This document shows positions 1-64,000 of a stretch of 64,000 nt of DNA, piece after piece (position 1 is the first letter of the stretch; each line of letters begins with the position of its first letter). The DNA comes from Dehalococcoidia bacterium. GTDB lineage: Bacteria; Chloroflexota; Dehalococcoidia; SM23-28-2; RBG-16-64-32. Under the pieces are notes generated by a model that saw only the letters and a program-made list of their open reading frames with translations, made no database searches and was not told the DNA's origin. The DNA is taken from assembly GCA_030649945.1 (NCBI GenBank), contig JAUSFE010000104.1, forward strand, positions 6,004-70,003, read 5' to 3'. The position numbers were made by a program, and so were the translations under genes.

Positions 1-116
1 ACAGTGCGCGCTCCGGGACCCAGCACCCGGGTCGCACCCGGCGACGGCGGGGGAGCGCAGGCGCCACGACAGACCCTTCGTTCCTCAGGGTGACAGGTTA
101 GCGATAACATAGTCCC

Positions 117-160
117 GTGAAGATAACCGTCGAGCTCCAGGCCCACCTCAAGCAGTACGA
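117..160 (+). repeat. Duplicated 5' segment (~44 nt, 2 mismatches) of the moaD-like gene start; its reading frame continues into unrelated sequence
   Basis: 'tgaagataaccgtcgagctccaggcc(c/t)acctc(a/g)agcagtacg' occurs at 119-160 and again at 297-340; the translated peptide MKITVELQA is repeated. Confidence 0.6.
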
Positions 161-173
161 CCTGAACGCCACT

Positions 174-259
174 TGTCATCCTGAGCGCCGAACACGCTTG
201 CTCGTGGCGATCACGCATCTTCGCGAAGGGATCTGGGGTGGGGCAGACCCTCGCTGCGC
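174..259. repeat. ~85-bp repeat element (copy 1) with core 'cttcgcgaagggatctggggtggggcagacc', lying between the duplicated moaD 5' ends
   Basis: A 31-nt segment is near-identical to one at 54204-54233, and a flanking 'tgtcatcc(t/c)gagc' motif is shared. Confidence 0.55.
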
Positions 260-295
260 GGCCAGCGGGGACCCGCAGACCCGGACAAAGCAGCC

Positions 296-529
296 ATGAA
301 GATAACCGTCGAGCTCCAGGCCTACCTCGAGCAGTACGCGCCGGACGGCCGGGGCGTCTTCGACTGCGAACTGCCGGCTGGCGCGCGCGTCTGGGACCTT
401 GTGCGCAAGCTGGGCGTGCCGGACGAACTGGCCAACGTCGTCGTCGTGGGCAACACGGCGACGGACTTGGAGTACGAGCTGAGCGAGGGCGACCGCGTCA
501 CGCTGATCCCGCCGATCGCCGGCGGTTAA
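296..529 (+). CDS. moaD: MoaD/ThiS-family sulfur-carrier protein (77 aa, C-terminal Gly-Gly)
   Basis: Small ubiquitin-like ORF ending in ...PPIAGG; typical size and GG terminus for this family. Confidence 0.7.
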   Translation: MKITVELQAYLEQYAPDGRGVFDCELPAGARVWDLVRKLGVPDELANVVVVGNTATDLEYELSEGDRVTLIPPIAGG

Positions 530-727
530 GAGCACCCCCGGATCTTCAGCCCGTCGCCGACGCCCCAGGGCTGACTCTGCAGCTACAGCTTCAGTAACAA
601 TTGCCCGGCCGCTGCCGTCAAATTGTTGACAACGGTTTGCGCTTGCGCTAGCCTTGCAAATGCGACCAGTTGCAGTTGCCATTGATAGCTCCGGCACTGC
701 GAAATTGCCAAACAAACTGGACCTACC

Positions 728-1174
728 ATGAGCTGTGAGACAGAGACCGCCATCGCCCTCAGGGACGCCGGGCAGAAGGTGACGCCCCAGCGCATGCTCA
801 TCCTCTGCACGGTGCGTCATGCGCGCGAGCACGTCACCGCCCCCGGGCTCATCGAGGAGGTGCGCCGCGCGTATCCCTTCCTCGATCCCTCCACCGTCTA
901 CCGCACCCTTTCGTCGGCGGCGGCCCTGGGGCTCGTCAGCGAGACGGACATGGGCGCCGGGGACACGGAGTACGAGTGGATCGGCAAGGACCGCCACCAT
1001 CACCTGATCTGCCGCTCCTGCGGTGACGTCACCTCGCTCGATAACAGCTACCTGGATAGCCTGGCCACCGCCCTCTACGACGAGCTTGGCTTCCGGGCGG
1101 ACCTCGGCCATTTCGCCATCTTCGGCGTCTGCGCGCCGTGCCGGGCCCGGTCCGGGGCAGCAGCAGGCGACTGA
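728..1174 (+). CDS. Fur-family metalloregulator (Fur/Zur/Nur-like)
   Basis: Winged-helix N-terminus with ...TPQRMLIL... and a C-terminal HHHLICRSCG...CAPC metal-binding region; placed immediately upstream of a Ni/Co transporter. Confidence 0.85.
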   Translation: MSCETETAIALRDAGQKVTPQRMLILCTVRHAREHVTAPGLIEEVRRAYPFLDPSTVYRTLSSAAALGLVSETDMGAGDTEYEWIGKDRHHHLICRSCGDVTSLDNSYLDSLATALYDELGFRADLGHFAIFGVCAPCRARSGAAAGD

Positions 1175-1183
1175 GCCGAAGCG

Positions 1184-2254
1184 ATGTTCGAGCTGCTCTC
1201 CGCCTCCACCCCGTTCGGTTTCTCCCCGCCGGCCCTCTCGATCGCCGGCTCCGCTGGCGTAATAGGCGCGGCCATCGCGCTCGGCATCCGCCACGGCATC
1301 GACTGGGACCACATCGCCGCCATCACGGACATCACCAGCACGACCGCTGCGGTGGATACCGGGGAGAAGTGGCTGGTCAGCGAGCCCGGCGTGATGCTCA
1401 CGGACGAGTCCCATCACAAGCTCGCAGGCGCGGCGGCGTCCGCGGGCACGGCCTCCGCGCAAGTCGCCGTGGAGGAGGGAGAGCCGTCTCACACGCACCG
1501 GCACCTGTCCGTCCTCCACCACCCCCACAACGGGCCGGCGACCGCGCGCAACGGTCACCTCGGCGCGACCATCGATACGTTCGTGCGCAAACAACGGCCG
1601 GCCCTGCTGCTGGGGACCATGTACGCCCTGGGCCACGGCAGCGTCGTCTTCGCGCTGGGGCTGCTTGCCCTCCTGGCGCGCGAGTTCCTGCCCGACTGGA
1701 TCGACCCCGTGATGGAGCGTGTCGTGGGCGTGACGCTGCTGTTCCTGGCGGCGTACCTCTTCTATTCTATCTACCGCTTTTTCCGCGGCGGCGACGAGTT
1801 CCAGATGAGAAGCCGCTGGATGCTCGTCTTCGCGGCTGTCCGTAACGGCTTTGAGCTGATCCGGTCCCGCCTGCTGGGGCGGCCACACCATCACGTCCAC
1901 GAGGCGCAGCGATACGGCGTGCGCACGGCCTACGGCATCGGCATGATCCATGGCGTCGGCGCGGAGACCGGGACGCAGGTGCTGGTGATCACGACCGCGG
2001 TGGGCGCCGGCAGCCAGCTGATGGGCGTCGTCGCCCTCGCCGGCTTCCTCGTCGGCCTGATCATCTCGAACTCTGTCGTCACCGTGATCAGCGCCGCGGG
2101 CTTCGTCTCCTCGCGTCAGCGGCAGTGGATCTACGTAGCGGCGGGCATCTTCGCGGCAGTCTTCAGCCTGGTCGTGGGGACGTTCTTCCTCCTCCGGGCG
2201 TCAGACATCCTGCCGGACCTGGACCGCTTCTTCGGCTGGCTGGGCCCGCGCTAG
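1184..2254 (+). CDS. NicO/RcnA-family nickel/cobalt transporter with His-rich loop
   Basis: Multi-TM protein with a GIRHGIDWDHIAAITD (HxxxxDH) signature and a His-rich loop HTHRHLSVLHHPHNG. Confidence 0.6.
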   Translation: MFELLSASTPFGFSPPALSIAGSAGVIGAAIALGIRHGIDWDHIAAITDITSTTAAVDTGEKWLVSEPGVMLTDESHHKLAGAAASAGTASAQVAVEEGEPSHTHRHLSVLHHPHNGPATARNGHLGATIDTFVRKQRPALLLGTMYALGHGSVVFALGLLALLAREFLPDWIDPVMERVVGVTLLFLAAYLFYSIYRFFRGGDEFQMRSRWMLVFAAVRNGFELIRSRLLGRPHHHVHEAQRYGVRTAYGIGMIHGVGAETGTQVLVITTAVGAGSQLMGVVALAGFLVGLIISNSVVTVISAAGFVSSRQRQWIYVAAGIFAAVFSLVVGTFFLLRASDILPDLDRFFGWLGPR

Positions 2255-2290
2255 AGGCGGGGGCCAGCCGCCGGCCCGGCATCCAGACTA

Positions 2291-2905
2291 ATGCCGCTTT
2301 CCGTCCTCCTGCACTTCGGTGGCGCCGGCACCTATACCGCCGCCTTCATGGTTTCAGTCGCCTTCGTGCTCGTTTTCGTGTTCAGTTTTGCTGTAGGCAG
2401 GCTGCCCGAGGGCGTTACGCGTTGGAGCGGGGCCTGGGCGGCGGCCTGGCTGCGCGCCTCTCTGCCCCGCCTCACGGTGGCCGGCGTCTTCGCCGGCGGC
2501 CTCTTCCTGGCCTCGAGCCTCTCGGGCGGCGGCGACGGCGGCACAGCCGGGAACGCGGCCCTCTGCAATCGCCCGCTCCCGCCCGTCACCTCGCAGCCGG
2601 TAACTGAGCAGCGCCTGCAGGCGGCGATCGCAGACATGCGGCGCGTGGGAGAGGCGGCGCGCAGGGGAGACAGCGACCAGGCGCGAGTGGTTTTCTACGA
2701 GGGCGGCTCACACAACCTGACCCACGACATCGACAGGCCCCTGAGAACAGCCGCTGCGGGGCTCGCCCGGGACCTCTGCCTCAGCATGGTGGAGCTGGAG
2801 CGCCAGTTCACGGGCAAGCTGGACGCCGGGATCATCGCCCGTGAGGCCAACGCCTCGGCCGGCGTCCTGGAGAAGGCGGGCGGGGTGCTGGCGCTGGCAC
2901 CGTGA
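2291..2905 (+). CDS. Hypothetical membrane-anchored protein
   Basis: N-terminal TM helices; coding periodicity; no recognisable domain. Confidence 0.35.
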   Translation: MPLSVLLHFGGAGTYTAAFMVSVAFVLVFVFSFAVGRLPEGVTRWSGAWAAAWLRASLPRLTVAGVFAGGLFLASSLSGGGDGGTAGNAALCNRPLPPVTSQPVTEQRLQAAIADMRRVGEAARRGDSDQARVVFYEGGSHNLTHDIDRPLRTAAAGLARDLCLSMVELERQFTGKLDAGIIAREANASAGVLEKAGGVLALAP

Positions 2906-2914
2906 GCGCCTGCG

Positions 2915-3280
2915 CTACGCCGGCGCCACCTTGATATCGTTGCCCTCCACCTGCACGGGATACGTCTTTATGGGTTCGCTGGGCGGAGGGCTCACAACAT
3001 CTCCCGTCCGCACGTTGAACTGGCCGCCGTGGAACGGGCACTCCACAACGTCATCCACGAGCAGACCTTCGCCCAGGGGGCCGGCCCGGTGCGTGCAGGT
3101 GTTGCTGAAGGCGACGAACTCCCCGTTGACGTTCGCGATCGCCACCTCCTCGCCGCCCACCTCCACAATCTTCATCTCGCCCGGCGGCACCTCGTCCACA
3201 GTAGCCACCTTCACGTAGTCGGCCATGCCAGCTCCTCCTGCATAAGCGAAGTATTCGGTGTCGCAATCATAACAGGCCAC
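2915..3280 (-). CDS. Rieske [2Fe-2S] ferredoxin (small oxygenase ferredoxin component)
   Basis: CTHRAGPL...CPFHGGQF motif (CxH-x17-CxxH), 121 aa. Confidence 0.8.
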   Translation of the reverse strand: MACYDCDTEYFAYAGGAGMADYVKVATVDEVPPGEMKIVEVGGEEVAIANVNGEFVAFSNTCTHRAGPLGEGLLVDDVVECPFHGGQFNVRTGDVVSPPPSEPIKTYPVQVEGNDIKVAPA

Positions 3281-3435
3281 CGGCTCTATTGCAGCGCCCT
3301 TTGCGGCCGTGTTACCATGCGCTGGACAGTGCTGCTGTCTTGACCTTTAAGGCGGTCCCGTGAGGCTGCCAAGGAGCGATAGTGCTGACGCAGACCTGCG
3401 TCCCCGCTAAGAACACATACAGGCCGGCCGGCGGT

Positions 3436-3466
3436 CCCTCCCCCTGTTGCGGGAGGGCCTTTTGTT
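3436..3466 (+). terminator. Putative pyr-leader attenuator hairpin (intrinsic terminator) upstream of pyrR
   Basis: ccctccc-cctgttgc-gggaggg followed by ccttttgtt; its position matches the PyrR-regulated leader terminators described in Bacillus-type pyr operons. Confidence 0.5.
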
Positions 3467-4028
3467 GCGGGGGCCGCGCCTCTTGAACGGCCACGTAGTC
3501 CTCTCCGCAGACGATATCCGCCGCGCCATCCGCCGCATCGCCCACGAGATCGTGGAGCGGAACCGCGGCCTGGAAGGCCTGGTGCTGGTGGGCATGCGCA
3601 CGCGCGGCGTCCCGCTGGCCCAGCGGCTGGCCGCCGCCATCCAGGAGTTCGAGGGGGCAGCCGTGCCCGTCGGGACGCTGGACATCGGCCTCTACCGCGA
3701 TGACATCGCCTCCCTGGAACTGCGGCCGCACATCCAGCCCACGGAGCTGCCGGGCGATATTGACGGCAAGCGCGTGGTACTGGTGGACGACGTGCTCTAC
3801 ACGGGCCGCAGCATCCGCGCCGCCCTGGACGCCCTCACGGACTTCGGCCGCCCGGCCAGCATCCAGCTGGCGGTCCTCGTGGACCGCGGCCACCGGGAGC
3901 TGCCCATCCGACCGGACTACGTGGGCAAGAACATCCCCACTTCCCTGCACGAAGAGGTGGAGGTCTGCCTGGAGGAGGCCGACGGCCGGGATGAAGTGCG
4001 CCTTGTGCGCGGAGAGGGCGAAAGATGA
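3447..4028 (+). CDS. pyrR: PyrR, bifunctional pyr operon regulator/uracil phosphoribosyltransferase; true start probably TTG at ~3483
   Basis: [18 protein letters not shown]... and the PRPP-binding [20 protein letters not shown]; alignment to B. subtilis PyrR suggests the ORF's first ~12 codons are leader. Confidence 0.85.
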
Positions 4029-5059
4029 GCCGGGAACGCTTGTCCCCGGAACCCGCCTCAGGCGGGCCGGTCGCCCCTGCTATCGAGACGAAACCCCGCG
4101 CCGGCTGGACGCGCAGCCACCTGCTGGACCTTGACGACTTCACTCCCGGGGAGATGGAAACCGTCATGGAGACGGCGGGTGCCATGAAGGAGGTGCTGGG
4201 CCGCGAGGTACCGCGCGTGCCGGCGCTGCGCGGCAAGACGATCATCACCCTGTTCTACGAGGCCAGCACCCGCACCCGCGCGTCCTTCGAGCTGGCCGGC
4301 AAGGCGCTGGGCGCCGACGTCATCAACGTCGCGGCCGGCGGTTCCAGCGTCGAGAAAGGCGAGTCGCTTATCGATACCGTGCGCACGCTGCAGGCGGTGG
4401 GCGCGGACGTGCTCATCATGCGCCACCCGTCGTCGGGGGCGCCGTACCTGGTCACGCGGCACGTGGAGTGCAGCGTGATCAACGCCGGCGACGGCTGGCA
4501 CGCGCACCCCACGCAGGCGCTGCTGGACGTTTACACCATGCGCGCCCACCTGGGCGAGCTGCGCGGACGGCGCGTGGTCATCGTCGGCGATATTGCGCAC
4601 AGCCGTGTCGCCCGCTCCAACATCTGGGGCCTGGCCGCGGCCGGCGCGGAGGTTGTGCTCTGCGCCCCGCCCACGCTGCTCCCGGCCGGGATGCGCCCGG
4701 GCGAACCCGGGCCGGAGGAGCCGCTCGCCCTGCCACGCGTGGAGGTGGAGACCAACATCGAGCGCGCCATCGCCGGAGCGGACGTCGTCATGGCGCTGCG
4801 CCTGCAGAAGGAGCGCATGCAGTCCGGACTGCTGCCCTCGATACGTGAATACGCCACGCTCTACCAGGTGACGGAGCAGCGGCTGGCGCTCGCCCGGCCC
4901 GGTGCGCTCGTCATGCACCCGGGGCCGATGAACGAGGGCGTGGAGATCTCGCCCGCCGTGGCCCGCAGTCTGCAGTCCGTGGTGGACGAGCAGGTGGCCA
5001 ACGGCGTCGCCGTGCGCATGGCGGTGCTTTATCTGATGGCGCGGGGGAAGCTGTCGTGA
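4025..5059 (+). CDS. pyrB: Aspartate carbamoyltransferase catalytic subunit
   Basis: [19 protein letters not shown] and HPTQALLD motifs; ATGA-type overlap with the pyrR stop. Confidence 0.9.
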
Positions 5060-5088
5060 CGGGGCGGCTGCCGGCAATGCGCAACGCC

Positions 5089-5116
5089 GTAGGGGTCGTT
5101 CGCGAACGATCCCTAC
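5089..5116. repeat. 28-bp palindrome GTAGGGGTCGTTCGCGAACGATCCCTAC (family B), intergenic pyrB-pyrC
   Basis: Near-perfect inverted repeat; a perfect copy of the same family lies inside the pyrC CDS at 6204-6231. Confidence 0.7.
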
Positions 5117-5135
5117 AACCGCTTGCCTTCCCACG

Positions 5136-6482
5136 ATGTCCAGGAGGTCGCGGATGACCAGCCTAGCCATTCGCGGCGGGCGGGTGATCGACCCGGCGAA
5201 CGGCGTTGACGCCGTCGCCGACGTGGTCATTGCCGACGGGCGCGTCGCGGCCGTCGGGCCGGACGCCGGCAAGGACGCCGCCGAGACGATCGACGCCCGC
5301 GGGCTCGTCGTCTGCCCGGGGTTCGTCGATATCCACGCGCACCTGCGAGAGCCAGGCTTCGAGCACAAGGAGACGATTGCGACAGGCACGCTGGCGGCGG
5401 CGCGCGGCGGCTTCACCACCGTCTGCGCCATGCCCAACACCGAGCCGCCAATCGACAACGCGGGCGCGGTCGAGTTCGTCCTGCGCACCACGCAGGCCCA
5501 GGGCGCCGTCCGCGTCCTGCCTATCGCCTGCGTCACGAAGGGCCGCGCCGGGCGGGAATTGGCCGAGCTGGCGGAGCTGGCGCAGGCGGGCGCGATCGCG
5601 TTCAGCGACGACGGTGCGCCTGTGGCCGACGCCCACCTGATGCGGCGGGCGCTGGAGTACGCCGGCATGCTCGGCGTGCCCGTCATCGACCACTGCGAAG
5701 ACCCCTCGCTGGCCGCGGGCGGCGTCATGCACGAAGGCTGGGTGTCCACCCGCCTGGGCCTGCGCGGCGTCCCCGCCTCGGCCGAAGAGGCGATGGTGGC
5801 GCGGGACATCGCTCTGGCCGAGCAGACGGGGTCGCACGTCCACATCGCGCACGTCAGCACGGCGGGCGCTGTGGACCTCATCCGCAATGCCAAGGCGCGT
5901 CGCGTCCGCGTCACGGCCGAGGTGACGCCGCATCACCTGGCGCTGACGCACGAAGCCGTTCTCACCGGCCCCGGAGAGACGCCGGGCGGACTGGCCTACG
6001 ACACCAACGCCAAGGTCAACCCGCCCCTGCGCACGCCGGCCGATACGGATGCCTGCCTCGCCGGGCTGCTGGACGGCACGATCGACTGCATCGCCACGGA
6101 CCACGCGCCGCACGCCGTCCAGGACAAGCTGTGCGAGTTCGACGCCGCGGCCTTCGGCATCAGCGGCCTGGAGACGGCGCTGGGGCTCCTGCTGACAACC
6201 CGCGTAGGGGCGGTTCGCGAACCGCCCCTACAGCGTCTGATCGAGGCGCTCACCATCGCCCCCGCACGGACGCTCGGCCTCGACGCCCGCATCGCGGGGC
6301 TGGGCACGCTGTCGCCGGGCGCACAGGGGGACGTCACGATCATCGACCCCGAGGCGGAGTGGGTTGTCGAGCCGGAGACGTTCGCCAGCAAGGGCAAGAA
6401 CACGCCGCTGGCGGGACGCAGGCTGACGGGGCGCGTGGTGGCGACGGTGTACGGGGGACGGGTGGTGTTCGATGACCGCTAA
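5136..6482 (+). CDS. pyrC: Dihydroorotase
   Basis: DIHAHLREPG...; DHAPH; amidohydrolase fold. Confidence 0.9.
   Translation: MSRRSRMTSLAIRGGRVIDPANGVDAVADVVIADGRVAAVGPDAGKDAAETIDARGLVVCPGFVDIHAHLREPGFEHKETIATGTLAAARGGFTTVCAMPNTEPPIDNAGAVEFVLRTTQAQGAVRVLPIACVTKGRAGRELAELAELAQAGAIAFSDDGAPVADAHLMRRALEYAGMLGVPVIDHCEDPSLAAGGVMHEGWVSTRLGLRGVPASAEEAMVARDIALAEQTGSHVHIAHVSTAGAVDLIRNAKARRVRVTAEVTPHHLALTHEAVLTGPGETPGGLAYDTNAKVNPPLRTPADTDACLAGLLDGTIDCIATDHAPHAVQDKLCEFDAAAFGISGLETALGLLLTTRVGAVREPPLQRLIEALTIAPARTLGLDARIAGLGTLSPGAQGDVTIIDPEAEWVVEPETFASKGKNTPLAGRRLTGRVVATVYGGRVVFDDR
6204..6231. repeat. 28-bp perfect palindrome GTAGGGGCGGTTCGCGAACCGCCCCTAC (family B) inserted in-frame within pyrC
   Basis: Perfect inverted repeat encoding ...RVGAVREPPLQ... 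inside dihydroorotase. Confidence 0.7.
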
Positions 6483-7605
6483 AGCCCTCCTCGTCCTCCA
6501 GGACGGCACCGTCTTCAGCGGCAAGCCCCTCGGCGCGCCCGCCCATTCCCACGGCGAGGTGGTGTTCTCCACGGCCATGACCGGCTATCAGGAGATGCTT
6601 ACGGATCCCTCGTTCGCGGGGCAAGTGCTGGTGCTCACCTACCCGCTGGCCGGCAACTACGGCATCAACCCGGAGGCCGTGGAGTCGAAGCGCATCCAGG
6701 TGCGCGGCCTCGTCGTGCACGAGGCCTGCGAGCGGCCCTCGCACTGGCAGTCGGAGATGACCCTGCACGACTACCTGGCGTCGCAGGACATCCCCGGCAT
6801 CGCCGGCGTGGACACGCGCGCCCTCACCCGCCGCCTGCGCCGCGAGGGGGTGACCATGGGCGCCATCACGTCCGACGAGACGGCGGGAGAGGCGCTGGCC
6901 CGTCTGCGCTCGCTGCCCGGGTACGGCGAGACGGACTTCGTGCGCGAGGTGAGCACGGACAAGCCCTACGAGTGGCAGCCTTATCCCCCGCTGGGTGTCA
7001 GGCTTCAGCCTGACACCCAGCGGCGCCACGCTGCGTCCGCCCTCCGGCGGATCGTCGTCATCGACAGCGGCGTCAAGTACAACATCATGCGCCTGCTGGC
7101 GGCGCGCGGCTGCCGGGTGACGGCGCTGCCATCGCACGCCTCCGCGGACGACGTGCTGTCGCACAAGCCGGACGGCGTCGTGTTCTCCCCCGGCCCGGGC
7201 GACCCCGCCTTCCTGGACTACCAGGTGGCGACGGTCAAGCAACTAATCGGGCGCGCGCCGGTGCTGGGCATCTGCCTGGGCCACCAGGTGCTGGGCCGGG
7301 CGTTCGGGGCGCGCACCTTCAAGCTGAAGTTCGGACACCGGGGCGCTAACCATCCGGTGCGCGACCTGGAGACGGGCCGCGTGCACATCACGGCCCAGAA
7401 CCACGGCTACGCGGTGGATCCCGACGGTCTCTCGGCGGACATCGAGGTCTCGCAGGTGCACCTGAACGACGGCACCTGCGAGGGGCTGCGGCACCGCACG
7501 GAGCCCGTCATCTCGATCCAGTACCACTCAGAGGCCTCGCCGGGGCCGCTGGACAACGTCTACGTCTTCGACCGCTTCGTGCAGATGATGGATGGCGATA
7601 GGTGA
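6472..7605 (+). CDS. carA: Carbamoyl-phosphate synthase small (glutaminase) subunit
   Basis: GICLGHQ catalytic Cys, HGYAVD, YHSEASPGP; overlaps the pyrC stop. Confidence 0.9.
   Translation: MTAKALLVLQDGTVFSGKPLGAPAHSHGEVVFSTAMTGYQEMLTDPSFAGQVLVLTYPLAGNYGINPEAVESKRIQVRGLVVHEACERPSHWQSEMTLHDYLASQDIPGIAGVDTRALTRRLRREGVTMGAITSDETAGEALARLRSLPGYGETDFVREVSTDKPYEWQPYPPLGVRLQPDTQRRHAASALRRIVVIDSGVKYNIMRLLAARGCRVTALPSHASADDVLSHKPDGVVFSPGPGDPAFLDYQVATVKQLIGRAPVLGICLGHQVLGRAFGARTFKLKFGHRGANHPVRDLETGRVHITAQNHGYAVDPDGLSADIEVSQVHLNDGTCEGLRHRTEPVISIQYHSEASPGPLDNVYVFDRFVQMMDGDR
6993..7018. repeat. 26-bp perfect palindrome GGGTGTCAGGC-TTCA-GCCTGACACCC (family A) inserted in-frame in carA
   Basis: Lies within a ~20-aa segment (QPYPPLGVRLQPDTQRRHAASALRR) that is absent from E. 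coli and Bacillus CarA between PYEW and the IVVID/VVAYDFG block. Confidence 0.7.
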
Positions 7606-7643
7606 TGTACAATAAGCGCATCAATATGTGATGAGGTGAACTG

Positions 7644-7901
7644 ATGCGCACGACGCTGAATATCGATCCGAAACTCCTCGAAAAGGTGGTTGCGATTACG
7701 GGCGAGAGGAACAAAGGGAAGGCCGTAGATCGCGCCATGGATGAGTTCCTCCGCCGGAAGGCAGTCGAAAAACTGCTGGCCGCACGCGGCAAGTTCCGCC
7801 TGCATGTCAAACACGAAGAATGGGAAGAAGCTGATCTCAAGGTCGAACTTGAGCACAAGAGGAGCAGAAGGTGGTCATCGCCGACGCGGATGTCTGGATA
7901 G
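7644..7901 (+). CDS. vapB: VapB-like type II antitoxin (Arc/MetJ-type, DUF2191-like)
   Basis: MRTTLNIDPKLLEKVVAITGERNKGKAVDRAMDEFL...; immediately precedes and overlaps a PIN toxin gene; lower GC than flanks. Confidence 0.65.
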   Translation: MRTTLNIDPKLLEKVVAITGERNKGKAVDRAMDEFLRRKAVEKLLAARGKFRLHVKHEEWEEADLKVELEHKRSRRWSSPTRMSG

Positions 7902-8269
7902 ACTACTTCGAACGTTCGTCATCACGGACCGGCCAAGCGCTCGATCGGTTGATCCGAAGCGGGCGCACGGCTGTTGCAGAACCGGTCCTGGCCGAACTCG
8001 TGCGAGGCACGCAGGGTGACGACGAGCTTCAGGAACTCAAGGAGATGCTAAGTGGGGTCCCGTACGTCGAGATGAGCCGTGAGACCTGGGTGCGGGCCGG
8101 CCGGATCGCACACGACCTCGACAGGAGGGGAACGCGAATACCGGTCGTGGACATCTTCATCGCCTCGCTGGCAATCGAAGAGGGGCACGAAGTCTTCACC
8201 CGCGACCGCCACTTCGAGCGCATTCCTGGGTTGCGTCTGTACAAGCCGAAGGGGGCTTCCGATGCCTGA
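7871..8269 (+). CDS. vapC: VapC PIN-domain ribonuclease toxin
   Basis: GTG start; VIADADVWIDY...PVLAEL...D...FIASLA: PIN acidic residues. Confidence 0.7.
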   Translation: MVIADADVWIDYFERSSSRTGQALDRLIRSGRTAVAEPVLAELVRGTQGDDELQELKEMLSGVPYVEMSRETWVRAGRIAHDLDRRGTRIPVVDIFIASLAIEEGHEVFTRDRHFERIPGLRLYKPKGASDA

Positions 8270-8738
8270 CCCCACGTACCGCCAGGCCACGATGGACGAC
8301 GCCGCCGCCATCGCCGCGATCGGCGCGCTGGTGTGGGACGAGTTCGGCGAGCGCAGCGGGCTGCCCGGCCGCATGACGGACGACGGCGTGCGCGGCCGTC
8401 TCTCCGAGTGGGGCGCCAAGGGTGCGATGTTCGTCTGCGACGCGGGCGGCGGCCTCTGCGGCTTCGCGGCCGTGCAGCCGGACCCTTCGGCAGGCTCAGG
8501 GCAGGCTCCACACCCGCGGGAGGCGGTGATGGGCGTCTGGGTGGCGCCGTCCGCGCGCGGCAAGGGCGTGGGCACGGACCTGGCGCTGATGGCCACGGAC
8601 TTCGCGCGCGCGGCGGGCTACCAGAAGCTGCGCGGCACCATCCCCGAAGGCAACGAGAGCGCGCTCTCGTTCTTCGGCGAGATCGGCAGCCTCGCGCAGA
8701 TGGTGGGCCAAGGCATGGAGTACGAGCTGCCGCTGTGA
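8262..8738 (+). CDS. GNAT-family N-acetyltransferase
   Basis: MPDPTYRQATMDDAAAIAAI...VWVAPSARGKGVGTDL (acetyl-CoA-binding motif A); ATG at 8262 overlaps the vapC stop. Confidence 0.7.
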   Translation: MPDPTYRQATMDDAAAIAAIGALVWDEFGERSGLPGRMTDDGVRGRLSEWGAKGAMFVCDAGGGLCGFAAVQPDPSAGSGQAPHPREAVMGVWVAPSARGKGVGTDLALMATDFARAAGYQKLRGTIPEGNESALSFFGEIGSLAQMVGQGMEYELPL

Positions 8739-8750
8739 GGAGATAACGTA

Positions 8751-9548
8751 ATGAGCGACGAAGCCGCCGATGCCGCGACGGTCATCCAACTGTTGAGAGA
8801 AAAACTCAAAGAATTCGACGAGAATCCCGATGTCAAGCAGTTCTCAGGAGGCACCTTCCGCGCTTTCGCGACATCGGTTGATAGTATCCTTGCGCGAGGC
8901 TTGGGCTCAGGAGGAATGAGACTTAGAACCGCGTGGCACATAGCTGCGAGCAACCTTCCTTGGCCCAACACGATGATAACACTGGGAGCGCAAGTCACTT
9001 ACTTAGAGGCCATGTTCGAGGCAAGACTTCCGGAAGTGAGGGGCACGCTGGAGGCAATCATCAGCGAGCTTGAAACATTCGGTGCCCCAGACATGCATCA
9101 GGAGACGCAGCCATCACCGCCCATTCGCCCAAGAGTTTTTATCGCACACGGAGGCGAATCGGAGGCTCTCAACAAGCTGTGCAACTTTCTCGACGAACTT
9201 GGCCTGAAGTCGTTGGTCGTCGAGCGCCTGCCCAGCGAAGGTCGGTCGGTGAACGGAAATGTAGAGCACTACCTGGACATGGCTGACTGTGCCGTTGTCC
9301 TCGCAACTGGGGACGACGTCGTCGACGGCAAGCTTCAGCCACGCGCTAACGTCCACATCGAGATCGGGCGGTTCCAGGAGCGATTCCCGCATCGGATCAT
9401 CTACCTTCTGGAGGAAGGAGCCGCCTTTCCCTCGAACGTCAGCGAGAAGGTTTGGGAGCGTTTCAGTGACAGCAACATGGAGAAGGCAATCGTCAAAGTG
9501 GTTCGTGAGGTTAGGGCGTTTGGCCTTCTTGGCGGGTCGACATTATAA
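8751..9548 (+). CDS. Two-domain protein: unknown N-terminal domain (~1-125 aa) plus C-terminal TIR-like (COG4271-type) nucleotide-binding domain; candidate anti-phage effector
   Basis: C-terminus RVFIAHGGESEALNKLCNFLDELGLKSLVVE...AVVLATGDD resembles the KVFIVHGHD...TIR-like domain family; GC ~53% versus ~70% flanks. Confidence 0.5.
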   Translation: MSDEAADAATVIQLLREKLKEFDENPDVKQFSGGTFRAFATSVDSILARGLGSGGMRLRTAWHIAASNLPWPNTMITLGAQVTYLEAMFEARLPEVRGTLEAIISELETFGAPDMHQETQPSPPIRPRVFIAHGGESEALNKLCNFLDELGLKSLVVERLPSEGRSVNGNVEHYLDMADCAVVLATGDDVVDGKLQPRANVHIEIGRFQERFPHRIIYLLEEGAAFPSNVSEKVWERFSDSNMEKAIVKVVREVRAFGLLGGSTL

Positions 9549-9607
9549 GCGTGAAGCCCGCCAGCGCTCTCACCGCCGGGCCCATCGCTCTGCGCCCGGC
9601 GGTTCCA

Positions 9608-9946
9608 CTACTCGCGGGGCCCCTCGTACACCACGCGGCCGGTGCGGATGATCTCGCGCAGGAAGGAGTGACGGCCGGGGTTATGGTACTCGCTGGACGG
9701 GTAGCCGATGGGCGCTAGCCGCCGATCGCGATCCAGGCTAGCCAGGGCAATGATCTCCTGCCGTTTCCACATGGGCACCCCTTCGAAGTCTGTTGAGATG
9801 ACCGCTACGTCAATGTCGCTATCCTCGTGCGGTCTGCCGTTCGCATACGAGCCGTACAGCACAATAGCGTCGACGTTTATCGCCGCCGCCAGGAGCCGCA
9901 CGAACTCGCCGATTACCGCTTCTAGCTCAGTCGCTGCAACAACCAC
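9608..9946 (-). CDS. Nucleotidyltransferase (MNT-type, Pol-beta superfamily) antitoxin/toxin partner
   Basis: ...IVLYGSYANGRPHEDSDIDVAV... minimal NTase motif GS-x9-DxD. Confidence 0.75.
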   Translation of the reverse strand: MVVAATELEAVIGEFVRLLAAAINVDAIVLYGSYANGRPHEDSDIDVAVISTDFEGVPMWKRQEIIALASLDRDRRLAPIGYPSSEYHNPGRHSFLREIIRTGRVVYEGPRE

Positions 9947-10290
9947 GCGTAGAACTCATTCGACTGCCTGTAGTAATTCTCAGTCGTATCGGCTGGCATT
10001 TCAAGCGGCTCATCGCCGTACCGGCTGGGGATGTATTGCTCGGTCAACTTGGCGAGCAGAGCCAATTGCTCCTGAGATATGGCCAGGCCGAGCTCAGCCG
10101 CCAGGCGGGGTAGGTCGTGAACCTTGCGGTAGGCGCCCTTCCTTTCGATCAGCCCTGCTTTCAGCAGCTTCTCTATCGCCTGGTGCAGGTGGAACAGACA
10201 ACTCAGCGTATAACCCGCTTGCCAGGCGAATTCGGCGACCGACACATCCTCGGCCGCTCGGGCTAGCCACCGCTCCGTCTCCGGCTTCAT
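9922..10290 (-). CDS. HEPN-domain protein (HEPN/MNT module partner)
   Basis: All-helical 122-aa protein overlapping the MNT gene by 25 nt; typical HEPN-MNT organisation. Confidence 0.6.
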   Translation of the reverse strand: MKPETERWLARAAEDVSVAEFAWQAGYTLSCLFHLHQAIEKLLKAGLIERKGAYRKVHDLPRLAAELGLAISQEQLALLAKLTEQYIPSRYGDEPLEMPADTTENYYRQSNEFYAWLLQRLS

Positions 10291-10330
10291 GCCCGCATCC
10301 TAGCCTCCCGTCCCGAGGGCGGTCAAACCC

Positions 10331-13674
<3,344 letters not shown>

Positions 13675-13678
<4 letters not shown>

Positions 13679-14535
13679 TACGGCTCGAGCGCGCCACCGT
13701 CGTCTCCCAGGAGCAGGTCTACGAGAACACCTACCTGATGTGGCTCTCCTGCCCGCCCGTCGCGAAGGGCGCCTCGCCCGGGCGCTTCCTGATGGTCCGC
13801 TGCTCTGACGGCAACGACCCGCTGTTGCCACGCCCGATGAGCTTCCACCGCTTCCGCCGCCAACCTTCACCCGAAGGTCAGGCTCTCAGCCGCCAACCTT
13901 CACCGGGGGGTCAGGCTCTCAGCCTGACAGGGGAGCGGGGTGGGGCACAGCCCGCAACCCAGTTCGCCATCCTCTACGACGTCCGCGGCCGCGGTACCGC
14001 CTGGCTCTCCACCCGCAAGTCCGGCGACGCCATCCGCGTCTTCGGGCCACTGGGCCGGGGCTACAGCCTGAGCCCGGCGGCGCAGAACGTCCTGCTCGTC
14101 GCCGGCGGCCTGGGCGTGGCCGCCGTTGTGGCGCTCGCGGACGAGGCCATCGCCGCCGGCAAGGCCGTGACCCTGTTGCAGGGCGCCCGCACCGTGGCGC
14201 GCCTCTTCCCCGCCCACCTCCTGCCCACCGCGGTCGAGGCTGTCTCCGCCACAGACGACGGCAGCGAGGGTCACCACGGTTATGTCACGGAGATCCTGCC
14301 CGGCTACCTCCCGTGGGCGGACCAGGTCTTCGCCTGCGGCCCCGGCCCGATGTTCGCGGCAATGGCGAACACGATGCGACAGGCGCGCTCCCGCAAGCCC
14401 GTACAGGCGCTGCTGGAAGAGCATATGGGCTGTGGTACAGGCGTCTGCTACGGCTGCGCTGTGTTCACGCGCAAAGGCGTGCGCCTGGTCTGCAGGGACG
14501 GCCCGCGCTTCGAGCTGCGGGAGGTGTTCACGTAG
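13675..14535 (+). CDS. pyrK: Dihydroorotate dehydrogenase electron-transfer subunit (FAD/[2Fe-2S])
   Basis: FNR-like fold with a C-terminal [11 protein letters not shown] cluster motif; follows carB. Confidence 0.8.
13862..13928. repeat. Tandem ~30-bp duplication ending in palindrome GTCAGGCT-CTC-AGCCTGAC (family A), inserted in-frame in pyrK
   Basis: caaccttcacc(c/g)g(aa/gg)ggtcaggctctcagcc x2 encodes [22 protein letters not shown]. Confidence 0.65.
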
Positions 14536-14583
14536 AGACCCCCCGGCGGGGCGTCTCTGAGCAGCGCCCCTGATATAATCCGG

Positions 14584-15051
14584 TTGAAGCTTCCCATGCA
14601 CGCCCATCCCGGTCCCGGTCCCGCCGGCACGGTCGCCCTCGCGGCGGCCGTCGTCGCCGTAGCCGCCGCCGTCCTTGTCGGCGGCGTCATCGTGGCCATC
14701 GCCATGGGCGGCGGCTTCGGCGGCTGGAACATGCAGGGCCACATGGGCGGCATGATGAATCGCGCCGGCAATTCGCCTCAGACGCCGGTGGTGGCGAGCC
14801 AGCCGGAGGTCTCGGTCGAGATCCGTAATTTCGAATACTTCCCGCGAGACCTCACCGTCGACGCCGGTGCCACCGTCACCTGGACGAACCGGGATTCCGC
14901 GCCGCACACGGCCACGCACACGGACGGCGGCTGGGATACGGGCATCCTGGACAAGGGCGAGTCCGCCGCCATCGCGTTCGACGCCCCGGGCGCCTACGGC
15001 TACTTCTGCTCGGTCCACCCCGCCATGAAGGCCATCCTGACCGTGCGCTAA
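14584..15051 (+). CDS. Cupredoxin (plastocyanin/amicyanin-like blue copper protein) with Gly-rich N-terminal membrane/His region
   Basis: Type-1 Cu ligands H...CSVHPAM at the C-terminus. Confidence 0.7.
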   Translation: MKLPMHAHPGPGPAGTVALAAAVVAVAAAVLVGGVIVAIAMGGGFGGWNMQGHMGGMMNRAGNSPQTPVVASQPEVSVEIRNFEYFPRDLTVDAGATVTWTNRDSAPHTATHTDGGWDTGILDKGESAAIAFDAPGAYGYFCSVHPAMKAILTVR

Positions 15052-15117
15052 CGTTGACACCGCTTGCGCGGGCAGCCTTTAATTGTCGCGCAATCTCATA
15101 TCAGGAGGACGCACCCC

Positions 15118-15945
15118 ATGGCCCCAGCCAAAGTCAGTGTCGGCAACGCCGAGATCATCTCCCTGGTCGATACGCCCATGGAGTTCCCCTGGAACCTCTT
15201 CTTCCCCAATAACAGCCCGGCGGACTTCGAGCCGTACCGGGGCCGATATCCGGAAGCCTTCGGGCCAGCCGGCTTCCACACCAACGCCGTCTGCTACGCC
15301 ATCCGGTCGCAGGGCAAGACGATCCTCTGCGACACCGGGATTGGGCCTGGGCCCATCGCTTTTCTGGGCGGCATCCGCGGCCGCCTGCTGGAGGACATGC
15401 GGGCGAAGGGCGTGCAGCCGGACGACGTGGACATCGTCGTGCACACGCATCTGCACGGCGATCATGTGGGCTGGAACCTCTCCGCGGACGGCGCCCCGAA
15501 CTTCCCGCGGGCGAAGTACTACGCCCCCCAGGCGGACTGGGACTTCTTCCGCAAGGCGCTGGACGCGAACCCCCAGATGGCACAGGTTATCCCGCTCCAC
15601 GACCAGGGCAGGCTGGAGCTGTTCTCCGGAGAGCTGACCCTGACGCCCGAGGTGACGACGCTGCCGACGCCCGGACACACTCCCGGCCACTGCAGCCTGC
15701 TGGTCTCATCCGGCGGAGAAGGGGCGCTCGTTACGGGCGACCTGGCGCACCACCCGGCGCAGGTGGACCGCACGGAATGGTCATCCGGCTTCGACACGGA
15801 CCCGGCGGCGGCCGGTCGGACGCGGGCGAAGGTCTGCGACCGCCTGGAGGCGGAGGGCCTGCTCGCAGCCTTCTGCCACTTCCCGGAGCCCGGCTTCGGC
15901 CGGCTGGTGCGGCTGGAGGGCAGACGGGTCTTCCGGGCGCTGTAG
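15118..15945 (+). CDS. MBL-fold metallo-hydrolase
   Basis: HTHLHGDHVGW zinc motif; AGGAGG RBS 10 nt upstream of the ATG at 15118. Confidence 0.75.
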   Translation: MAPAKVSVGNAEIISLVDTPMEFPWNLFFPNNSPADFEPYRGRYPEAFGPAGFHTNAVCYAIRSQGKTILCDTGIGPGPIAFLGGIRGRLLEDMRAKGVQPDDVDIVVHTHLHGDHVGWNLSADGAPNFPRAKYYAPQADWDFFRKALDANPQMAQVIPLHDQGRLELFSGELTLTPEVTTLPTPGHTPGHCSLLVSSGGEGALVTGDLAHHPAQVDRTEWSSGFDTDPAAAGRTRAKVCDRLEAEGLLAAFCHFPEPGFGRLVRLEGRRVFRAL

Positions 15946-16152
15946 GGCCCTTTCTGTCACCCTGACGGAGGAAGGATCTGTCCCTGCGACGAGGCCACGC
16001 ACCGAGACGCCCTTCCGGGACTCTGGATGATCGCTGCGTCGGTCAGAGTCCCGAGGCGTGCATGCACTGCCAGGGTGCATGCCCTGGACAGATTCTTCCC
16101 TACGGTCAGAACGACAGTTGGCGAGGGCCGGGATGCCAGGCTGGGGGCTCCC

Positions 16153-17253
16153 CTACGCGCCCGCCGGCGCCGGCTCCGCGAAGAAGTGCTGGACGCTGGT
16201 CTTCGCCGCCACCTTCTGGGCGATCGCCGCGAACGCCTGCGCCACCGGCGACCCGGGGTCGCTCTCGACGATCGGGACGCCGAGGTCCGCGCCGGTGCGC
16301 ACGTCCACCTGGAGCGGTATCTCCCCCAGGAAATCGAGCCCCAGCTCCTCGGCCGCTTCGCGCACGCCCCCGTGGCCGAAGATCTCCGTGCGCTCGCCGC
16401 AGTGGGGGCAGACGAAGTAGCTCATGTTCTCGATCAGGCCGAACACCGGCACACTCAGCTTCTCGAACATGGAGACCGCCTTCACGGCGTCTTCCAGGGA
16501 CACGGCGTTCGGCGTTGTGACGATGACGGCGCCCGCGATCGGCGCTTCCATCGCCGCGCTCATGGAGGCGTCGCTGGTGCCGGGCGGCAGGTCGATGATC
16601 AGGTAATCCAGCTCGCCTTCCGCGCCCCACGGCAGGTCGTGCATGAGCTGGCGCACGCCCGTGCCGATCATCGGCCCGCGCCAGACCACCGGCAGCCCCC
16701 GGCGCAGCACGAACCCCAGGGAGGCAACGCGCAGCCCGTAGCGCTCCACGAAGGCGAGGCCGCTGTCGGCCTGGAAGCCCTGTGGGATGCCCATCATCGT
16801 CGGTACGTTGGGCCCGGTAAGGTCCGCGTCCAGCAGGCCCACGCGCGCGCCGAAGTCCTTCAGCGCCAGCGCCAGATTCACCGCCACGGTGGACTTGCCC
16901 ACGCCGCCCTTGTTCGACGCCACGGCGATAATGTTACGCACGCCTTCAATCACCTTCGGGCCCCTGCCCACGCCTGTCGAGCGCACGGCGGCGTCCATCG
17001 TCACTTCCGCATGGCCGACGCCGGGCAGGGCCAGGATCAGGTCCTGCGCCTGCTTCTTCATCTCCTCGCGCACGGGGCAGGCCGGAGTGGTCAGCACGAT
17101 CTTCACGCTCACGTTGTCACCGCAGACGTTGACGTCTGCTTCGGAGACGAAGCCCAGGCTGACTATGTCGCGGTGCAGGTCCGGGTCCTGGATCTGGCTC
17201 AGCGCCGCCAGGACGGCAGCCGCCGTTACCTGGCTATCCTTCTCTTGTGCCAT
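16153..17253 (-). CDS. apbC: Mrp/ApbC/NBP35 Fe-S cluster carrier ATPase with N-terminal DUF59
   Basis: ASNKGGVGKST deviant Walker A and a CPHCGE cluster-binding motif. Confidence 0.85.
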   Translation of the reverse strand: MAQEKDSQVTAAAVLAALSQIQDPDLHRDIVSLGFVSEADVNVCGDNVSVKIVLTTPACPVREEMKKQAQDLILALPGVGHAEVTMDAAVRSTGVGRGPKVIEGVRNIIAVASNKGGVGKSTVAVNLALALKDFGARVGLLDADLTGPNVPTMMGIPQGFQADSGLAFVERYGLRVASLGFVLRRGLPVVWRGPMIGTGVRQLMHDLPWGAEGELDYLIIDLPPGTSDASMSAAMEAPIAGAVIVTTPNAVSLEDAVKAVSMFEKLSVPVFGLIENMSYFVCPHCGERTEIFGHGGVREAAEELGLDFLGEIPLQVDVRTGADLGVPIVESDPGSPVAQAFAAIAQKVAAKTSVQHFFAEPAPAGA

Positions 17254-17277
17254 TTGATTTCCTTCCCGAATGTGGGG

Positions 17278-17940
17278 TTACTGAAGGCCGGACGCTGCCT
17301 GCCGGGCCCCGTCACGGACGATAAACCGGCAGGAGTCCGCGCCCTCGCTCTGGAACTGCGTGCACTCCACCTCGCGGCCCAGCAGGCTGCCCAGGAGGGA
17401 GAGGTGCCAGTCGCACAGGTCCCGGTGGGAGTCCACCACGCGCCGGTAAACGCAGTTGTGGTCCGCGATCTCGAACTCCCGCCCGTCGCCCGTCCACTCC
17501 GCGAAACCGCCTTCTTCGCGCAGGATGTCCGCGACGATGGCCACGCGCTCCCCCAGCGGCTTGTCGCGCACGCGGGACTCGTGCTGGCGGTAGACGCGGT
17601 CGGCCATGCGCATGAGCAGGAGCCGCTTCTTGTCCGGGGCGCTGAGGCCGGCGATGTCCTCCGCCTGGAGGGAGGCAACCTCCTCCAGCACGAGGTTGGC
17701 CAGGCGGTCGTAGCGCTTGGGAAACCTCTCCTGGCCGCCGTCGCTCAGGCTGAAAAGCAGATGTGGGCGGCCCTTGCGCTGCCTCTCCTCGCGTGAGACT
17801 ACCAGGCCGTCGCGCTCCAGCACTGCCAGGTGCTGGCGCACCGTCATGCGGGCCAGGCCGAACTCGTTGGCCAGCGCATCCACCGTGCTGTCGCCCGCGC
17901 GCTTCAGGTGAGAAAGAATACTCTCTTTTGTAGATTGCAT
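17278..17940 (-). CDS. Winged-helix (ArsR/SufR-like) transcriptional regulator with C-terminal Cys-rich sensor domain
   Basis: N-terminal HTH (...LARMTVRQHLAVLERDGLV...), four spaced Cys in the C-terminal half; adjacent to apbC. Confidence 0.55.
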   Translation of the reverse strand: MQSTKESILSHLKRAGDSTVDALANEFGLARMTVRQHLAVLERDGLVVSREERQRKGRPHLLFSLSDGGQERFPKRYDRLANLVLEEVASLQAEDIAGLSAPDKKRLLLMRMADRVYRQHESRVRDKPLGERVAIVADILREEGGFAEWTGDGREFEIADHNCVYRRVVDSHRDLCDWHLSLLGSLLGREVECTQFQSEGADSCRFIVRDGARQAASGLQ

Positions 17941-18032
17941 GTGGAAACCTTTTTCCCTCCGGCGCCGTTATAAGTATACACAACCGCGGCCGGCAGTGAA
18001 ATAGCATTTAGAAAGTCTATACAGTGCAAACC

Positions 18033-18061
18033 TTGACAGATATACCCCAGCCGGGTATAAT
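18033..18061 (+). promoter_or_regulatory. Consensus sigma70-type promoter TTGACA-N17-TATAAT
   Basis: Exact -35 and -10 hexamers with a 17-nt spacer in an AT-richer divergent intergenic region, ~75 nt upstream of the ORF at 18137. Confidence 0.55.
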
Positions 18062-18136
18062 CCGCCCGGCGATCTGTAACGTATTACCTAGAGCGATCAT
18101 CTTCATCACAAACGATGACGGAATTCCGGAGGTGGA

Positions 18137-18436
18137 ATGATGGGTAAGGCAGCAGTAGTCGAAGAGAGACGGCCCGTGGTAGAGACGCCGGTGGAAGTCC
18201 CCACCTGCCAGCACCACTGGCTGATTGAGACGCCCAGGGGCTCCACCAGCCACGGCCGCTGCAAGCGCTGCGGCGAGGACAGGGAGTTCCGCAACTCCGC
18301 CACCGATCACGTCTGGGAGGACGAGTCCGGTAGCGGCTACAACCCCTGGCGCGGGGCCCGCTCCGCCCCCAGGTCCGCCATCGACGACGACGAGGTTAGC
18401 GCCTCTTCCCCTTCTGCACCCGTCGTCATGGCCTGA
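18137..18436 (+). CDS. Small zinc-ribbon-like hypothetical protein
   Basis: CQHHW...CKRCGED Cys/His pairs; GGAGGTGG RBS; downstream of the consensus promoter. Confidence 0.4.
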   Translation: MMGKAAVVEERRPVVETPVEVPTCQHHWLIETPRGSTSHGRCKRCGEDREFRNSATDHVWEDESGSGYNPWRGARSAPRSAIDDDEVSASSPSAPVVMA

Positions 18437-18502
18437 GACCGCCCTCGCAAGCGAAGGACGCCCCGCCGGCCCGGCGGGGCGTCCCTGTCTTCACCTTCCG
18501 CC

Positions 18503-19501
18503 GTGCCGTATATTAGGGAGAGCGTGGATCTCTCTGTAGACCTCCTGCCCGGCCATAAGCGCGGCCTCTCCCTGGCCAACCCCGTGATGACCGCCTCCGG
18601 CACCTTCGGCAACGGGCTGGAGTACGCGCGGATATTCGACATCCAGCGCCTGGGCGCCATCGTCAGTAAGGCGATCACCCTGAAGCCGCGCCGCGGCAAC
18701 GTGCAGCCCCGCATCGCGGAGACGGCGGCCGGCATGATCAACTCCATCGGCCTGCAGAACATCGGCATCGAAGCCATCCTCCGTGACGTGGCGCCCGTCT
18801 GGGCCACGTGGCGCGTGCCGGTCGTCGCCAACATCGCCGGCGAGAGCATAGCGGACTACACGGAGCTGGCCGGCCGCCTGGACGGAACGCCCGGCGTCAG
18901 CGGCATCGAGCTGAACGTCAGCTGCCCTAACGTGGAGAGCGGCCTGGAGTTCGGGGTTGACCCGCGGGCCGCCGCCGCAGTCACGGCCTCCGTCCGGCGG
19001 CGCACGGACCTGCCGCTCATCGTCAAGCTGACGCCCAACGTCTCGAACATCGTGGACATCGCCGCCGCCGTCGCCGGCGCCGGGGCAGACGCGCTCACGA
19101 TCATCAACACCTTCCCCGCCATGAGCATCGACGTGCGCCGCCGCCGTCCGGCACTGGGCTGGGGCTCCGGCGGCCTCTCCGGCCCCGCCCTCAAGCCCAT
19201 CGCCCTGCGCCTGGTCTACCTGGTCGCCCGCTCCCTGCGCATCCCCATCATCGGCTGCGGCGGGATCATGAGCGGCGAGGACGCCGTCGAGTTCATGATG
19301 GCCGGCGCCAGCGCCGTGCAGGTGGGCACGGCCACCTTCCTCAACCCCCGCGCGCCGCTGGACGTCATCGAGGGCGTGGAGGAGTTCATGCGCGCCGAGG
19401 GCATCGAAGACCTGCGCCAGATCGTGGGAGCGGCCCTGGCCGCCCCGGAGTCAGCCGATGCTGGGCGAGCCCCGGCTCAATATCTACATCCTCGGGTCTG
19501 A
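18503..19501 (+). CDS. pyrD: Dihydroorotate dehydrogenase catalytic subunit (class 1B)
   Basis: ...LANPVMTASGTFG..., NVSCPN active-site Cys motif. Confidence 0.85.
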   Translation: MPYIRESVDLSVDLLPGHKRGLSLANPVMTASGTFGNGLEYARIFDIQRLGAIVSKAITLKPRRGNVQPRIAETAAGMINSIGLQNIGIEAILRDVAPVWATWRVPVVANIAGESIADYTELAGRLDGTPGVSGIELNVSCPNVESGLEFGVDPRAAAAVTASVRRRTDLPLIVKLTPNVSNIVDIAAAVAGAGADALTIINTFPAMSIDVRRRRPALGWGSGGLSGPALKPIALRLVYLVARSLRIPIIGCGGIMSGEDAVEFMMAGASAVQVGTATFLNPRAPLDVIEGVEEFMRAEGIEDLRQIVGAALAAPESADAGRAPAQYLHPRV

Positions 19502-20012
19502 CCTGACGGCACAGCAGCGGCAGAGGGTACAGGCGCAGGTGCAGACGGCTCTCCGGGCCATCCCCGGCTGGGCCTTCCAGCTCCTGGCGGGCCGCATGGC
19601 GGAGCTGGGCGTGCGCAACCTGCCGCTAATGATCGAGCCGCGGCCCGCGCGCGCCCCCGGCAGCCAGGCGCTGAGCCTGGGCCGCATTGAGTCCCGCCCC
19701 GCCGTCCGTCTGACGCCGCGGCTGGCCGGCGCGGAGGTGGAATGGGGCCAGGACGCGCGCTACCTGGTGGCGAAGGCCATCGCCTACCTGGCCGCGCCCG
19801 AGAGCACCGATACGGACTTCTGGTCGCGCTGGGTAGAGGCCCTGGAGGCAGACCGCCTGCGCGAGAAGGCGCTGGCGGTGGGAGCGCACTGGCAGGACGT
19901 GACGACGCTGGGCCTCCTCATCGAGATGTTCGCGGCCTACGCGCTGGAGCCGCAGCACCGCCGCTGGGCGGGGCTGCCCCGCGTCAGGGCATTCCTGGAC
20001 GACTGGCGATGA
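19458..20012 (+). CDS. Hypothetical protein (start uncertain; overlaps the pyrD end)
   Basis: ORF with coding-like composition; no recognisable domain. Confidence 0.25.
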   Translation: MLGEPRLNIYILGSDLTAQQRQRVQAQVQTALRAIPGWAFQLLAGRMAELGVRNLPLMIEPRPARAPGSQALSLGRIESRPAVRLTPRLAGAEVEWGQDARYLVAKAIAYLAAPESTDTDFWSRWVEALEADRLREKALAVGAHWQDVTTLGLLIEMFAAYALEPQHRRWAGLPRVRAFLDDWR

Positions 20013-20296
20013 GCGAGCTCACGATCGCCCATAGCTCCGACCTGCACATCGATCCGCCTAAGGCGGACGCCTCGGACTCGTTTCACCCGCTGTGCAAGGT
20101 GATCGCCGCCGCGCGTGGCGTCCGGGCAGACGTGCTCCTGCTGGCCGGCGATATCTTCGACCACAACCGCCTGCCTCTGGCGCTGCTGGACCGCGCCGCA
20201 CGCACGCTGGCGGACGCGGTCCCCGCTTACTACTGCGGCTCGCCGGACCTTGCCGGCACCGTCAACGTCGTGCGGATGGGCGCCGAGGCAGTGTAG
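20009..20296 (+). pseudogene. N-terminal fragment of a calcineurin-like metallophosphoesterase (truncated)
   Basis: MSELTIAHSSDLHID...LLLAGDIFDH motifs I-II only; the ORF ends ~60 nt before tRNA-Pro. Confidence 0.4.
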
Positions 20297-20357
20297 TGGT
20301 GACGCGGCCGCCCGATTGACGCGGCGGGCGATCCCCCCTTAACCTGAATTCAGGATC

Positions 20358-20434
20358 CGGGGTGTAGCTCAGCCAGGTTAGAGCGCCTGCTTTGGGAGCA
20401 GGAGGGCGGCGGTTCGAATCCGCCCACCCCGACC
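20358..20434 (+). tRNA. tRNA-Pro (anticodon TGG)
   Basis: CGGGGTGTAGCTCAGCCAGGTTAGAGCGCCTGCTTTGGGAGCAGG...GGTTCGAATCCGCCCACCCCGA; 7-bp acceptor stem, TGG in the anticodon loop. Confidence 0.85.
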
Positions 20435-20673
20435 AGCCGCCTCCGCCTCTCACCGCCCTTTACGCTTGTCCGTCCGCCCCGTACCATGGCCCTGTGACAC
20501 AGGTGTTTCCAGCGTTCTCTCATGGCGACTCGTAGCAGCGGGCCACCCGCCTCAGGCGGGCCACCCCACTTCCAGGCCAGGGTGCGCTCCGCCCCAGGCG
20601 GACGGGAGGCCGGCAAGCGCGCGGAGCGCAACCCCCTGCCGGGCGCCGCCGGGCCCGGGAAGCGCCGGACCCC

Positions 20674-20919
20674 ATGACGGAAGAGCAGGCGCCCCTCCAC
20701 GAGGAAGGTGAGGACGACGCTCTCGCGCCGCCCGGGCCGCAGATGCCGCTCGGCATCGTCATCGCCCGCATCACCATCGTCACCGTCATGAGCTTCGCGG
20801 GCGCCGCCGCCATCTTCTTCCTGGTGGGCGCCCTCTGGCTCTATGCGCTCGCCAGCCTCGGGGCCACGGCCCTGATGCTCCTGCTGATGTTCGCCATAGA
20901 GCGCGCGGCGGAAGGATAA
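20674..20919 (+). CDS. Small hypothetical membrane protein
   Basis: Two predicted TM helices; weak support. Confidence 0.25.
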   Translation: MTEEQAPLHEEGEDDALAPPGPQMPLGIVIARITIVTVMSFAGAAAIFFLVGALWLYALASLGATALMLLLMFAIERAAEG

Positions 20920-20976
20920 TCAGTTGTGAGAAGACGTGGCCGGTGTTATGCTGTTGGCGCTGCGAGGTGATACACA

Positions 20977-21225
20977 GTGTTTCAAAGTCTCGGCGCTCCT
21001 GAACTGCTCATCATCCTGGCCATCGTCGTCGTGCTCTTTGGCGCCACCCGTATCGGTGACATCGGCAAAGGGATCGGCCGCGGCATCCGCGACTTCCGCC
21101 GGGAACTGAAGGACGACGACAAGCCGGAAGAAGGTGCGAAGGACGCGCAGCCGCCTGCGCCCGTGCCCACCGTAACCTCTTCCAGCTCCCACACTCCGGA
21201 CGACCAGAGCTACAACCAGCATTAG
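20977..21225 (+). CDS. tatA: Twin-arginine translocase subunit TatA/E
   Basis: MFQSLGAPELLIILAIVVVLFGATRI... TM helix followed by an amphipathic helix. Confidence 0.8.
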   Translation: MFQSLGAPELLIILAIVVVLFGATRIGDIGKGIGRGIRDFRRELKDDDKPEEGAKDAQPPAPVPTVTSSSSHTPDDQSYNQH

Positions 21226-21723
21226 TACCCGCTTGCGTTGAATCAGCGCAAGCAAATCTGAATCCGGTGGCACGCCCTTAATGCCTCGAAAGTCGGGCTT
21301 CGCATCGCGCCTGACACCGTGTGCCGTGGTGCCGTTGCCGCCCAGCCCACCCTCGGAATGATTGAGAATGGGGGGACACCCCCCATGCCCCCCGTCAGGC
21401 GGGCCTGCTGCCCCCTGTGCTCCGCCAACAACTTTTACCTGGTCACTGCCCCGAAAACAGCCATTGCGTGTCTCCTGGCAGAGGGCTAGCGGGGTGCGGG
21501 GGCCCTTCGGCTGCGCTCAGGACAGGCTCCGCCCCTGCCGGGGGCGTCCAGGGGTGTCCCCTGGATAACATCCGGGCGGGTGGGTGGGACAGAAGACGTA
21601 TGCAACCGGGAGGGCGCCGGTCCGCTTTCATCCTTCGTGGCGCCGGTGCGACACTGACATCAGTGATTCTGACGCGGTGTTCCGCAACGAGGTACTAGAA
21701 GCGGAATCCTCAAGAAGCACAAA

Positions 21724-21744
21724 GGCCGGCCCAGCGGGCCGGCC
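21724..21744. terminator. GC-rich hairpin GGCCGGCCC-AGC-GGGCCGGCC; probable bidirectional terminator at the end of the convergent gap
   Basis: Perfect 9-bp stem; T-richer run on the minus-strand side (after the PPIase stop). Confidence 0.4.
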
Positions 21745-21767
21745 TCTTCCGTTCGCCGCCGGGCCGC

Positions 21768-22568
21768 TTACGCCGGTTGCACTACGACCTTCTCGATGAC
21801 CAGCTGCGAGACGAGAGACGGGTCGCACTGCTGCCCGTTCATCTCGCCGTTGACTATGGCGCAGTAGTCCGGCAGAGCTCCCAGGATATCCTGGCCGGCG
21901 ATCACCTTGCCGAAAATCGTCTCCTTGCCGTCCAGCCTGGCGTCCGCCGCCAGGAGGATGCGGAACTGGCTGCCGTGCACCTCCTGGCCGCCCTCGGAAA
22001 GCGGCGGCGCCGCTACGGCCCACTGGTCGTGCTTCTCCCCGCCCGCCTCAAGGGGCAGGGAGTAGCCCGGGCCGCCCAGGCCGGAGCAGGCGGCCTGCCC
22101 GCCCGTGGAGCAGGTGGGGTCGCCGGCGACAGCGCCGAGGCCCTTGTTCACGTAGAAGAAGGCGGTGCCGTCGTAGAAACCCTTGCCGGCCAGGAAGGCG
22201 AAGCTGTTGACCGCGGAAGGGGCATCCGTCGCCAGCTGGATCTTGATCTTGCCCTTGTTCGTTTCCAGGGTGGCGATATACGGCCTCGTCCCGTCGATGG
22301 TCCTGGCCGGCCCATCGGCGAAGACGGCCGACGCCGGCGTCGGCTCGGGTGTGGACTGCGTGTCATCGATTGGGGGCAGATTGGATCTGTTGGAGCTGCC
22401 AAAGCCGGAGCCCAGCCCCACGGCGGCCATACTGGCGATCATCACCACGATGAACGTGACGTAGAACAGTTTGACGTTGAAGAGCAGGTTGATTGGAAAC
22501 GGCGGCTTTGCCTTCCTGGGTCCTTCGTATTGCGCCGGGCCACGCCGCCGCCTGCGCTGTCTGGGCAA
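21768..22568 (-). CDS. Cyclophilin-type peptidyl-prolyl isomerase with N-terminal TM anchor
   Basis: ...FFYVNKG..., ...GSQFRILLAD..., and ...DGKETIFGKVIAGQD... cyclophilin motifs. Confidence 0.8.
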   Translation of the reverse strand: MPRQRRRRRGPAQYEGPRKAKPPFPINLLFNVKLFYVTFIVVMIASMAAVGLGSGFGSSNRSNLPPIDDTQSTPEPTPASAVFADGPARTIDGTRPYIATLETNKGKIKIQLATDAPSAVNSFAFLAGKGFYDGTAFFYVNKGLGAVAGDPTCSTGGQAACSGLGGPGYSLPLEAGGEKHDQWAVAAPPLSEGGQEVHGSQFRILLAADARLDGKETIFGKVIAGQDILGALPDYCAIVNGEMNGQQCDPSLVSQLVIEKVVVQPA

Positions 22569-22677
22569 GTTGCAGTCACCTCTTCACTGATGGGTGCATT
22601 CAGTATAGCAGGTCGCATGATTACGCTCTCCGGCGGCCGGCCACTGTAACAGGTTCCCGTTCTCTCACATCTTCATA

Positions 22678-22980
22678 TTGAGAAATCACGACACAGGGAT
22701 GGGGAGACCAATCATGATGACGGCGACACAGCGAGCGAGCAGCACGGACGACGCCTGGGCCGACCTGAGCGGCCGCTGGTTCTTTGCCTGGAGGATGGCC
22801 GCGGCCTGCGAGGGCGCGCTGCGGGAGGTGCACATGGCGATGTCCCGCCAGCACGACTCCAACCGCGCGCAGGCGCTGGACAAGGTGAGCACCCTCTTGC
22901 GCCGCGAGCTGATGCGCTGGGTGCGCCGCGGCGAAGCGCTGGACATGATCGTCGAACACCTGCCGCACAACGAGGACTGA
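22678..22980 (+). CDS. Hypothetical protein
   Basis: 100-aa ORF; weak. Confidence 0.25.
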   Translation: MRNHDTGMGRPIMMTATQRASSTDDAWADLSGRWFFAWRMAAACEGALREVHMAMSRQHDSNRAQALDKVSTLLRRELMRWVRRGEALDMIVEHLPHNED

Positions 22981-23031
22981 GCGCGGACTCCGGAGCACCG
23001 GATCAGGCCGGGTCCTTCGTACGTCCGGCCG

Positions 23032-23967
23032 TCAGCCCGTCAGCGCGCTGGCCGTCCCCACCACCACCTTCGTCCCGTCCGCCTTCTGGCACCAGACGCG
23101 CACGTGCGCGCGCCGCCCGGCGCCGGAGGGCACCACGTCCATGACGTGGCCCAGGCAGCGCACGCTCTCCCCCTGCCAGAGCACGTTCACCAGGTTCACG
23201 TTCATCCGGCCGCCGGCGTACCAGCCTTCGCCGAAGCGGTCCGTCATCAACTCGGAGAGGAAACAGAGGGACATCATGCCCTGCACCACAATGTCCGGGA
23301 AGCCCAGCTTGCGCGCCTCTTCCACGTCGTTGTGGTAGTTCTTGTGCGGACCGGAGAACTTCTGGCACATCTCCAGGCTAATGTGCTTCTCCGCTCCCGC
23401 GAACTCCTCCAGCACCTCGCCCTCGTCCGTCTCAACGCGCCGGTCGGTCCTCTTCTCGCGCTCCTTGTCCACCACTACGCCCTCAGGCTTCGTCTCCAGC
23501 AGGAAGCTCTGGTGCGTGCGCCCGCGGTTCAGGAGCCGCCCGTCCGCGCCGTAGCACGACACCTCCTTCACGATGTAGTCCCGCCCGCGCCGGACATAGC
23601 GGTCCACGATGACCGAACTTGTGGTCGCCGTCTCGCCCACCGTGAGCGGGTGGTACAGCTCCCACTCCTGTCTGGCGTGCAGGTTGCCGTAGATGTTCGG
23701 CAGGTACCAGCGCAGGTCCCTGTACACCTCCGAATGCAGGATGAGCGCCGGCGCCACGGGCCCGCCGAAAGGCGACCGCCCCGTGTACCAGGGATGGAAG
23801 TCCCCCACCGCCTCGCAGTACTGCTGCACCAATTCAGGCGTAATGTCCACTGCCCGCTGCCCGAAGTAGCGGCCGATGAAGTGCTCGCCGGACGCGCTGC
23901 CGGCGCGGAGGCTGCCAAACACATCGTACTCGTACTGGCCAACAACTTGGCGGTTAAGACGGTTCAC
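23032..23967 (-). CDS. Double hot-dog MaoC-like (R)-hydratase/dehydratase; annotated N-terminus is an in-frame RHS-derived fragment
   Basis: Two hot-dog halves; the first ~28 codons (MNRLNRQVVGQYEYDVFGSLRAGSASGE) and ~65 nt of DNA (23921-23985) match the RHS gene at 26517-26580. Confidence 0.7.
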   Translation of the reverse strand: MNRLNRQVVGQYEYDVFGSLRAGSASGEHFIGRYFGQRAVDITPELVQQYCEAVGDFHPWYTGRSPFGGPVAPALILHSEVYRDLRWYLPNIYGNLHARQEWELYHPLTVGETATTSSVIVDRYVRRGRDYIVKEVSCYGADGRLLNRGRTHQSFLLETKPEGVVVDKEREKRTDRRVETDEGEVLEEFAGAEKHISLEMCQKFSGPHKNYHNDVEEARKLGFPDIVVQGMMSLCFLSELMTDRFGEGWYAGGRMNVNLVNVLWQGESVRCLGHVMDVVPSGAGRRAHVRVWCQKADGTKVVVGTASALTG

Positions 23968-24028
23968 CGTCGTTATCGTCGGAACCGAAGCGTCCTGGAG
24001 GCGAGCACGCTCAGGTTGACACTGGTCA

Positions 24029-24289
24029 TTAGGTTGCTCGCCAAGCGCTCCACAAGAAGTACACAGTGGCTATCCAGGCGCCCGCTGAGAATCCCAGAGC
24101 ACGCAACTGAGAGGTAACAGCGAACGAGACTGTTTCGACAACGGCGAGCGTCACCGTCAAAAGGGACAAGCCGATGTACAGGTTCCGGGGAGGACGGGCC
24201 GCCGGAATCCTCTCGCCCCGGAACCCGCCGCGCAAGATAACCAAAATCAGTATCACGCCGGCGACCGTAGAGACAGCGAGGACGGTCAT
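24029..24289 (-). CDS. Small 2-3 TM protein, putative immunity protein for the orphan RHS C-terminal module
   Basis: Hydrophobic 86-aa ORF immediately downstream of, and overlapping, the orphan toxin gene. Confidence 0.35.
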   Translation of the reverse strand: MTVLAVSTVAGVILILVILRGGFRGERIPAARPPRNLYIGLSLLTVTLAVVETVSFAVTSQLRALGFSAGAWIATVYFLWSAWRAT

Positions 24290-24780
24290 GGGCCGCTCCC
24301 GTCAGGAGGAAGGCACTCTTGCTGGTATTCCAGTAGCCCGATCATGATGGTTAGGAACCCTGCCACCGCCAACACTGGCTGCTGGTACACACCGCCAGCG
24401 ATGAGAGCGGCTGCCCCTACGACGAAGAATTCAGCGGCTTCGGGGCACAGCGTAACCCTGCGTATGAACTCGGAGATGTCGGGGTTTGCGGTGAGTAGGG
24501 TTGGCGGCCCCTCCGAATCAAGCCCCGTCGGGTCCACCCGGTTGACCGGGTTGTTCTCCACGTATGCGTACCGGTTCTGCGTCTGCGTACTGAGAAGGGA
24601 GCCTGGGAGCGGGTCTCGCGTCATGAAACGGCCGGTCGCCGGATCATAGTAACGCGCGCGGAGGTACTGAAGCCCGCTCGGCGAATCGGTCTGCTCGCCG
24701 GCGAACTGCCAGTAGTTCGTCGAGCTGCCACCATGCGAGCGAACGGCACCGAAGACGTCGTAGGAGTACGTGTCGGTCAC
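24286..24780 (-). CDS. Orphan RHS C-terminal fragment (RHS core end plus divergent CT domain)
   Basis: ...RARYYDPATGRFMTRDPLPGS...NRYAYVENNPVNRVDPTGLDSE followed by a unique hydrophobic ~80-aa CT. Confidence 0.6.
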   Translation of the reverse strand: MTDTYSYDVFGAVRSHGGSSTNYWQFAGEQTDSPSGLQYLRARYYDPATGRFMTRDPLPGSLLSTQTQNRYAYVENNPVNRVDPTGLDSEGPPTLLTANPDISEFIRRVTLCPEAAEFFVVGAAALIAGGVYQQPVLAVAGFLTIMIGLLEYQQECLPPDGSGP

Positions 24781-24825
24781 CGTCCCGGACGTGTTGAGGC
24801 TGTGACCTCGCGACCCTTCCGAAGA

Positions 24826-25203
24826 TCATTCACGGAAGCGGCGGCCAAATTTCCAGGCAAGACCCAAGAATATGCCCATAGCGATGCTAGTCGGAATAGC
24901 GACGGCCCACTGCCATGCGGTGAAACCGCCAAGGAATCCAAACACAAGGACAATGATAACCAGGGTCGCGGCGGTCATGAGGACGTCGTGGTCACCGGGC
25001 TTCTCGGCTTCTATGTAGGTCGCTGATTCCGGAGCGAGGTATCTTCGGTTGAATATTCGTACGGCTTCGATCAATATGGCCTGCCCGCATCCAATCGACG
25101 CGCCGATTGCCAACCAGAGCCAGAACGGCAAGCCGAGGATAAGCGCGGCCGCCGCCGCCAGCGCCGCGTCAGCCAGCACGACCCAGAGCGCAACGAACCT
25201 CAA
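24826..25203 (-). CDS. Small multi-TM protein, putative immunity protein
   Basis: 125 aa, 3-4 TM helices, sits between orphan RHS modules. Confidence 0.35.
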   Translation of the reverse strand: MRFVALWVVLADAALAAAAALILGLPFWLWLAIGASIGCGQAILIEAVRIFNRRYLAPESATYIEAEKPGDHDVLMTAATLVIIVLVFGFLGGFTAWQWAVAIPTSIAMGIFLGLAWKFGRRFRE

Positions 25204-25688
25204 GCGCTTCGCCTCGCGTCATTCAAACAGGTGACGAGACCGTAGCCGACTGAGAGAAGACCCGCACGGAAGCTGATGGATCGTAACAGCGGCGAGAACT
25301 TCGCGAACTGCAATGGAACGCTCGTCTCGGTCGATGCGTCGATCGCCAACCCCGCGTAGTCGGGCTGGCTCGCATCAATCGCAAGCGCAGCTACGAACAA
25401 CGGAGCACCGACTAGCACCCCCCAAGGTCCGAACGCCGCGAGGGCTGCGGTCGCAAACAGGCTGATTACGAGACCCAAACAATTCAAGGTTAGTGGGAAC
25501 TTGCCCCACGCCTGCCCAACACTACTCTCCGAATCCAGCCCGGTCGGGTCCACGCGGTTTACCGGGTTGTTCTCCACATAAGCATAGCGGTTCTGCGACT
25601 GCGGGCTGAGAGCGGAGCCCCGGACCGGGTCCTGTGTCAGGAACCTGCCGATGCTGGGGTCAGCGTACCACGCCCTGGGGGAGGGCAT
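25200..25688 (-). CDS. Orphan RHS C-terminal module with Gly-rich hydrophobic CT domain
   Basis: PRAWYADPSIGRFLTQDPVRGSALSPQSQNRYAYVENNPVNRVDPTGLDSE plus a hydrophobic CT; the longer ORF upstream of Met100 looks non-coding. Confidence 0.5.
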   Translation of the reverse strand: MPSPRAWYADPSIGRFLTQDPVRGSALSPQSQNRYAYVENNPVNRVDPTGLDSESSVGQAWGKFPLTLNCLGLVISLFATAALAAFGPWGVLVGAPLFVAALAIDASQPDYAGLAIDASTETSVPLQFAKFSPLLRSISFRAGLLSVGYGLVTCLNDARRSA

Positions 25689-25696
25689 CGAGGTCC

Positions 25697-26008
25697 CTAC
25701 AGACTCGCTAATCTGATATTGGCAAACAGGAAAAAAAGCACCGCTACGACGAGCAAAATGAGCCCATGAACTAGCACCAAAAGAGAGTATCTCGGTGTCC
25801 AAGGAGTATCTGCCCACCGCGAGCTTTTTTCGGTTCCCCACACAAACTGAAGGAGCGACCGCCATCGTCCCTCCGAAGTTATCCATAGTGCGGTGAGAAG
25901 GAACAACAACGCCATCAGCAGCACAGAGTACGCGGTGCCGACGAACAGAATTAGAAGGATGATAACAGCCGACAACACGCCCCATGCAGCAAAAACAGAC
26001 AATGTCAT
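25697..26008 (-). CDS. Small multi-TM protein, putative cognate immunity protein of the full-length RHS toxin
   Basis: 103 aa, 3 TM helices, immediately downstream of the rhs stop. Confidence 0.4.
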   Translation of the reverse strand: MTLSVFAAWGVLSAVIILLILFVGTAYSVLLMALLFLLTALWITSEGRWRSLLQFVWGTEKSSRWADTPWTPRYSLLVLVHGLILLVVAVLFFLFANIRLASL

Positions 26009-26061
26009 CCTGCTTAGCAGCCCCTTGGCCCGGCCTTAGCCGCCTGCTTTCTTTCCGCCAC

Positions 26062-29000
26062 CTAATCTACACACCCTGAGTCCGCAATTACGACAACGCC
26101 CCCTATTAGAACCGGCAACCCAACGACTTCTAAGAGCACAAGACCAGCAAATTGTGTCCCAGGACTAAACAGGGCTATGAGACCTGGAACTTCAATCAGG
26201 AGCCCTAGGCCAACCAACAGTCCCCCCGTCACCGCCTTGGCTACGTTGCAGCCCCCGCCACCTTCCGAATCCAGCCCCGTCGGGTCAACCCGGTTCACCG
26301 GGTTGTTCTGGACATACGCATAGCGGTTCTGCGACTGCGGGCTGAGAGCGGAGCCGGGGAGCGGGTCCTGCGTCAAGAATCTGCCGATGGTGGGGTCGTA
26401 CCAGCGGTTTCGCAGGTAGTAGAGGCCGCTCTGGGTGTCGCGCGCCTTATTGTCGAACTGTTGGCCCGTGAAGAGGAACGGCTCGCCCGTGGCACTTCCC
26501 ACGCGCAGGTTGCCAAAGACATCGTACTCGTACTGGCCAACAACCTGGCGGGTAGCACGGTTCACCGTCGTTATCGTCGAGCCCAGCCCATCCGGGAAGT
26601 AGTAGCGCTGGTTGCCGGCCGCGTCCGTGGCCGAGATGAGACCGAGTCCATAAACGTACGTCACAGGCGTAGGCGAGACAACGCTTCCCGTGGTGAATAT
26701 CGTACCATCGTCCTGCAGGATCTGCGCCCTCTTTTCCTGTAGCACAAGCGGCAGGCCAGAACCCACATCCCAGGTGTAGTTGGTGACGAACTTGCCGGTC
26801 TTTTGCGACATCCTCAGCCCATCTGCATTGTACTTGAAGTATCGCGGGCAGGTCTGGTTGAACTGCGGGATGTACTGCAGGATGTCTGTGAGGTTTATTC
26901 TGTTGTCATTGTTGAAGTCGAAAAACGGATTATAGGGCGGGTTGGGGCCAGTCGCGTTGTACACAGGTATGAACATGAGGACATCGTTCAGACCTACCCT
27001 CCCGTCATCGTTCAGGTCATAACACGGACTGGTAGCGGGAGGAGGTAGAGTGGAAGCCGGATCGAAGCCATTGAACCGGATCCGGTCCAGGCGGTTCTCG
27101 CCGTCGTACACGTAAGCTTCGTTTCCTCGGGCCGTCAGGTTCCCGTTGGCATCGTAGGTATATGGCGTCGATCCTGCTAGGGTCAGTTGGTTAGCTGCGT
27201 CGTACGTGTACTGTGTGGTGCCCCCGGAAACTTGCTGGGTACGGTTGCCGACGGCGTCATAACTGTATTGGGCGAATGTTGAATCCGCGTAGTCCACCCT
27301 CTTCAGGTGGTAGAGGTCGTCGTACTGATAAGTTTCGGGGGCACGACCGGTCCTGGTCATTTGAGTGCGGTAACCCGCGGCGTCCGTATTGTAGATGAAG
27401 TCCTCGGTGTAGAAGTTGCCGGGGTTGTGCGTGACATCTGTGACCTGACGGGCGGCGTCGTACTGGTAGCTAACGGACCCCACGCTTCCCGTGTAGGTAG
27501 TGGTCAGCAATGTTCCGTCATCGTAGTAGCTGTATGAGGTTATCTTGTTCAGCCAGTCGGTCACCGTGGCCATACTGCCGTCGGCGTTGTAGGTGTATGA
27601 GACGATCTTCCCGTCCGGGTAGTTGATTTTGGTTCGCTGGCCCGGGTACGGCGCACCAGGTCCGCTGGTTGAGTCGTACTGGTAACTCACGCTTCCTGAT
27701 GGACACACTGGCGTCGCCGGTCCGGCCCACGTGCATGACAAGCGATTCAGTGCATCGTACGTGTAGTCCGTCTCCCTGGTCGAGAGGGTATTCGCCGATG
27801 AGTCGTACGTTTTCTCGACCATCGACTTGCGATTGCCGACGTCGTCGTAGGTGTAGTCAACCGAATCGACTCGCGTAGTGGCGCCGGCATTCCAGTGCTC
27901 GAGCTGCGTCAGGTGATTCAGCTTGTCGTAGGTTATATACTTGGTGACGCGTCCGAGCGCGTCCGTGCGCTGCGTGAGGTTCGATGCGGAGTCGTAGGGC
28001 TGATACGTGGTCGTGCGTCCAAGCGCATCAGTTGTCGACTGCAAGCGGTTCAGCGCGTCATACACATTGAGCGTTGACGGACAGCCGTCGTCGATGACGC
28101 CGTCAAGCGGACTGTCGTTATCCACTCCGTTTCCGGTCCCCGAGCCACACGCATTGGCAATGCTGGCCTCCGACGTGCCGAAGGCCTGGCGATTAGCGTC
28201 GGTGATCGATATCCGGTTGCCGTTCGCGTCATAGGCATAGGTCGTCGATTTATTGAGCGCGTCGACGACCTGCACAAGGTGATCCCCGGGATCATAATTG
28301 TACTGAGTAGTCTTACCATTGGCATCAGTAACGGTCTTAAGATTCCCCTTCGCATCATACGTGTTGATCGTAGATGGGCACCCGTCATCAGCAACCGTGT
28401 CATCCCCAGGATCATCGTTCACACCGTTGCCCGTCCCGGAAGTGCCGCATTGCAGGCCGCTCTCGGCAGAGACGCCAGCCACTTGCCGCAACGGGTTGAG
28501 AACCTTGGTCACGTTGTTCTGAGCATCGTACACATAAGAACTCGTGTGTCCTAACTCGTCTGTCTTCGAGGTGACGCGGCCGGCAGCGTCGGACGTAAAG
28601 GTCGTCTTTGGCGAGCCGCTGCCGGAGAATCTTGGGTTGACGACGCCGGTCAGGTTCTTGTAGGCGTCGTTGTACTCGAAGATTGTCTTGTTGCCTGTGC
28701 ACGGATCAGTCGGCCCAGGTGGAACAATCAAGTCCGTCGATTCAACTGAGGCGATAGGCTGTCCCGCGCTATTGAATGTGGCGCAGGTCAGGGCCTTGAC
28801 GGTCCCATTTTGAGCGTCTTTCCGAACGGTCCTCGTGAGATTGCCGGTCGTCGATGAATCATAGATGTACTGGGTGTACCGGTTGAGGGGATCGGTCTCG
28901 CTGAGGATCTCGTTTAGGGCGTTGTACGTGTTTGTCCAGACCTTGCCGTTCTGAATCAACGCGCAGTTGGCGTCGGTGTTCAGGGCATCTACCTTCTGCG

Positions 29001-30948
29001 TTAAGTTGCCCTTAGCGTCGTAGCCAAATGCTGTCTTCTGACCGAGCGGATCTGTGACACAGGTCTTGCTGCTGTGACTGTCGTACTGGTATTGAGTGAC
29101 GCCTCCCAGCGGATCCTGCACGCGCGTGACACGGAAGAAGTTGTCGAACTTGTAGACGGTGTCGTAGCCGCGAGGATCCCGAAGGGTCGTTTGCCCGCCG
29201 GCCGGCGTCTGGTAGAAGAACTCCGTAATGGGTATTCCGTATAGAGCGACAGACGGATCGGTCCTTGCGAGAGTGCAATCGGGCTCCGCCGGTGGCGTCG
29301 AAGATGGCGCGCCGAACTGTTTATATATTCGGTTAGACGTGTCGTAGCAATTCTTTGCAATCAGACGGCTGTTCGCGTCGGTGATCTTGGTCAGGAGATG
29401 GTTGGACGGCGTGGCGTAGTCAAAAGTTGTGATGGCACCCCCGAGTGACGTCAATGTAAGCAGGTTGCCTGACCCGTCGTACGTTATTGCAACTGTTCGA
29501 GTGTTCGGAGATGGCAGGGTGTCAGTAATTGTCGAGAGGCGTCCGCCCGAATACGCGAACGTCAGTTTCCGGCGGTCGGGGTCTGTGCCAGGCTCTTGGA
29601 CGTACTGAAGCTTGCCAAGATCTGGACCGGATGTGAAGTACGCAAGGGTCAGAGTGTTCGAGTTCCGATCGACGATCTGCGTCAGTTTCCCGGCCGAGTC
29701 GAATGTGTAGGTCATTTGGACAGTGGAGACGAGCGTGTAGTTTCCGCCGGCGGAAGTCAGAACGTCAGCTATGTCCGGAGGGCCAAAGTAGGAACCTGAC
29801 GAATTGAGGTATCTGTCTTCTCGACCGTCGGCGTTTACCACGATCACATCCGAACCGTCGAACACCAGATGCATATCAAAGTTGTCCGTCCAACCGAAGC
29901 CCAATCGACCATCGATCGATGCCCGCGAGGAGTTGTAGGTTCGAGTGAAACCCAGTGGAGGCCCAACTGTCTGTATGTTGATGTCGGTGTTCTGGTGGGT
30001 GTAATTCCCGAAGGCGAGATTAACCGGATCAAGCGAGGTGGCTGATGCCCCAAACGACGGCGCGCCGTTGTGGTATTCCACGTAATTTGAGAGCTGGCAT
30101 GGGACCTCCCAGGCCACAATCCTTGAGGGAAAGCCAGTCTCGAATACGTTGGTCGACCACATTGCGCACAAGGGAGCAAACGTGACTCTATCGAAGTCTC
30201 CATCAGCATAGAGTCTGTTTACCGAGATGAGAGTGCCGGTGTATGAACCGTCGAGATCGTACTGCTGGAAGTGCCGAGCAGAAGGAGGGCTAAAGATAGC
30301 TGTGAACAACCAGAAGTCATCGCCGCTGGCGGCCACACTGGTGGCGCACGAACCAAAGACGTCCCCTTGATCAAGCACCTGCCCGGACTGCGAAATCTGA
30401 AAGACTGTCTTGCTGTTCTGGCTCATTGCGAAGAACGCTCCGGATGTCGGATCATAGGCAAGGCCAGCGGGTTGGAAGGTGAATCCTGTTGAGCAACTTG
30501 AAGAGGTTGTTCCTGTTAGGTCGACAGGGAACTTGAAGCTAAGAACTCCGGTGGCTCGATCGATGGTGTAGAAACGTTCCCCATCCGTATCTGGTGCTCT
30601 TCCCCAGAGTTCAGTGCCGTCCCAGGTCAGTGCGCGCAGTGTTATGGCAGGATTGGTTTGTACAGTGCCGATCAGGGATCCGTCTTGGGGGTTAATTCTA
30701 AAGAGTCTGGTGTCAGCGTCAGCCGTCCACCATAAGTCTGTCCCGTCGAAAGCAAGCCCTCGACCGGACTGGCTAGTGGTGGAGGGTGCTGCATAGTTCT
30801 TGAGGACTGATCCAGTCGCCGCTTCGGCAACCAGTCCGCGCCCAATCAGCAAGAGTCCAAAAACAAACACCAGGACAACGGGAGCGCGTATCCGCACGGG
30901 ACACCTCCAAAGTTGGCAGCCGGGGGAGATAGAAGAGGACGGGAACAT
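26062..30948 (-). CDS. RHS/YD-repeat polymorphic toxin (1628 aa) with signal peptide, embedded dockerin-like Ca-binding domain and Gly-rich hydrophobic C-terminal toxin domain
   Basis: Dozens of YD repeats (YDxxGN/RL), RHS core end DPxGL; dockerin DLNDDGRVGLNDVL/DFNNDNRINLTDIL at ~26878-27027; GC ~55%. Confidence 0.85.
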   Translation of the reverse strand: MFPSSSISPGCQLWRCPVRIRAPVVLVFVFGLLLIGRGLVAEAATGSVLKNYAAPSTTSQSGRGLAFDGTDLWWTADADTRLFRINPQDGSLIGTVQTNPAITLRALTWDGTELWGRAPDTDGERFYTIDRATGVLSFKFPVDLTGTTSSSCSTGFTFQPAGLAYDPTSGAFFAMSQNSKTVFQISQSGQVLDQGDVFGSCATSVAASGDDFWLFTAIFSPPSARHFQQYDLDGSYTGTLISVNRLYADGDFDRVTFAPLCAMWSTNVFETGFPSRIVAWEVPCQLSNYVEYHNGAPSFGASATSLDPVNLAFGNYTHQNTDINIQTVGPPLGFTRTYNSSRASIDGRLGFGWTDNFDMHLVFDGSDVIVVNADGREDRYLNSSGSYFGPPDIADVLTSAGGNYTLVSTVQMTYTFDSAGKLTQIVDRNSNTLTLAYFTSGPDLGKLQYVQEPGTDPDRRKLTFAYSGGRLSTITDTLPSPNTRTVAITYDGSGNLLTLTSLGGAITTFDYATPSNHLLTKITDANSRLIAKNCYDTSNRIYKQFGAPSSTPPAEPDCTLARTDPSVALYGIPITEFFYQTPAGGQTTLRDPRGYDTVYKFDNFFRVTRVQDPLGGVTQYQYDSHSSKTCVTDPLGQKTAFGYDAKGNLTQKVDALNTDANCALIQNGKVWTNTYNALNEILSETDPLNRYTQYIYDSSTTGNLTRTVRKDAQNGTVKALTCATFNSAGQPIASVESTDLIVPPGPTDPCTGNKTIFEYNDAYKNLTGVVNPRFSGSGSPKTTFTSDAAGRVTSKTDELGHTSSYVYDAQNNVTKVLNPLRQVAGVSAESGLQCGTSGTGNGVNDDPGDDTVADDGCPSTINTYDAKGNLKTVTDANGKTTQYNYDPGDHLVQVVDALNKSTTYAYDANGNRISITDANRQAFGTSEASIANACGSGTGNGVDNDSPLDGVIDDGCPSTLNVYDALNRLQSTTDALGRTTTYQPYDSASNLTQRTDALGRVTKYITYDKLNHLTQLEHWNAGATTRVDSVDYTYDDVGNRKSMVEKTYDSSANTLSTRETDYTYDALNRLSCTWAGPATPVCPSGSVSYQYDSTSGPGAPYPGQRTKINYPDGKIVSYTYNADGSMATVTDWLNKITSYSYYDDGTLLTTTYTGSVGSVSYQYDAARQVTDVTHNPGNFYTEDFIYNTDAAGYRTQMTRTGRAPETYQYDDLYHLKRVDYADSTFAQYSYDAVGNRTQQVSGGTTQYTYDAANQLTLAGSTPYTYDANGNLTARGNEAYVYDGENRLDRIRFNGFDPASTLPPPATSPCYDLNDDGRVGLNDVLMFIPVYNATGPNPPYNPFFDFNNDNRINLTDILQYIPQFNQTCPRYFKYNADGLRMSQKTGKFVTNYTWDVGSGLPLVLQEKRAQILQDDGTIFTTGSVVSPTPVTYVYGLGLISATDAAGNQRYYFPDGLGSTITTVNRATRQVVGQYEYDVFGNLRVGSATGEPFLFTGQQFDNKARDTQSGLYYLRNRWYDPTIGRFLTQDPLPGSALSPQSQNRYAYVQNNPVNRVDPTGLDSEGGGGCNVAKAVTGGLLVGLGLLIEVPGLIALFSPGTQFAGLVLLEVVGLPVLIGGVVVIADSGCVD

Positions 30949-30992
30949 GGTTGCGTGACGGACACCATGCCGTCAACTCTGGCCTGAACCCC

Positions 30993-31035
30993 AAAAAAAG
31001 AAAAACCGCCGGCCCAGACCCGATATGGGTCTGGT
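30993..31035 (-). terminator. Rho-independent terminator on the minus strand ending the TolB-like operon
   Basis: Hairpin CCAGACCC-ATATC-GGGTCTGG followed on the minus strand by a TTTTTCTTTTTTT run. Confidence 0.6.
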
Positions 31036-31217
31036 TCGGCGCTTCAAACCAGAGACAGTCGCAGCCGACATGGCCACACCCCCAATCTTCAGTTCGTCGT
31101 CATTGTAGTCAACTGTCAGGACTTGTCAAGAGGGCGGTCTGCCTCATAAGTTCGGTAACCCGCACTTTTGAGGCATCACGTGGCGATCCGCCCCGACGGG
31201 CGGGCGTCTGCCCGCGC

Positions 31218-32384
31218 TCACGGCTGCAGCGCCTCTGACTGGCCCGTGTCGTTCGTCTGCCGCACCAGTCCCGTGCCGTCCGCGTTCACGGTGTAGACGT
31301 CCCGCCGGCCGTCGTGGCCGTAGGAGAAGGCGAGGCGGGAGCCGTCCGGAGACCAGGCCGGCCAGGAGGTGAAGCCCTCGTCGCGCGTGATCCGGACCTG
31401 GCCCGTGCCGTCCGCGTTCGCCACGTAGACCTCCGTGTTGAAGTCCCGGTTGGAGATGAAGGCCAGGCGCGTCCCGTCCGGGGACCAGCTGGGCCAGATG
31501 TCCGCGCGCGGCGCCGACGTGACACGCGTGAGGAAGGAGAACTGCGTGTCCACGACGTAGACATCCGCACTGGCGTCCCGGTCGGAGACGAACGCCAGGC
31601 GGACGCCGTCCGGGGACCACGCGGGGTAGACATCGTCCAGCGGGCGCACGCTCAGGTTCACCTGCCGGGAGCCGTCCGCGTCCATAACGTAGATCTCGCC
31701 GTTACCGTCGCGGTTGGACTCGAAAGCGATGCGCGTGCCGTCCGGGGACCAGCTGGCGGAGAAGTCGTGGCCCGGCCCGCGGGTCAGCCGCTTGACGTTA
31801 CCGCCGTCGCCGTCCATCACGAAGAGGTCCAGGTCGCCGCCGCGCGCAGAGCCGAAGGCGATGCGTGTGCCGTCCGGCGACCAGGAGTAGGGGATATCGA
31901 TCCCCCGCTCGTGAGTCAGGCGGCGGACGTCGCTCCCGTCCGCGTTCATCGTGTAGACCTCGCCGTCGCCGTCCCTCTCGGAGTAGAAGGCGATGCGGGC
32001 GCCGTCCGGGGACCAGATGGGGAAGGCGTCGGGCCGGGGGTCGTCGGTGAGCCGCACCGGCCCAGAGCCACCCAGCAGCATCACGTAGATGTCCACGTTG
32101 TCGTCGCGGTCCCGGATGTTGAAGTTGCGGTCCGAGTAGAAGGCCAGGCGAGTGCCGTCCGGGGACCAGACGGGGGCGCTGTCCCAGCGCAGGCTCTGCG
32201 TCAGGGGGTAGGGCCGGCTGTTGCCGGTGTTCGGTATGCGGATCTCGTACTCGCCGTCGCGCCGCGGCAGGAAGATCAACCTCGTGGGCGCGCCTCCGGC
32301 GCCCCCGCAGCCCAGGACAGCGAGCAGGCCTGCCAAAGCCAGCAGGAGCAGGCCGGCGCGGACGGCCCGGAGCGCGGTGGTCAT
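31218..32384 (-). CDS. TolB-like WD40/PD40 beta-propeller lipoprotein
   Basis: Repeated WSPDGTRLAF.SDRDG..EIYVMDADGS units; signal/lipobox ...LAVLGCGG. Confidence 0.75.
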   Translation of the reverse strand: MTTALRAVRAGLLLLALAGLLAVLGCGGAGGAPTRLIFLPRRDGEYEIRIPNTGNSRPYPLTQSLRWDSAPVWSPDGTRLAFYSDRNFNIRDRDDNVDIYVMLLGGSGPVRLTDDPRPDAFPIWSPDGARIAFYSERDGDGEVYTMNADGSDVRRLTHERGIDIPYSWSPDGTRIAFGSARGGDLDLFVMDGDGGNVKRLTRGPGHDFSASWSPDGTRIAFESNRDGNGEIYVMDADGSRQVNLSVRPLDDVYPAWSPDGVRLAFVSDRDASADVYVVDTQFSFLTRVTSAPRADIWPSWSPDGTRLAFISNRDFNTEVYVANADGTGQVRITRDEGFTSWPAWSPDGSRLAFSYGHDGRRDVYTVNADGTGLVRQTNDTGQSEALQP

Positions 32385-34270
32385 CACCGCGGCCGCCATA
32401 CGGGGTCCGAATCCGCGGCCGGGTCGTTGGTGAGCCGCGTCAGGCCGGAGCCGTCGGGGTTGACGGCGTAGATCTCCTGGCTGCCGTCCCGGTCCGACAC
32501 AAACGCCAGCCGCGAGCCGTCTGACGACCACCGCGGCGTCGTCTCCCCGGCGGGGGACTGCGTCAGGTTCGTTAGCGCGCTGCCGTCCGCGTTGACCAGG
32601 TACACCTCGCTGTTCCCGTCGCGATCGGAGTTGAAGGCGATGCGCGCGCCGTCCGGCGACGAGGCCGGCGAGGAGTCCCTGCCGGGGCCGTCCGTGACCC
32701 GGACGAGGCCGGTGCCGTCCACGTTGATCAGGTACACGTCGCGGCTCCCGTCCCGCTCGGACTCGAAGGCCAGCCGCGCGCCGTCGGGAGACCAGACGGG
32801 GTCCTCGTCCGGGCCGGGGCTGTCCGTCAGCCGCCGGAGCCCGCCGCCGTCCGGCCGCATCACGTAGACGTCGCTGTCCCCGTCGCGCTCCGACGCGAAG
32901 GCGATGAGCGCGCCGTCGGGCGACCAGGCGGCCGCGTAGTCCCGTCCCCGCGATTCCGTCAGCCGCCTCACCTCCGTGCCGTCCGCCGTCATGACGTACA
33001 GCTCCGGGAAGCGGTCGCGCTCGGACTCGAAGACGATCTGCGCCCCGTCCGGCGACCAGCGGGGGTGGTTGTCCGGCACCCGGTTGCTGGTCAGCCGCAC
33101 CAGGTTAGAGCCGTCCGCGTCCATGACGTATATCTCGTCATTGCCGTCACGGTTGCTCTGGAAGGCCAGGCGGACGCCGTCGGGCGACCAGGCGGGAGAC
33201 TGGTCCACGGACGGCCTGTCTGTGAGGCGGGTCAGGGGGGAACCGTTGGCGTCCACGATCTCCACCGTCAGCCGCCCGCTCTGGTTGGAAGAGAAGGCGA
33301 TGCGCAGACCGTCCGGCGACCACGCCGGCGCGAACAACGCGGACGACTTGCGCGTGGCCAATTGCGCTGCCCCGGAGCCGTCCAGATTCATCTTGTAGAT
33401 ATCGCGGCGGCCGTCCCGGTCCGAGTAGAAGACGATGCGCGAGCCATCCGGCGACCAGTCCGGATCTCCGTCCGCAGACGGGTCGTTGGTTAGCTGTGTG
33501 AGCCCCGTGCCGTCCACGTTGATGGTGAAGATGTCAGTGTTGCCGGCGCGGTCGGAGGCGAAGGCGATGGTGGAGCCGTCCGGCGACCAGGCCGGCTCCA
33601 CATCCGCGGCCGGACTGTCTACAAGACGCACCGGGTCGGAGCCGTCTGCGTTCATGAGGTAGATGTCCAGGTTGCCGTCCCGGGTGGACTCGAAGGCGAT
33701 GCGCGAGCCGTCCGGCGACCAGTCCGGGAAGCTGTCCGCCGCGGCGTTGTCTGTGAGCCGGGTCTCGCCGGAGCCATCGGTGTTAGTCAGGTAGATATCG
33801 GTGTTGCCATCGCGCTCGGAGACGAAGGCGATGCGCTTCCCGTCCGGTGACCACGCCGGCAGGCTGTCCAGACCGGGGTTAGCGGTGAGACGGACCTGGC
33901 TGGAGCCATCCGAGTTCATGGTGTAGATGTCCGCGTCCCCCTCACGGGCGGAGCCAAAGGCGATGCGCGCGCCGTCCGGGGACCAACTGGCATAGCCGTT
34001 GGTAAAGCCGGTTCTGCCGGAGAGGCTCGTGACGCCGTAGCCGAACTCGCTCACGGTGTAGATCTGCGTTCGCACCTGCCCAGCGGACACGTAAGCCAGG
34101 AAGTCCGCCCCCGCGCGCGTGGGAGTGGGCTGCGGCGTGCCCGCCTGGATCGGCTCGCCGCTCTCTTCCCCGCAGGCCGCCGCCGTCAACGCAAGCACGA
34201 CGAGCAGCAGACACGCTGCGGCCGGGGCGGCGGCTCGTGAGGCGGGCCTGGTCAGGGACAGGGAAGACAA
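32384..34270 (-). CDS. TolB-like WD40/PD40 beta-propeller lipoprotein (628 aa, ~12 repeats)
   Basis: Same PD40 repeat units; lipoprotein signal ...LTAAACGEE; stop overlaps the downstream paralogue's start. Confidence 0.75.
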   Translation of the reverse strand: MSSLSLTRPASRAAAPAAACLLLVVLALTAAACGEESGEPIQAGTPQPTPTRAGADFLAYVSAGQVRTQIYTVSEFGYGVTSLSGRTGFTNGYASWSPDGARIAFGSAREGDADIYTMNSDGSSQVRLTANPGLDSLPAWSPDGKRIAFVSERDGNTDIYLTNTDGSGETRLTDNAAADSFPDWSPDGSRIAFESTRDGNLDIYLMNADGSDPVRLVDSPAADVEPAWSPDGSTIAFASDRAGNTDIFTINVDGTGLTQLTNDPSADGDPDWSPDGSRIVFYSDRDGRRDIYKMNLDGSGAAQLATRKSSALFAPAWSPDGLRIAFSSNQSGRLTVEIVDANGSPLTRLTDRPSVDQSPAWSPDGVRLAFQSNRDGNDEIYVMDADGSNLVRLTSNRVPDNHPRWSPDGAQIVFESERDRFPELYVMTADGTEVRRLTESRGRDYAAAWSPDGALIAFASERDGDSDVYVMRPDGGGLRRLTDSPGPDEDPVWSPDGARLAFESERDGSRDVYLINVDGTGLVRVTDGPGRDSSPASSPDGARIAFNSDRDGNSEVYLVNADGSALTNLTQSPAGETTPRWSSDGSRLAFVSDRDGSQEIYAVNPDGSGLTRLTNDPAADSDPVWRPR

Positions 34271-34389
34271 GAGTCGCTAGCGATTCTTAGTCCGGCGTAG
34301 TCTTCTGTCAACTTTCGTCCAAACGGCCCGCTTTCTCATTGCAGGCTAACTCGTTCGGGACGTAAACTACAATCCCACGGTACCTCTTC

Positions 34390-35517
34390 ATGCTACTGGT
34401 CGCCCGGAAGAACCTGTTCTCGGAGAGGACGCGGCTCGCCATCTCAGTCGGCGGCGTCGCCCTCTCCGTTTTCCTCATCGGCATCCTGCTCTCGCTCTTC
34501 CGCGGCTGGAGCCAGCAGGTGGGTAGCTTTGTGGAAGACGTCCCTGCTGACCTGTGGGTGACCAGCGACGGCACGACGGACTTCGTCACCGCCGCGTCTA
34601 TCGTGCCGGAGAGCCTGGCCACGCAACTCGCCTTCGTCCCGGAAATAAAGACGGTGAGCTCGCTCATAGTGCGGCCCATGGCGATGTACCGGGCAGGCGA
34701 CGATCCCAGGCACACGTTTGACGTCCAGTTCGTCGGCTACGACCCGGCGGTCGGCCTGGGGGGCCCGCTCCGCATCGTGGGCGGCAAGAGTCCGCCCGGC
34801 CCGGACGAGATCATCGTGGACAGGGAGATGAGCAGGCGCCACGGAGTGATGATAGGCGACAGCCTGGTGCGGGGCACCAAAGCCGTGACCGTGGTGGGCT
34901 ACTCCAGCGGCGGCGATTTTGTCTACACGCAGGTGGCGTTCGTCACCATCCCCACCGCCATCGATTTCCTGGACCTGGAGCCGAAGGACCAGCGCACGTT
35001 CTTGCTCCTCAAGCTGGAGAACCCGGCGAACCGGGAGAACGTGGCCCTGCGGCTGGAGCTCACCATCCCGGGCGTGCACGTGATGAGCGGCGAGGAGTTT
35101 GCCCAGGAGACCCGGGATCGCATCCTGGGCCAAATCCTGCCCATCCTCATCGTGGTGCTCATCGTCGCCTTCGTCGTGGGCCTGGCCGTCGCCGGGCTGA
35201 CGATTTACACTGCCACCGTCGAGAAGTCGCGAGAATATGGCATCCTGAAGGCGGAGGGGTTCACGAACTCGTTCCTGTACCGCGTCGTCTTTGAGCAGAG
35301 TTTGATTACGGGGTTGCTGGGGTTCCTGGTGGGCGCGGGCCTCACCGTGCTGGTAGCGCCCATCGCCCAGGACAACGTGCCGCAGTTCGTGGTCTTCATT
35401 CGCTGGCAGGACATCCTGGCGATAGCGGGCGTCACCCTCCTCATGGCCCTGATCGCGGCGTACATCCCCATCCGGCGCATGGCGAGCATTGACCCTGTCA
35501 CAGTCTTCAAAGGCTAG
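34390..35517 (+). CDS. ABC transporter permease, FtsX/MacB-like
   Basis: N-terminal TM, large extracytoplasmic domain, 3 C-terminal TM; FtsX-type topology. Confidence 0.7.
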   Translation: MLLVARKNLFSERTRLAISVGGVALSVFLIGILLSLFRGWSQQVGSFVEDVPADLWVTSDGTTDFVTAASIVPESLATQLAFVPEIKTVSSLIVRPMAMYRAGDDPRHTFDVQFVGYDPAVGLGGPLRIVGGKSPPGPDEIIVDREMSRRHGVMIGDSLVRGTKAVTVVGYSSGGDFVYTQVAFVTIPTAIDFLDLEPKDQRTFLLLKLENPANRENVALRLELTIPGVHVMSGEEFAQETRDRILGQILPILIVVLIVAFVVGLAVAGLTIYTATVEKSREYGILKAEGFTNSFLYRVVFEQSLITGLLGFLVGAGLTVLVAPIAQDNVPQFVVFIRWQDILAIAGVTLLMALIAAYIPIRRMASIDPVTVFKG

Positions 35518-36222
35518 GTGCCTTCGCGCGTGAGTGATTGCAGTCTGGTCCTGAACCTGGAGGGCGTCAGCAAGGTCTACCGCTCCGGCGAGTTCAGCGT
35601 GAGGGCCCTGGACAAGGTGAGTCTGCAGGCCCACGCCGGCGAGATGATCACCATCATGGGTCCGTCCGGCTCCGGTAAGACCACCTTGCTAACGATCGCC
35701 GGCGCCCTGCTCCGCCCAACCGAGGGACGCGTGAGCATCTGCGGCGTAGACGTCACGGAGATGGACCAGGGACGGCTAGCCGCCATTCGCCGCACCAAGG
35801 TGGGGTTCATCTATCAGAGCTTTAACCTGCTGGAGGCGCTCTCAGCCGTGGAGAACGTGCGGCTGGTCATCCACAACGGCTCGCGGGCCGGCGCCGCGCA
35901 GGCGATGGCCCGGGCCATGGACCTTCTGGAGGTCTTCGGGCTCAGCCACCGCATGCACTCGCTGCCGCGCAAGATGAGCGACGGCGAAAAGCAGCGCGTC
36001 GCCATCGCGCGGGCCCTGGCCAAGGACGCCGATCTCATCCTGGCGGACGAGCCGACCGCCAACCTGGACGCCAAGCGTGGGCAGGAGGTCATGGCCCTTC
36101 TGCGTGAGAAAGCGCTGGAGCTCAGGCGCGCCGTCATCGTCGTCTCGCACGATGAGCGCATCCGCCAGTTCGCCCAGCGCGTTGTCTGGCTGGAAGACGG
36201 CCGCCTGCGCGACCACCACTAG
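35518..36222 (+). CDS. ABC transporter ATP-binding protein (MacB/LolD-like)
   Basis: Walker A GPSGSGKTTLL, signature MSDGEKQRVAIARAL, Walker B LILADEPT. Confidence 0.85.
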   Translation: MPSRVSDCSLVLNLEGVSKVYRSGEFSVRALDKVSLQAHAGEMITIMGPSGSGKTTLLTIAGALLRPTEGRVSICGVDVTEMDQGRLAAIRRTKVGFIYQSFNLLEALSAVENVRLVIHNGSRAGAAQAMARAMDLLEVFGLSHRMHSLPRKMSDGEKQRVAIARALAKDADLILADEPTANLDAKRGQEVMALLREKALELRRAVIVVSHDERIRQFAQRVVWLEDGRLRDHH

Positions 36223-36263
36223 GCGCCCGCGCTCCCATCTCTGCACCGGCGGCCGCCCCCGTA

Positions 36264-36284
36264 GGACAGGCCTTCAGCCTGTCC
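36264..36284. repeat. 21-bp perfect palindrome GGACAGGCC-TTC-AGCCTGTCC (family A), intergenic
   Basis: Same arm consensus and TTCA centre as the copies in carA and carB. Confidence 0.65.
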
Positions 36285-36557
36285 CGACCCCCCGCGTGCC
36301 GAAGTCATGTCGGGCAAAACCCGTCGGGAAAGCCGGACAGACCCCGACAGACCGTAGCGGTGGGCCGCATTAACGTCGGTTTCGACGCCCGCGGACGGCG
36401 CTCCGGGAACGGAGTGACGGACGGAATAGCGAGCGGCAATTGCCTGGCAAGAGTCCCCTCGCCCTGCCCTCGCCTTCCCCTTAGTGTCTCTAACCAGATA
36501 CCCTAGATGGTGACGGCGAAAACTCATCCAGATTGGCATCAAAAGGAGAACGTACAT

Positions 36558-36989
36558 ATGACGAGCTCTCGCAAGCGGATCCCGGGTTTCCTCTTATTGC
36601 CCATCGCGGCCCTTTCAGCCGTGGCCGTTCTGGCCGCTGCCTGTGGCGGCGGCGACGAGGAGACGACCCCGCCCACGACGGCGGCCGCCGCCGCTGCATT
36701 CGACATCTCCCTGGGCGACAACTTCTTCGACCCCAAGACGTTTACGGTGAAGGCCGGCCAGGAAGTAAAGTTCACTATTAAGAACAACGGCGTGGCCATT
36801 CACAACATGCGCTTCGCCGGCGATGACAACACCTTCGACAACGCGGACGACGTTGTCTCCAAAGATGTGATCATCAAGGCAGGGCAGAGCTCGGAGCTGG
36901 AGATGAAGGCGCCGGCAAAGGCCGGCACGTATAACTTGAAATGCGACTTCCACCCCGTGGAGAGCACGGGCACGATCACCGTCAAGTAG
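36558..36989 (+). CDS. Cupredoxin-like lipoprotein (blue-copper fold)
   Basis: Lipoprotein signal ...LAAACGGG; ...IHNMRF...KCDFHP Cu-site residues; AAAGGAG RBS. Confidence 0.6.
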   Translation: MTSSRKRIPGFLLLPIAALSAVAVLAAACGGGDEETTPPTTAAAAAAFDISLGDNFFDPKTFTVKAGQEVKFTIKNNGVAIHNMRFAGDDNTFDNADDVVSKDVIIKAGQSSELEMKAPAKAGTYNLKCDFHPVESTGTITVK

Positions 36990-37054
36990 ACCCCAGAACG
37001 AACGCTCGGCGGCTTGGCGGGGCGCCCCGGCTCATGAACCGGGGCGCCCGCGCG

Positions 37055-38389
37055 TTAGCGTGTGCCGGCCGCCGGGGCGGGGCCCAGCAGGGTCCCGAGC
37101 GCGGCGGCGGTCCACCGGCCCGCGCACTGCAGCGCGAACCCCAAAAGGAAGGAGGGCACCGCCGCTCCCAGCCATGTGGCTTCATCGCCCAGCGGGAAGG
37201 GCAGCCCCAGGGCATCGCCAAAGGCCGCGTCCCCGGCGTCGCGCCACCAGCCGATGTCGGCCGGCGTTATCCACTGGTACAGGACGAAACCGCAGACCCA
37301 CGCCAGCCACGGCGCCCAACCGAAGGGCCTGCCGGCCCCGGCGCTCTCCAGCAGGCGGTCCGCGATCAGCACGCCGAAGAGCGGCACGAACGCCGAGCCC
37401 AGCAGCAGTACCGACGGCTCGAAGTCCAGGAAGTCGAACGGCACAGCCAGCGCGATCGTGATGGCGGCCACCCCAACGGCGATCTTGCGGCGGTCCAGGC
37501 GGACCAGCGACCCTGCCGCCAGCGACGCCGAGTAGCCGTTCGCGAAGACCTCGTCCAGTTGTAGCACCGCCAGCAGCACGAGGGCGCCGACACCCATCTT
37601 CATGCCCACCACGAATCCGGCCACGTCCCCGCTTTCCACCGCGGGCAGATAGATGATGCCCAGCACGCCCAGCCAGACAGTGCCCACGAACAGTCCGGCG
37701 AAGCTGCCGGCGGCGGCGCTGCCCGCGCTCTTGCCAAAGCGCGCGTAGTCGGCCACCAGCGGCAGCCAGAGGAGCGGCGCCACGAGCATTATGTCGACCG
37801 CCTGCCAGAAGGAAGGCCAGCCGCCTGCGGCCGGGCGCTTGAGATAGGCGGGGACCTCGAACTCCATGTAAGCGGAAAGAGCGATGACGGTCGCGATGAG
37901 CAGGACCAGCCAGACGCCGCCGCGCCGCAGCAGCCTGCGCACGACGAAGTCCCGCCCGGCCAGCAGCAACGCCAGCCCCAGGAGCCCGAAGGCGATCACC
38001 CAGAGTGGCCGCAGCCCGGCCCCCAGGGCGCGCTCGCTGACCAGCGCGGCGGCGCCCGCGATGAGCGAGAGCGCCAGCCCGCCGAAGACCACGTTCCTCA
38101 CCAGGAGCAGCGCCGCCAGCACCGGCGAGGCCCGCTCGCCGAACAGCCCCGCCAGCAGGCCGGCCGTCGAGAGGCCGCTGCGAGCGGCCAGGCTGGCCAC
38201 CGCGGCCACGAGCAGCGCGGCGATGAACGCGGCGGTCACGGTGGCCAGGACGGCGCGCTCGATGCTCAGCGCCGGTACCAGCAGCGAGCCGAACGGCATG
38301 AGGTACAGGCTCACGCCCAGCGTGGCCCAGAGCGCGAAGTGGTCAAGGAAGCGGAAGGTCCTCTCTGCCGGCGCCGTCTCGGCCGTCAC
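37055..38389 (-). CDS. 12-TM permease (possibly NCS1/purine-cytosine permease-like), translationally coupled to the upstream molybdoenzyme alpha gene
   Basis: ~12 hydrophobic segments; GTG start at 38389 forms a GTGA overlap with the alpha1 stop (38386-38388). Confidence 0.45.
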   Translation of the reverse strand: MTAETAPAERTFRFLDHFALWATLGVSLYLMPFGSLLVPALSIERAVLATVTAAFIAALLVAAVASLAARSGLSTAGLLAGLFGERASPVLAALLLVRNVVFGGLALSLIAGAAALVSERALGAGLRPLWVIAFGLLGLALLLAGRDFVVRRLLRRGGVWLVLLIATVIALSAYMEFEVPAYLKRPAAGGWPSFWQAVDIMLVAPLLWLPLVADYARFGKSAGSAAAGSFAGLFVGTVWLGVLGIIYLPAVESGDVAGFVVGMKMGVGALVLLAVLQLDEVFANGYSASLAAGSLVRLDRRKIAVGVAAITIALAVPFDFLDFEPSVLLLGSAFVPLFGVLIADRLLESAGAGRPFGWAPWLAWVCGFVLYQWITPADIGWWRDAGDAAFGDALGLPFPLGDEATWLGAAVPSFLLGFALQCAGRWTAAALGTLLGPAPAAGTR

Positions 38390-41376
38390 ACCATCTTCTC
38401 CACTTCCACCGGGATCGCCCTGTCCACCTGCTGCTGCACCCAGTTCATCGGGTAGTAATTGAGATGCCCGTAGCCTCCCGCCAGGTGCAGCCACTTGATC
38501 ATGCCCGGGATGATGATGTCGTAGGACTTCCAGTTGCGGTGCTGGTAGGGCTCCCAGGCGTGGTAGACGATCACCTGCCCCGGCCGCGCCGCCGACGAGA
38601 GCTTCGTGTGGATGAAGAACTCGTCGAAGTCATTATGGACGCGCACCTCTTCCCCATCCGCGATGCCGCGAGCCTCCGCATCCCCCGGGTTCATGATGAT
38701 CAGGGGGTGACCACGATGGGTGCGCAACAGCGTCTCGTTGACGACGTTGATGGAGTGGATGCTCCAGCGCTGGTGGCCGCTGGTCATCGTCAGCGCGTAA
38801 TCGCCGCCCATGCGCGGGTTCGGCTTGTGCACGGGCAGCTCTTCTCCCGCCTCCAGGAACCACTCGTGGTCGATGTAGAACTGGATGCGCCGCGTCATCG
38901 TCGGATACGGCACCTTGCGCTCCACGTGCCAGCGCAGCGGCGAAATCGTCTCGTCCGGCTTGATGTCGGTCGCCAGCGCCAGCCCCAGGGCGTCCGCGCC
39001 CAGGCCGGTGAAGCGGATGATCCCCTTCTCGCGCACCTTCTTCAGGTCCGTCTTCTCCGGCAGCGCGCCCACTCGCACCGTGTCCTTCACTATCTCCTCG
39101 GCCAGCTTCTCCCCGTCCCGCTCCTTGATCGCTCCGTGCATCGTGAACACGTCGTAGACGTCTCGCAGCCGGTAGGCCCGGCCGCCGTCGTCGGAGTACT
39201 CATCGATGCCGCGCTCCGTGGCGCGCTGCTGGAGCTTCGCTGCCAGCAGCGCGAATATCTCCCACACCGGCTTCGCCTCGCCCACCGGCTCCACGGCCTT
39301 GTCCGTGAAGGTCAGGAAGTTGATGTGCGCCGTGGGGAAGCGGAAGTCCACCTTCTCGTAGAAGCCGGCCGCCGGCAGGACGATGTCGGAGAAGTAGGCG
39401 GTGGTGCTCATGCGCAGATCGCAGGAGACGATGAGCTTGAACTTGGGCCAGACCTCATTCAGGAGCTGCTTGAAGCCGCCGCGCGTACGCCGGAGGGTAG
39501 ACCCGGCGACGCCCAGGTACACCCGCGGAGGCTTGTCCGGCGCGGGCCTCACGAGGCCGTCCCACCAGCCACGGTCCATCGCCTCCTGCATGTACTCATC
39601 GAAGGTGCGCTTCATCTCCGGATCGTTCCACTCGGGCCGGTTCCAGACCTCCTTGTAGCCCGCGTGGTGGTACCAGTAGAAAGCGGGCGGCACCATTAGC
39701 GGCGTAGCGGGCATGTCCGTGACGGTCTTGCCCCGCACCTCTTCCTGCACCGTCCCGATGGCCACCATCTCCTCGGTGAGCGTGTCGTCCTCGTCAAGGA
39801 GCCGCTTCTCCACCTTGCGGGCCTTGCGGGCGAACTGGAGGAACCCCTCCAGCCCGGGCCGCGTTTTGAGGAGGCCGCTGGGGACCAACTGGGCGCTGTT
39901 CCAGCCGCGCATGCCTGTCCCCTTGCGCCCGAAGTTGCCTGTAAGAGCCATGACCAGGGCCATCGCCCGCTCCATGAGGTCGCCATGGTAGTACTTGTTC
40001 ACGTTGAACCCCTGGAGCATGTGCACGGCCTTCGCCGCGGCCACTTGCTTCGCCAGTCGCCTGATGATCATCGGTTGCACGCCGGTAATCTTCGACGCCG
40101 CCTCCGGCGTGTACGCCTGCAGGAGGGCCACTAGATCCTCGAACGCGGGCCTCACCCGCACCTCCGAACCGTCCGCCAGCTTGACGGGCGCGTCCCCCCG
40201 GAGCGCCGGCGTTGCGCCGCCCAGGTCCAGCGTCCTCCGCGACGCCTTGAGCACGGCGCCGGTTTTCTCGTCCAGGAAGTAGAACTGGTCGTCGCGGCCG
40301 CCGGCCTCCAGGTCGCTCTCCCGCAGGAAGCGCCGGTTGTCCTGACGCACCAGGAGCCCCAGGTCCGTCTGCTCGCGGACGAACGCCTCGTTAACCTTGC
40401 CCTCATCGATGATGACTTTGCACATGGCCAGCGCCAGCGCCGCGTCGGTCCCGGGCTCTATCGGCACGTACAGGTCGGCGTGGATGGACGAGGCGTTGTA
40501 GTCCGGCGCGATGGACACCACTTCGGCGCCGTGGTAGCGCGCTTCCCAGATGAAATGCGCCGAAGGGATACGCGTGTACAGTGGGTTCATGTGCCAGATC
40601 AGCAGCAGGTCTGCATGGAACCAGTCGTCGATGGAAGACACGAACTGGAACTTGCCAAACGTCTGGTACAGGCCGACGTTGAAGTCGGAGGTGAGGCCGT
40701 TGGAGTCCAGCGTCGTCCCACCGATGAGCCGCATCAGGCGCCAGGCGGGGGAAGTTCCGTTGACAGTGCCGCCCTCGCCGGAACCGAACTCGTAGATCAC
40801 CGTCTCCGGCCCCGATTCCTTGATGGCGTCCAGCATGGCGTCCGCGACATCGGTCAGAGCCTGGTCCCAGGTGATGCGCTCCCAATTGCCCTCGCCGCGC
40901 TCTCCGGTGCGCCTCAGCGGGTACTTCAGGCGCTCCGCCCCGTACATCACGCGGCTGAAGCAGGCGCCCTTCTGGCAGCCCCGCGGGTTCATGTCTGGCA
41001 CGCCGTCTTCAATGTGCGGGTAGACGGCGGATTGCTCCTCGCGCCAGACGATGCCGTCCTTTGTGTAGACGTGGAATGAGCAGCCTCCCGGGTAGCAGTC
41101 CACAAGGTGCGTGCCCCAGGTGACCTTGTCCCACGTCCACTTCTTGCGGTAAAGGTCCTCCCAGCCGGTGTAGGCGTAGTAGCGGTAGACCTCGTCCTCG
41201 GCCGTGGTCTGGGCCAGGCGGAAGCCCAGCCGCGTGAGGCTGAGGCCTACGACAGTGCCGCCGACGCCTTTCAGGAAGGTGCGGCGGGATACGGGACGCA
41301 GGGCATCACCGCCGTTCCCCGCGCCGGCCGCGCGCGCCCGGGCTGCCCGCGGGCGGACGCCCGCCCGTCTGGGCAC
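38386..41376 (-). CDS. Type II DMSO-reductase-family (ethylbenzene dehydrogenase-clade) molybdopterin alpha subunit, paralogue 1, with twin-arginine signal
   Basis: ...SRRTFLKGVGGTVVGL Tat motif; FS0 motif H-LVD-C-YPGG-C...C; MGD-binding domains; ~1000 aa; probable GTG start at 41376 just downstream of the alpha2 stop (ORF-track ATG is at 41499). Confidence 0.75.
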   Translation of the reverse strand: MPRRAGVRPRAARARAAGAGNGGDALRPVSRRTFLKGVGGTVVGLSLTRLGFRLAQTTAEDEVYRYYAYTGWEDLYRKKWTWDKVTWGTHLVDCYPGGCSFHVYTKDGIVWREEQSAVYPHIEDGVPDMNPRGCQKGACFSRVMYGAERLKYPLRRTGERGEGNWERITWDQALTDVADAMLDAIKESGPETVIYEFGSGEGGTVNGTSPAWRLMRLIGGTTLDSNGLTSDFNVGLYQTFGKFQFVSSIDDWFHADLLLIWHMNPLYTRIPSAHFIWEARYHGAEVVSIAPDYNASSIHADLYVPIEPGTDAALALAMCKVIIDEGKVNEAFVREQTDLGLLVRQDNRRFLRESDLEAGGRDDQFYFLDEKTGAVLKASRRTLDLGGATPALRGDAPVKLADGSEVRVRPAFEDLVALLQAYTPEAASKITGVQPMIIRRLAKQVAAAKAVHMLQGFNVNKYYHGDLMERAMALVMALTGNFGRKGTGMRGWNSAQLVPSGLLKTRPGLEGFLQFARKARKVEKRLLDEDDTLTEEMVAIGTVQEEVRGKTVTDMPATPLMVPPAFYWYHHAGYKEVWNRPEWNDPEMKRTFDEYMQEAMDRGWWDGLVRPAPDKPPRVYLGVAGSTLRRTRGGFKQLLNEVWPKFKLIVSCDLRMSTTAYFSDIVLPAAGFYEKVDFRFPTAHINFLTFTDKAVEPVGEAKPVWEIFALLAAKLQQRATERGIDEYSDDGGRAYRLRDVYDVFTMHGAIKERDGEKLAEEIVKDTVRVGALPEKTDLKKVREKGIIRFTGLGADALGLALATDIKPDETISPLRWHVERKVPYPTMTRRIQFYIDHEWFLEAGEELPVHKPNPRMGGDYALTMTSGHQRWSIHSINVVNETLLRTHRGHPLIIMNPGDAEARGIADGEEVRVHNDFDEFFIHTKLSSAARPGQVIVYHAWEPYQHRNWKSYDIIIPGMIKWLHLAGGYGHLNYYPMNWVQQQVDRAIPVEVEKMV

Positions 41377-41384
41377 AGGCGGAC

Positions 41385-44195
41385 CTATGCTCCGTTCGCA
41401 CGCTCCACCTCCAGACGGACGAGGCGGTCGGCCGTCGTCGGCTGCCAGCACTGCGACCGGAAGCGGAGGTGCCCATAGCCGCCGGCCAGGCCCAGCCACT
41501 TGGCCATCCCCGGTTCCATATTGGCCGGGTCCTTCCAGCCGGGGAACATGAGCGGCTCGAAGCCGTTGTAGACGATGACCTGGCCCGGGCGCACGGACGG
41601 AGCCACCCTGGCCCAGACCTGGAAGCTCCCCTTGTCGTTGTAGCCTTTCACCAGGTCGCCTTCACGGATGTTGCGGTCGGCGGCGTCGTAAGGGTTCATG
41701 AACATGAAGGGCCGCCCCTGGTGCGTGTCCTGGATCATGCGGTTCATGATGTTCGCGGAGTGGATGCTCCAGCGCGGGTGGCCGCTCGTCAGCATCAGCG
41801 GGTAGTCGCCGCCCATCTTGGGCGCGTCCTTGTGCATGGGCAGCTCCTCGCCGGCCTCCAGGAACCACTCGTGGTCTATGTACAGTTGCGCGCGGCGGGT
41901 AAGGGTGGGATAGGGCAGCTTCCGCTCTGTGTGATGCCGCAACGGCGTGTGCACCTCGTTCGGCTTCAAGTCAGACGCCTGGTTCACGGCCATCGGCTGC
42001 AGGCCCCAGTCCTGGAACCGGATGTATCCCTTGCGCCGCAACGTCTCCAGCGTCGTCCCCTCCGGCAGCGTGCCGTCTACGGTGCCGTCCTCGATCATCT
42101 CGCGCACTATCTTCTCGTCTTCGTCGAAGTAGCCGTTAAGGGTGTAGCGGTTGTACAGGTCGTCCAGCCGCCTCATCGCGCCGCGACCGTCGGTGTACTC
42201 GGTGAAGCCGCGCGCCTTTGCCCTCTCCTCCACCTTCTTGGTCAGCATGCGGAAGATCTGGGGCTCGGACAGCGCCTCGCCGGCCGGCTCCACGGATTTG
42301 TCGTTGAAGACCATCTGGTTCATGTGCGTGGTAGAGAAGTGGAAATTGATCTTCTCCGCGTGCGTCGCCGCGGGCAGGATGATATCCGAGTGCATTCCCG
42401 TCGTGTTCATACGCCAGTCGATGAACACCACCATCTTGAGGTTGGGCCAGAGGTGCTTCAAAAGCTGGTCCTGGCCGCCGCGCGTGCGCCGCAGGGTGTT
42501 GCCGCCGACTTCGAGGTAGACCCGCGGGGTCGTCTCCGGCCCCGGGCGGACGTGCCCCTGCCACCAGCCCTTGGAGACGGCTTCGTTGAAGTAGTCGTCG
42601 AACTCGCGCCGCATGCTCGGGTCGTGCCACTCGCGGCGGTTCCAGTTCTCCTTGAAGCCGCAGTGGTAGTACCAGAAGAACGCGGGCGGGGCGCCCTCTC
42701 CCATGGCCGCGCCGCGCGTCGCCAGTTCCGTCACCGCCAGCTCGTGCGTTACCGTCGGATCCTCGGCCTTGAACGAGCGCAGGATGGAGTCCACCATCTG
42801 CAGCGCCCGGCTGGCGCCCTCCGGGCCGGGCATCATCTTCATGGCCGTCATCATGCCCGGCCAGGGGCCCACGGACCACATCCGGATGCCGGAGCCCTTC
42901 TTGCCCCAGTTCCCGGTGAGTCCCAGCATCAGGCACATGGCGCGTTCCATCAGGTCCGCGTGGTAGTTCTTGCCGGAGTTGAACCCCAGCAGGATGTTCG
43001 TCCGGCTGGTCGCCACCCGGCGCGCCATCTTGCGGATCGCCTCCGGGTTAATGCCGCAGATCTCTGACGCCTTTTCCGGCGTGTAGTCCTCCAGCCGCTT
43101 GAGCACCAGCTGGAACACGGGTTGCACCTCTACTTCCGTGCCGTCAGCCAGGCGCACCTGCGTCCGCGTCTCCAGGGATGGGTTCACCTTGCCCAGGGCC
43201 AGCGTGCCGCGCGGCGCCTCGACGACCTGCTTTGTGCGCGCATCGAACCAGTAGAACTGGTCGTCCCGGCCGCCGGCCTGCAGGTCGCTCTGCCGCAGGA
43301 AGCGCTCGTTGTCCAGGCGCACCAGCAGCGGCAGGTCCGTCTGCTCCTTGATGAACGGCTTGTTGTGCAGCCCCTCCTCGATGATCACCTGAGACATCGC
43401 CAGCGCCAGCGCCGCGTCGGTCCCCGGGCGCACCGGCAGGTGGTAGTCTGCGTGGACGGCCGAGGGGCTGACGTCCGGCGCTACGGTGACGACGCAGGCG
43501 CCCTTGTAACGGGCCTCCGAGACGTAGTGGTAGTAGGGGATGCGCGTGTAGACGGGGTTCATGTGCCAGATCATGATGGTTTCCGAGAGGAACCAGTCGT
43601 CCACGCTGCTGGCGAAGATCTTGCCGAACGTCAGGTACATCCCCGGGGCGAAGTCATTGACGACGCCGTCCAGGTCCATCGTGATGCCGCCCACCAGCCC
43701 GGTGAAGCGCGTGACGGCGCTCAACGCCATCGGGCCCCCCTGGGCCCCCGTCATCTCGTGGATTATGGACTGCGGCCCCTGCTCCTGGATGGCGTCGATC
43801 ACCGCGTCGGCGACCTCTGTGATCGCCTGGTCCCAGGTGATGCGCTTCCAGCGGCCGGCACCCCGCTCCCCTACCCTCTTCATCGGGTAGAGGATGCGTT
43901 CCTGGGAGTACAACATCTGGCCCCACATGGCGCCCTTCTGGCAGCCCATGGGGTTCAGGTCCGGGACCCCCTCCTCTATCGTCTGGTAGGTGGCGCCCGG
44001 CTCCTCGTAGAGGACCACGCCGTCCTTCACGTAGACGCGGAAGGGGCAATTGCCGGGGTAGCAGTCCACGCAGTGGGAGACCCAGGCCACCTTGTCCCAC
44101 TTCCACTTCTGGCGGAAAAGGTCCTCCTGGGACTGGTACTTGGCAGTGGCGCCGGCCCCGGTTGTCTGTAGCGTCCGCAGTGTAGAGTCCGCCAT
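41385..44195 (-). CDS. Type II DMSO-reductase-family molybdopterin alpha subunit, paralogue 2 (no Tat signal)
   Basis: MADSTLRTLQ...KWKWDKVAWVSHCVDCYPGNC...; 936 aa; paralogous to alpha1 and alpha3. Confidence 0.8.
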   Translation of the reverse strand: MADSTLRTLQTTGAGATAKYQSQEDLFRQKWKWDKVAWVSHCVDCYPGNCPFRVYVKDGVVLYEEPGATYQTIEEGVPDLNPMGCQKGAMWGQMLYSQERILYPMKRVGERGAGRWKRITWDQAITEVADAVIDAIQEQGPQSIIHEMTGAQGGPMALSAVTRFTGLVGGITMDLDGVVNDFAPGMYLTFGKIFASSVDDWFLSETIMIWHMNPVYTRIPYYHYVSEARYKGACVVTVAPDVSPSAVHADYHLPVRPGTDAALALAMSQVIIEEGLHNKPFIKEQTDLPLLVRLDNERFLRQSDLQAGGRDDQFYWFDARTKQVVEAPRGTLALGKVNPSLETRTQVRLADGTEVEVQPVFQLVLKRLEDYTPEKASEICGINPEAIRKMARRVATSRTNILLGFNSGKNYHADLMERAMCLMLGLTGNWGKKGSGIRMWSVGPWPGMMTAMKMMPGPEGASRALQMVDSILRSFKAEDPTVTHELAVTELATRGAAMGEGAPPAFFWYYHCGFKENWNRREWHDPSMRREFDDYFNEAVSKGWWQGHVRPGPETTPRVYLEVGGNTLRRTRGGQDQLLKHLWPNLKMVVFIDWRMNTTGMHSDIILPAATHAEKINFHFSTTHMNQMVFNDKSVEPAGEALSEPQIFRMLTKKVEERAKARGFTEYTDGRGAMRRLDDLYNRYTLNGYFDEDEKIVREMIEDGTVDGTLPEGTTLETLRRKGYIRFQDWGLQPMAVNQASDLKPNEVHTPLRHHTERKLPYPTLTRRAQLYIDHEWFLEAGEELPMHKDAPKMGGDYPLMLTSGHPRWSIHSANIMNRMIQDTHQGRPFMFMNPYDAADRNIREGDLVKGYNDKGSFQVWARVAPSVRPGQVIVYNGFEPLMFPGWKDPANMEPGMAKWLGLAGGYGHLRFRSQCWQPTTADRLVRLEVERANGA

Positions 44196-44204
44196 GGGAT
44201 CCCC

Positions 44205-44873
44205 CTAGCTATCGCTGATCTGCCGGCTGAGGTACACCCGCTCGGCTTCCAGGAAGCGCCCGGCCAGCGAGACGGCCGAGCGGTAGAACGCGCCGCCGCC
44301 GCGTTCGCGCTTGACGCGCGCCGTCAGCGCCGGCCACCAGCCCGCGAGCTGTCGGTTCAGGAAGTCCCGCTGCGCCCGCAGGCAGGACAACCGCTCTTCC
44401 TCGTCCTCCGCCTCCGCCTCCTGGCGCGAGAGGTAGTGCATGAACTCCAGCTCCACGCTGGCGTGGTCCGGCATTAGCCCGGCCCGGATGCGCACGCCGA
44501 AGAAGCTAAAGAAGCGCACCAGTTCTTCCATTGTGCGCAGGCGGTCTTGCCCGTAGTGGCCGCTGTGCAGGGGGCACGGCGGCCCGGCCCGCCCGCCCAC
44601 CTCAAACAGGCGGATGTAGCCGGACTGGAAAACGTCGTAGTCCGCGTGGACGTCCCATCTCAGGGACTGCGGAATACGAAAGTGGTAGGGGAGCCCCGCG
44701 CAGGCAGTGGTAAGGTCTTGCAGCCAGCGGTTCTCGCGGATCTCGAGATGGAGCCGGTCTTCCGGGAACGAGAATGTCCTGGAAAACAGGGCATAGATGC
44801 GGCTTCGGGCACAGACCGAAGCGCTCTCTTCACCGGAAATTCCGTCTCGTGACAGGATGGTGGCGGTTGTCAC
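44205..44873 (-). CDS. TorD/NarJ/EbdD-like system-specific chaperone (delta)
   Basis: All-helical 222 aa with ...YIRLFEVG...ELEFMHYL... redox-enzyme maturation protein signature; sits between the beta and alpha genes. Confidence 0.7.
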   Translation of the reverse strand: MTTATILSRDGISGEESASVCARSRIYALFSRTFSFPEDRLHLEIRENRWLQDLTTACAGLPYHFRIPQSLRWDVHADYDVFQSGYIRLFEVGGRAGPPCPLHSGHYGQDRLRTMEELVRFFSFFGVRIRAGLMPDHASVELEFMHYLSRQEAEAEDEEERLSCLRAQRDFLNRQLAGWWPALTARVKRERGGGAFYRSAVSLAGRFLEAERVYLSRQISDS

Positions 44874-44904
44874 GAGGCTCCCCTACCCTGGGTAATATCG
44901 ATGC

Positions 44905-45957
44905 TCACCGTTGCTCCACCCACTGAATGTCGGCTGGATCCCGGTCGAACGGCTTGAACATGTCCTTCCACCAGTAAGCGATGAGCGTGTCCATCAGCTC
45001 GGACTTGCCGCCGTTCCTGGTGGTCTGCATCTCCGTCTGCAGCGTTTCCAGCGCGGGCCTGACGCGCGGCCCGAAGAGCGATTCCAGGTAGTCCGTAGGG
45101 ATGCGCGGGGAGCTTTCGTCGAAGCTGCCGTCTTCGTTCAGGCGCGCCGGACCGATGGGCGGAATGTAGAAGATGTTGGGCTCAGTGCCATACTCGGGGT
45201 GCAGCGGCAGCGCCACCTCCCACTTGCGCACCAGCTTGTGAATGGGGCCCGCCTCGTCGTCCATGAAGCCGAACCAGACGGCCCGGCCCGGGCACTGGCG
45301 CACGCAGGCGGGCGCCACGCCCTGCTCCACGCGCGGGAAGCACATGATGCACTGCTGGCTGACCTGCCGCACAAAGTTGAAGTAGATTTTCTTGTAAGGA
45401 CAGGCCTCCAGGCAGAACTGGTGCCCCTGGCAGCGCGACTCATCGCGCAGGACGATGCCGTCCTCCTTGCGCTTGTACATGGCCCCCTGCGGACAGGCCT
45501 CCACGCAGGCGGGCTTGGTGCAGTGGTTGCAGAGGCGCGGCAGGTAGAAGAAGTAGGAGTTGGGGTATTCACCGGCGCCCTGGTCCTCGTCCCAGTTTGG
45601 GCCCCACTTCGGCTCCTCGCCGATGGGGTGCAGGTAAACGGACTGGCCCTTGCCGCCGTAGAGGACCTCGTCGTAGTTGAAGTCCCAGCCCCCGCCCCAC
45701 TCCTCGCGCAGCGGCCGCCGCCCGGGCTGCGGCACGCCTTCGCGATAGCCGCCGCCCATGGCCTCCCAGTCCTTGGGGTGGCCACGGCCCGGCAGCGTGT
45801 TGACCGTGCACCACCACTGGTACTCGCTGCCCTCGTCGCGCGTCCAAAGGACCTTGCAGGCCACAGAGCACGTCTGGCAGCCGATGCACTTGTTCAGGTC
45901 GAAGACCATCGCCACCTGCCGGGCGGCAGCGCTGCCGCTTCCGTTCGCTTTCGTCAT
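44905..45957 (-). CDS. Fe-S beta subunit (EbdB/DdhB/SerB-type, 350 aa, 4 ferredoxin-like Cys clusters)
   Basis: CIGCQTCSVACK, CNHCTKPACVEACP, CQGHQFCLEACPY, CIMCFPRVEQGVAPACVRQCP. Confidence 0.85.
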   Translation of the reverse strand: MTKANGSGSAAARQVAMVFDLNKCIGCQTCSVACKVLWTRDEGSEYQWWCTVNTLPGRGHPKDWEAMGGGYREGVPQPGRRPLREEWGGGWDFNYDEVLYGGKGQSVYLHPIGEEPKWGPNWDEDQGAGEYPNSYFFYLPRLCNHCTKPACVEACPQGAMYKRKEDGIVLRDESRCQGHQFCLEACPYKKIYFNFVRQVSQQCIMCFPRVEQGVAPACVRQCPGRAVWFGFMDDEAGPIHKLVRKWEVALPLHPEYGTEPNIFYIPPIGPARLNEDGSFDESSPRIPTDYLESLFGPRVRPALETLQTEMQTTRNGGKSELMDTLIAYWWKDMFKPFDRDPADIQWVEQR

Positions 45958-46030
45958 TGCGGGTTACCCCCTTCTGCGCCGCGGGCCGGGCCGGGCAGGT
46001 TATCGCGCTGCTCTGCGCGGCGCTGGACGT

Positions 46031-46678
46031 TCATTCAATCACCAGGTCCAGCCACTGGCGGGAACAGGAGTGCAGGCCGCCGCGCTCCTGGCTGGAGCCT
46101 TCCCACACGGCGAAGGCCACCTTCGCCGGATGCGCGGAACTGAGCTTGACGTTCGTCTTTCCGTTCGCGGACAGCGGCCGGGCGAACACCACGTACCAGC
46201 GCCCGTCCTCCCAGCGCGCCCGCGCCTGCACCTGGCGCTCCGGTGAGTCCTCCTCGGTGCCGTAGCCCTGGCAGGACCTGTTCCGGGCCTCATCTGTCGC
46301 GAAGTTGGCCCGCCAGTACCAGGCGTTGATCGGCGAGCGCGGGGACCCCATCGTCTCCAGCGGCGCGTCGCCCTTCAGCGGGAAGATCACACTGGCGGCG
46401 TCCGGGAACACGGAGCCGTCCCCGAAGTCCGTGTCCTTGGATTCGTCGGGCCACTCCAGGCGGAACAGAATGTCGCGGGAGTTGTGGGCCGTCTGCACTT
46501 TCAGGTTGCGCACGGCGCCCACGGGCCGCCCGGCCCAGACAGTGCGGACGTAGCGCGACGGCTGCAGGTCCACGCGGGCGCCCGCCATACGCAGCTCCTC
46601 TGCCGGCACTTTCTTCCACTGGAAGGCGCCCGAATTCAAAAGGGTCTTCGTGGCAAGCTGTAACTTAACTGCTCTCAT
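46031..46678 (-). CDS. Heme-b gamma subunit, EB_dh (ethylbenzene dehydrogenase gamma) family, without signal peptide
   Basis: ...FPLKGDAPLETMGSP...WYWRANF...AFAVWEGS... matches the EbdC/DdhC/SerC fold; N-terminus MRAVKLQLATKTLLNSG lacks a hydrophobic h-region. Confidence 0.65.
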   Translation of the reverse strand: MRAVKLQLATKTLLNSGAFQWKKVPAEELRMAGARVDLQPSRYVRTVWAGRPVGAVRNLKVQTAHNSRDILFRLEWPDESKDTDFGDGSVFPDAASVIFPLKGDAPLETMGSPRSPINAWYWRANFATDEARNRSCQGYGTEEDSPERQVQARARWEDGRWYVVFARPLSANGKTNVKLSSAHPAKVAFAVWEGSSQERGGLHSCSRQWLDLVIE

Positions 46679-46755
46679 CAGGCTTCTCCCCGGCTAGACT
46701 GGCCTCCAGCTCGTCTTGGGCTCGCGTTCTTTATCGTTCATAGCGCTCCGGGGCG

Positions 46756-47484
46756 TCAGTCGGGCAAAGGCCGGATTTGAAGGTCGGGGTTTTCCCTACA
46801 CTCCTTCAGCCACTCCAGGTCCCGCCGGCAAAACTCCCCCGCGAAGTCCAGCAGCGCGCCGTAGAAGAGCGAGGGCTCCGCGGCGGCGGCCGCCCGGTCC
46901 CGCAGCCGGGGCAGCCAGCGGCAGAGGCGGCGGCCCAGGAAGTCCGCCTGCGCCAGCGTTAGCTCCGCGCTGGTGCCGCCGCCCGCCGCCTGCTTGAAGG
47001 CGAGGTAGTGCATGAACTCCAGCTCCGTGCAGAGGTGGTCCGGCCGGTCCCCCGCCCCGGCTTGCAGCCCGAAGTGCTCGTAAAAGCGCACCAACTCCTC
47101 CATGATCTTCATCCGCCCCGCGCGGTGCGATCCCTCGTAGAGCGGGCAGAACGGCGTGCCGGCCCCCACCTCGAACAGGCGGAGGTAGTCGTGCTCCAGC
47201 GCCGGATAATCGCGCCCGCGGGCGCCGGCTGCGCCCAGCTCTCCCAGCGCGGGCAGCTCAAACGGCAGGTGCGCCGCGGCGGAGGCAAGGTCGTCGCCGA
47301 GGCTGGCGGAGGCGAGGCTGGGCGTCGGGAAATCGAAAGCGCGTGCCAGCAGGCCGTAGACGTGGCTACGGGCAGCCGCCGCCGTCTCGCCGGGGCCCTG
47401 CACGGCGATCCGGGCCAGGTAGCTCACACCGGCCTCTTCAGCGTGCCCGGGTCCCGTGTGAAGCCGCCGAACATGCTCTTCCAC
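46756..47484 (-). CDS. TorD/NarJ-like chaperone (delta), second copy
   Basis: ...YLRLFEVGAG...ELEFMHYLAFKQ...; paralogue of 44205-44873. Confidence 0.65.
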   Translation of the reverse strand: MEEHVRRLHTGPGHAEEAGVSYLARIAVQGPGETAAAARSHVYGLLARAFDFPTPSLASASLGDDLASAAAHLPFELPALGELGAAGARGRDYPALEHDYLRLFEVGAGTPFCPLYEGSHRAGRMKIMEELVRFYEHFGLQAGAGDRPDHLCTELEFMHYLAFKQAAGGGTSAELTLAQADFLGRRLCRWLPRLRDRAAAAAEPSLFYGALLDFAGEFCRRDLEWLKECRENPDLQIRPLPD

Positions 47485-48476
47485 TCGTACGCGATGAGCG
47501 TGTCCAGCATCTCGGACTTCTCGCCCCGCCGCGTCTTCGCCATCTCGGTGCGGAGCGTGTCCAGCACGCGGTTCACGTCCGGCCCGAAGAGCGACTCCAG
47601 GTACTGGCGGGGAATGCGTTCCGACCCTTCGATAACGTCGCCGTTGTCGTCGAACAGCGGCGGCGAGAGCGGGGGCACGTAGTACATGTTGGGCTCCGTG
47701 CCGAACTCAGGGTGCAACGGGATGGCCACCTTCCACACCTTCACCAGTTTGTGGACGGCGCTCTCCTCGTCGTCCAGGAAGCCGATGAAGCGCACCCGGC
47801 CGGGGCACTGGCGGAAGCAGGCGGGGGCCACGCCCTGCTCAATGCGCGGGTAACAGAGGATGCACTTCTGGGAGACCTTCTTCGCCTGGTTGAAGTAGAT
47901 GCGCTTGTAGGGGCAGGCCTCCATGCAGAAGCGATAGCCGCTGCAGCGCTCCTCGTCTATCAGCACAATGCCGTCGTCCACGCGCTTGTAGATGGCCTGG
48001 CGCGGGCAGGCGGCCAGGCAGGCCGGGTTGGTGCAGTGCATGCAGATCATCTGCAGGTAGAAGAAGTAGGAGTTGGGGTAGGCGCCGCTGGCCTGGTCCT
48101 CGTCCCAGAGGGGGCCCCAGTTGTCGTCCCCGGTCTTCGGCTGCAGGTGCTGGTTCATGCCCTGTCCGCCGTAGAGCACATCCTCGTAGTTGAACTCCCA
48201 GGCGTGCCCAAACTCGCTCAGCTTTGGCAGCCGGCTGGGGCGCGGCTCCCCGTCCTGAAAGCCACCGCTCAGTTTCTGCCAGCCCCTGGGCGTGCCCTCG
48301 CCGGGCATTGTGGAGACGATGTTCCACCACATGTACTCCATACCCTCTTCGTCGGTCCAGAGCGTCTTGCAGGCGATGGTACAGGTCTGGCAACCCAGGC
48401 ACTTGTTCATGTCGAAGACAGCGGCCAGCTGTCTCTTGACTGGCGGCGGCTGGACGGGCACGGCCCTAGCCCTCAA
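47424..48476 (-). CDS. Fe-S beta subunit, second copy (350 aa)
   Basis: CLGCQTCTIACK, CMHCTNPACLAACP, CSGYRFCMEACPY, CILCYPRIEQGVAPACFRQCP. Confidence 0.85.
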   Translation of the reverse strand: MRARAVPVQPPPVKRQLAAVFDMNKCLGCQTCTIACKTLWTDEEGMEYMWWNIVSTMPGEGTPRGWQKLSGGFQDGEPRPSRLPKLSEFGHAWEFNYEDVLYGGQGMNQHLQPKTGDDNWGPLWDEDQASGAYPNSYFFYLQMICMHCTNPACLAACPRQAIYKRVDDGIVLIDEERCSGYRFCMEACPYKRIYFNQAKKVSQKCILCYPRIEQGVAPACFRQCPGRVRFIGFLDDEESAVHKLVKVWKVAIPLHPEFGTEPNMYYVPPLSPPLFDDNGDVIEGSERIPRQYLESLFGPDVNRVLDTLRTEMAKTRRGEKSEMLDTLIAYEWKSMFGGFTRDPGTLKRPV

Positions 48477-49113
48477 TCTCCAGCGGCTGCCACTCCAGCG
48501 TCACCGCCTTCAGGCCGGCGCGCTCGCCGCCGGACCCTTGCCACACGGCGAACGCCACCTTCCCCTGCTGCCCGGGGTGGAGCGCCGCCACGTCCGCCGT
48601 CTCCGCCCACATCCGGCGCGAAATCACCACGCTCCAGCCGCCGGCGCCGTAGACGCCGCGGCCGCTGACGCCGCCGTTCGCGCTGCGCACCGTGGTCCCG
48701 AGGCCGCGGGCCGTGACGCTGAACGGCGCCTCCAGGTCGGGCCGCCAGTACCAGGCGTTCACCGGGTAGTCCGGGGAGCCCATGCTCAGGAGCGGCGCAT
48801 CGCCCTTCACCGGGAGCAGCACCGCCGCCGCGTCCGGGAACTGGTCCGTGTCCGCAATCTCGTCGTCCTTCGTATCGTCCGCCCAGCTCAGGCGGAAGAA
48901 GATGGCTGCTTCGTTGTGCGCGGCCTGCACCGCCACCTGCTTCGTTACCCCGTAAGGCCGGTCCGCCCAGGAGGCCTGGACATAGAGGGACGGTTGAGCG
49001 CCCAATGGAGTCGGTTCAAGGAGCACAGTCTCCTGGGGGACCGGCCGCCATTCGGGGGCGGCGGGGTCCAGCAGCCGGGAGCTATCAGCGCTGAGACGCC
49101 TGACCCTAACCAC
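48466..49113 (-). CDS. EB_dh-family heme-b gamma subunit, second copy, without signal peptide
   Basis: ...LPVKGDAPLLSMGSPDYPVNAWYWR...AFAVWQGS...; paralogue of gamma1. Confidence 0.6.
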   Translation of the reverse strand: MVRVRRLSADSSRLLDPAAPEWRPVPQETVLLEPTPLGAQPSLYVQASWADRPYGVTKQVAVQAAHNEAAIFFRLSWADDTKDDEIADTDQFPDAAAVLLPVKGDAPLLSMGSPDYPVNAWYWRPDLEAPFSVTARGLGTTVRSANGGVSGRGVYGAGGWSVVISRRMWAETADVAALHPGQQGKVAFAVWQGSGGERAGLKAVTLEWQPLEIEG

Positions 49114-49303
49114 AACCCCAGTCTGGCCGCCGCCCCAGAGGCCCGTCTATCGGGCAGCGCCAGTCATTGGCCTGTGGGGAAAAGCCTGACCCTTGACGCC
49201 GCAGTTTGCCCGATAGACAGGCCCCGACGCCGGTCACGAGACTGAGACCTGACGGTAAGGAGACGGCAGCAGCCCCGCAGCGGGCTTAGGCGAGGAGCAG
49301 GCT

Positions 49304-50362
49304 ATGACCATCGATCTGAAAGAGGGCGCGCCCGCACAGGCGCAGCCCCTGGACCTGAGCTGGCTGGACCTGGAGAACACCTGGGGTGTCCGCGCCAAGC
49401 CCGGGCGCCGGGGCCTCACGCTGGAGGAGATCGAGATCGGCCCGAACGCCCCGGCGCCGACCACCGACAACCAGAGCGCGCGGACGCGCGGAGCGCTCCG
49501 GCGCAGCGCCGCGCCCAGGGTGGGGCACCCGTACACGGCCAAGTCAGAGGTCTGGGCGGCCAATGCGGCCATGCTCTACGAAGAGGCCGTGCAGCGCCAG
49601 TGGTCCTCCGCCACTGACATCCCCTGGGAGACCCTGCAACCGCTGCCCGATGACATGGAGCGGGCCATGTGCCAGCTCTGCACGTTTCTCACGGAGATCG
49701 AGTTCATCGCCGGCGACGTGCCCGGCATGTGGCTGCCGGAAGTGAACAGCGAGTACCACGAGATCAAGCTCTTCCTGCTCACCCAGATCATGGACGAGGC
49801 CCGCCACCTGGACGTCTTCCGCAAGCGGGCCTTCGCCAACGGCGGCGGCCTGCTCAGCGGCGGCCCCGGCCTGGGCCTGCGCGCGATCCTGGAGTCCACG
49901 AATTACTCGGAGATGTCGGCCCTCATGCACGTTCTGGCGGAAGGCTTCATCCAGTCCGTCTTCCGCATGGGCGAGTACATAGCCCAGAACGAGGCGGAGA
50001 AGCGTATCTTCCGGCTCTGCGCGCAGGACGAGTCCCGCCACGTGGCCTACGGCGTGATGCACCTGAAGTACCTGGGGGAGAACGAGCCCGAGCGGCGCGA
50101 GGAGGTGCACTACTACCTGGACCGCGCCGAGGGCGTCTTCAGCTTCGACGACAGCCCCGCCGCGGCGGACCTTTCGGAGGCGCTCGCCATCCTCATGGCC
50201 GGCGGCCTGAGCAACCTGGACCGCGGCATCCCGATGGCGATGGCCGTACGCCGCAAGCAGGTCAACGAGTACATGCATCGCCTGGACGTGGCCGGCTTCG
50301 GAGACCGCCGCGACCGCATGCACCCGCTGCTTAAGGCGTTCCTCGACCCACCCAGGAATTAA
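49304..50362 (+). CDS. Ferritin-like diiron-carboxylate protein (putative oxygenase/oxidase; family unresolved)
   Basis: Two ExxH motifs (MDEARHLDVF, AQDESRHVAYG) plus upstream Glu residues (TEIEF, LAEGF) in a helical scaffold; start may lie downstream of the annotated ATG. Confidence 0.55.
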   Translation: MTIDLKEGAPAQAQPLDLSWLDLENTWGVRAKPGRRGLTLEEIEIGPNAPAPTTDNQSARTRGALRRSAAPRVGHPYTAKSEVWAANAAMLYEEAVQRQWSSATDIPWETLQPLPDDMERAMCQLCTFLTEIEFIAGDVPGMWLPEVNSEYHEIKLFLLTQIMDEARHLDVFRKRAFANGGGLLSGGPGLGLRAILESTNYSEMSALMHVLAEGFIQSVFRMGEYIAQNEAEKRIFRLCAQDESRHVAYGVMHLKYLGENEPERREEVHYYLDRAEGVFSFDDSPAAADLSEALAILMAGGLSNLDRGIPMAMAVRRKQVNEYMHRLDVAGFGDRRDRMHPLLKAFLDPPRN

Positions 50363-50384
50363 CGTCCCACGCTAGGAGGCGGCG

Positions 50385-51977
50385 ATGCCCGACGCGACCT
50401 ACGACGCCATCATCATCGGGGCCGGCCATAACGGCATGGCCCTGGGCGCTTACCTGGCCAAGGGCGGCTGGGACGTCGCCATCTTCGAGAAACGAGCCGA
50501 GGAGGGCGGCGGCCTCTGCACAGAGGAGCTGACCCGCCCCGGCTTCCTGCACAACCTCCACTGCAACTACCACACGCTGGTGGGCGTCTGCCCCGTCTAC
50601 GACCACCTGGAGCTGGCAGACAAGCACGGCCTGCGTTACGTGCGGCCCCCCGTGCAGATGGCCTCCATCTTCAGCGATGGCACCGCCCTCACCGTGCACA
50701 CCGACCTGGAGAAGACGTGCGCCTCCATCGCCCGCTTCTCGCCGAAGGACGCAGACACCTTCCGCCGCCTGTACCAGGAGACGAAGGGCTACCTGGACAT
50801 GATCCTCCTCACCCTCATGTACACCCCGCCGATCTCCATGCGCGACATCACCAAGGCCCTGGTGTCGTGGGGCATCGAGGAGAAGAGCGAGTTCCTGAGC
50901 GTCCACCTGCGGCGCCTGAGCATCAACGAGTTCCTGGACCAGCACTTCGAGAACGAGCGGGTGAAGGCGCACCTGGCTTTTCACGCCTCGGTGGCCGGCT
51001 ACTCTACGGATCGCAAAGGGCTGGCGGTATCTCTCCCGCTGCTCATCGGCAAGATCGATAACTGGCACCTCTGCATCGGCGGCTCGCACGCGCTGGCCCA
51101 CGCCATCTGGGAATCCTTCGCCCAGGCGGGGGGCCGCGTTTTCCTGAACCACGGTGTGGACCAGATCCTGGTGGAAGACGGGAAGGCGGCAGGCGTCAGG
51201 CTGCAGGACGGCAGCGTCGCGCGCGCCCGCCACCTGGTGGCCAGCTCCATCAGCCTGGAGCAGACCTTCCTGCAGATGCTAGACCCCAAACTGCTGGCCG
51301 CAGAGTTCGTGAAGGAAGTGCAGGGCTTCCCGCATATGGACTGGTCCTTCTTTAGCGTGCACCTGGCCCTGGCGCGCAAGCCGGACTACAAGGCCGCGCA
51401 GTTCGATCCGGACGTGAACGACGCCTGGGTCATCAACCTGGGCTACGAATCCCCGGAGGACATCAACCGCCACTGGCGGGACGTGCGCGCCGGCAAGCTG
51501 CCGGACCCGCGGCCCAACGTCGCCGTCAACTCACTCTTCGACCCCACCGATGCGCCAGACGGCTCTTACACCGGCCTGATCCGGCACTTCGCCCCGTTCA
51601 GCCTGGCGACGGGCGGCCCCGAGGCCTGGGACGAGATGGCGGAAGGTTACGGCCGGCGCTGCATAGAGAAGTGGCAGGAGGCGGCCCCGAACCTGAACAA
51701 CGGCGCCATCCTGGACTGGGCCACGTACACCCCGCTCGACATCTCCCGCCGCATGCCCAACATGGTCCGCGGCGACTGGATGGGCGGCCTGATAGACCTG
51801 GACAACATGCTGGACCAGCGCCCCTTCCCGGCGCTCTCCCAGTACAAGAGCCCTATCGACAAGCTCTACATGTGCGGCGCCACCCAGCATCCGCACGGCT
51901 TCGTCACCTTCGCGCCCGCCTTCAACGCCCTCCAGGTCATCGCGGACGACTACGGGCTTGAGCGCTGGTGGAGGTGA
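50385..51977 (+). CDS. FAD-dependent oxidoreductase, phytoene-desaturase (CrtI)-like family, copy 1
   Basis: N-terminal Rossmann motif YDAIIIGAGHNGMALGAYLAKGGWDVAIFEKRAEEGGG; ~530 aa. Confidence 0.75.
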   Translation: MPDATYDAIIIGAGHNGMALGAYLAKGGWDVAIFEKRAEEGGGLCTEELTRPGFLHNLHCNYHTLVGVCPVYDHLELADKHGLRYVRPPVQMASIFSDGTALTVHTDLEKTCASIARFSPKDADTFRRLYQETKGYLDMILLTLMYTPPISMRDITKALVSWGIEEKSEFLSVHLRRLSINEFLDQHFENERVKAHLAFHASVAGYSTDRKGLAVSLPLLIGKIDNWHLCIGGSHALAHAIWESFAQAGGRVFLNHGVDQILVEDGKAAGVRLQDGSVARARHLVASSISLEQTFLQMLDPKLLAAEFVKEVQGFPHMDWSFFSVHLALARKPDYKAAQFDPDVNDAWVINLGYESPEDINRHWRDVRAGKLPDPRPNVAVNSLFDPTDAPDGSYTGLIRHFAPFSLATGGPEAWDEMAEGYGRRCIEKWQEAAPNLNNGAILDWATYTPLDISRRMPNMVRGDWMGGLIDLDNMLDQRPFPALSQYKSPIDKLYMCGATQHPHGFVTFAPAFNALQVIADDYGLERWWR

Positions 51978-51983
51978 GGCTGG

Positions 51984-52481
51984 TTGGCGGCCCCGGCCGT
52001 GCGGGTGAGGCTGGCCGATGGCGCCCGCAGCGGCCTGGCCAGCATGGTGCAGCAGTTCCTCGAGCAGGACCTGACGGACTTCGAGGGCAAGCGCCGGCGG
52101 GCCTCGCGCCTGCGGGGCAAGCTGGCGATGACGGCCGTGGACCACGAGGTTACCGTCACCCTGGAGTTCGCCGGCGACCAGATCAGCATCTGGGACGGCG
52201 AGCGCGCGCCGCTGGACGCCTCTATCGCCGGCCCCTACCGCTCGCTGGTCGGCCTGCTGCAGGGAGAATCGCACCCGCTCGTCGAGCACCTGCGCGGGCG
52301 GCTGCGCGTGCGCTCCAGCCTGCGCAAGCCTTTTTTCCCGCTGCGGGTGCACGGCCTGATGAAGCTGCCACCGGTAGAGCGCGAGGCCAGGGCGCGCCCG
52401 CTCTGGGCCTACGCAGCGGCGGCCGGCCTGGCGGCCGCAGCAATCTCGGGAGCGGTCGCGGCCGCTCTCCTGCTCACTTGA
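51984..52481 (+). CDS. SCP2 sterol/lipid-carrier-like domain protein
   Basis: ...ASIAGPYRSLVGLLQGESHPLVEHLRGRLRVRSSLRKPFFPL... resembles the SCP2 C-terminal alpha/beta sandwich. Confidence 0.5.
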   Translation: MAAPAVRVRLADGARSGLASMVQQFLEQDLTDFEGKRRRASRLRGKLAMTAVDHEVTVTLEFAGDQISIWDGERAPLDASIAGPYRSLVGLLQGESHPLVEHLRGRLRVRSSLRKPFFPLRVHGLMKLPPVEREARARPLWAYAAAAGLAAAAISGAVAAALLLT

Positions 52482-52493
52482 GGGAGGTCTGAC

Positions 52494-54098
52494 ATGCCGG
52501 ACGCCACATACGATGCGATAGTGATCGGCGGGGGCCACAACGGCCTCTGCACCGCCGCCTACCTGGCCCGCGCCGGCCTCAAGGTGGGCGTCTTCGAGCG
52601 CCGCCACGAGGAGGGCGGCGGCGCTCACACGGAAGAGGCCACGGTGCCGGGCTTCTGGCACAACCTCCATGCCCAGTACATGGAGTTCATCGATTACATG
52701 CCCTTCTACCACGACTTTGAGCTGCCCAAGTTCGGCGCCCGCATGATCAAGCCGGAGGCCCAGGTGGGCATCGCCTTCGCGGACGGCCGGCCGCCGCTGG
52801 TCATCTACACGCCGGAGTTCGAAGACCGGACGTACAAGAGCATCGCGCAGTTCTCCAAGCACGACGCGGAGGTCTTCACGGAGGTCCGGCGCAAGGTGCT
52901 GGCGAAGGACCAGTACCTCGCCGCCATGCTCTATACCCCGCCGCCCGACGAGTCCAGAAGCGAGACGGCCGGGGCGATCGCCGGCAAGCTGTTCGAGCTG
53001 TGGATGGAGCTGGGCTTCAAGCCGGGCGAGCTGCAGAAGTCGCCCAAAGTGCTGATCGACGACCTCTTCGAGTCCACGGAGATGCGGGCGGTCATGTACC
53101 GGCAGTGCATCGAGTGGGGGTCCAACCTTCACTCCGGCAACGGCGTGGGCTTCATCATCTCCGTCATCTGGCTCTGCGGCATCCACTACATGGCGGTCGG
53201 CGGCACCCATACCCTCGCCCACGCCATGGCCAGCGCCGCCCTGCATGAGGGCGTGGACCTGCGCTACAACGCCCCCGTGACCCAGATTCTGACCACCAAT
53301 AACCACACCACCGGCGTGCGCCTGAAGGACGGCCGGGTCATCGAAGCGAAGATCGTCGCCTCCAACGCGGACCCGCGGACGACGTTCATGGACATGATCG
53401 GCTGGGACAAGCTCTCGCTCTTCCGCAAGGAGCGCCTGGCCAACTGGCGCTTCGGCCCGGAGCACGTCCTGGGCACGCCTTCCTTCGCCTTGCACGAGCC
53501 GCCGGACTACAAGTCCGCAAAGCGCGACCCGGCCATCAACAAATGCTTCTACACGATCGTCGGCTTTGAGAACGCCCAGGAGGTCAACAACTACATAGAG
53601 CAGGCGTACGGCAGCCGCGTGCCGGAGACGCCCGGCGCCGGCACCTGGGTGAACACGCTGTGGGACCCCAGCCAGGCGCCGCCCGGCAAGCATGCCATGA
53701 ACGGCTGGTTCTTCTTCCCCAAGGCCTCCTCGCTGACGCCGGCCGAGTGGGACGACGTGCGCTCCACCTACAACAGCCGCTTCCTGAGCCTCTGGGCCCG
53801 GTACGCGCCCAATATGACCCGCGAGAACGTCATCGCCGAGAAGCTGTACGTCCCCTTCGACATCGAGAAGAAGATTGGCATGCCGGAGGGTGACTTTTCG
53901 CACGGGCGGCCCGGCTCCATGGTGCTGGGGGTCCCGCGCGCCTACAGCTACCGGACGGAGATCGAAGGCCTGTACATGTGCGGGGCCTCCGCGGGCGGCG
54001 GCGGCCTGAGCGCCGCGCCGGGCTACAACGCCTTCAAGGTCATCGCCGACGACAACGGCCTGGCGAAGGTCTGGCAGCGGGAGGACCGCATCTATTAG
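52494..54098 (+). CDS. FAD-dependent oxidoreductase, CrtI-like family, copy 2
   Basis: YDAIVIGGGHNGLCTAAYLARAGLKVGVFERRHEEGGG; paralogue of 50385-51977. Confidence 0.75.
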   Translation: MPDATYDAIVIGGGHNGLCTAAYLARAGLKVGVFERRHEEGGGAHTEEATVPGFWHNLHAQYMEFIDYMPFYHDFELPKFGARMIKPEAQVGIAFADGRPPLVIYTPEFEDRTYKSIAQFSKHDAEVFTEVRRKVLAKDQYLAAMLYTPPPDESRSETAGAIAGKLFELWMELGFKPGELQKSPKVLIDDLFESTEMRAVMYRQCIEWGSNLHSGNGVGFIISVIWLCGIHYMAVGGTHTLAHAMASAALHEGVDLRYNAPVTQILTTNNHTTGVRLKDGRVIEAKIVASNADPRTTFMDMIGWDKLSLFRKERLANWRFGPEHVLGTPSFALHEPPDYKSAKRDPAINKCFYTIVGFENAQEVNNYIEQAYGSRVPETPGAGTWVNTLWDPSQAPPGKHAMNGWFFFPKASSLTPAEWDDVRSTYNSRFLSLWARYAPNMTRENVIAEKLYVPFDIEKKIGMPEGDFSHGRPGSMVLGVPRAYSYRTEIEGLYMCGASAGGGGLSAAPGYNAFKVIADDNGLAKVWQREDRIY

Positions 54099-54161
54099 TG
54101 CACCGTTTCCAAGTCACCTTGACTGTACCCCGCTGTACTTTGAGCGCGGTGCCATCCCGTC

Positions 54162-54248
54162 TGTCATCCCGAGCACGACGGCATCTGCCACGCGGCTCTG
54201 CGCAGCTTCGCGAGGGATCTGGGGTGGGGCAGACCTGCGAGCGAGGGA
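54162..54248. repeat. Repeat element copy 2 (core 'cttcgcgagggatctggggtggggcagacc')
   Basis: Matches 221-250 near the window start; shares the flanking 'tgtcatcccgagc' motif. Confidence 0.55.
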
Positions 54249-54350
54249 CGATGGCGCGCCCAAACCCCTCGTGTACCGTCCCTCACTTCAAGGGTGCGCC
54301 GTGGCAAGGCTGTTCTTGAGACACTACACCAGGAGGTAAAGGGGAGTCTA

Positions 54351-54803
54351 ATGGCTGCAATCTATACAACGCAGTGGTACGAGGAGCTGAAAGAGCTCCT
54401 GAACGGCAACCCGGAGGTGGAGAGGAATGCCCCCAGGGGCAAGTACAGGGTGCTGGCGGAGATACTGGGGGACGGCTCTTCGCCCTACTTGAAGGAGGGC
54501 GAGCAGCGGTTCTTCACGGTGGACCTCACCGATGGCCGCTGCACGGAGTACCAGGAGGTGACGGAGGCGCCGCCGCGCAAGGCCTTCGACTTCATCTTCG
54601 AGGTCCCTGCCTCCATCTTCGAAGGCATCGCGGCCGGGCTGGTGGACCCCGTCAACGCCGGGCTCAAGGGGACGATCAAGATCACCGGGGACATGCGCAT
54701 CCTGATCCGGCACGCCGACCTCGTGAACGTCCTCTACGATATCTACGCCAGGGAAGTGGACACCAGCTGGCCCAGCGGCAGGCCGCCCTACGGCCAAAAC
54801 TAG
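54351..54803 (+). CDS. SCP2-like lipid-carrier domain protein
   Basis: ...ASIFEGIAAGLVDPVNAGLKGTIKITGDMRILIRHADLVNVL... SCP2 signature; AGGAGG RBS before the ATG at 54351. Confidence 0.55.
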   Translation: MAAIYTTQWYEELKELLNGNPEVERNAPRGKYRVLAEILGDGSSPYLKEGEQRFFTVDLTDGRCTEYQEVTEAPPRKAFDFIFEVPASIFEGIAAGLVDPVNAGLKGTIKITGDMRILIRHADLVNVLYDIYAREVDTSWPSGRPPYGQN

Positions 54804-54824
54804 CGGCGAATAACCAGCGCCGCC

Positions 54825-55250
54825 TCAGCCGGCGGCCGGCCAGCTCTCGGCCACCAGCTCGTCGAGCTGCGTCTCCGCCTGTTCCTTGGCGATGCAGGTG
54901 TAGCCCCAGCGCTTGCGCACGGCCTCCCGGTAATCGTCGGAGTACTCGCTCAGGAGGACGATCACGTGCAGCCTGGGAAAGGCATCTGCCAGGCGGCGCA
55001 GACGCGCGGCGCTCTGGTTGACTACGAGGTCGAAATCCAGCAGGGCGATATCCGGGTCGGTCCTGCGGGCCAGCCTCACGGCCTCCGTCAGCGTGGCCGC
55101 CTCACCCATGATGTTGCAGTGGGCGTGGTGGCTCAGCACGCGGCGCAGGGTCTCCCGGTAATGCGCGTTCCTGTCGGCAATCAGCACGCGGACCGGGGCG
55201 CACCCTCCGCGCGCCGATGGCGAAGGTCCGGATTTCCTCTGAATACTCAC
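54825..55250 (-). CDS. Stand-alone CheY-like receiver-domain protein
   Basis: VLIADRN...DIALLDFDL...VIVLLSEY...IAKE receiver signature residues. Confidence 0.55.
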   Translation of the reverse strand: MSIQRKSGPSPSARGGCAPVRVLIADRNAHYRETLRRVLSHHAHCNIMGEAATLTEAVRLARRTDPDIALLDFDLVVNQSAARLRRLADAFPRLHVIVLLSEYSDDYREAVRKRWGYTCIAKEQAETQLDELVAESWPAAG

Positions 55251-55399
55251 GGCTGATCAACCCCAAGCATCGGGCCGCAGGGGTCTCCCTGTCTGTCGGG
55301 CAATGGTAGACTTCCCTGTAAGGCAGCCCCTATCTGCGGTAGGGCGTCGCCCCACCGGCCTCCACCACCGCGATGCTATAATCAGGCTGCCAGCAAGAA

Positions 55400-56557
55400 G
55401 TGGAACTTAATGTGGTAGTGAACGCAGAGAAGATGTGGGAGCCCGCGGTCCGGGCGGTGGACCTTGGCCAGACCCTACAGGCGCTCGCACACGGAGAGCG
55501 ACTGAAGATAGTGCGCTTCCTCCTTAACCGCGAGGCCACCGCCGGGGAGATAGCGGACGCCCTGGCGATCGGCGCCGGGCAGGCCCGTCGCCAGCTGCGC
55601 GCCCTCACCGCGGCCGGCCTGGTGGATTCCTATCCCAGCGCTGAGGGCGAGCGCTTCAAGCTGGACCAGCAGGCGGTAGCGCTGGTCAGTGCCTCCGTGG
55701 TCCGCCTGCTGACGCCTCCGCCCGGCGGCGCCAGACGCCCGGTCCTGGCCGGCAGCGACGGCGCCGACGTGTTCACCATTCGCGTTCCCGATGCGCCTGA
55801 CGCCTGCCTTTCCTGCCAGAACTCCCCTTTCGTGGCGAAGGTCCTGGACGACCTCGACACCGTGCTGCGCGAGGCGCGCGCCTACCACTCCCGCCTGCTC
55901 CAGCTCTCCTCGCAGGTGCTGACCGCCCACGAGGCGGAACGCAAGCGCATCGCCCGCGAGCTGCACGACGATACGGCCCAGTCCCTTACCTCTATCCTCG
56001 TCCGCCTGCGGCTGCTGGAGCGCTCTCTGAAGAGCAGCGAATCGCGGCGCAAGGTGGAGGAGCTGCACGACCTGACCGGCACGGCGCTCGATTCCGTGCG
56101 GCGGATGGCGGTGGACCTGCGCCCCACGGCCCTCGACGACCTGGGCCTGGAAGCTGCCCTCCGCTCCTACATCGAGAATTTCTGCTCCAGTTGGCCGGTG
56201 CAGGTGCGTTTCTCCACGACCAACATCCGGCGCCGGCTGCCCCCGGACGTCGAGCTGGTGCTCTACCGCGTGGCGCAGGAGGCCCTGTCCAACATCGCCA
56301 AACACTCCTCTGCCAGCTCGGCTGAGGTCTCCCTGGGCAGGCGCAACAACATTGTGACCCTGACGATCAGAGATGACGGACGCGGCTTTGACCCGGCCAA
56401 CCTGACGCCGTCGTCCGGCGGCGGGCTCGGCCTCTTCGGCATGCGCGAGCGCATGAGCCTGGTCGGCGGATCGCTGGAGATCGATTCGGCGCCGGACAGC
56501 GGCGCCCGGATTACGGGCCGCGTCTCTTTACGCGGGCGGGCCGGGGCTGCAAGATAG
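55400..56557 (+). CDS. Cytoplasmic sensor histidine kinase (HisKA_3/NarX-type) fused to an N-terminal ArsR-type HTH domain
   Basis: N-terminus ...LKIVRFLLNREATAGEIADALAIGAGQARRQLRALTAAGLV; H-box ELHDDTAQSLTSI; HATPase_c G-boxes; no TM segments. Confidence 0.75.
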   Translation: MELNVVVNAEKMWEPAVRAVDLGQTLQALAHGERLKIVRFLLNREATAGEIADALAIGAGQARRQLRALTAAGLVDSYPSAEGERFKLDQQAVALVSASVVRLLTPPPGGARRPVLAGSDGADVFTIRVPDAPDACLSCQNSPFVAKVLDDLDTVLREARAYHSRLLQLSSQVLTAHEAERKRIARELHDDTAQSLTSILVRLRLLERSLKSSESRRKVEELHDLTGTALDSVRRMAVDLRPTALDDLGLEAALRSYIENFCSSWPVQVRFSTTNIRRRLPPDVELVLYRVAQEALSNIAKHSSASSAEVSLGRRNNIVTLTIRDDGRGFDPANLTPSSGGGLGLFGMRERMSLVGGSLEIDSAPDSGARITGRVSLRGRAGAAR

Positions 56558-56563
56558 GTCGCG

Positions 56564-57220
56564 ATGGAAAGTAAGATCCGCATCCTCCTGGCAGATGACC
56601 ACGCCATCCTGCGCTCCGGCTTGAAGGCTCTGCTGAACATGGAGCCGGACCTGAAGGTGGTGGGCGAGGCGTCCAATGGCCGCGAGGCGGTGGACATGGG
56701 GCGGACCCTGAAGCCGGACGTCATCGTCATGGACATCTCCATGCCGGAGATGGACGGCCTCAAGGCGGCGCAGGAGATGCACAACACCGGCCTCGCCTCC
56801 AAGATCGTCATGCTCACCGTCCACGCCGACGAGGACTACCTTTTTCAAACCCTCAGGTTCGGCGCCTCCGGCTACGTCCTCAAGAGCTCCGCCGACACCG
56901 AACTGATAGACGCCATCCGCACCGCGCACCGCGGAGAGGTCTTCCTCTACCCCTCGGCGGTCAAGAAGCTCCTCGGTGAGTACCTGAAGGGCGGCAGCGA
57001 GGGCCGGGAGGAGCGCGACGTCCTCACCAGCCGCGAGCGCGAGGTGCTGAAGCTGACGGCGGAGGGCTTCACGAACAACGAGATCGCCGAGCAACTGGTG
57101 ATCAGCCCCAAGACGGTGGACACTTACCGCCAGCGCATCATGGAGAAGCTGAACCTGCACCACCGCTCAGAGCTCGTCCGCTACGCGCTGCGCAAGGGCC
57201 TCCTGGTTCCCCAGGAGTAA
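56564..57220 (+). CDS. NarL/FixJ (LuxR)-family response regulator
   Basis: Receiver ...ILLADDH...VIVMDISMP...; C-terminal LuxR HTH ...LTSREREVLKLTAEGFTNNEIAEQLVISPKTVDTYRQRIMEKL. Confidence 0.9.
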   Translation: MESKIRILLADDHAILRSGLKALLNMEPDLKVVGEASNGREAVDMGRTLKPDVIVMDISMPEMDGLKAAQEMHNTGLASKIVMLTVHADEDYLFQTLRFGASGYVLKSSADTELIDAIRTAHRGEVFLYPSAVKKLLGEYLKGGSEGREERDVLTSREREVLKLTAEGFTNNEIAEQLVISPKTVDTYRQRIMEKLNLHHRSELVRYALRKGLLVPQE

Positions 57221-57354
57221 CCCCACATCCACTGTCGGGTAAATTCCGACCGTAAGTCCCGCTCCGCCTGACAGACGCCGCCCCGTCCCGCTGCCTAATG
57301 TGGTGCCAGACAGGGGCGAGGCCGCCACGGCTGCCCGCTCAGAAAGGGACGCGG

Positions 57355-57870
57355 ATGGTACCGGTCATCAGCTTTGTAGGGAACTCCGGCGTGGGCAAGA
57401 CCACTTTCCTGGAGAAGCTTGTCCCCGTGCTCAAGGCGCGCGGCTACCGCGTTGCTGCCATCAAGCACGATGTCCACAACTTCACGGTGGACTACCCCGG
57501 CAAGGACTCGTGGCGCCTGACCCAGGCCGGCAGCGATGTCGTTATCCTGTCCTCCCCCAGCCGGCTCGCCCTCATGGAAGACGTGCGGGATGAGCGTACC
57601 CTGGAGCAGTTGGCGGAGATGGTCTCGGACCGCGCCGACATCGTCGTCACAGAAGGTTACCGTGGCGCTTCCGCGCTTAAGGTCGAGGTGTCGCGCCGGG
57701 CCCACAGCACGGTGCTCACGGCGCGCCTGGATGACCTGATGGCCATCGTCACCGACCATCCCTTCGACCTCAACACACCTCAGTTCGACCTCGACGATGC
57801 CCCGGCCGTGGCCGATTTCCTGGAGCAGCGCTTCGCCCTCAAGCCGCGGCGGCAGCTCTCCTGCAAGTGA
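57355..57870 (+). CDS. mobB: Molybdopterin-guanine dinucleotide biosynthesis adaptor protein MobB
   Basis: MVPVISFVGNSGVGKTTFLEKLVP...RVAAIKHD Walker A P-loop. Confidence 0.8.
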   Translation: MVPVISFVGNSGVGKTTFLEKLVPVLKARGYRVAAIKHDVHNFTVDYPGKDSWRLTQAGSDVVILSSPSRLALMEDVRDERTLEQLAEMVSDRADIVVTEGYRGASALKVEVSRRAHSTVLTARLDDLMAIVTDHPFDLNTPQFDLDDAPAVADFLEQRFALKPRRQLSCK

Positions 57871-58105
57871 GCGCTGCGGCGCCCGGCCGGGAATCCCGCC
57901 CCGGCGCCGGGCCACTACGCAAACGAGCATCGCCTGACAGGGTTGGGGGTGAGGGTGGGGGAAAACCCGACAGACAAATCCGTGCCTGCCTGACTGACCG
58001 CCTCCCTCGCGCTGCGGATACTCGTAGGGAGCGCCCCGCCAGACCGGGCGGGCAGCTCAGAAGAAGTGCGATCACACGCAACCCAGACAACGCCGGGAGG
58101 TACAC

Positions 58106-60907
58106 ATGGTGACCAGGGCCCAGACAAACGGCAACGGAGCGTGGGCCGAGCGGTACCGCGACAAGTGGAAGTGGGACAAGGTCACCTGGGGCAGCCACTC
58201 CGTAGACTGCTACCCCGGCGGCTGCCCGTACCGCGTCTATGTGCGCGACGGCAAGATCATGCGTGAAGAGCAGTCCGGCTCCTTCGACGTCGTCCAGGCA
58301 GGCGTGCCGGACATGAACCCCATGGGCTGCCAGAAGGGCGCCTGCTGGGGCTACCAGCACTACGGGCCGGATCGCGTTACCCAGCCCCTCAAGCGCGTGG
58401 GCGAGCGGGGAGAAGGCAAGTTCGAACCCGTCTCCTGGGACGTGGCCCTCAAGGACATCGCGGACGCCATGCTGGACGCCGCAGTGGACCAGGGGCCGGA
58501 GTCCATCATCACCCTCATGACGCCGGAGCCCGGCGCCGCCCCCTCCCGCGCCTTCATGGGCGTGCTCGGCTCTCCACTCACCGACGGCAACGCGGAGTTT
58601 CAGGACTGGAGCCCCGGCTACTACCTCACCTGGGGCAAGTTCAACCCCGTCTCTTCCATGGATGACTGGTTCCTGGCCGAACTAACATTGATCTGGCACT
58701 GCAACCCCGTCTACACCAACATCCACTGGTTCCACTACGTGAACGAGTCGCGCTACAACGGCGGCGAGGTCATCACCATCGCCCCGGACTACAGCCCCTC
58801 CAGCATCCACTCGGATCACCACGTGCCGGTGCGCATCGGCACCGACGCGGCGCTGGCGCTTTCGATGTGCAAGGTGGTCATCGACGAGGGCCTCTACAAG
58901 AAGAAGTTCATCCAGGAGCAGACCGACCTGCCGATGCTTGTGCGCAAGGACACCGGACACTTCCTGCGCGGCAACGAGGTGAACGCCGGCGACCGCGAAG
59001 ACCAGTTCTTCTGGCTGGACAGCAAGTCGCGGCAGGTGGTCCCCGCGCCCAGGGGCACCCTGGCCATGGGCGATGTGGACCCGGCCCTGGAGGGCACCTA
59101 CAAGGCCAGGCTGGTGGACGGCTCCGAGGTGGAGGTGCAGCCGGTCTTCGAACGCCTGCGGGAGTCTCTCAAGGACTACGACCCCGAGGAGGCAGCGAAG
59201 GTCTGCGAGGTGAGCGCGGACATGATCCGCATGATCGCGCGCAAGGCGGCGGTCAAGCGGACGAAGATCTTCAGCGGCTGGAACTCCGGCAAGTACTACC
59301 ACGGCGACCTCATGGAGCGCTCCATGGCCCTGCTCCTGGCGCTCACCGGCAACTGGGGCAAGCAGGGCACAGGCACACGCTCCTGGGCCATCAGCGGCCT
59401 GGATGGGCTGGCCTTCCTCACCTCCAAGGGCAAGCCGGGGCAGGACGCCGCGCGCGAGTTCCAGCGTCAGACGCTCGCCATGCGCCGCCTGCTCAGCCAG
59501 GAAGACCCCACCATGACCATGGAGATGGTCCTGAACCGCGCTCAGGAGATGGGCGCCGGGCGCATGGCCGGCTTCGGCGGCATGATCCCGCCGGCCTTCC
59601 TCTGGTACCACCAGTTTGGCTACAAGGAACGCTGGAACCGCGAGGACTGGTCCGATCCGACCATGAAGCGCAGCTTCGACGAGTACTACCAGGAGGCCAT
59701 GGACAAGGGCTGGTGGGACAACCACATGGCCAAGGTCTGGAAGGACGTGGAGCCGCGCGTGCTGGTGGAGGCCGGCGGCAACGTCCTGCGCCGCCACCGC
59801 GGCGGCCAGGTGATGCTGCTGAAGCACCTCTGGCCCAAGCTCAAGATGATCGTCTCCATTGACTTCCGCATCAACACCACGGGCCTGCACTCGGACTACA
59901 TCCTGCCCGCCGCTCAGCACTACGAGAAGCTGGGCAACAGCATGCCCTCCGTCCACCATCTGAACTTCGTCCTCATCGATAAGGCCGTGGACCCGCCCGG
60001 CGAGGCCAAGTCCGACCGCCAGATCGGCCACATGCTCGTCAAGGCGCTGGAGCAACGGGCGCAGGAGCGCGGCATCAAGGAGATCAAGAACCACGCCGGG
60101 CAGACCATCCCCTTGCAGGGCGCCTACGACCGCATGACGCTGAACGGTTTCCTAAAGGACGACGAAACGGAGTTCGACGAGGCCATCAAGGACACGGCCG
60201 CCTACGGCATCATTCCCGAGGGCAACAGCCTGGAGACCCTCCGCGAGAAGGGGCACGTGCGCTGGACCGCCTGGGGCATCGCCGGCTTCGGCCTGGCCCA
60301 GGCCTCCACCATCGAGCCCGACAAGACGCACAACCCCTTCCGCTGGCACACGGAGGACAAGGTGCCCTACCCCACGCTGACGCGCCGCGCCCAGTTCTAC
60401 ATCGACCACGACTGGTTCATCGAGGGGGGCGAGGCGCTGCCGGTGCACAAGGAGAACCCGCACCACGGCGGCAACAGGGCCTTCCGGCTGACCAGCGGCC
60501 ACCCGCGCTGGAGCATCCACTCCATGAACATGACCAACAACATCATCCTCAACACCCACCGCGGCGAACCGTTCATCTTCATCAACCCGGACGAGGCCGC
60601 CCGGCGGGGGATCGAGAACGGCGAGGAGGTGCGCCTGACCAGCGACGCGGGCTCCATGCTCATTACGACAAAGCTGTCCGCCTCTGTGCGGCCGGGCCAG
60701 ATCATCCTCTACAACGGCTTCGAGCCCTACCAGCACCGCGAGTGGTACGCCCAGGGAGACGTGGAACCCGGCATGGTGAAGTGGCTGCACCTGGCCGCGG
60801 GCTACGGCCACCTGAAGTACCGGCCGTGGCACTGGCAACCGGTGCCCGTGGACAGGGGCGTGGGTGTGGACATCGAGAAGCTGCCGGCGACGGCGAAGGC
60901 CGGCTAA
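58106..60907 (+). CDS. Type II DMSO-reductase-family molybdopterin alpha subunit, paralogue 3 (no Tat signal)
   Basis: MVTRAQTNGNGAWAERYRDKWKWDKVTWGSHSVDCYPGGCPYRVYV...; 933 aa; ~230-nt leader. Confidence 0.8.
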   Translation: MVTRAQTNGNGAWAERYRDKWKWDKVTWGSHSVDCYPGGCPYRVYVRDGKIMREEQSGSFDVVQAGVPDMNPMGCQKGACWGYQHYGPDRVTQPLKRVGERGEGKFEPVSWDVALKDIADAMLDAAVDQGPESIITLMTPEPGAAPSRAFMGVLGSPLTDGNAEFQDWSPGYYLTWGKFNPVSSMDDWFLAELTLIWHCNPVYTNIHWFHYVNESRYNGGEVITIAPDYSPSSIHSDHHVPVRIGTDAALALSMCKVVIDEGLYKKKFIQEQTDLPMLVRKDTGHFLRGNEVNAGDREDQFFWLDSKSRQVVPAPRGTLAMGDVDPALEGTYKARLVDGSEVEVQPVFERLRESLKDYDPEEAAKVCEVSADMIRMIARKAAVKRTKIFSGWNSGKYYHGDLMERSMALLLALTGNWGKQGTGTRSWAISGLDGLAFLTSKGKPGQDAAREFQRQTLAMRRLLSQEDPTMTMEMVLNRAQEMGAGRMAGFGGMIPPAFLWYHQFGYKERWNREDWSDPTMKRSFDEYYQEAMDKGWWDNHMAKVWKDVEPRVLVEAGGNVLRRHRGGQVMLLKHLWPKLKMIVSIDFRINTTGLHSDYILPAAQHYEKLGNSMPSVHHLNFVLIDKAVDPPGEAKSDRQIGHMLVKALEQRAQERGIKEIKNHAGQTIPLQGAYDRMTLNGFLKDDETEFDEAIKDTAAYGIIPEGNSLETLREKGHVRWTAWGIAGFGLAQASTIEPDKTHNPFRWHTEDKVPYPTLTRRAQFYIDHDWFIEGGEALPVHKENPHHGGNRAFRLTSGHPRWSIHSMNMTNNIILNTHRGEPFIFINPDEAARRGIENGEEVRLTSDAGSMLITTKLSASVRPGQIILYNGFEPYQHREWYAQGDVEPGMVKWLHLAAGYGHLKYRPWHWQPVPVDRGVGVDIEKLPATAKAG

Positions 60908-60919
60908 AGGAGACAAGCC

Positions 60920-61963
60920 ATGGCAACCAACGGCAAGAAAGCAACCGCCGGACACCAGGTGGCCTGGGTCTTTGACCTGAACAAGTGCATCGGCTGCCAG
61001 ACGTGCTCCGTCGCCTGCAAGGTCCTCTGGAACGAGGGTGATGAGGGCTCCGAGCACATGTGGTGGATGACCGTCAACACCCAGCCGGGCAAGGGCACCC
61101 CGAAGGACTGGGAGAGCATGGGCGGCGGCTACAGCAACGGCGAGCTGCAACTGGGAAAGCTACCCACCGCGGAGGAGTTTGGCGGCGGCTGGGACTACAA
61201 CTATGACGAGGTGCTGCACGGCGGCAAGGGTCGCAGCGTCCACCTGCAGAAGATCGCCGGCAGCAAGACCTGGGGCCCCAACTGGGACGAGGACGAAGGC
61301 GGCGGCGAATGGCCCAACGCCTACTTCTTCTACCTGCCCCGCCTCTGCAACCACTGCACGGACGCCTCCTGTCTGGAGGCCTGCCCCGTCGGCGCCCTCG
61401 TCAAGCGCGAGGAGGACGGCCTGGTCCTGCGCAATGAGGACGTCTGCGAGGGCAACCAGTTGTGCGCGGCGGCGTGCCCTTACAAGAAGATATACTTCAA
61501 CGCCCCGCGCGGCGTCAGCCAGCAGTGCATCGGCTGCTTCCCCCGCATCGAGAAGGGCGTCGCGCCCGCCTGCGTCCGCCAGTGCCCGGGCCGCGCCGCC
61601 TTCGTCGGCTTCATCGACGACGAGACCAGCCTGGTCCACCGCCTCGTGAACCAGTGGAAGGTGGCGGTGCCGCTGCACCCGGAGTACGGCACCAAGCCCA
61701 ACGTCTTCTACGTGCCGCCGCTGGCGCCCGCACCCCTGAACCCGGACGGCAGCGCCAACGAAAACGCGGACCGCATCCCGCCGCAGTACCTGGAATCGCT
61801 CTTCGGCAAGGACGTGCACGGGGCGCTGGCCAACCTCAAGGCGGAGCTGGCGAAGAAGCGCCGCGGCGAGGCTTCCGAGGTCATGGACGCGCTCATCCTG
61901 TACGAGTGGAAGGACGCCCTGGGGCCCTTCTCCAAAGACCCGGCGGAGCTCGTCTGGAAGTAG
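60920..61963 (+). CDS. Fe-S beta subunit, third copy (347 aa)
   Basis: CIGCQTCSVACK, CNHCTDASCLEACP, CEGNQLCAAACPY, CIGCFPRIEKGVAPACVRQCP. Confidence 0.85.
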   Translation: MATNGKKATAGHQVAWVFDLNKCIGCQTCSVACKVLWNEGDEGSEHMWWMTVNTQPGKGTPKDWESMGGGYSNGELQLGKLPTAEEFGGGWDYNYDEVLHGGKGRSVHLQKIAGSKTWGPNWDEDEGGGEWPNAYFFYLPRLCNHCTDASCLEACPVGALVKREEDGLVLRNEDVCEGNQLCAAACPYKKIYFNAPRGVSQQCIGCFPRIEKGVAPACVRQCPGRAAFVGFIDDETSLVHRLVNQWKVAVPLHPEYGTKPNVFYVPPLAPAPLNPDGSANENADRIPPQYLESLFGKDVHGALANLKAELAKKRRGEASEVMDALILYEWKDALGPFSKDPAELVWK

Positions 61964-62113
61964 GATGCGGCGCGGCTGAGGGGCCACCTGCGAGTGTGCC
62001 GGTCGCCGGACGAATGCACGCGATCATCCCCGGCGCAGTGACGCCGGACGCCTGCGCGGTCCACTGTGCGCGCCGCGGGCCGGCACCCCCGTGGCGCGGC
62101 TGGTGAGCCGGCG

Positions 62114-63220
62114 GTGAACAGCTCGCCGCCGGCAACCACGGCCTTCCCGCTTTTCCAGCGCTTCCCGCAGCTGGAGGCGGCAGTCCCACGCGTGCCGCTC
62201 TCCCCCGGCGCCAGCCCGGTCGCTCCCCTGGCGGCGCTGCGCAGGCGCCTGGGCGGGGACGAGATCTGGATCAAGAACGATGGCCTCTACGGCACGCTCT
62301 ACGGCGGCAACAAGCCGCGTAAGCTGGAGTTCCTCCTGGCGGATGCGCAACGCCGGGGCGCCCGCACTGTCCTCACCACGGGGGCGCTGGGTACCAACCA
62401 CGGACTGGCCACTGCTCTCTACGCGCCGCAGTTCGGGCTAAAGGCTGTCCTCCTCCTCACCTACGAGCAGCCCAGCGCGGACGTCGCGCGGCAGCTCTGC
62501 CGCCTGCAACGCGCCGGCGCCGTTCTCCACTACACCGGATCGCTCCCGCGCACCGTCCTGCTGGCTCCGTACTACATCCTGCGATACGCCTCTCGCGGCC
62601 CCTGGCGCTGGCCGTACATCCTGCCGCCCGGCGGCTCCACCCCTCTCGGCGCGCTGGGTTATGTCAACGCCGCGCTTGAGCTCGCCGCCCAGATCGACGC
62701 CGGCGAGTTGCCGGAGCCGGACACGATCCTGGCGCCGCTGGGCTCGGCGGGCACCGCCGCCGGTCTCCTCCTGGGTCTGCGGATAGCCGGCCTCCGCAGC
62801 CGCCTGCTGCCCGTAGCCATTACCCGCGCCCCCACGGCGTGGGCGGTCGCGGTCGCCCGTCGGGCGAACGCCGCCGCCCGTCTCTTGACCCGCCGCGGCG
62901 CGCGGCTGGACATCGAACCCTTCAGGGGAAGGGACGTACAGGTAAGCCGCGACTGGCTGTCCCCCGGCTTCGGGCGGGCCAGCTTCGCCGGCGAGGAGGC
63001 GCGCGTGATGCTGCGGGAGTGTGAGGGGCTGGAGCTGGACTCCACCTACACCGCCAAGACGATGGCCGCCCTCATCCACCTGCGCCGTAGCGGCGCGCTG
63101 CCCGGCCGCGTGCTCTACTGGCACACCTACAACGCCATCGCCCCCGCCCCACCGGAGCCGGCGCGCGAAGACCGCGAGCGCCTGCCGGCGGAGTTTCAGC
63201 GCTTCCTCCAGGCGCTCTGA
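62114..63220 (+). CDS. PLP-dependent ACC deaminase/D-cysteine desulfhydrase-family enzyme
   Basis: ...GGNKPRKLEFLLADAQRRGARTVLTTGALGTNHGLATA...; GTG start at 62114 by alignment to DcyD N-termini. Confidence 0.7.
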   Translation: MNSSPPATTAFPLFQRFPQLEAAVPRVPLSPGASPVAPLAALRRRLGGDEIWIKNDGLYGTLYGGNKPRKLEFLLADAQRRGARTVLTTGALGTNHGLATALYAPQFGLKAVLLLTYEQPSADVARQLCRLQRAGAVLHYTGSLPRTVLLAPYYILRYASRGPWRWPYILPPGGSTPLGALGYVNAALELAAQIDAGELPEPDTILAPLGSAGTAAGLLLGLRIAGLRSRLLPVAITRAPTAWAVAVARRANAAARLLTRRGARLDIEPFRGRDVQVSRDWLSPGFGRASFAGEEARVMLRECEGLELDSTYTAKTMAALIHLRRSGALPGRVLYWHTYNAIAPAPPEPAREDRERLPAEFQRFLQAL

Positions 63221-63341
63221 CCGCCCTCCCGCAAATGGGGGAAAACCTTACGGACGATAGGCGAATGCCGGATAGAAATGGTACTCTGGCCATCGCAGAC
63301 TCTAGCCCGGACGGCCTTTACACCAGCAGGGGAGCGCTAAG

Positions 63342-64000
63342 ATGACAACCTACCTGGAGCTGAACAAGCAACTCACGTTCGACGAAGCCAACATCAAGGA
63401 GCAGATCCACCGCTTCGGCGTGGAGGTGCTGCGCCCCGCCGCCGCGGAGCTGGACCAGATGCCGCCGGAGGACGTCATCGCGGACGGGTCGGTCCTCTGG
63501 CAGGTGTTCCGCAAAGCGTACGGGCTGGGTTTCCACACCTCCGGCCTGCCGGAGGCCCTGGGCGGCGCCGGCATATCGCCGCTGGCGCGCCACATCCACG
63601 GCGAAGAGATGGGCTGGGCCAGCGCGGACTTCGCCATCGGCCTGGGCGTCACCCCTTTCCCCTTCTCCTTCGCGGCCATGAGCGGCAACGCGGACATCAT
63701 GCGCGACGTGGTGATCCCGTTCACGCAGGACAAAGAGGCGAAGTTCGTCGGCTGCTGGGCCATCACCGAGCCGGAGCACGGCTCCGATAGCCTGCTGATC
63801 GGCTCGGAGCAGTTCCGCCAGCCGGATACCGCCTTCGACCTCTCCGCGCGGGAGGACGGCGACGAGTGGGTGATCAGCGGCCAGAAGTCCGCCTGGGTCT
63901 CCAACGGCACCATCGCCACGCACGCCCTCACCTTCCTGGGCATAGACCGCAGCCGCGGCAGCTCCGGCGGCGGCGTGGCCCTCATCCCGCTCCACCTGCC
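63342..64000 (+). CDS. Acyl-CoA dehydrogenase (5' partial, runs off the window end)
   Basis: ...CWAITEPEHGSDS...; ACAD N-terminal/middle-domain signature; open to the window end. Confidence 0.65.
   Translation, partial: MTTYLELNKQLTFDEANIKEQIHRFGVEVLRPAAAELDQMPPEDVIADGSVLWQVFRKAYGLGFHTSGLPEALGGAGISPLARHIHGEEMGWASADFAIGLGVTPFPFSFAAMSGNADIMRDVVIPFTQDKEAKFVGCWAITEPEHGSDSLLIGSEQFRQPDTAFDLSAREDGDEWVISGQKSAWVSNGTIATHALTFLGIDRSRGSSGGGVALIPLHL

Follow-up and report, generated by a model that had tools for sequence, protein, structure and literature searches.

Where do the paralogous molybdoenzymes encoded in the genome of this uncultured Dehalococcoidia bacterium act, and on what kind of substrate? 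Their genes lie within a 64,000-nt stretch of a metagenome-assembled genome (hereafter the window), in which an earlier note had described an ethylbenzene dehydrogenase (EBDH)-clade supercluster, possibly a new cytoplasmic sub-clade. We analyzed the subunits, their export signals and their neighboring genes, both in the window and in 59 related loci.

Gene organization

The minus-strand order gamma2-beta2-delta2-gamma1-beta1-delta1-alpha2-alpha1 plus a coupled permease was confirmed, as were the counts that the earlier note had given for the window (three alpha, three beta, two gamma and two delta subunits). The open reading frames (ORFs) are as follows.

37055-38389, minus: permease, ~443 aa (longest ORF 37055-38494)
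38386-41376, minus: alpha1, Mo-bisPGD catalytic subunit with twin-arginine signal, 996 aa from GTG 41376 (longest ORF 38386-41499)
41385-44195, minus: alpha2, 936 aa
44205-44873, minus: delta1
44905-45957, minus: beta1, 350 aa
46031-46678, minus: gamma1, 215 aa
46756-47484, minus: delta2 (longest ORF)
47424-48476, minus: beta2, 350 aa
48466-49113, minus: gamma2, 215 aa
58106-60907, plus: alpha3, 933 aa
60920-61963, plus: beta3, 347 aa

For alpha1, delta2 and the permease, the longest ORF runs over into the gene upstream. GTG 41376 is the sole in-frame alpha1 start after the alpha2 stop. The GTG start of the permease overlaps the alpha1 TGA as GTGA; the permease is therefore ~443 aa long, and it is translationally coupled to alpha1. 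Delta2 probably starts near 47427, overlapping the beta2 stop; in the syntenic locus L062, the delta2 gene call overlaps beta2 by 4 nt. Alpha3 and beta3 form an operon of their own, 17 kb away, with no gamma or delta gene adjoining it. The nine-gene order was also found in two related loci (L002 and L041), in L004 until the contig ends within alpha1, and in L001 from the contig start at delta1. The alpha2 protein is identical to MDO8616287.1.

Family and active site of the alpha subunits

All subunits belong unambiguously to the type II enzymes of the DMSO reductase family, with EBDH as the nearest relative. Against the profile TIGR03479, alpha1 scored 1022.7 bits, above the cut-off of 984.75, alpha2 908 and alpha3 872.6. 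Among solved structures, alpha2 matched EbdA (2ivf_A) with 774 bits, compared to 481 for PcrA and 192 for NarG, and the alphas are 40-42% identical to EbdA versus 30-32% to ClrA and archaeal pNarG. In NJ trees they cluster with the EbdA clade, leaving ClrA and pNarG outside, with support of 95-100/100 for 76 taxa and 72-97/100 when deep representatives were added. These results bear out the proposed placement on the EBDH side rather than with Nar/Nxr. Scores against the EbdA equivalog model (766-860) nevertheless fall far below its cut-off of 2000.

In alignments to EbdA, the Mo-ligating Asp223, Lys450 and the His and Cys ligands of FS0 are kept in the alphas, and His192 is not. The FS0 motifs of the three alphas (HLVDCYPGGC, HCVDCYPGNC and HSVDCYPGGC) read H-x3-C-x4-C, a spacing that had been regarded as atypical. 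EbdA itself has H-x3-C-x5-C, which makes the spacing here unremarkable, and motifs like H-C-[VI]-[DN]-C-Y-P-x-N-C occur in all 120 closest alpha2 homologues.

Export signals

Among the three alphas, only alpha1 carries the twin-arginine (Tat) motif SRRTFLK, within a signal read directly from its sequence (SRRTFLKGVGGTVVGLSLTRLGFRLAQT), the two arginines being residues 30-31 of 996. Hidden signals on alpha2, alpha3, gamma1 and gamma2 are impossible because each gene has an in-frame stop upstream: a TAG 4 codons (12 nt) before the alpha2 ATG, and stops 27, 6 and 14 codons before the starts of alpha3, gamma1 and gamma2, respectively, with nothing hydrophobic or twin-arginine in the 27 codons ahead of alpha3. 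Alternative starts thus uncovered no Tat or Sec signal on these four subunits, and the observation that alpha1 alone carries Tat stands. The Tat-less alphas have a short, conserved N-terminus (xLRTLQ or SLxLEALQ), and STLRTLQ in alpha2 resembles a degenerate form of SRRTFLK from which the hydrophobic region has been deleted.

Across the 59 related loci, S/T-RR-x-F-[LI]-K with a hydrophobic region was present in 12 of 13 alpha1-type ORFs, the exception (L051) being cut by a contig end, and never in alpha2- or alpha3-type sequences. A Tat signal is missing from 120 of 120 closest alpha2 homologues, and with this conservation the Tat-less EBDH-like group is real. In the trees, alpha3 falls among the Tat-less sequences, whose monophyly received 100/100 with 76 taxa versus 55/100 after three deep Tat-less representatives were added; Tat may have disappeared in one event or in more than one. 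A Tat motif is likewise absent from beta1 and, overall, from 39 of 39 betas.

In authentic ebdC, which lies beside an ebdA of 100% identity, a stop occurs 7 codons before the start; the 214-aa product begins with MKAKRV and thus lacks a signal peptide. A hydrophobic N-terminal extension is absent from all gamma homologues and present in the ClrC and Haloferax gamma controls. Sec export of gamma, which the earlier note had taken as a rule of the clade, therefore fails for EbdC, though ClrC and the Haloferax gamma do bear signals. Given the genuine EbdC, signal-less gammas are normal and say nothing about location. The suggestion of a cytoplasmic sub-clade thus keeps the conserved, Tat-less alphas as its evidence and loses the gammas. 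Judged by the presence and absence of signals, the Tat-less group of EBDH-like enzymes is probably cytoplasmic.

Beta, gamma and delta subunits probably form two sets

The betas matched TIGR03478 with 502 bits (beta1, above the cut-off), 494 bits (beta2) and 467.6 bits (beta3, just under it). All four Cys groups of a four-cluster Fe-S subunit are legible in the translation of beta1, to which beta3 is 65% identical. Both gammas match PF09459 (EB_dh) and TIGR03477, gamma1 with 3.2e-32 against the former and gamma2 with 174 bits, above the cut-off, against the latter. Residues 3-212 of gamma2 align with residues 2-211 of EbdC (109 bits), and its haem ligand positions hold the canonical Met/Lys of EbdC; in gamma1, Met108 is kept and Lys201 is replaced by His. 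Gamma1-type proteins across the loci show Met/His, Asp/His, Met/Met, Leu/Arg and Lys/Lys at these positions, and some of them may not bind haem. Both deltas are NarJ/TorD-type assembly chaperones (delta1: PF02613 6e-16, TIGR03482 127.7 bits; delta2: PF02613 7e-18, TIGR03482 147.9 bits).

One beta-gamma module shared by paralogous alphas had been suggested. The window holds three betas for three alphas, leaving at most a gamma and a delta to be shared, by alpha3. Across the related loci, the beta2 type was present in 9 of 14 loci with a Tat-positive alpha1 and in 0 of 45 without, the gamma2 type in 11/14 versus 5/45, and the permease in 10/14 versus 1/45 (Fisher p from 1e-7 to 4e-6, although related loci are not independent). 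Rather than a single module, this co-occurrence points to two separate systems, an exported one of alpha1, beta2 and gamma2 and a Tat-less one of alpha2, beta1 and gamma1.

Neighboring genes

The most informative context, which the earlier note missed, consists of a cupredoxin, a flavoprotein pair resembling CtmAB and delta-24-steroid desaturase, and SCP2 proteins. The neighboring genes are as follows.

36507-36989, plus: lipoprotein cupredoxin, 160 aa
49304-50362, plus: ferritin-like protein, 352 aa, first gene of the divergent operon
50385-51977, plus: FADa, putative CtmAB/delta-24-steroid-desaturase-like flavoprotein subunit, 530 aa
51984-52481, plus: SCP2a, SCP2-type lipid-binding protein with hydrophobic C-terminal tail anchor
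52494-54098, plus: FADb, second, paralogous flavoprotein subunit, 534 aa
54294-54803, plus: SCP2b, soluble SCP2-type lipid-binding protein
54825-55250, minus: single-domain response regulator (Pfam)
55400-56557, plus: HTH-HisKA_3 histidine kinase (Pfam)
56564-57220, plus: NarL/LuxR response regulator (Pfam)
57298-57870, plus: MobB, molybdopterin-guanine dinucleotide biosynthesis adaptor
62066-63220, plus: PLP enzyme of the D-cysteine desulfhydrase/CuyA family, after alpha3-beta3

The cupredoxin, whose gene adjoins that of the permease, matched the Pfam families Cupredoxin_1 (2.9e-14) and Copper-bind (1.8e-9), has an N-terminus with a lipobox (FLLLPIAALSAVAVLAAAC), and has orthologues adjoining the cluster in L002/L062, L041 and L054. 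It is a candidate extracytoplasmic electron acceptor for the exported enzyme. The NCS1/CytX-like permease, with ~10 hydrophobic segments, scored 154 bits against TIGR02358 (below the cut-off), matched PF02133 weakly and had no match among solved structures; it may have a role in the exported system.

FADa and FADb are paralogues of the phytoene dehydrogenase family that share 33.6% identity. FADa matches crtI_fam and CrtO along its full length, below the cut-offs, and FADb matches the crtI family. Residues 53-60 read GFLHNLHC in FADa and GFWHNLHA in FADb, each agreeing at 7 of 8 positions with the flavinylation consensus G-F-L/R-X-N/S-T/L-H-A (PMC11061730). Family, architecture and this 8-residue motif suggest that the two form a CtmAB/delta-24-desaturase-like pair. 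In both flavoproteins the Rossmann fold stands at the very N-terminus, and a tail anchor can be read in the sequence of SCP2a (PLWAYAAAAGLAAAAISGAVAAALLLT); both features imply the cytoplasmic side. Nine of ten SCP2 family members matched PF02036 (best E-value 2.2e-7), SCP2b with 2.4e-4, above the cut-off.

Linkage of SCP2 genes with a CtmAB-like pair recurs in an uncultured bacterium (L003) and in Solirubrobacteraceae (L046 and L052), hence, with this Dehalococcoidia window included, in at least two phyla. Loci with Tat-less alphas also recurrently contain genes for acyl-CoA dehydrogenases, for ChsH2-OB with a thiolase, for CoA transferase and for APH-type kinases, some of them fused to SCP2, a set typical of sterol or isoprenoid side-chain catabolism (PMC8449060). 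The kinase, thiolase and OB-fold genes of those loci are absent from this window.

The ferritin-like protein has two E-x-x-H motifs (DEARH and DESRH) and only weak matches, to R2-like ligand-binding oxidases; it was not found in the related loci. The regulator trio also lies beside the cluster in L002/L062 and L041. MobB matched PF03205 (8e-43) and, above the cut-off, TIGR00176. The PLP enzyme matched PF00291 and, below the cut-off, NF052482 (183 bits); its neighborhood recurs in L023 and L045, and its tie to the molybdoenzyme system is uncertain.

Proposed system

With a probability of roughly 0.55, we favor a system of one exported and two cytoplasmic EBDH-like hydroxylases that would act on isoprenoid-type substrates. 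Alpha1 would be exported via Tat and carry along the signal-less beta2 and gamma2, as in genuine EBDH, with delta2 probably serving as assembly chaperone and the lipoprotein cupredoxin accepting electrons on the outer side of the membrane. The cytoplasmic enzymes would comprise alpha2 with beta1, gamma1 and delta1, and alpha3 with beta3; the degenerate signal remnant of their alphas is probably a docking site for a NarJ-like chaperone, as in cytoplasmic NarG. At the Mo of each complex, water-derived oxygen would be added to a C-H carbon, and electrons would pass from FS0 through the four beta clusters to haem where present. C-H hydroxylation requires a fairly positive acceptor; we found neither a cytoplasmic electron acceptor nor a membrane anchor in the window.

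The divergent operon would supply the flavoprotein pair together with the lipid carriers SCP2a, which is tail-anchored, and SCP2b. These partners make a hydrophobic isoprenoid the most likely substrate, for example a terpenoid or the side chain of a sterol or hopanoid. As in Sterolibacterium denitrificans, its allylic positions would undergo desaturation or hydroxylation in the absence of O2. Such a system would indicate an oxygen-independent oxidation route for isoprenoid-like lipids that is probably partly intracellular.

Alternative interpretations

All three enzymes could instead lie outside the cytoplasmic membrane, with alpha2 and alpha3 as passengers of alpha1 or of another Tat substrate. 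Hitch-hiking of this kind is usual for beta and, in EBDH, for gamma (PMC3578206). Alpha2 adjoins the Tat-positive alpha1 in one operon (gap ~9 nt), an adjacency kept in six related loci (L001, L002, L004, L041, L048 and L051), and co-export of a larger assembly is possible. EBDH-type enzymes are alpha-beta-gamma heterotrimers, however, and we know of no alpha-alpha contact in them. Moreover, eight loci, including L019, L046 and L052 from Solirubrobacterales, encode a Tat-less set of alpha, beta and gamma and have no subunit with a Tat signal within 10 kb, the alpha3-beta3 operon stands 17 kb apart, and the Rossmann-fold starts of the flavoproteins and the tail anchor of SCP2a speak for the cytoplasmic side. 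Export of all three is thus unlikely.

We regard it as quite improbable that these enzymes act on oxyanions or small molecules (nitrate, nitrite, chlorate, selenate, DMS) beside lipid-related neighbors that are coincidental. The functional diversity of the family, the equivalog scores of 766-860 against 2000, the missing EbdA His192 and the NarL-type regulator nearby would all be compatible with such substrates. The 40-42% identity to EbdA versus 30-32% to ClrA and pNarG, the tree grouping with the EbdA clade (95-100/100 with 76 taxa, 72-97/100 with deep representatives), the SCP2/CtmAB-like linkage in at least two phyla and the recurrent beta-oxidation-type genes in related loci argue against them.

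The Mo-bisPGD superfamily also contains dehydroxylases. The Tat-less enzymes might be reductive or non-redox in the cytoplasm, as in alcohol dehydroxylation or a hydratase-like reaction, so that no high-potential acceptor would be needed; none is encoded nearby for the cytoplasm. Gamma1-type haem ligands, altered or lost in many loci, would fit a changed redox partner or potential, and acetylene hydratase is a member of the superfamily (PMC10100899). We give this reading an equally small chance: the full electron wire of FS0 and four beta clusters is kept, the nearest characterized relatives are all oxidative hydroxylases, and the neighbors are oxidative (flavoprotein dehydrogenases and acyl-CoA dehydrogenases).

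Mis-called starts, assembly errors or pseudogene decay might be suspected behind the missing signals, since the source is a metagenome-assembled genome and the longest ORF is over-extended for alpha1, for delta2 and for the permease. This explanation can practically be dismissed, given the in-frame stops directly upstream of alpha2, alpha3, gamma1 and gamma2, the short N-terminus shared by over 100 independent homologues drawn from many samples, the fully intact cofactor ligands and a GC3 of 0.84-0.94 in every gene.

Comparison with known systems

The best solved relative of all subunits is EBDH, EbdABC(D), of Aromatoleum aromaticum (PDB 2IVF). As in EBDH, the enzymes here have an Asp-ligated Mo-bisPGD, a His/Cys3 FS0, a four-cluster beta of ~350 aa, an EB_dh gamma without signal peptide and, in alpha1, a Tat signal like that of EbdA. 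They differ in their 39-42% identity, scores far below the EbdA equivalog cut-off, loss of His192, FS0 spacing (x4 versus x5), gene order (gamma-beta-delta-alpha versus alpha-beta-gamma-delta), Tat-less alpha2 and alpha3, and a His at the Lys201 position of gamma1. ClrABDC, SerABDC and DdhABDC have the type II architecture, EB_dh gamma and delta chaperone in common with them, but ClrA is ~30% identical and lies outside the EBDH-like group in trees, and ClrC, unlike the gammas here, has a cleavable hydrophobic signal.

NarG of NarGHJI is a cytoplasmic type II enzyme with a remnant Tat peptide bound by the NarJ chaperone (PMC10609526), a logic that the short N-terminus of the Tat-less alphas and the delta genes would fit. 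NarG itself matched with only 192 bits, and NarH has ~500 aa versus 350 for beta here; in place of a NarI-type membrane cytochrome b, absent from the window, there is a soluble EB_dh gamma.

CtmAB of Castellaniella defragrans and delta-24-SD of S. denitrificans are tandem paralogous subunits of ~55-60 kDa in the phytoene dehydrogenase family, with mutual identities of 27% (CtmA/B) and 26% (delta-24-SD alpha/beta) (PMC11061730, PMC4109377). FADa and FADb resemble them in their low mutual identity (33.6%) and in a putative His-containing flavinylation motif near the N-terminus. Unlike CtmAB, the window has no ferredoxin or ferredoxin reductase (CtmEF), and unlike both systems it has an SCP2 gene after each flavoprotein gene.

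Several paralogous alphas in one genome are also described for S. denitrificans, where the alphas of S25DH1-4 and S26DH1/2 outnumber the beta/gamma sets and a delta chaperone is dedicated to them (PMC6016249). Each of their alphas bears a Tat signal and has been assigned a periplasmic location (PMC7411048), whereas two of the three here have no such signal; the host here is not a betaproteobacterium but a monoderm member of the Chloroflexota, and SCP2 carriers and a cupredoxin take the place of cytochrome c. S25DH and S26DH work with a CtmAB-family delta-24 desaturase and a phosphotransferase-family kinase (PMC11061730, PMC8449060). Look-alikes of these S. denitrificans genes occur in this window or in related loci, and the substrates of S25DH and S26DH are hydrophobic isoprenoid side chains.

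Gene content and family assignment

Housekeeping genes for pyrimidine biosynthesis fill the left third of the window (G+C 66-70%), and the molybdoenzyme genes occupy the right half. All open reading frames (ORFs) called in an earlier note on this DNA are present where it placed them, with a strong coding signature (GC3 0.84-0.94). We refer to the subunits of these ethylbenzene dehydrogenase (EBDH)-like enzymes as alpha (catalytic), beta (Fe-S), gamma (haem-b type) and delta (chaperone). On the minus strand the order is gamma2-beta2-delta2-gamma1-beta1-delta1-alpha2-alpha1, then an NCS1/CytX-like permease; alpha3-beta3 lies apart, on the plus strand. Alpha2 is 100% identical to MDO8616287.1, recorded as a 'molybdopterin-dependent oxidoreductase' from a Dehalococcoidia metagenome-assembled genome (MAG).

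The longest ORFs of some genes, including alpha1 and the permease, run too far upstream. The sole in-frame start of alpha1 past the alpha2 stop is a GTG at 41376, which yields a 996-aa product with ...SRRTFLKGVGGTVVGLSLTRLGFRLAQT... in it. The GTG start of the permease overlaps the alpha1 TGA as GTGA, so that the two genes are translationally coupled.

[quoted passage not shown] Alpha1 exceeds the cut-off of TIGR03479, the type II alpha model (1022.7 bits; cut-off 984.75), and this model is by far the best family for alpha2 and alpha3 despite scores under the cut-off (908.4 and 872.6 bits). Beta1 and beta2 pass TIGR03478 (502 and 494 bits; cut-off 480.7), with beta3 at 468 bits, and gamma2 passes TIGR03477 (174 bits; cut-off 169.85), with gamma1 at 147 bits; both gammas also match Pfam EB_dh. 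The deltas score 128 and 148 bits with the type II chaperone model TIGR03482 (cut-off 152). The set expected of a type II enzyme is thus found: a four-cluster beta of ~330-350 aa, an EB_dh gamma and a NarJ-like delta.

The equivalent of the Mo-ligating Asp223 is kept in all three alphas, as are the ligands of the Fe-S cluster FS0 (equivalents of His82, Cys86 and Cys92, plus the Cys of GCQKG). Lys450 of EbdA, the alpha of the EBDH reference (PDB 2IVF), is also conserved; the alphas have Ser, Gly or Pro where EbdA has His192. The H-x3-C-x4-C spacing of FS0, which the earlier note had singled out as unusual, is real, but we dropped it as a diagnostic marker since the spacing varies from x3 (ClrA, PcrA, pNarG) to x5 (EbdA).

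Two further features lie to the left of the cluster:

26062-30948, minus strand: RHS-repeat protein of 1628 aa, with RHS repeats, DUF6531 and a dockerin domain
31218-34270, minus strand: two tandem overlapping ORFs (437 and 628 aa) with TolB-like beta-propeller repeats

G+C is 56-60% between 24000 and 31000, against ~68% for the genome; this low-GC stretch contains a tRNA-Pro only and no rRNA. Small ORFs without family matches come after the RHS-repeat ORF, and the stretch looks like a horizontally acquired polymorphic-toxin island. The TolB-like pair may be two paralogues, or a frameshift may have divided a single gene.

Conserved absence of a Tat signal

The earlier note had seen a twin-arginine (Tat) motif in alpha1 and no export signal in alpha2, alpha3 or the gammas. 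In-frame stops 4 (alpha2), 27 (alpha3), 6 (gamma1) and 14 (gamma2) codons upstream rule out alternative starts that would reveal hidden signals. A search of 5.8 billion proteins with alpha2 returned 2401 relatives at E <= 1e-50. The 120 best of these 2401 are 55-100% identical, full-length members being about 900-958 aa, and none of the 120 has a twin-arginine motif with a hydrophobic stretch. We also scanned for related loci, taking one genome per species, and obtained 59, all from uncultured organisms: mostly Dehalococcoidia and other Chloroflexota, with some Solirubrobacterales, Binatia and Thermoflexaceae. Across the 59 loci, S/T-RR-x-F-[LI]-K followed by a hydrophobic region occurs in 12 of 13 alpha1-type ORFs (the exception, in L051, is cut by the contig end) and in no alpha2- or alpha3-type sequence. 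Upstream stops and conservation among homologues thus bear out the Tat-less state of alpha2 and alpha3.

The Tat-less alphas share a short conserved N-terminus (xLRTLQ in the nearest relatives, SLxLEALQ farther out), which lies ~26 residues nearer the W-x-W-D-K anchor than the RR motif of alpha1 does. It looks like SRRTFLK minus one Arg, with the hydrophobic core deleted. Cytoplasmic NarG keeps a Tat remnant as the docking site of NarJ (PMC10609526), and docking of this type on the remnant would account for the delta genes beside the Tat-less alphas. The most economical reading of the missing signals is that the Tat-less alphas would be cytoplasmic. All characterised members of the branch are described as periplasmic, namely EBDH, S25DH/S26DH, p-cymene dehydrogenase and Ser/Clr/Ddh (PMC10100899; PMC7411048). 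The searchable literature, outside which key subscription reviews lie, yielded no paper on an EBDH-like clade that is Tat-less or from Chloroflexota.

Phylogeny of the alpha subunits

Against solved structures, alpha2 scores 774 bits with EbdA, 481 with PcrA, 192 with NarG and 112 with anammox NxrA. Global identity of the alphas is 39-42% to EbdA and 30-32% to chlorate reductase ClrA and haloarchaeal pNarG. A search of plasmid proteins returned outgroups only (ClrA, pNarG, NarG) and no EBDH-like relative.

We built a neighbour-joining tree of 76 alphas, comprising the window and locus sequences and every fifth hit of alpha2 and of EbdA, ClrA and pNarG. With the latter three as references, the alphas fall on the EBDH side, beside the proteobacterial EbdA clade, which is supported at 100/100 and is entirely Tat-positive (one member fails the motif regex). 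The Tat-positive alpha1 group is also recovered at 100/100, and all other Chloroflexota-type sequences, all Tat-less and including alpha2 and alpha3, form one group at 100/100 that is sister to the alpha1 group (98/100). When three more divergent Tat-less representatives from a 50%-identity library were added, these shifted position within the tree, and support fell to 55 (main Tat-less group) and 62 (Chloroflexota-type group as a whole); the alpha1 group and the EbdA clade stayed at 100, and everything EBDH-like has 97. A sparse tree of 50%-identity representatives differs from the dense tree in internal order. Robust across these comparisons is the placement of the three alphas in a sister assemblage of the EbdA clade, and of alpha1 versus alpha2/alpha3 as old separate lineages with ~50% mutual identity. 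We dropped the claim of a single Tat loss, as bootstraps with both taxon sets fit one loss or several.

A fourth alpha type was observed in related loci (e.g., L006:6803-9631, L012:1910-4696 and L016:6733-9591), adjoining a gene like that of the lipid-binding protein SCP2a of the window. It has ...KGTCNQADCIAAC... (Cys-type first ligand) in place of the His motif of FS0, lacks a Tat signal, and groups with Tat-positive Binatia sequences outside the EbdA-plus-Chloroflexota group.

Two proposed subunit sets

The complete nine-gene order from gamma2 to the permease is found again in L002 and L041, which have the same kinase, regulators and MobB beside the cluster; it also extends to the contig limits in L004 (which ends within alpha1) and L001 (which starts at delta1). 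A second common architecture consists of alpha2-type, gamma1-type, beta1-type, alpha1, C-N hydrolase, permease and beta2-type genes.

Co-occurrence with alpha1 in the 59 loci (the Fisher p-values overstate independence, as the loci are related)
Gene: with alpha1; without alpha1; Fisher p
beta2 type: 9/14; 0/45; 1.6e-7
gamma2 type: 11/14; 5/45 (truncated contigs, second architecture); 4e-6
permease: 10/14; 1/45; 1.6e-7

In eight of the 59 loci, a Tat-less alpha comes with a beta and a gamma, and no subunit within 10 kb bears a Tat signal; all 39 betas lack a Tat motif. From the co-occurrence and these Tat-less-only loci, we infer that alpha1, beta2, gamma2 and delta2 form an exported EBDH-like holoenzyme and that alpha2 pairs with beta1, gamma1 and delta1. 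The suggestion in the earlier note that one beta-gamma module is shared by several catalytic subunits is therefore not favoured, the co-occurrence over 59 loci pointing to two systems. Alpha3-beta3 (58106-63220 region) has no gamma or delta of its own; alpha3 would go with beta3 and possibly borrow gamma1 and delta1. Directly after alpha3-beta3 is a gene for a PLP enzyme of the D-cysteine desulfhydrase/CuyA (cysteate sulfo-lyase) family, followed by an acyl-CoA dehydrogenase gene; the same PLP gene lies 1.5-2.5 kb past beta3 in L023 and L045.

Gamma subunits and haem ligands

The absence of signal peptides from the gammas had been read as an export anomaly, and that argument fails. On the reference contig (L064), which encodes an EbdA 100% identical to the structure sequence in the operon ebdA-ebdB-ebdC-ebdD, ebdC specifies 214 aa beginning MKAKRVPGG... 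and is preceded by a stop 7 codons upstream, so the archetypal periplasmic EBDH also has a signal-less gamma. Gamma1 and gamma2 (215 aa each) align with EbdC end to end; ClrC and a Haloferax gamma have hydrophobic N-terminal extensions of 26-36 residues. A signal-less gamma is thus normal on the EBDH side and implies hitch-hiking on the Tat export of alpha, not a cytoplasmic location; we abandoned it as support for a cytoplasmic site after reading the genuine ebdC locus.

The haem ligands divide the two gammas. Alignment to EbdC shows Met108 and Lys201 conserved in every gamma2-type protein; this ligand pair gives a high-potential haem in EBDH and anammox NXR (PMC8387239). The pair is intact in gamma2 of the window and is Met/His in gamma1, and gamma1-type subunits vary among loci.

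Ligand pairs of gamma1-type subunits
Met/His: this window, L041
Asp/His: L004
Met/Met: L003
Leu/Arg or Phe/Arg: ten loci of the second architecture (L009, L010, L012, L015-L017, L029, L042, L053, L057)
Lys/Lys: Solirubrobacterales (L019, L046, L052)
Met/Lys: a few loci

Some gamma1-type subunits adjoining Tat-less alphas may be haem-free. The electron exit of complexes with Tat-less alphas appears to have been remodelled or lost, which fits a different redox partner.

Permease and cupredoxin

The permease has no match among solved structures. A C-N hydrolase gene (nitrilase superfamily) lies between the Tat-positive alpha1 and the permease in L009, L012, L014 (17457-18629), L016, L017, L029 and L042, a placement that hints at a transported compound with an amide or nitrile group.

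Convergent with the permease gene is one encoding a 160-aa cupredoxin (36507-36989, plus strand) with a signal peptide and lipobox (...AVLAAAC). L002/L062 have an orthologue at the corresponding position, and L041 and L054 have one close by. The blue copper proteins of Chloroflexota (auracyanins) take the place that cytochrome c has in proteobacteria, and it is plausible that the cupredoxin accepts electrons from the exported enzyme.

The C-terminal copper site of the cupredoxin, C-D-F-H-P-V-E-S, has no Met past the His. A Met is present in the L002 (CDFHPTDM) and L054 (CDAHPATM) orthologues and absent from that of L041, so the axial ligand varies. In another Dehalococcoidia MAG with a syntenic region (L062/L063:1-482), a NosZ-like protein with nos_propeller and cupredoxin domains, an Rrf2 regulator and MobA lie beside the cluster; the NosZ-like neighbour hints at a link to denitrification-type respiration.

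A flavoprotein/SCP2 operon and lipid-related neighbours

Divergent from the cluster is an operon at 49304-54803 encoding a 352-aa ferritin-like protein, the flavoproteins FADa (530 aa) and FADb (534 aa) and the lipid-binding proteins SCP2a and SCP2b, in the order 352-aa protein, FADa, SCP2a, FADb, SCP2b. [quoted passage not shown] In family, architecture (two tandem paralogous subunits) and motif they resemble limonene dehydrogenase CtmAB, which consists of two COG1233 paralogues of 27% identity (PMC4109377), and the delta-24-steroid desaturase of Sterolibacterium, with two ~60 kDa subunits of 26% identity (PMC11061730). In both, FMN is covalently bound to the His of an N-terminal G-F-L/R-X-N/S-T/L-H-A motif (PMC11061730). 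Residues 53-60 are GFLHNLHC in FADa and GFWHNLHA in FADb, each matching at 7/8 positions with the His present, and homologues in L003, L046 and L052 have GFLHNVH[AC] or GF[WY]HNLH[AG]. Alignments of FADb to CrtI structures end before the flavinylation motif, so they give no contrast at that position. In Sterolibacterium, the desaturase catalyses the step directly before that of S26DH2, the Mo-dependent C26 hydroxylase.

Single sequences give only a weak SCP2 match, but the assignment holds for 9 of 10 family members (best E-value 2.2e-7). SCP2a has a hydrophobic tail anchor at its C-terminus. L003 and two Solirubrobacteraceae loci (L046 and L052) likewise combine the FAD/SCP2 module with Tat-less alpha clusters. 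Ten related loci contain acyl-CoA dehydrogenases, as does the end of this window, and other recurring genes encode ChsH2-type OB-fold proteins with SCPx-like thiolases, CoA transferase and APH-family phosphotransferases. Most of the related loci carry Tat-less alphas. A search of the window for APH kinase, ChsH2-OB, thiolase, C-N hydrolase and SDR genes found none.

Sterolibacterium has a 25-hydroxysteroid kinase of 40 kDa, a 'phosphotransferase family' protein that has relatives in actinobacteria (PMC8449060). APH-family phosphotransferases lie near Tat-less alphas at L026:5891-7438, L027:6062-7435, in L033 and at L002/L062:21230-22279; the L026 and L027 proteins end in a fused SCP2 domain. 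These phosphotransferases are reminiscent of the Sterolibacterium kinase step (PMC8449060).

The 352-aa protein that heads the operon (49304-50362, plus strand) has E-x-x-H twice (DEARH, DESRH) and is weakly similar to R2-like ligand-binding oxidases, suggesting a ferritin-like di-iron protein. A di-iron protein of an O2-associated type is odd beside 'anaerobic' hydroxylases. It is absent from related loci, and because of this we left it out of the model below.

Proposed model and significance

We propose an O2-independent oxidation of a hydrophobic substrate, which the gene context suggests is probably an isoprenoid. Outside the membrane, alpha1-beta2-gamma2 would hydroxylate a C-H bond with water and reduce the cupredoxin; export of alpha1 is indicated by its signal, and the pairing and acceptor are putative. 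The permease, judging from its conserved coupling, may move substrate or product. Within the cell, SCP2a (tail-anchored) and SCP2b (soluble) would pass lipid to the CtmAB-like flavoprotein, for which homology suggests desaturation or allylic hydroxylation. Lipid would also reach alpha2-beta1-gamma1 and alpha3-beta3, which by homology may hydroxylate further positions. The weakest point of this model is the electron acceptor in the cytoplasm.

We tentatively put at about 0.3 the probability of the full reading: that an undescribed cytoplasmic EBDH-type branch in uncultured Dehalococcoidia and some Solirubrobacterales and Binatia, together with membrane-tethered SCP2 proteins and flavoenzymes like CtmAB and the delta-24-desaturase, carries out O2-independent degradation of membrane isoprenoids (sterols, hopanoids, archaeal lipids). 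The steps of this pathway would be divided between the two sides of the membrane, the exported isoenzyme being connected to a cupredoxin and the cytoplasmic isoenzymes having a new electron outlet, with a dedicated permease as a further part; the new outlet is proposed because many partner gammas have lost haem ligands. The parts are of known kinds; what appears new is the conserved loss of export with altered gammas, and also the combination of exported and cytoplasmic isoenzymes with a permease, cupredoxin, SCP2 proteins and a CtmAB-like flavoprotein. Of the four arguments in the earlier note, those from the gamma signals and the FS0 spacing have fallen, so the system is less exotic than it had seemed; the rest is better supported.

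EBDH-type enzymes are among the few routes to water-based, O2-free hydroxylation of unactivated or allylic C-H bonds, along with glycyl-radical enzymes and CtmAB-type flavoproteins. To our knowledge, every characterised EBDH-type member is periplasmic and passes electrons to cytochrome c. If the conserved Tat-less branch is cytoplasmic, the same chemistry would take place inside the cell, raising the question of the electron acceptor there, a question sharpened because the associated gammas range across loci from Met/Lys through Met/His to no ligands. The family is abundant in uncultured Chloroflexota of groundwater, soil and sediment, and if its substrates are of the sterol or terpenoid type, these bacteria could take part in turning over very persistent organic matter under anoxic conditions. 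Exported and cytoplasmic isoenzymes with a permease would also be an alternative answer to the problem, met in Sterolibacterium, of a substrate that flips between compartments. There may be biotechnological interest, for example in regioselective sterol hydroxylation.

Comparison with known enzymes

The cytoplasmic nitrate reductase NarGHI differs in its subunits. NarH has ~500 aa, whereas the window betas have 347-350 aa and reach only 196-227 bits with the narH model (cut-off 524); the membrane cytochrome b NarI is absent from the cluster, and the window gammas are EB_dh proteins without transmembrane segments.

The alphas of S25DH/S26DH carry Tat signals (PMC7411048), which alpha2 and alpha3 lack. 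The window shares with these systems a delta-24-desaturase-type flavoprotein pair, FADa/FADb, divergent from the cluster; this and the side-chain beta-oxidation gene context constitute an association, as distinct from functional proof.

EBDH is the best-scoring solved relative of alpha2, but the equivalog level of EBDH proper is not reached: the alphas score 860, 812 and 766 bits with the EbdA equivalog (cut-off 2000), the betas 408-470 with EbdB (cut-off 740), the gammas 106-120 with EbdC (cut-off 400) and the deltas 78-123 with EbdD (cut-off 360). The gene order is gamma-beta-delta-alpha in the window and alpha-beta-gamma-delta in the ebdABCD locus. The EBDH haem ligands, Met108/Lys201, correspond to Met/Lys in gamma2 and Met/His in gamma1. 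The EBDH export layout, with Tat on alpha and no signal on beta or gamma, is matched by alpha1 with the betas and gammas of the window, unlike alpha2 and alpha3.

Follow-up and report, generated by a model that had tools for sequence, protein, structure and literature searches.

The nine genes at 49304-57870 of the window (the whole 64-kb stretch of DNA analysed here) are three separable modules and not one conserved unit, and the locus is best explained as a composite of these modules adjoining a multi-paralogue EBDH-type molybdenum hydroxylase locus in an uncultured Dehalococcoidia. Module 1 is a cassette of four genes, flavoprotein A, SCP2-like protein 1, flavoprotein B and SCP2-like protein 2 (50385-54803), module 2 a ferritin-like diiron gene (49304-50362), and module 3 a lineage-specific two-component system with mobB. 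Together with the EBDH-type Mo enzymes, the cassette suggests the O2-independent breakdown of a greasy isoprenoid- or sterol-like compound. An earlier note on this DNA had read the nine genes as one accessory module tied to the Mo enzymes; that interpretation as a whole is partly supported, the Mo linkage and the type of substrate being upheld and the single module not.

Results

All nine open reading frames are real and lie on the strands first given, with a GC3 of 0.84-0.94 in the called frames. Domain assignment with Pfam and NCBIfam agrees with the gene content listed in the earlier note, the SCP2 coordinates being corrected, and the flanks (divergent Mo operon, third alpha-beta pair, PLP enzyme and acyl-CoA dehydrogenase) are as it described them.

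38386..49113 (-): EBDH-type Mo operon, divergent (Pfam EB_dh, Fer4_11, Nitrate_red_del, Molybdopterin)
49147-49156 (+) and 49207-49216 (-): inverted motif pair CTATCGGGCA, candidate operator, in the gamma1 / ferritin-like divergent intergenic region
49304..50362 (+): ferritin-like diiron-carboxylate protein of 352 aa whose N-terminal extension (~100 aa) is conserved
50385..51977 (+): flavoprotein A, 530 aa, putative CtmAB / delta-24-steroid-desaturase-type subunit (Pfam DAO/Amino_oxidase/NAD_binding_8)
51984..52481 (+): SCP2-like protein 1, 165 aa, tail-anchored by a C-terminal transmembrane segment (PF02036)
52494..54098 (+): flavoprotein B, 534 aa, paralogue of A (Pfam/NCBIfam, delta-24-SD alignment)
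54162..54240 (no strand): short REP/MITE-like repeat, second copy at window 174-250
54351..54803 (+): SCP2-like protein 2, 150 aa, soluble, with a conserved C-terminal WPKGKPPY (PF02036)
54825..55250 (-): stand-alone receiver-domain protein (PF00072, 36.3 bits)
55293..55302 (+): motif copy CTGTCGGGCA between the divergent receiver and kinase genes, 5' of a TATAAT box
55400..56557 (+): soluble histidine kinase with N-terminal ArsR-type winged HTH, HisKA_3 and HATPase_c
56564..57220 (+): NarL/LuxR-type response regulator (Response_reg 99 bits, GerE 83 bits)
57298..57870 (+): MobB, bis-MGD cofactor synthesis helper (PF03205, 145.9 bits)
58106..61963 (+): third alpha-beta pair, the alpha without a Tat signal (EBDH alpha 2ivf_A matched at 741 bits)
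62066..63220 (+): PLP enzyme of the ACC-deaminase / D-cysteine-desulfhydrase family (PALP, 106 bits)
63339..64000 (+): acyl-CoA dehydrogenase, N-terminal part, continuing past the window edge (translation)

The four-gene cassette is a widely conserved unit: of 83 related loci, spread over Chloroflexota, Binatota, Myxococcota, Actinomycetota and others, 71 carry all four genes, in a constant order. Its intergenic gaps in the window measure 6-22 nt, apart from the one separating flavoprotein B from SCP2-like protein 2, which at 252 nt is unusual and is filled by the REP/MITE-like repeat, the two copies of which share 36 nt at 94% identity and a common TGTCATCCYGAGC head; the relative L005 (88% identical) lacks this gap.

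Of the 83 loci, 31 have an EBDH-type alpha or beta gene no more than 10 kb from the cassette, as do 19 of the 47 with at least 8 kb of flank on both sides. All nine Chloroflexota loci with full flanks have such Mo subunits within that distance, against only 5 of 23 in the Binatota. In 28 of the 47 full-flank loci (~60%) a Mo alpha or beta is missing from this range, and the cassette clearly works without a Mo enzyme in many organisms. Where the link exists, it recurs in four phyla (Chloroflexota, Binatota, Myxococcota and Actinomycetota) and involves full-length EBDH-type alphas of 36-83% identity, whose best NCBIfam models are TIGR03479 and EbdA. The linkage that the earlier note had drawn between the flavoprotein/SCP2 genes and EBDH-clade enzymes is far above chance adjacency. 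The commonest non-Mo neighbour is an acyl-CoA dehydrogenase cluster (21 loci, the window included; representative with Pfam Acyl-CoA_dh_N, _M and _1), followed by an SCPx-type thiolase (14), an AMP-ligase (12), an enoyl-CoA hydratase (9), an SDR (9) and an aldehyde dehydrogenase (6); in L003 and L004 the only genes beside the cassette are TetR, acyl-CoA and hydratase genes. The PLP enzyme scores 183 bits with CuyA and 172 bits with XcbE, both under the model cut-offs; copies ~50% identical occur in L007, L009, L010 and L020, and its position after cassette and MobB recurs in one Dehalococcoidia sublineage.

Flavoproteins A and B are FAD/NAD-Rossmann amine-oxidase-type paralogues with 34% mutual identity, whose N-termini begin directly with the Rossmann fold. 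The earlier label of CrtI-like is right in making them FAD flavoprotein paralogues and otherwise too loose: A and B reach 226.7 and 154 bits with the NCBIfam CrtO model (cut-off 1000), 102 and 84 bits with crtI_fam (cut-off 238), and just 38-43 bits with CrtI/CrtD structures (A against CrtI 4dgk, 43 bits). CrtI proper was rejected as their identity, both cut-offs being missed. Instead, both match Sterolibacterium delta-24-SD's alpha and beta subunits over their full length (28-32% identity and 160-214 bits, with E-values from 1e-47 to 1e-67), with bit scores four to five times those to the CrtI structures; A scores 214 bits (32% identity, flavin-binding His aligned) with beta and 187 bits (29%) with alpha. 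The experimentally flavinylated His of delta-24-SD is kept in both within the motif GF.(H/F)N(L/T)H, making His59 the candidate residue in A (GFLHNLHC) and in B (GFWHNLHA), and GF.HNLH is invariant across flavoprotein alignment A1. In PMC11061730 this motif is described only for delta-24-SD and CtmAB, and PDS/CrtI are described as carrying non-covalent FAD. Judged by these alignments, A and B probably belong in the group of covalently flavinylated enzymes that holds CtmAB and delta-24 steroid desaturase, with an indirect relatedness to CtmAB. Since identity to delta-24-SD is ~30% and A and B resemble each other more than they do either of its subunits, they are not delta-24-SD orthologues, and their reaction may be desaturation, hydroxylation or ketolation. 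Homologues of B fill more than 6860 clusters at 90% identity, the best 120 at 62-86% identity.

The reading frame of SCP2-like protein 1 is 51984-52481 with a TTG start, the overlapping ORF at 51968-52492 being wrong. Alone it reaches 17.4 bits with PF02036 (E 0.0057); 30 of 35 homologues match the family, the best at E 1.8e-7. Its tail (maximum Kyte-Doolittle 19-mer 2.1, residues 145-164) is kept in Chloroflexota and some other phyla and missing in Binataceae. SCP2-like protein 2 scores 22.1 bits (cut-off 21.3), and 25 of 26 homologues match PF02036; an AGGAGG ribosome-binding site and the family consensus MPxIYT make 54351, not 54294, its most likely start, and a terminator-like hairpin (54819-54836) follows 3'.

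The Mo operon, transcribed from 49113 down to 38386, reads gamma1, beta1, delta1, gamma2, beta2, delta2, alpha2, alpha1, with model scores of 908-1023 bits for TIGR03479 and 812-858 bits for EbdA. The three alphas of the window are mutually ~50% identical, and L005 repeats the third alpha-beta arrangement at 83% (alpha) and 86% (beta) identity. A Tat motif (SRRTFLK) occurs in alpha1 only; the maximal ORFs of alpha2 and alpha3 show no twin-arginine motif, and these two are therefore probably cytoplasmic.

The ferritin-like protein is the Mo-operon-linked paralogue of a large Chloroflexota family, and its gene stands beside the Mo operon in close relatives only (at least 84% identity), being unlinked to the cassette elsewhere. 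It is found without the cassette in L001, L085 and L086, of which L085 has it adjoining the Mo operon with none of the other accessory genes and L001 carries it with the two-component system and mobB. L006, conversely, has the cassette without the ferritin-like gene, and most cassette loci have neither this gene nor the two-component system; it is this neighbourhood comparison that splits the nine genes. The nearest structural relatives of the protein, ADO and R2lox, all use O2, and both bind long-chain lipids.

The receiver-only protein accompanies the kinase in L001, L005, L006 and L087. No transmembrane segment was found in the kinase, whose closest NCBIfam model is MctS (166 bits, under cut-off), and the response regulator has orthologues 84-85% identical in L001 and L005. 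MobB, whose true start is possibly near 57352, lies near cassette and Mo genes in L002, L005, L007, L009, L010, L020 and L064. Exact matches to the motif CTRTCGGGCA number three in the window, where 0.42 would be expected and none of 100 shuffles gives as many; all lie in the divergent promoter regions of the Mo operon and the two-component system. The sites are kept at the same places in L001, L005, L006, L085, L086 and L087; the inverted pair is invariant in the window, L001, L085 and L006, and in L005 and L087 the receiver/kinase region holds a direct pair 23 nt apart. Motif conservation makes these sites candidate operators, and because both promoter regions share them the two-component system does appear dedicated, as had been proposed.

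Discussion

We favour, with somewhat more than even confidence, the explanation that a heteromeric flavoenzyme of the CtmAB / delta-24-SD type, SCP2 carriers and Mo hydroxylases act on the same skeleton. What the analysis shows is gene content, homologies, motifs and neighbourhood statistics; from these we infer the following scheme for the class of substrate, for how the enzymes are coupled functionally, and for their localisation and regulation. A and B, each probably binding flavin covalently at His59, would form a heteromeric enzyme that, without O2, oxidises a C-H adjoining a double bond already present, giving a conjugated diene by desaturation or an allylic alcohol by water addition. 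The two SCP2-fold proteins would hold the water-insoluble substrate, and since SCP2-like protein 1 is membrane tail-anchored, it could collect it at the cytoplasmic face and hand it to the cytoplasmic flavoenzyme. The adjoining alpha-beta-gamma Mo enzymes would then hydroxylate the same carbon skeleton with water, parallel to steroid C26 dehydrogenase 2 acting on the delta-24 desaturase diene, and later steps would comprise oxidation of alcohol/aldehyde, activation with CoA and beta-oxidation, drawing on the cassette's recurrent neighbours: acyl-CoA dehydrogenase, thiolase, ligase and hydratase. Through CTRTCGGGCA, the ArsR-HTH kinase and LuxR regulator may govern both the Mo operon and the ferritin-like/cassette string divergent from it, MobB would support Mo-cofactor supply, and the ferritin-like gene, which in this lineage alone lies with the Mo operon, is probably regulated together with it. 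A hydrophobic substrate met by hydroxylation/desaturation chemistry remains the best reading, as the earlier note had it. A diiron protein of the O2-using ADO/R2lox fold type sits badly with a strictly anaerobic scheme.

It is appreciably less probable, while deserving serious attention, that the cassette is independent of the Mo enzymes, the former being a general, beta-oxidation-associated flavoenzyme system for lipid or branched-chain catabolism with its own carriers, and the latter acting on e.g. alkyl-aromatics, so that their adjacency would mark a common island of hydrophobic-substrate catabolism and not consecutive steps. The many full-flank loci without a nearby Mo gene, the low share in Binatota, the bare neighbourhoods of L003 and L004, and the close relatives L001 and L085, which retain the Mo operon without the cassette, all point this way. 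However, adjacency in four phyla with such divergent alphas, and in every full-flank Chloroflexota locus, would hardly be expected unless selection favoured co-inheritance, and the pairing of a flavoenzyme with a Mo enzyme has biochemical precedent.

We consider it unlikely that all nine genes serve a single pathway of which the diiron protein is an integral catalyst, e.g. an O2-dependent hydroxylase/desaturase as oxic alternative to the Mo enzymes. The ferritin-like gene does lie codirectionally 22 nt 5' of flavoprotein A and shares with the Mo operon the divergent promoter region that bears the motif, its nearest folds bind lipids, and L087 (86% identity) repeats the order from ferritin through flavoprotein A, SCP2, flavoprotein B and SCP2 to receiver and kinase. 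Yet 82 of 83 cassette loci have no ferritin-like gene within 10 kb (the exception, L036, has a 50%-identical copy 5 kb off), in L006 (88% identity) gamma is followed directly by flavoprotein A, three loci carry the gene without the cassette, and the wider family (58-68% identity) sits in an unrelated, conserved, housekeeping-like neighbourhood. Slightly less likely still is an anabolic locus, in which A and B make or modify carotenoids or isoprenoids (as CrtO-like ketolase or CrtI/CrtD-like desaturase) and SCP2 holds the pigment. CrtO and crtI_fam are indeed the top NCBIfam models, and JGI labels relatives 'phytoene dehydrogenase-like'; the scores, however, are far under the curated cut-offs and dwarfed by those to delta-24-SD, the His motif is that of the flavinylated group, and the recurrent neighbours are catabolic, with no crtB, crtE or cyclase among them.

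Returning to the favoured coupling of flavoenzyme and Mo hydroxylases, the earlier note had recognised no described pathway in this gene combination. This stands for the SCP2-interleaved cassette and its wide spread in uncultured phyla, no description of which was found in the literature searched. In S. denitrificans the two desaturase subunit genes are adjacent, whereas here SCP2 is interleaved, and since no SCP2 gene lies between the former, the carrier role is without precedent. CtmAB, the limonene dehydrogenase, hydroxylates an allylic methyl group. The likeness to the Sterolibacterium system lies in A and B as full-length homologues with the flavin-binding His kept, and in a proposed Mo-dependent partner enzyme. 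There, a flavin-dependent delta-24 desaturase makes a diene that is then hydroxylated by the Mo-dependent C26 hydroxylase S26DH2 (PMC11061730, JBC 2024), and with this published pair the supposedly undescribed pathway has a partial precedent.

Gene content of the locus

With genes called by third-position GC, the nine genes that the earlier note had described beside a divergent operon for Mo enzymes of the ethylbenzene dehydrogenase (EBDH) type were recovered, and the proteins of the window are identical to GenBank MDO8616287-MDO8616303. Two details of that description had to be corrected, namely the frame of the first SCP2-like gene, for which an ORF at 51968-52492 was rejected as lying in the wrong frame, and the start of the second. 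The flanking features, i.e. the divergent Mo operon, a third alpha-beta pair, a PLP enzyme and an acyl-CoA dehydrogenase, were likewise found in place.

Features of the locus (position in the window, strand, description)
49113 down to 38386, -, EBDH-type Mo operon: gamma1, beta1, delta1, gamma2, beta2, delta2, alpha2, alpha1 in transcription order
49304-50362, +, ferritin-like gene, divergent from the Mo operon
50385-51977, +, flavoprotein A
51984-52481, +, SCP2-like 1 (165 aa)
52494-54098, +, flavoprotein B, followed by a 252-nt gap
54351-54803, +, SCP2-like 2
54825-55250, -, stand-alone receiver, convergent with the cassette
55400-56557, +, ArsR-HTH/HisKA_3 kinase
56564-57220, +, LuxR-type regulator
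57298-57870, +, MobB (PF03205, 145.9 bits against a cut-off of 26.6; P-loop GNSGVGKT)
58106-61963, +, alpha3 and beta3
62066-63220, +, PLP enzyme of the ACC-deaminase/D-cysteine-desulfhydrase family (nearest models CuyA and XcbE, both under cut-off)
from 63339 past the window end, +, acyl-CoA dehydrogenase

Within 48900-58300 no RNA family was found by Rfam, the sigma-70 promoter scan gave no match, and terminator matches stayed at background level except for a hairpin at 54819-54836. The gap between flavoprotein B and SCP2-like 2 is filled by one of the two copies in the window (54162-54240 and 174-250) of a short REP/MITE-like element (TGTCATCCYGAGC ... CTTCGCGARGGGATCTGGGGTGGGGCAGACC), and measures about 18 nt in the 88%-identical locus L005. 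GC content is about 0.66-0.70 throughout, except for an island at 24-31 kb; in this stretch (24000-31000; 0.56-0.60 against about 0.67) lies the gene (26062-30948, -) of a 1628-aa RHS-repeat/DUF6531/dockerin protein.

A conserved four-gene cassette

Neighbourhoods were drawn from homologues, alpha3 having no exact match in the contig index. When species-representative genomes were scanned with an alignment of flavoprotein B, 80 loci were obtained, all from MAGs (Dehalococcoidia/Chloroflexota, Binataceae, Myxococcota, Acidimicrobiia/Actinomycetota, Poribacteria, Abyssobacteria and others), and exact look-ups yielded three more, giving 83. Searching these by tblastn with the window proteins, we found all four genes of the cassette (flavoprotein A, SCP2-like 1, flavoprotein B, SCP2-like 2) in 71 of the 83 loci, in the near-universal order A-SCP2-B-SCP2. 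Flavoprotein B retains 62-86% identity among its best 120 matches, which span phyla. In Actinomycetota (L076-L084) the halves are permuted to B-SCP2(2)-A-SCP2(1), each flavoprotein still preceding a carrier gene.

The same search dismantled the proposal that the nine genes form one module: it is the cassette that is kept, the ferritin-like gene being present in one of the 83 loci and the two-component system in the closest relatives only. Among these relatives the modules recombine. Locus L001, whose ferritin-like protein is 84% identical, carries the Mo operon, ferritin-like gene, receiver, kinase, regulator, MobB and MobA without the cassette; in L006 (88%) flavoprotein A directly follows gamma and the ferritin-like gene is missing; in L085 and L086 the ferritin-like gene adjoins gamma-beta-delta and is followed by unrelated genes; and L087 and L005 have the gene order of the window. 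The PLP enzyme also occurs after the cassette and MobB in four Dehalococcoidia loci (L007, L009, L010, L020).

The ferritin-like protein has a four-helix-bundle core with the metal ligands E, ExxH, E and ExxH. Against the R2lox equivalogs NF006200 and NF006202 it scored 28.6 and 22 bits, below the respective cut-offs of 194 and 315, and a PDB sequence search returned nothing for it at E <=1. Compared with diiron oxidases of the ADO/R2lox/VlmB type, it is 11-17% identical and carries in addition a conserved stretch of about 100 residues at its N terminus; the proteins that it resembles in structure use O2. A metagenome scan for this protein gave 80 loci, with 78 homologues at 58-68% identity that have no Mo or flavoprotein neighbours and show a conserved neighbourhood of their own, comprising a downstream PD40 beta-propeller protein (57 loci), a small acidic membrane protein, a GNAT protein and a glycosyltransferase (GT4). 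A glycogen-debranching-like enzyme and a lipid A acyltransferase-like protein are also seen there, and the wider family, a very conserved and uncharacterised one of putative diiron proteins in Chloroflexota, keeps the N-terminal extension of about 100 aa. Adjacency to the Mo operon is restricted to a subgroup of at least 84% identity, and the contig of the window carries, at another place, a 66%-identical paralogue (P0078). It follows that the copy in the window was recruited recently as a paralogue and belongs with the Mo operon, not with the cassette, and the gene was rejected as a cassette member on the neighbourhood data.

Identity of the flavoproteins

Pfam assigns flavoproteins A and B generic FAD/NAD Rossmann and amine-oxidase domains only. 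They are 34% identical over their full length, with the 165-aa SCP2-like gene alone between them. Their earlier labelling as CrtI-like was not upheld: the crtI_fam model (TIGR02734) scored 102.1 bits for A and 84.3 for B against a cut-off of 238.1, CrtO (NF045689), the best NCBIfam model, 226.7 and 154.4 against 1000, and CrtI/CrtD structures about 40 bits. With these scores under cut-off, A and B are relatives of the carotenoid enzymes and not members of those families. Both are nearer to subunits alpha and beta of delta-24-SD, the delta-24 steroid desaturase of Sterolibacterium denitrificans; the alignments with these two cover the full length and show 28-32% identity (160-214 bits, E 1e-47 to 1e-67). 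The subunit sequences were taken from Table S2 of PMC11061730. A second characterised relative in the literature is the limonene dehydrogenase CtmAB from Castellaniella defragrans (PMC4109377); the alignment was made to delta-24-SD, and a PDB sequence search with A and B returned no CtmAB or delta-24-SD structure. Since A and B are closer to each other (34%) than to the delta-24-SD subunits, they form a separate branch of the CtmAB/delta-24-SD enzyme group.

Delta-24-SD is an alpha4beta4 enzyme that carries FMN covalently on the His (His57/58) of the motif G-F-L/R-X-N/S-T/L-H-A in each subunit (PMC11061730). The modified His of both subunits aligns with His59 in A (GFLHNLHC) and B (GFWHNLHA), each of which deviates from the flavinylation consensus at one position (A to C in A; L/R to W in B), and GF.HNLH is invariant across 19 homologues. 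A covalent flavin at His59 is therefore predicted for both proteins.

The SCP2-like proteins

SCP2-like 2 lies just over the cut-off of PF02036 (22.1 against 21.3 bits), and 25 of its 26 homologues match the family. SCP2-like 1 alone stays under it at 17.4 bits, with 30 of 35 homologues matching at E <=0.01 (best 1.8e-7). Between the two families no kinship was detectable by profile-profile comparison with hhalign (probability 1.7%). A C-terminal hydrophobic tail of SCP2-like 1 is kept in Chloroflexota, some Myxococcota, Poribacteria/Abyssobacteria and Actinomycetota, and is missing in Binataceae. As the desaturase genes of S. denitrificans (SDENChol_21262/21263) are adjacent with nothing SCP2-like between them (PMC11061730), the interleaved SCP2-like genes are a distinguishing feature of the cassette.

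The Mo enzymes and their localisation

All four EBDH-type subunits were matched in Pfam: the bis-MGD alpha (Molybdopterin and Molydop_binding), the beta of four FeS clusters (Fer4_11), the gamma with a haem b domain (EB_dh) and the NarJ-like delta chaperone. Model TIGR03479 (cut-off 985) scored alpha1 at 1023 bits and the signal-less alpha2 and alpha3 at 908 and 873. Membership of the EbdA equivalog failed, with 766-858 bits against a cut-off of 2000, and the EBDH alpha chain 2ivf_A was matched at 741 bits; the window alphas are a different member of the EBDH clade. The window holds three alphas, three betas, two gammas and two deltas, the alphas (38386-41286, -; 41385-44195, -; 58106-60907, +) sharing about 50% mutual identity. 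L001, L002 and L085 show the gamma-beta-delta arrangement as well, and in L085 RHS/YD-shell toxin and immunity genes (Imm52, Imm8) are inserted between two gamma-beta-delta sets.

A twin-arginine motif (SRRTFLK) is present in alpha1 only, alpha2 and alpha3 being maximal ORFs without it, and both gammas lack a signal peptide. Having no export signal, alpha2 and alpha3 with the gammas suggest cytoplasmic EBDH-type enzymes. Alternatively, alpha2 and alpha3 may be exported by hitch-hiking. If the Mo enzymes are cytoplasmic, as the missing signals suggest, the chemistry would take place on the inner side of the membrane, with a flavoenzyme in the cytoplasm, a tail-anchored carrier and Mo enzymes that lack a signal; A and B start straight with their dinucleotide-binding fold, and the kinase has no membrane segment. 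Upstream, the Mo operon adjoins genes for two PD40 beta-propeller proteins, a cupredoxin and a MacB/FtsX-type ABC transporter (31218-34270, -; 36507-36989, +; 34390-36222, +). The cupredoxin could be an electron acceptor for an exported Mo enzyme.

Association of the cassette with Mo enzymes and catabolic genes

In 30 loci an EBDH-type alpha homologue of full length (36-83% identity) is encoded within 10 kb of the cassette, and for the five that were checked, TIGR03479 and EbdA were the best NCBIfam models. A Mo alpha or beta within this distance was found in 31 of the 83 loci, and in 19 of the 47 with at least 8 kb on both sides; these full-flank loci divide into Chloroflexota (9/9), Binatota (5/23), Myxococcota (2/6) and Actinomycetota (3/6). 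EBDH-type enzymes are uncommon in bacterial genomes. That the link recurs in four phyla with alphas so divergent argues for a functional, not obligatory, connection between the cassette and the Mo enzymes.

When all neighbouring ORFs were clustered, further recurrent partners emerged. The commonest non-Mo neighbour, the acyl-CoA dehydrogenase, is found beside the cassette in Chloroflexota, Binatota, Myxococcota and Actinomycetota.

Recurrent neighbours of the cassette (number of loci)
Acyl-CoA dehydrogenase family, 21, including the window gene at 63339
SCPx-type thiolase, 14
AMP-dependent ligase, 12
Enoyl-CoA hydratase, 9
SDR, 9
MobB, 8
Aldehyde dehydrogenase, 6
PLP enzyme, 5

This set is as expected for a hydrophobic chain of which the terminal carbon is converted to an acid, activated with CoA and shortened, and the same logic is followed by the anaerobic sterol side-chain and monoterpene pathways (PMC11061730, PMC4109377).

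A candidate operator

The NarL/LuxR-type two-component system consists of a HisKA_3 and HATPase_c kinase and a receiver and GerE regulator, their genes lying 6 nt apart. The kinase (55400-56557) is soluble and has an unusual sensor architecture, with an N-terminal ArsR-type winged HTH and a Cys-containing linker (CLSCQNSPF) before HisKA_3. The divergent gamma1 and ferritin-like genes are separated by 190 nt, in which we found a perfect inverted pair, GTCTATCGGGCA / TGCCCGATAGAC, 50 nt apart (49147-49156, +; 49207-49216, -), which is unchanged in the window, L001, L085 and L006, despite the different downstream gene in L006. Its core motif, CTRTCGGGCA, returns at 55293-55302 (+) in the divergent region between receiver and kinase, upstream of a TATAAT box, and forms a direct pair in this region in L005 and L087. 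Exact matches in the 64-kb window are confined to these three sites, where 0.42 would be expected and none of 100 shuffles gave three or more; matches with two mismatches (e.g. 63266, 46755) are at chance level and were discarded. The motif occupies the same places in the orthologous loci L001, L005, L006, L085, L086 and L087. From its placement we infer that CTRTCGGGCA is a candidate operator, with the LuxR-type regulator as its most plausible binder, through which the two-component system would be linked to the Mo operon and to the divergent string of genes.

Discussion

In this study, we show that a cassette of two paralogous flavoproteins and two interleaved SCP2-like proteins is conserved across phyla and recurs beside EBDH-type Mo enzymes. 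The direction of the chemistry proposed in the earlier note and its link to the Mo enzymes thus stand, while the nine-gene module, the CrtI label and the statement that the combination is undescribed do not stand as they were put. This last point is partly right: delta-24-SD with the Mo-dependent steroid C26 dehydrogenase 2 (S26DH2), and the ctm cluster, are similar described systems, and the cassette itself was not found described, our literature search on the cassette, on EBDH-type enzymes in Chloroflexota and on CtmAB with SCP2 having found nothing relevant besides PMC11061730 and PMC4109377.

It is possible, though in this full form we hold it doubtful, that the SCP2-interleaved CtmAB-like cassette is a widespread and as yet unstudied O2-independent route acting on membrane-type isoprenoids (sterols, hopanoids, carotenoid or quinone side chains, phytol-derived chains), often together with cytoplasmic, signal-less EBDH-type hydroxylases, in abundant uncultured lineages of soil, groundwater and sediment (Dehalococcoidia, Binatota, Myxococcota, Acidimicrobiia), the tail-anchored SCP2 serving as a device for substrate extraction. 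A handful of Proteobacteria in culture are known to attack unactivated isoprenoid and steroid carbon without O2. The physical linkage, in many uncultured phyla, of relatives of a flavin allylic oxidase of the CtmAB/delta-24-SD type and of an EBDH-type Mo hydroxylase bears on the question of which organisms in anoxic soils, sediments and aquifers remove isoprenoid lipids such as sterols and hopanoids. A very conserved cassette with its own putative lipid carriers offers both a concrete, testable target and a survey marker, and the routine annotation of the A and B genes as 'phytoene dehydrogenase-like' is corrected.

The closest described system to the window is that of S. denitrificans, where the diene product of delta-24-SD is hydroxylated at C26 by S26DH2 (PMC11061730, Zhan et al., J Biol Chem 2024). 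Common to both are two neighbouring paralogous subunits of about 57-63 kDa with a flavin-binding His in GF..N.H near residue 58, EBDH-family Mo hydroxylases with several alpha paralogues in the same organism, and what would be a hydrophobic isoprenoid-type substrate, followed by CoA activation and beta-oxidation. In contrast, A and B are about 30% identical to the alpha and beta subunits without one-to-one orthology, the window has two interleaved SCP2-fold genes, the product of one being tail-anchored, a Tat signal is missing from two of its three Mo alphas, and the host is a Dehalococcoidia MAG instead of a betaproteobacterium. The characterised subunit pairs of the CtmAB/delta-24-SD type are themselves 26-27% identical (PMC11061730).

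Second closest is the cluster ctmABCDEFG (Petasch et al. 2014, PMC4109377), in which CtmAB performs a water-dependent oxidation of an allylic methyl group, the later steps involve alcohol and aldehyde dehydrogenases, a CoA ligase and reactions resembling beta-oxidation, and CtmC, CtmD and CtmG are uncharacterised small proteins. Like A and B, CtmAB is a heteromeric pair of COG1233 'phytoene-dehydrogenase-like' flavoproteins, with the flavinylation motif in common (PMC11061730), and a LuxR-family regulator adjoins in both cases. However, the ctm cluster includes CtmE, which is a 2Fe-2S ferredoxin, and CtmF, a ferredoxin reductase, and has no Mo enzyme, whereas in the window module neither ferredoxin nor reductase is seen.

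The Mo enzymes resemble EBDH and the steroid C25 and C26 dehydrogenases, members of the type II DMSO-reductase family, in their alpha-beta-gamma composition with a delta chaperone, and Sterolibacterium in their multiple alphas. Unlike EBDH, of which the ebdABCD operon runs alpha-beta-gamma-delta, the window has the order gamma-beta-delta-gamma-beta-delta-alpha-alpha, and alpha2 and alpha3 are without a twin-arginine signal. With CrtI, CrtD and CrtO, A and B share the superfamily fold and a kind of chemistry at allylic isoprenoid positions; they differ by their predicted covalent flavin, the FAD of PDS/CrtI being non-covalent (PMC11061730), and by cassette loci that have no carotenoid biosynthesis context. 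The window is set apart from both delta-24-SD/S26DH2 and the ctm cluster in five ways: by lacking a ferredoxin and ferredoxin reductase, by its signal-less alphas, by its phylum, by the low identity of its flavoproteins, and by its SCP2 genes.
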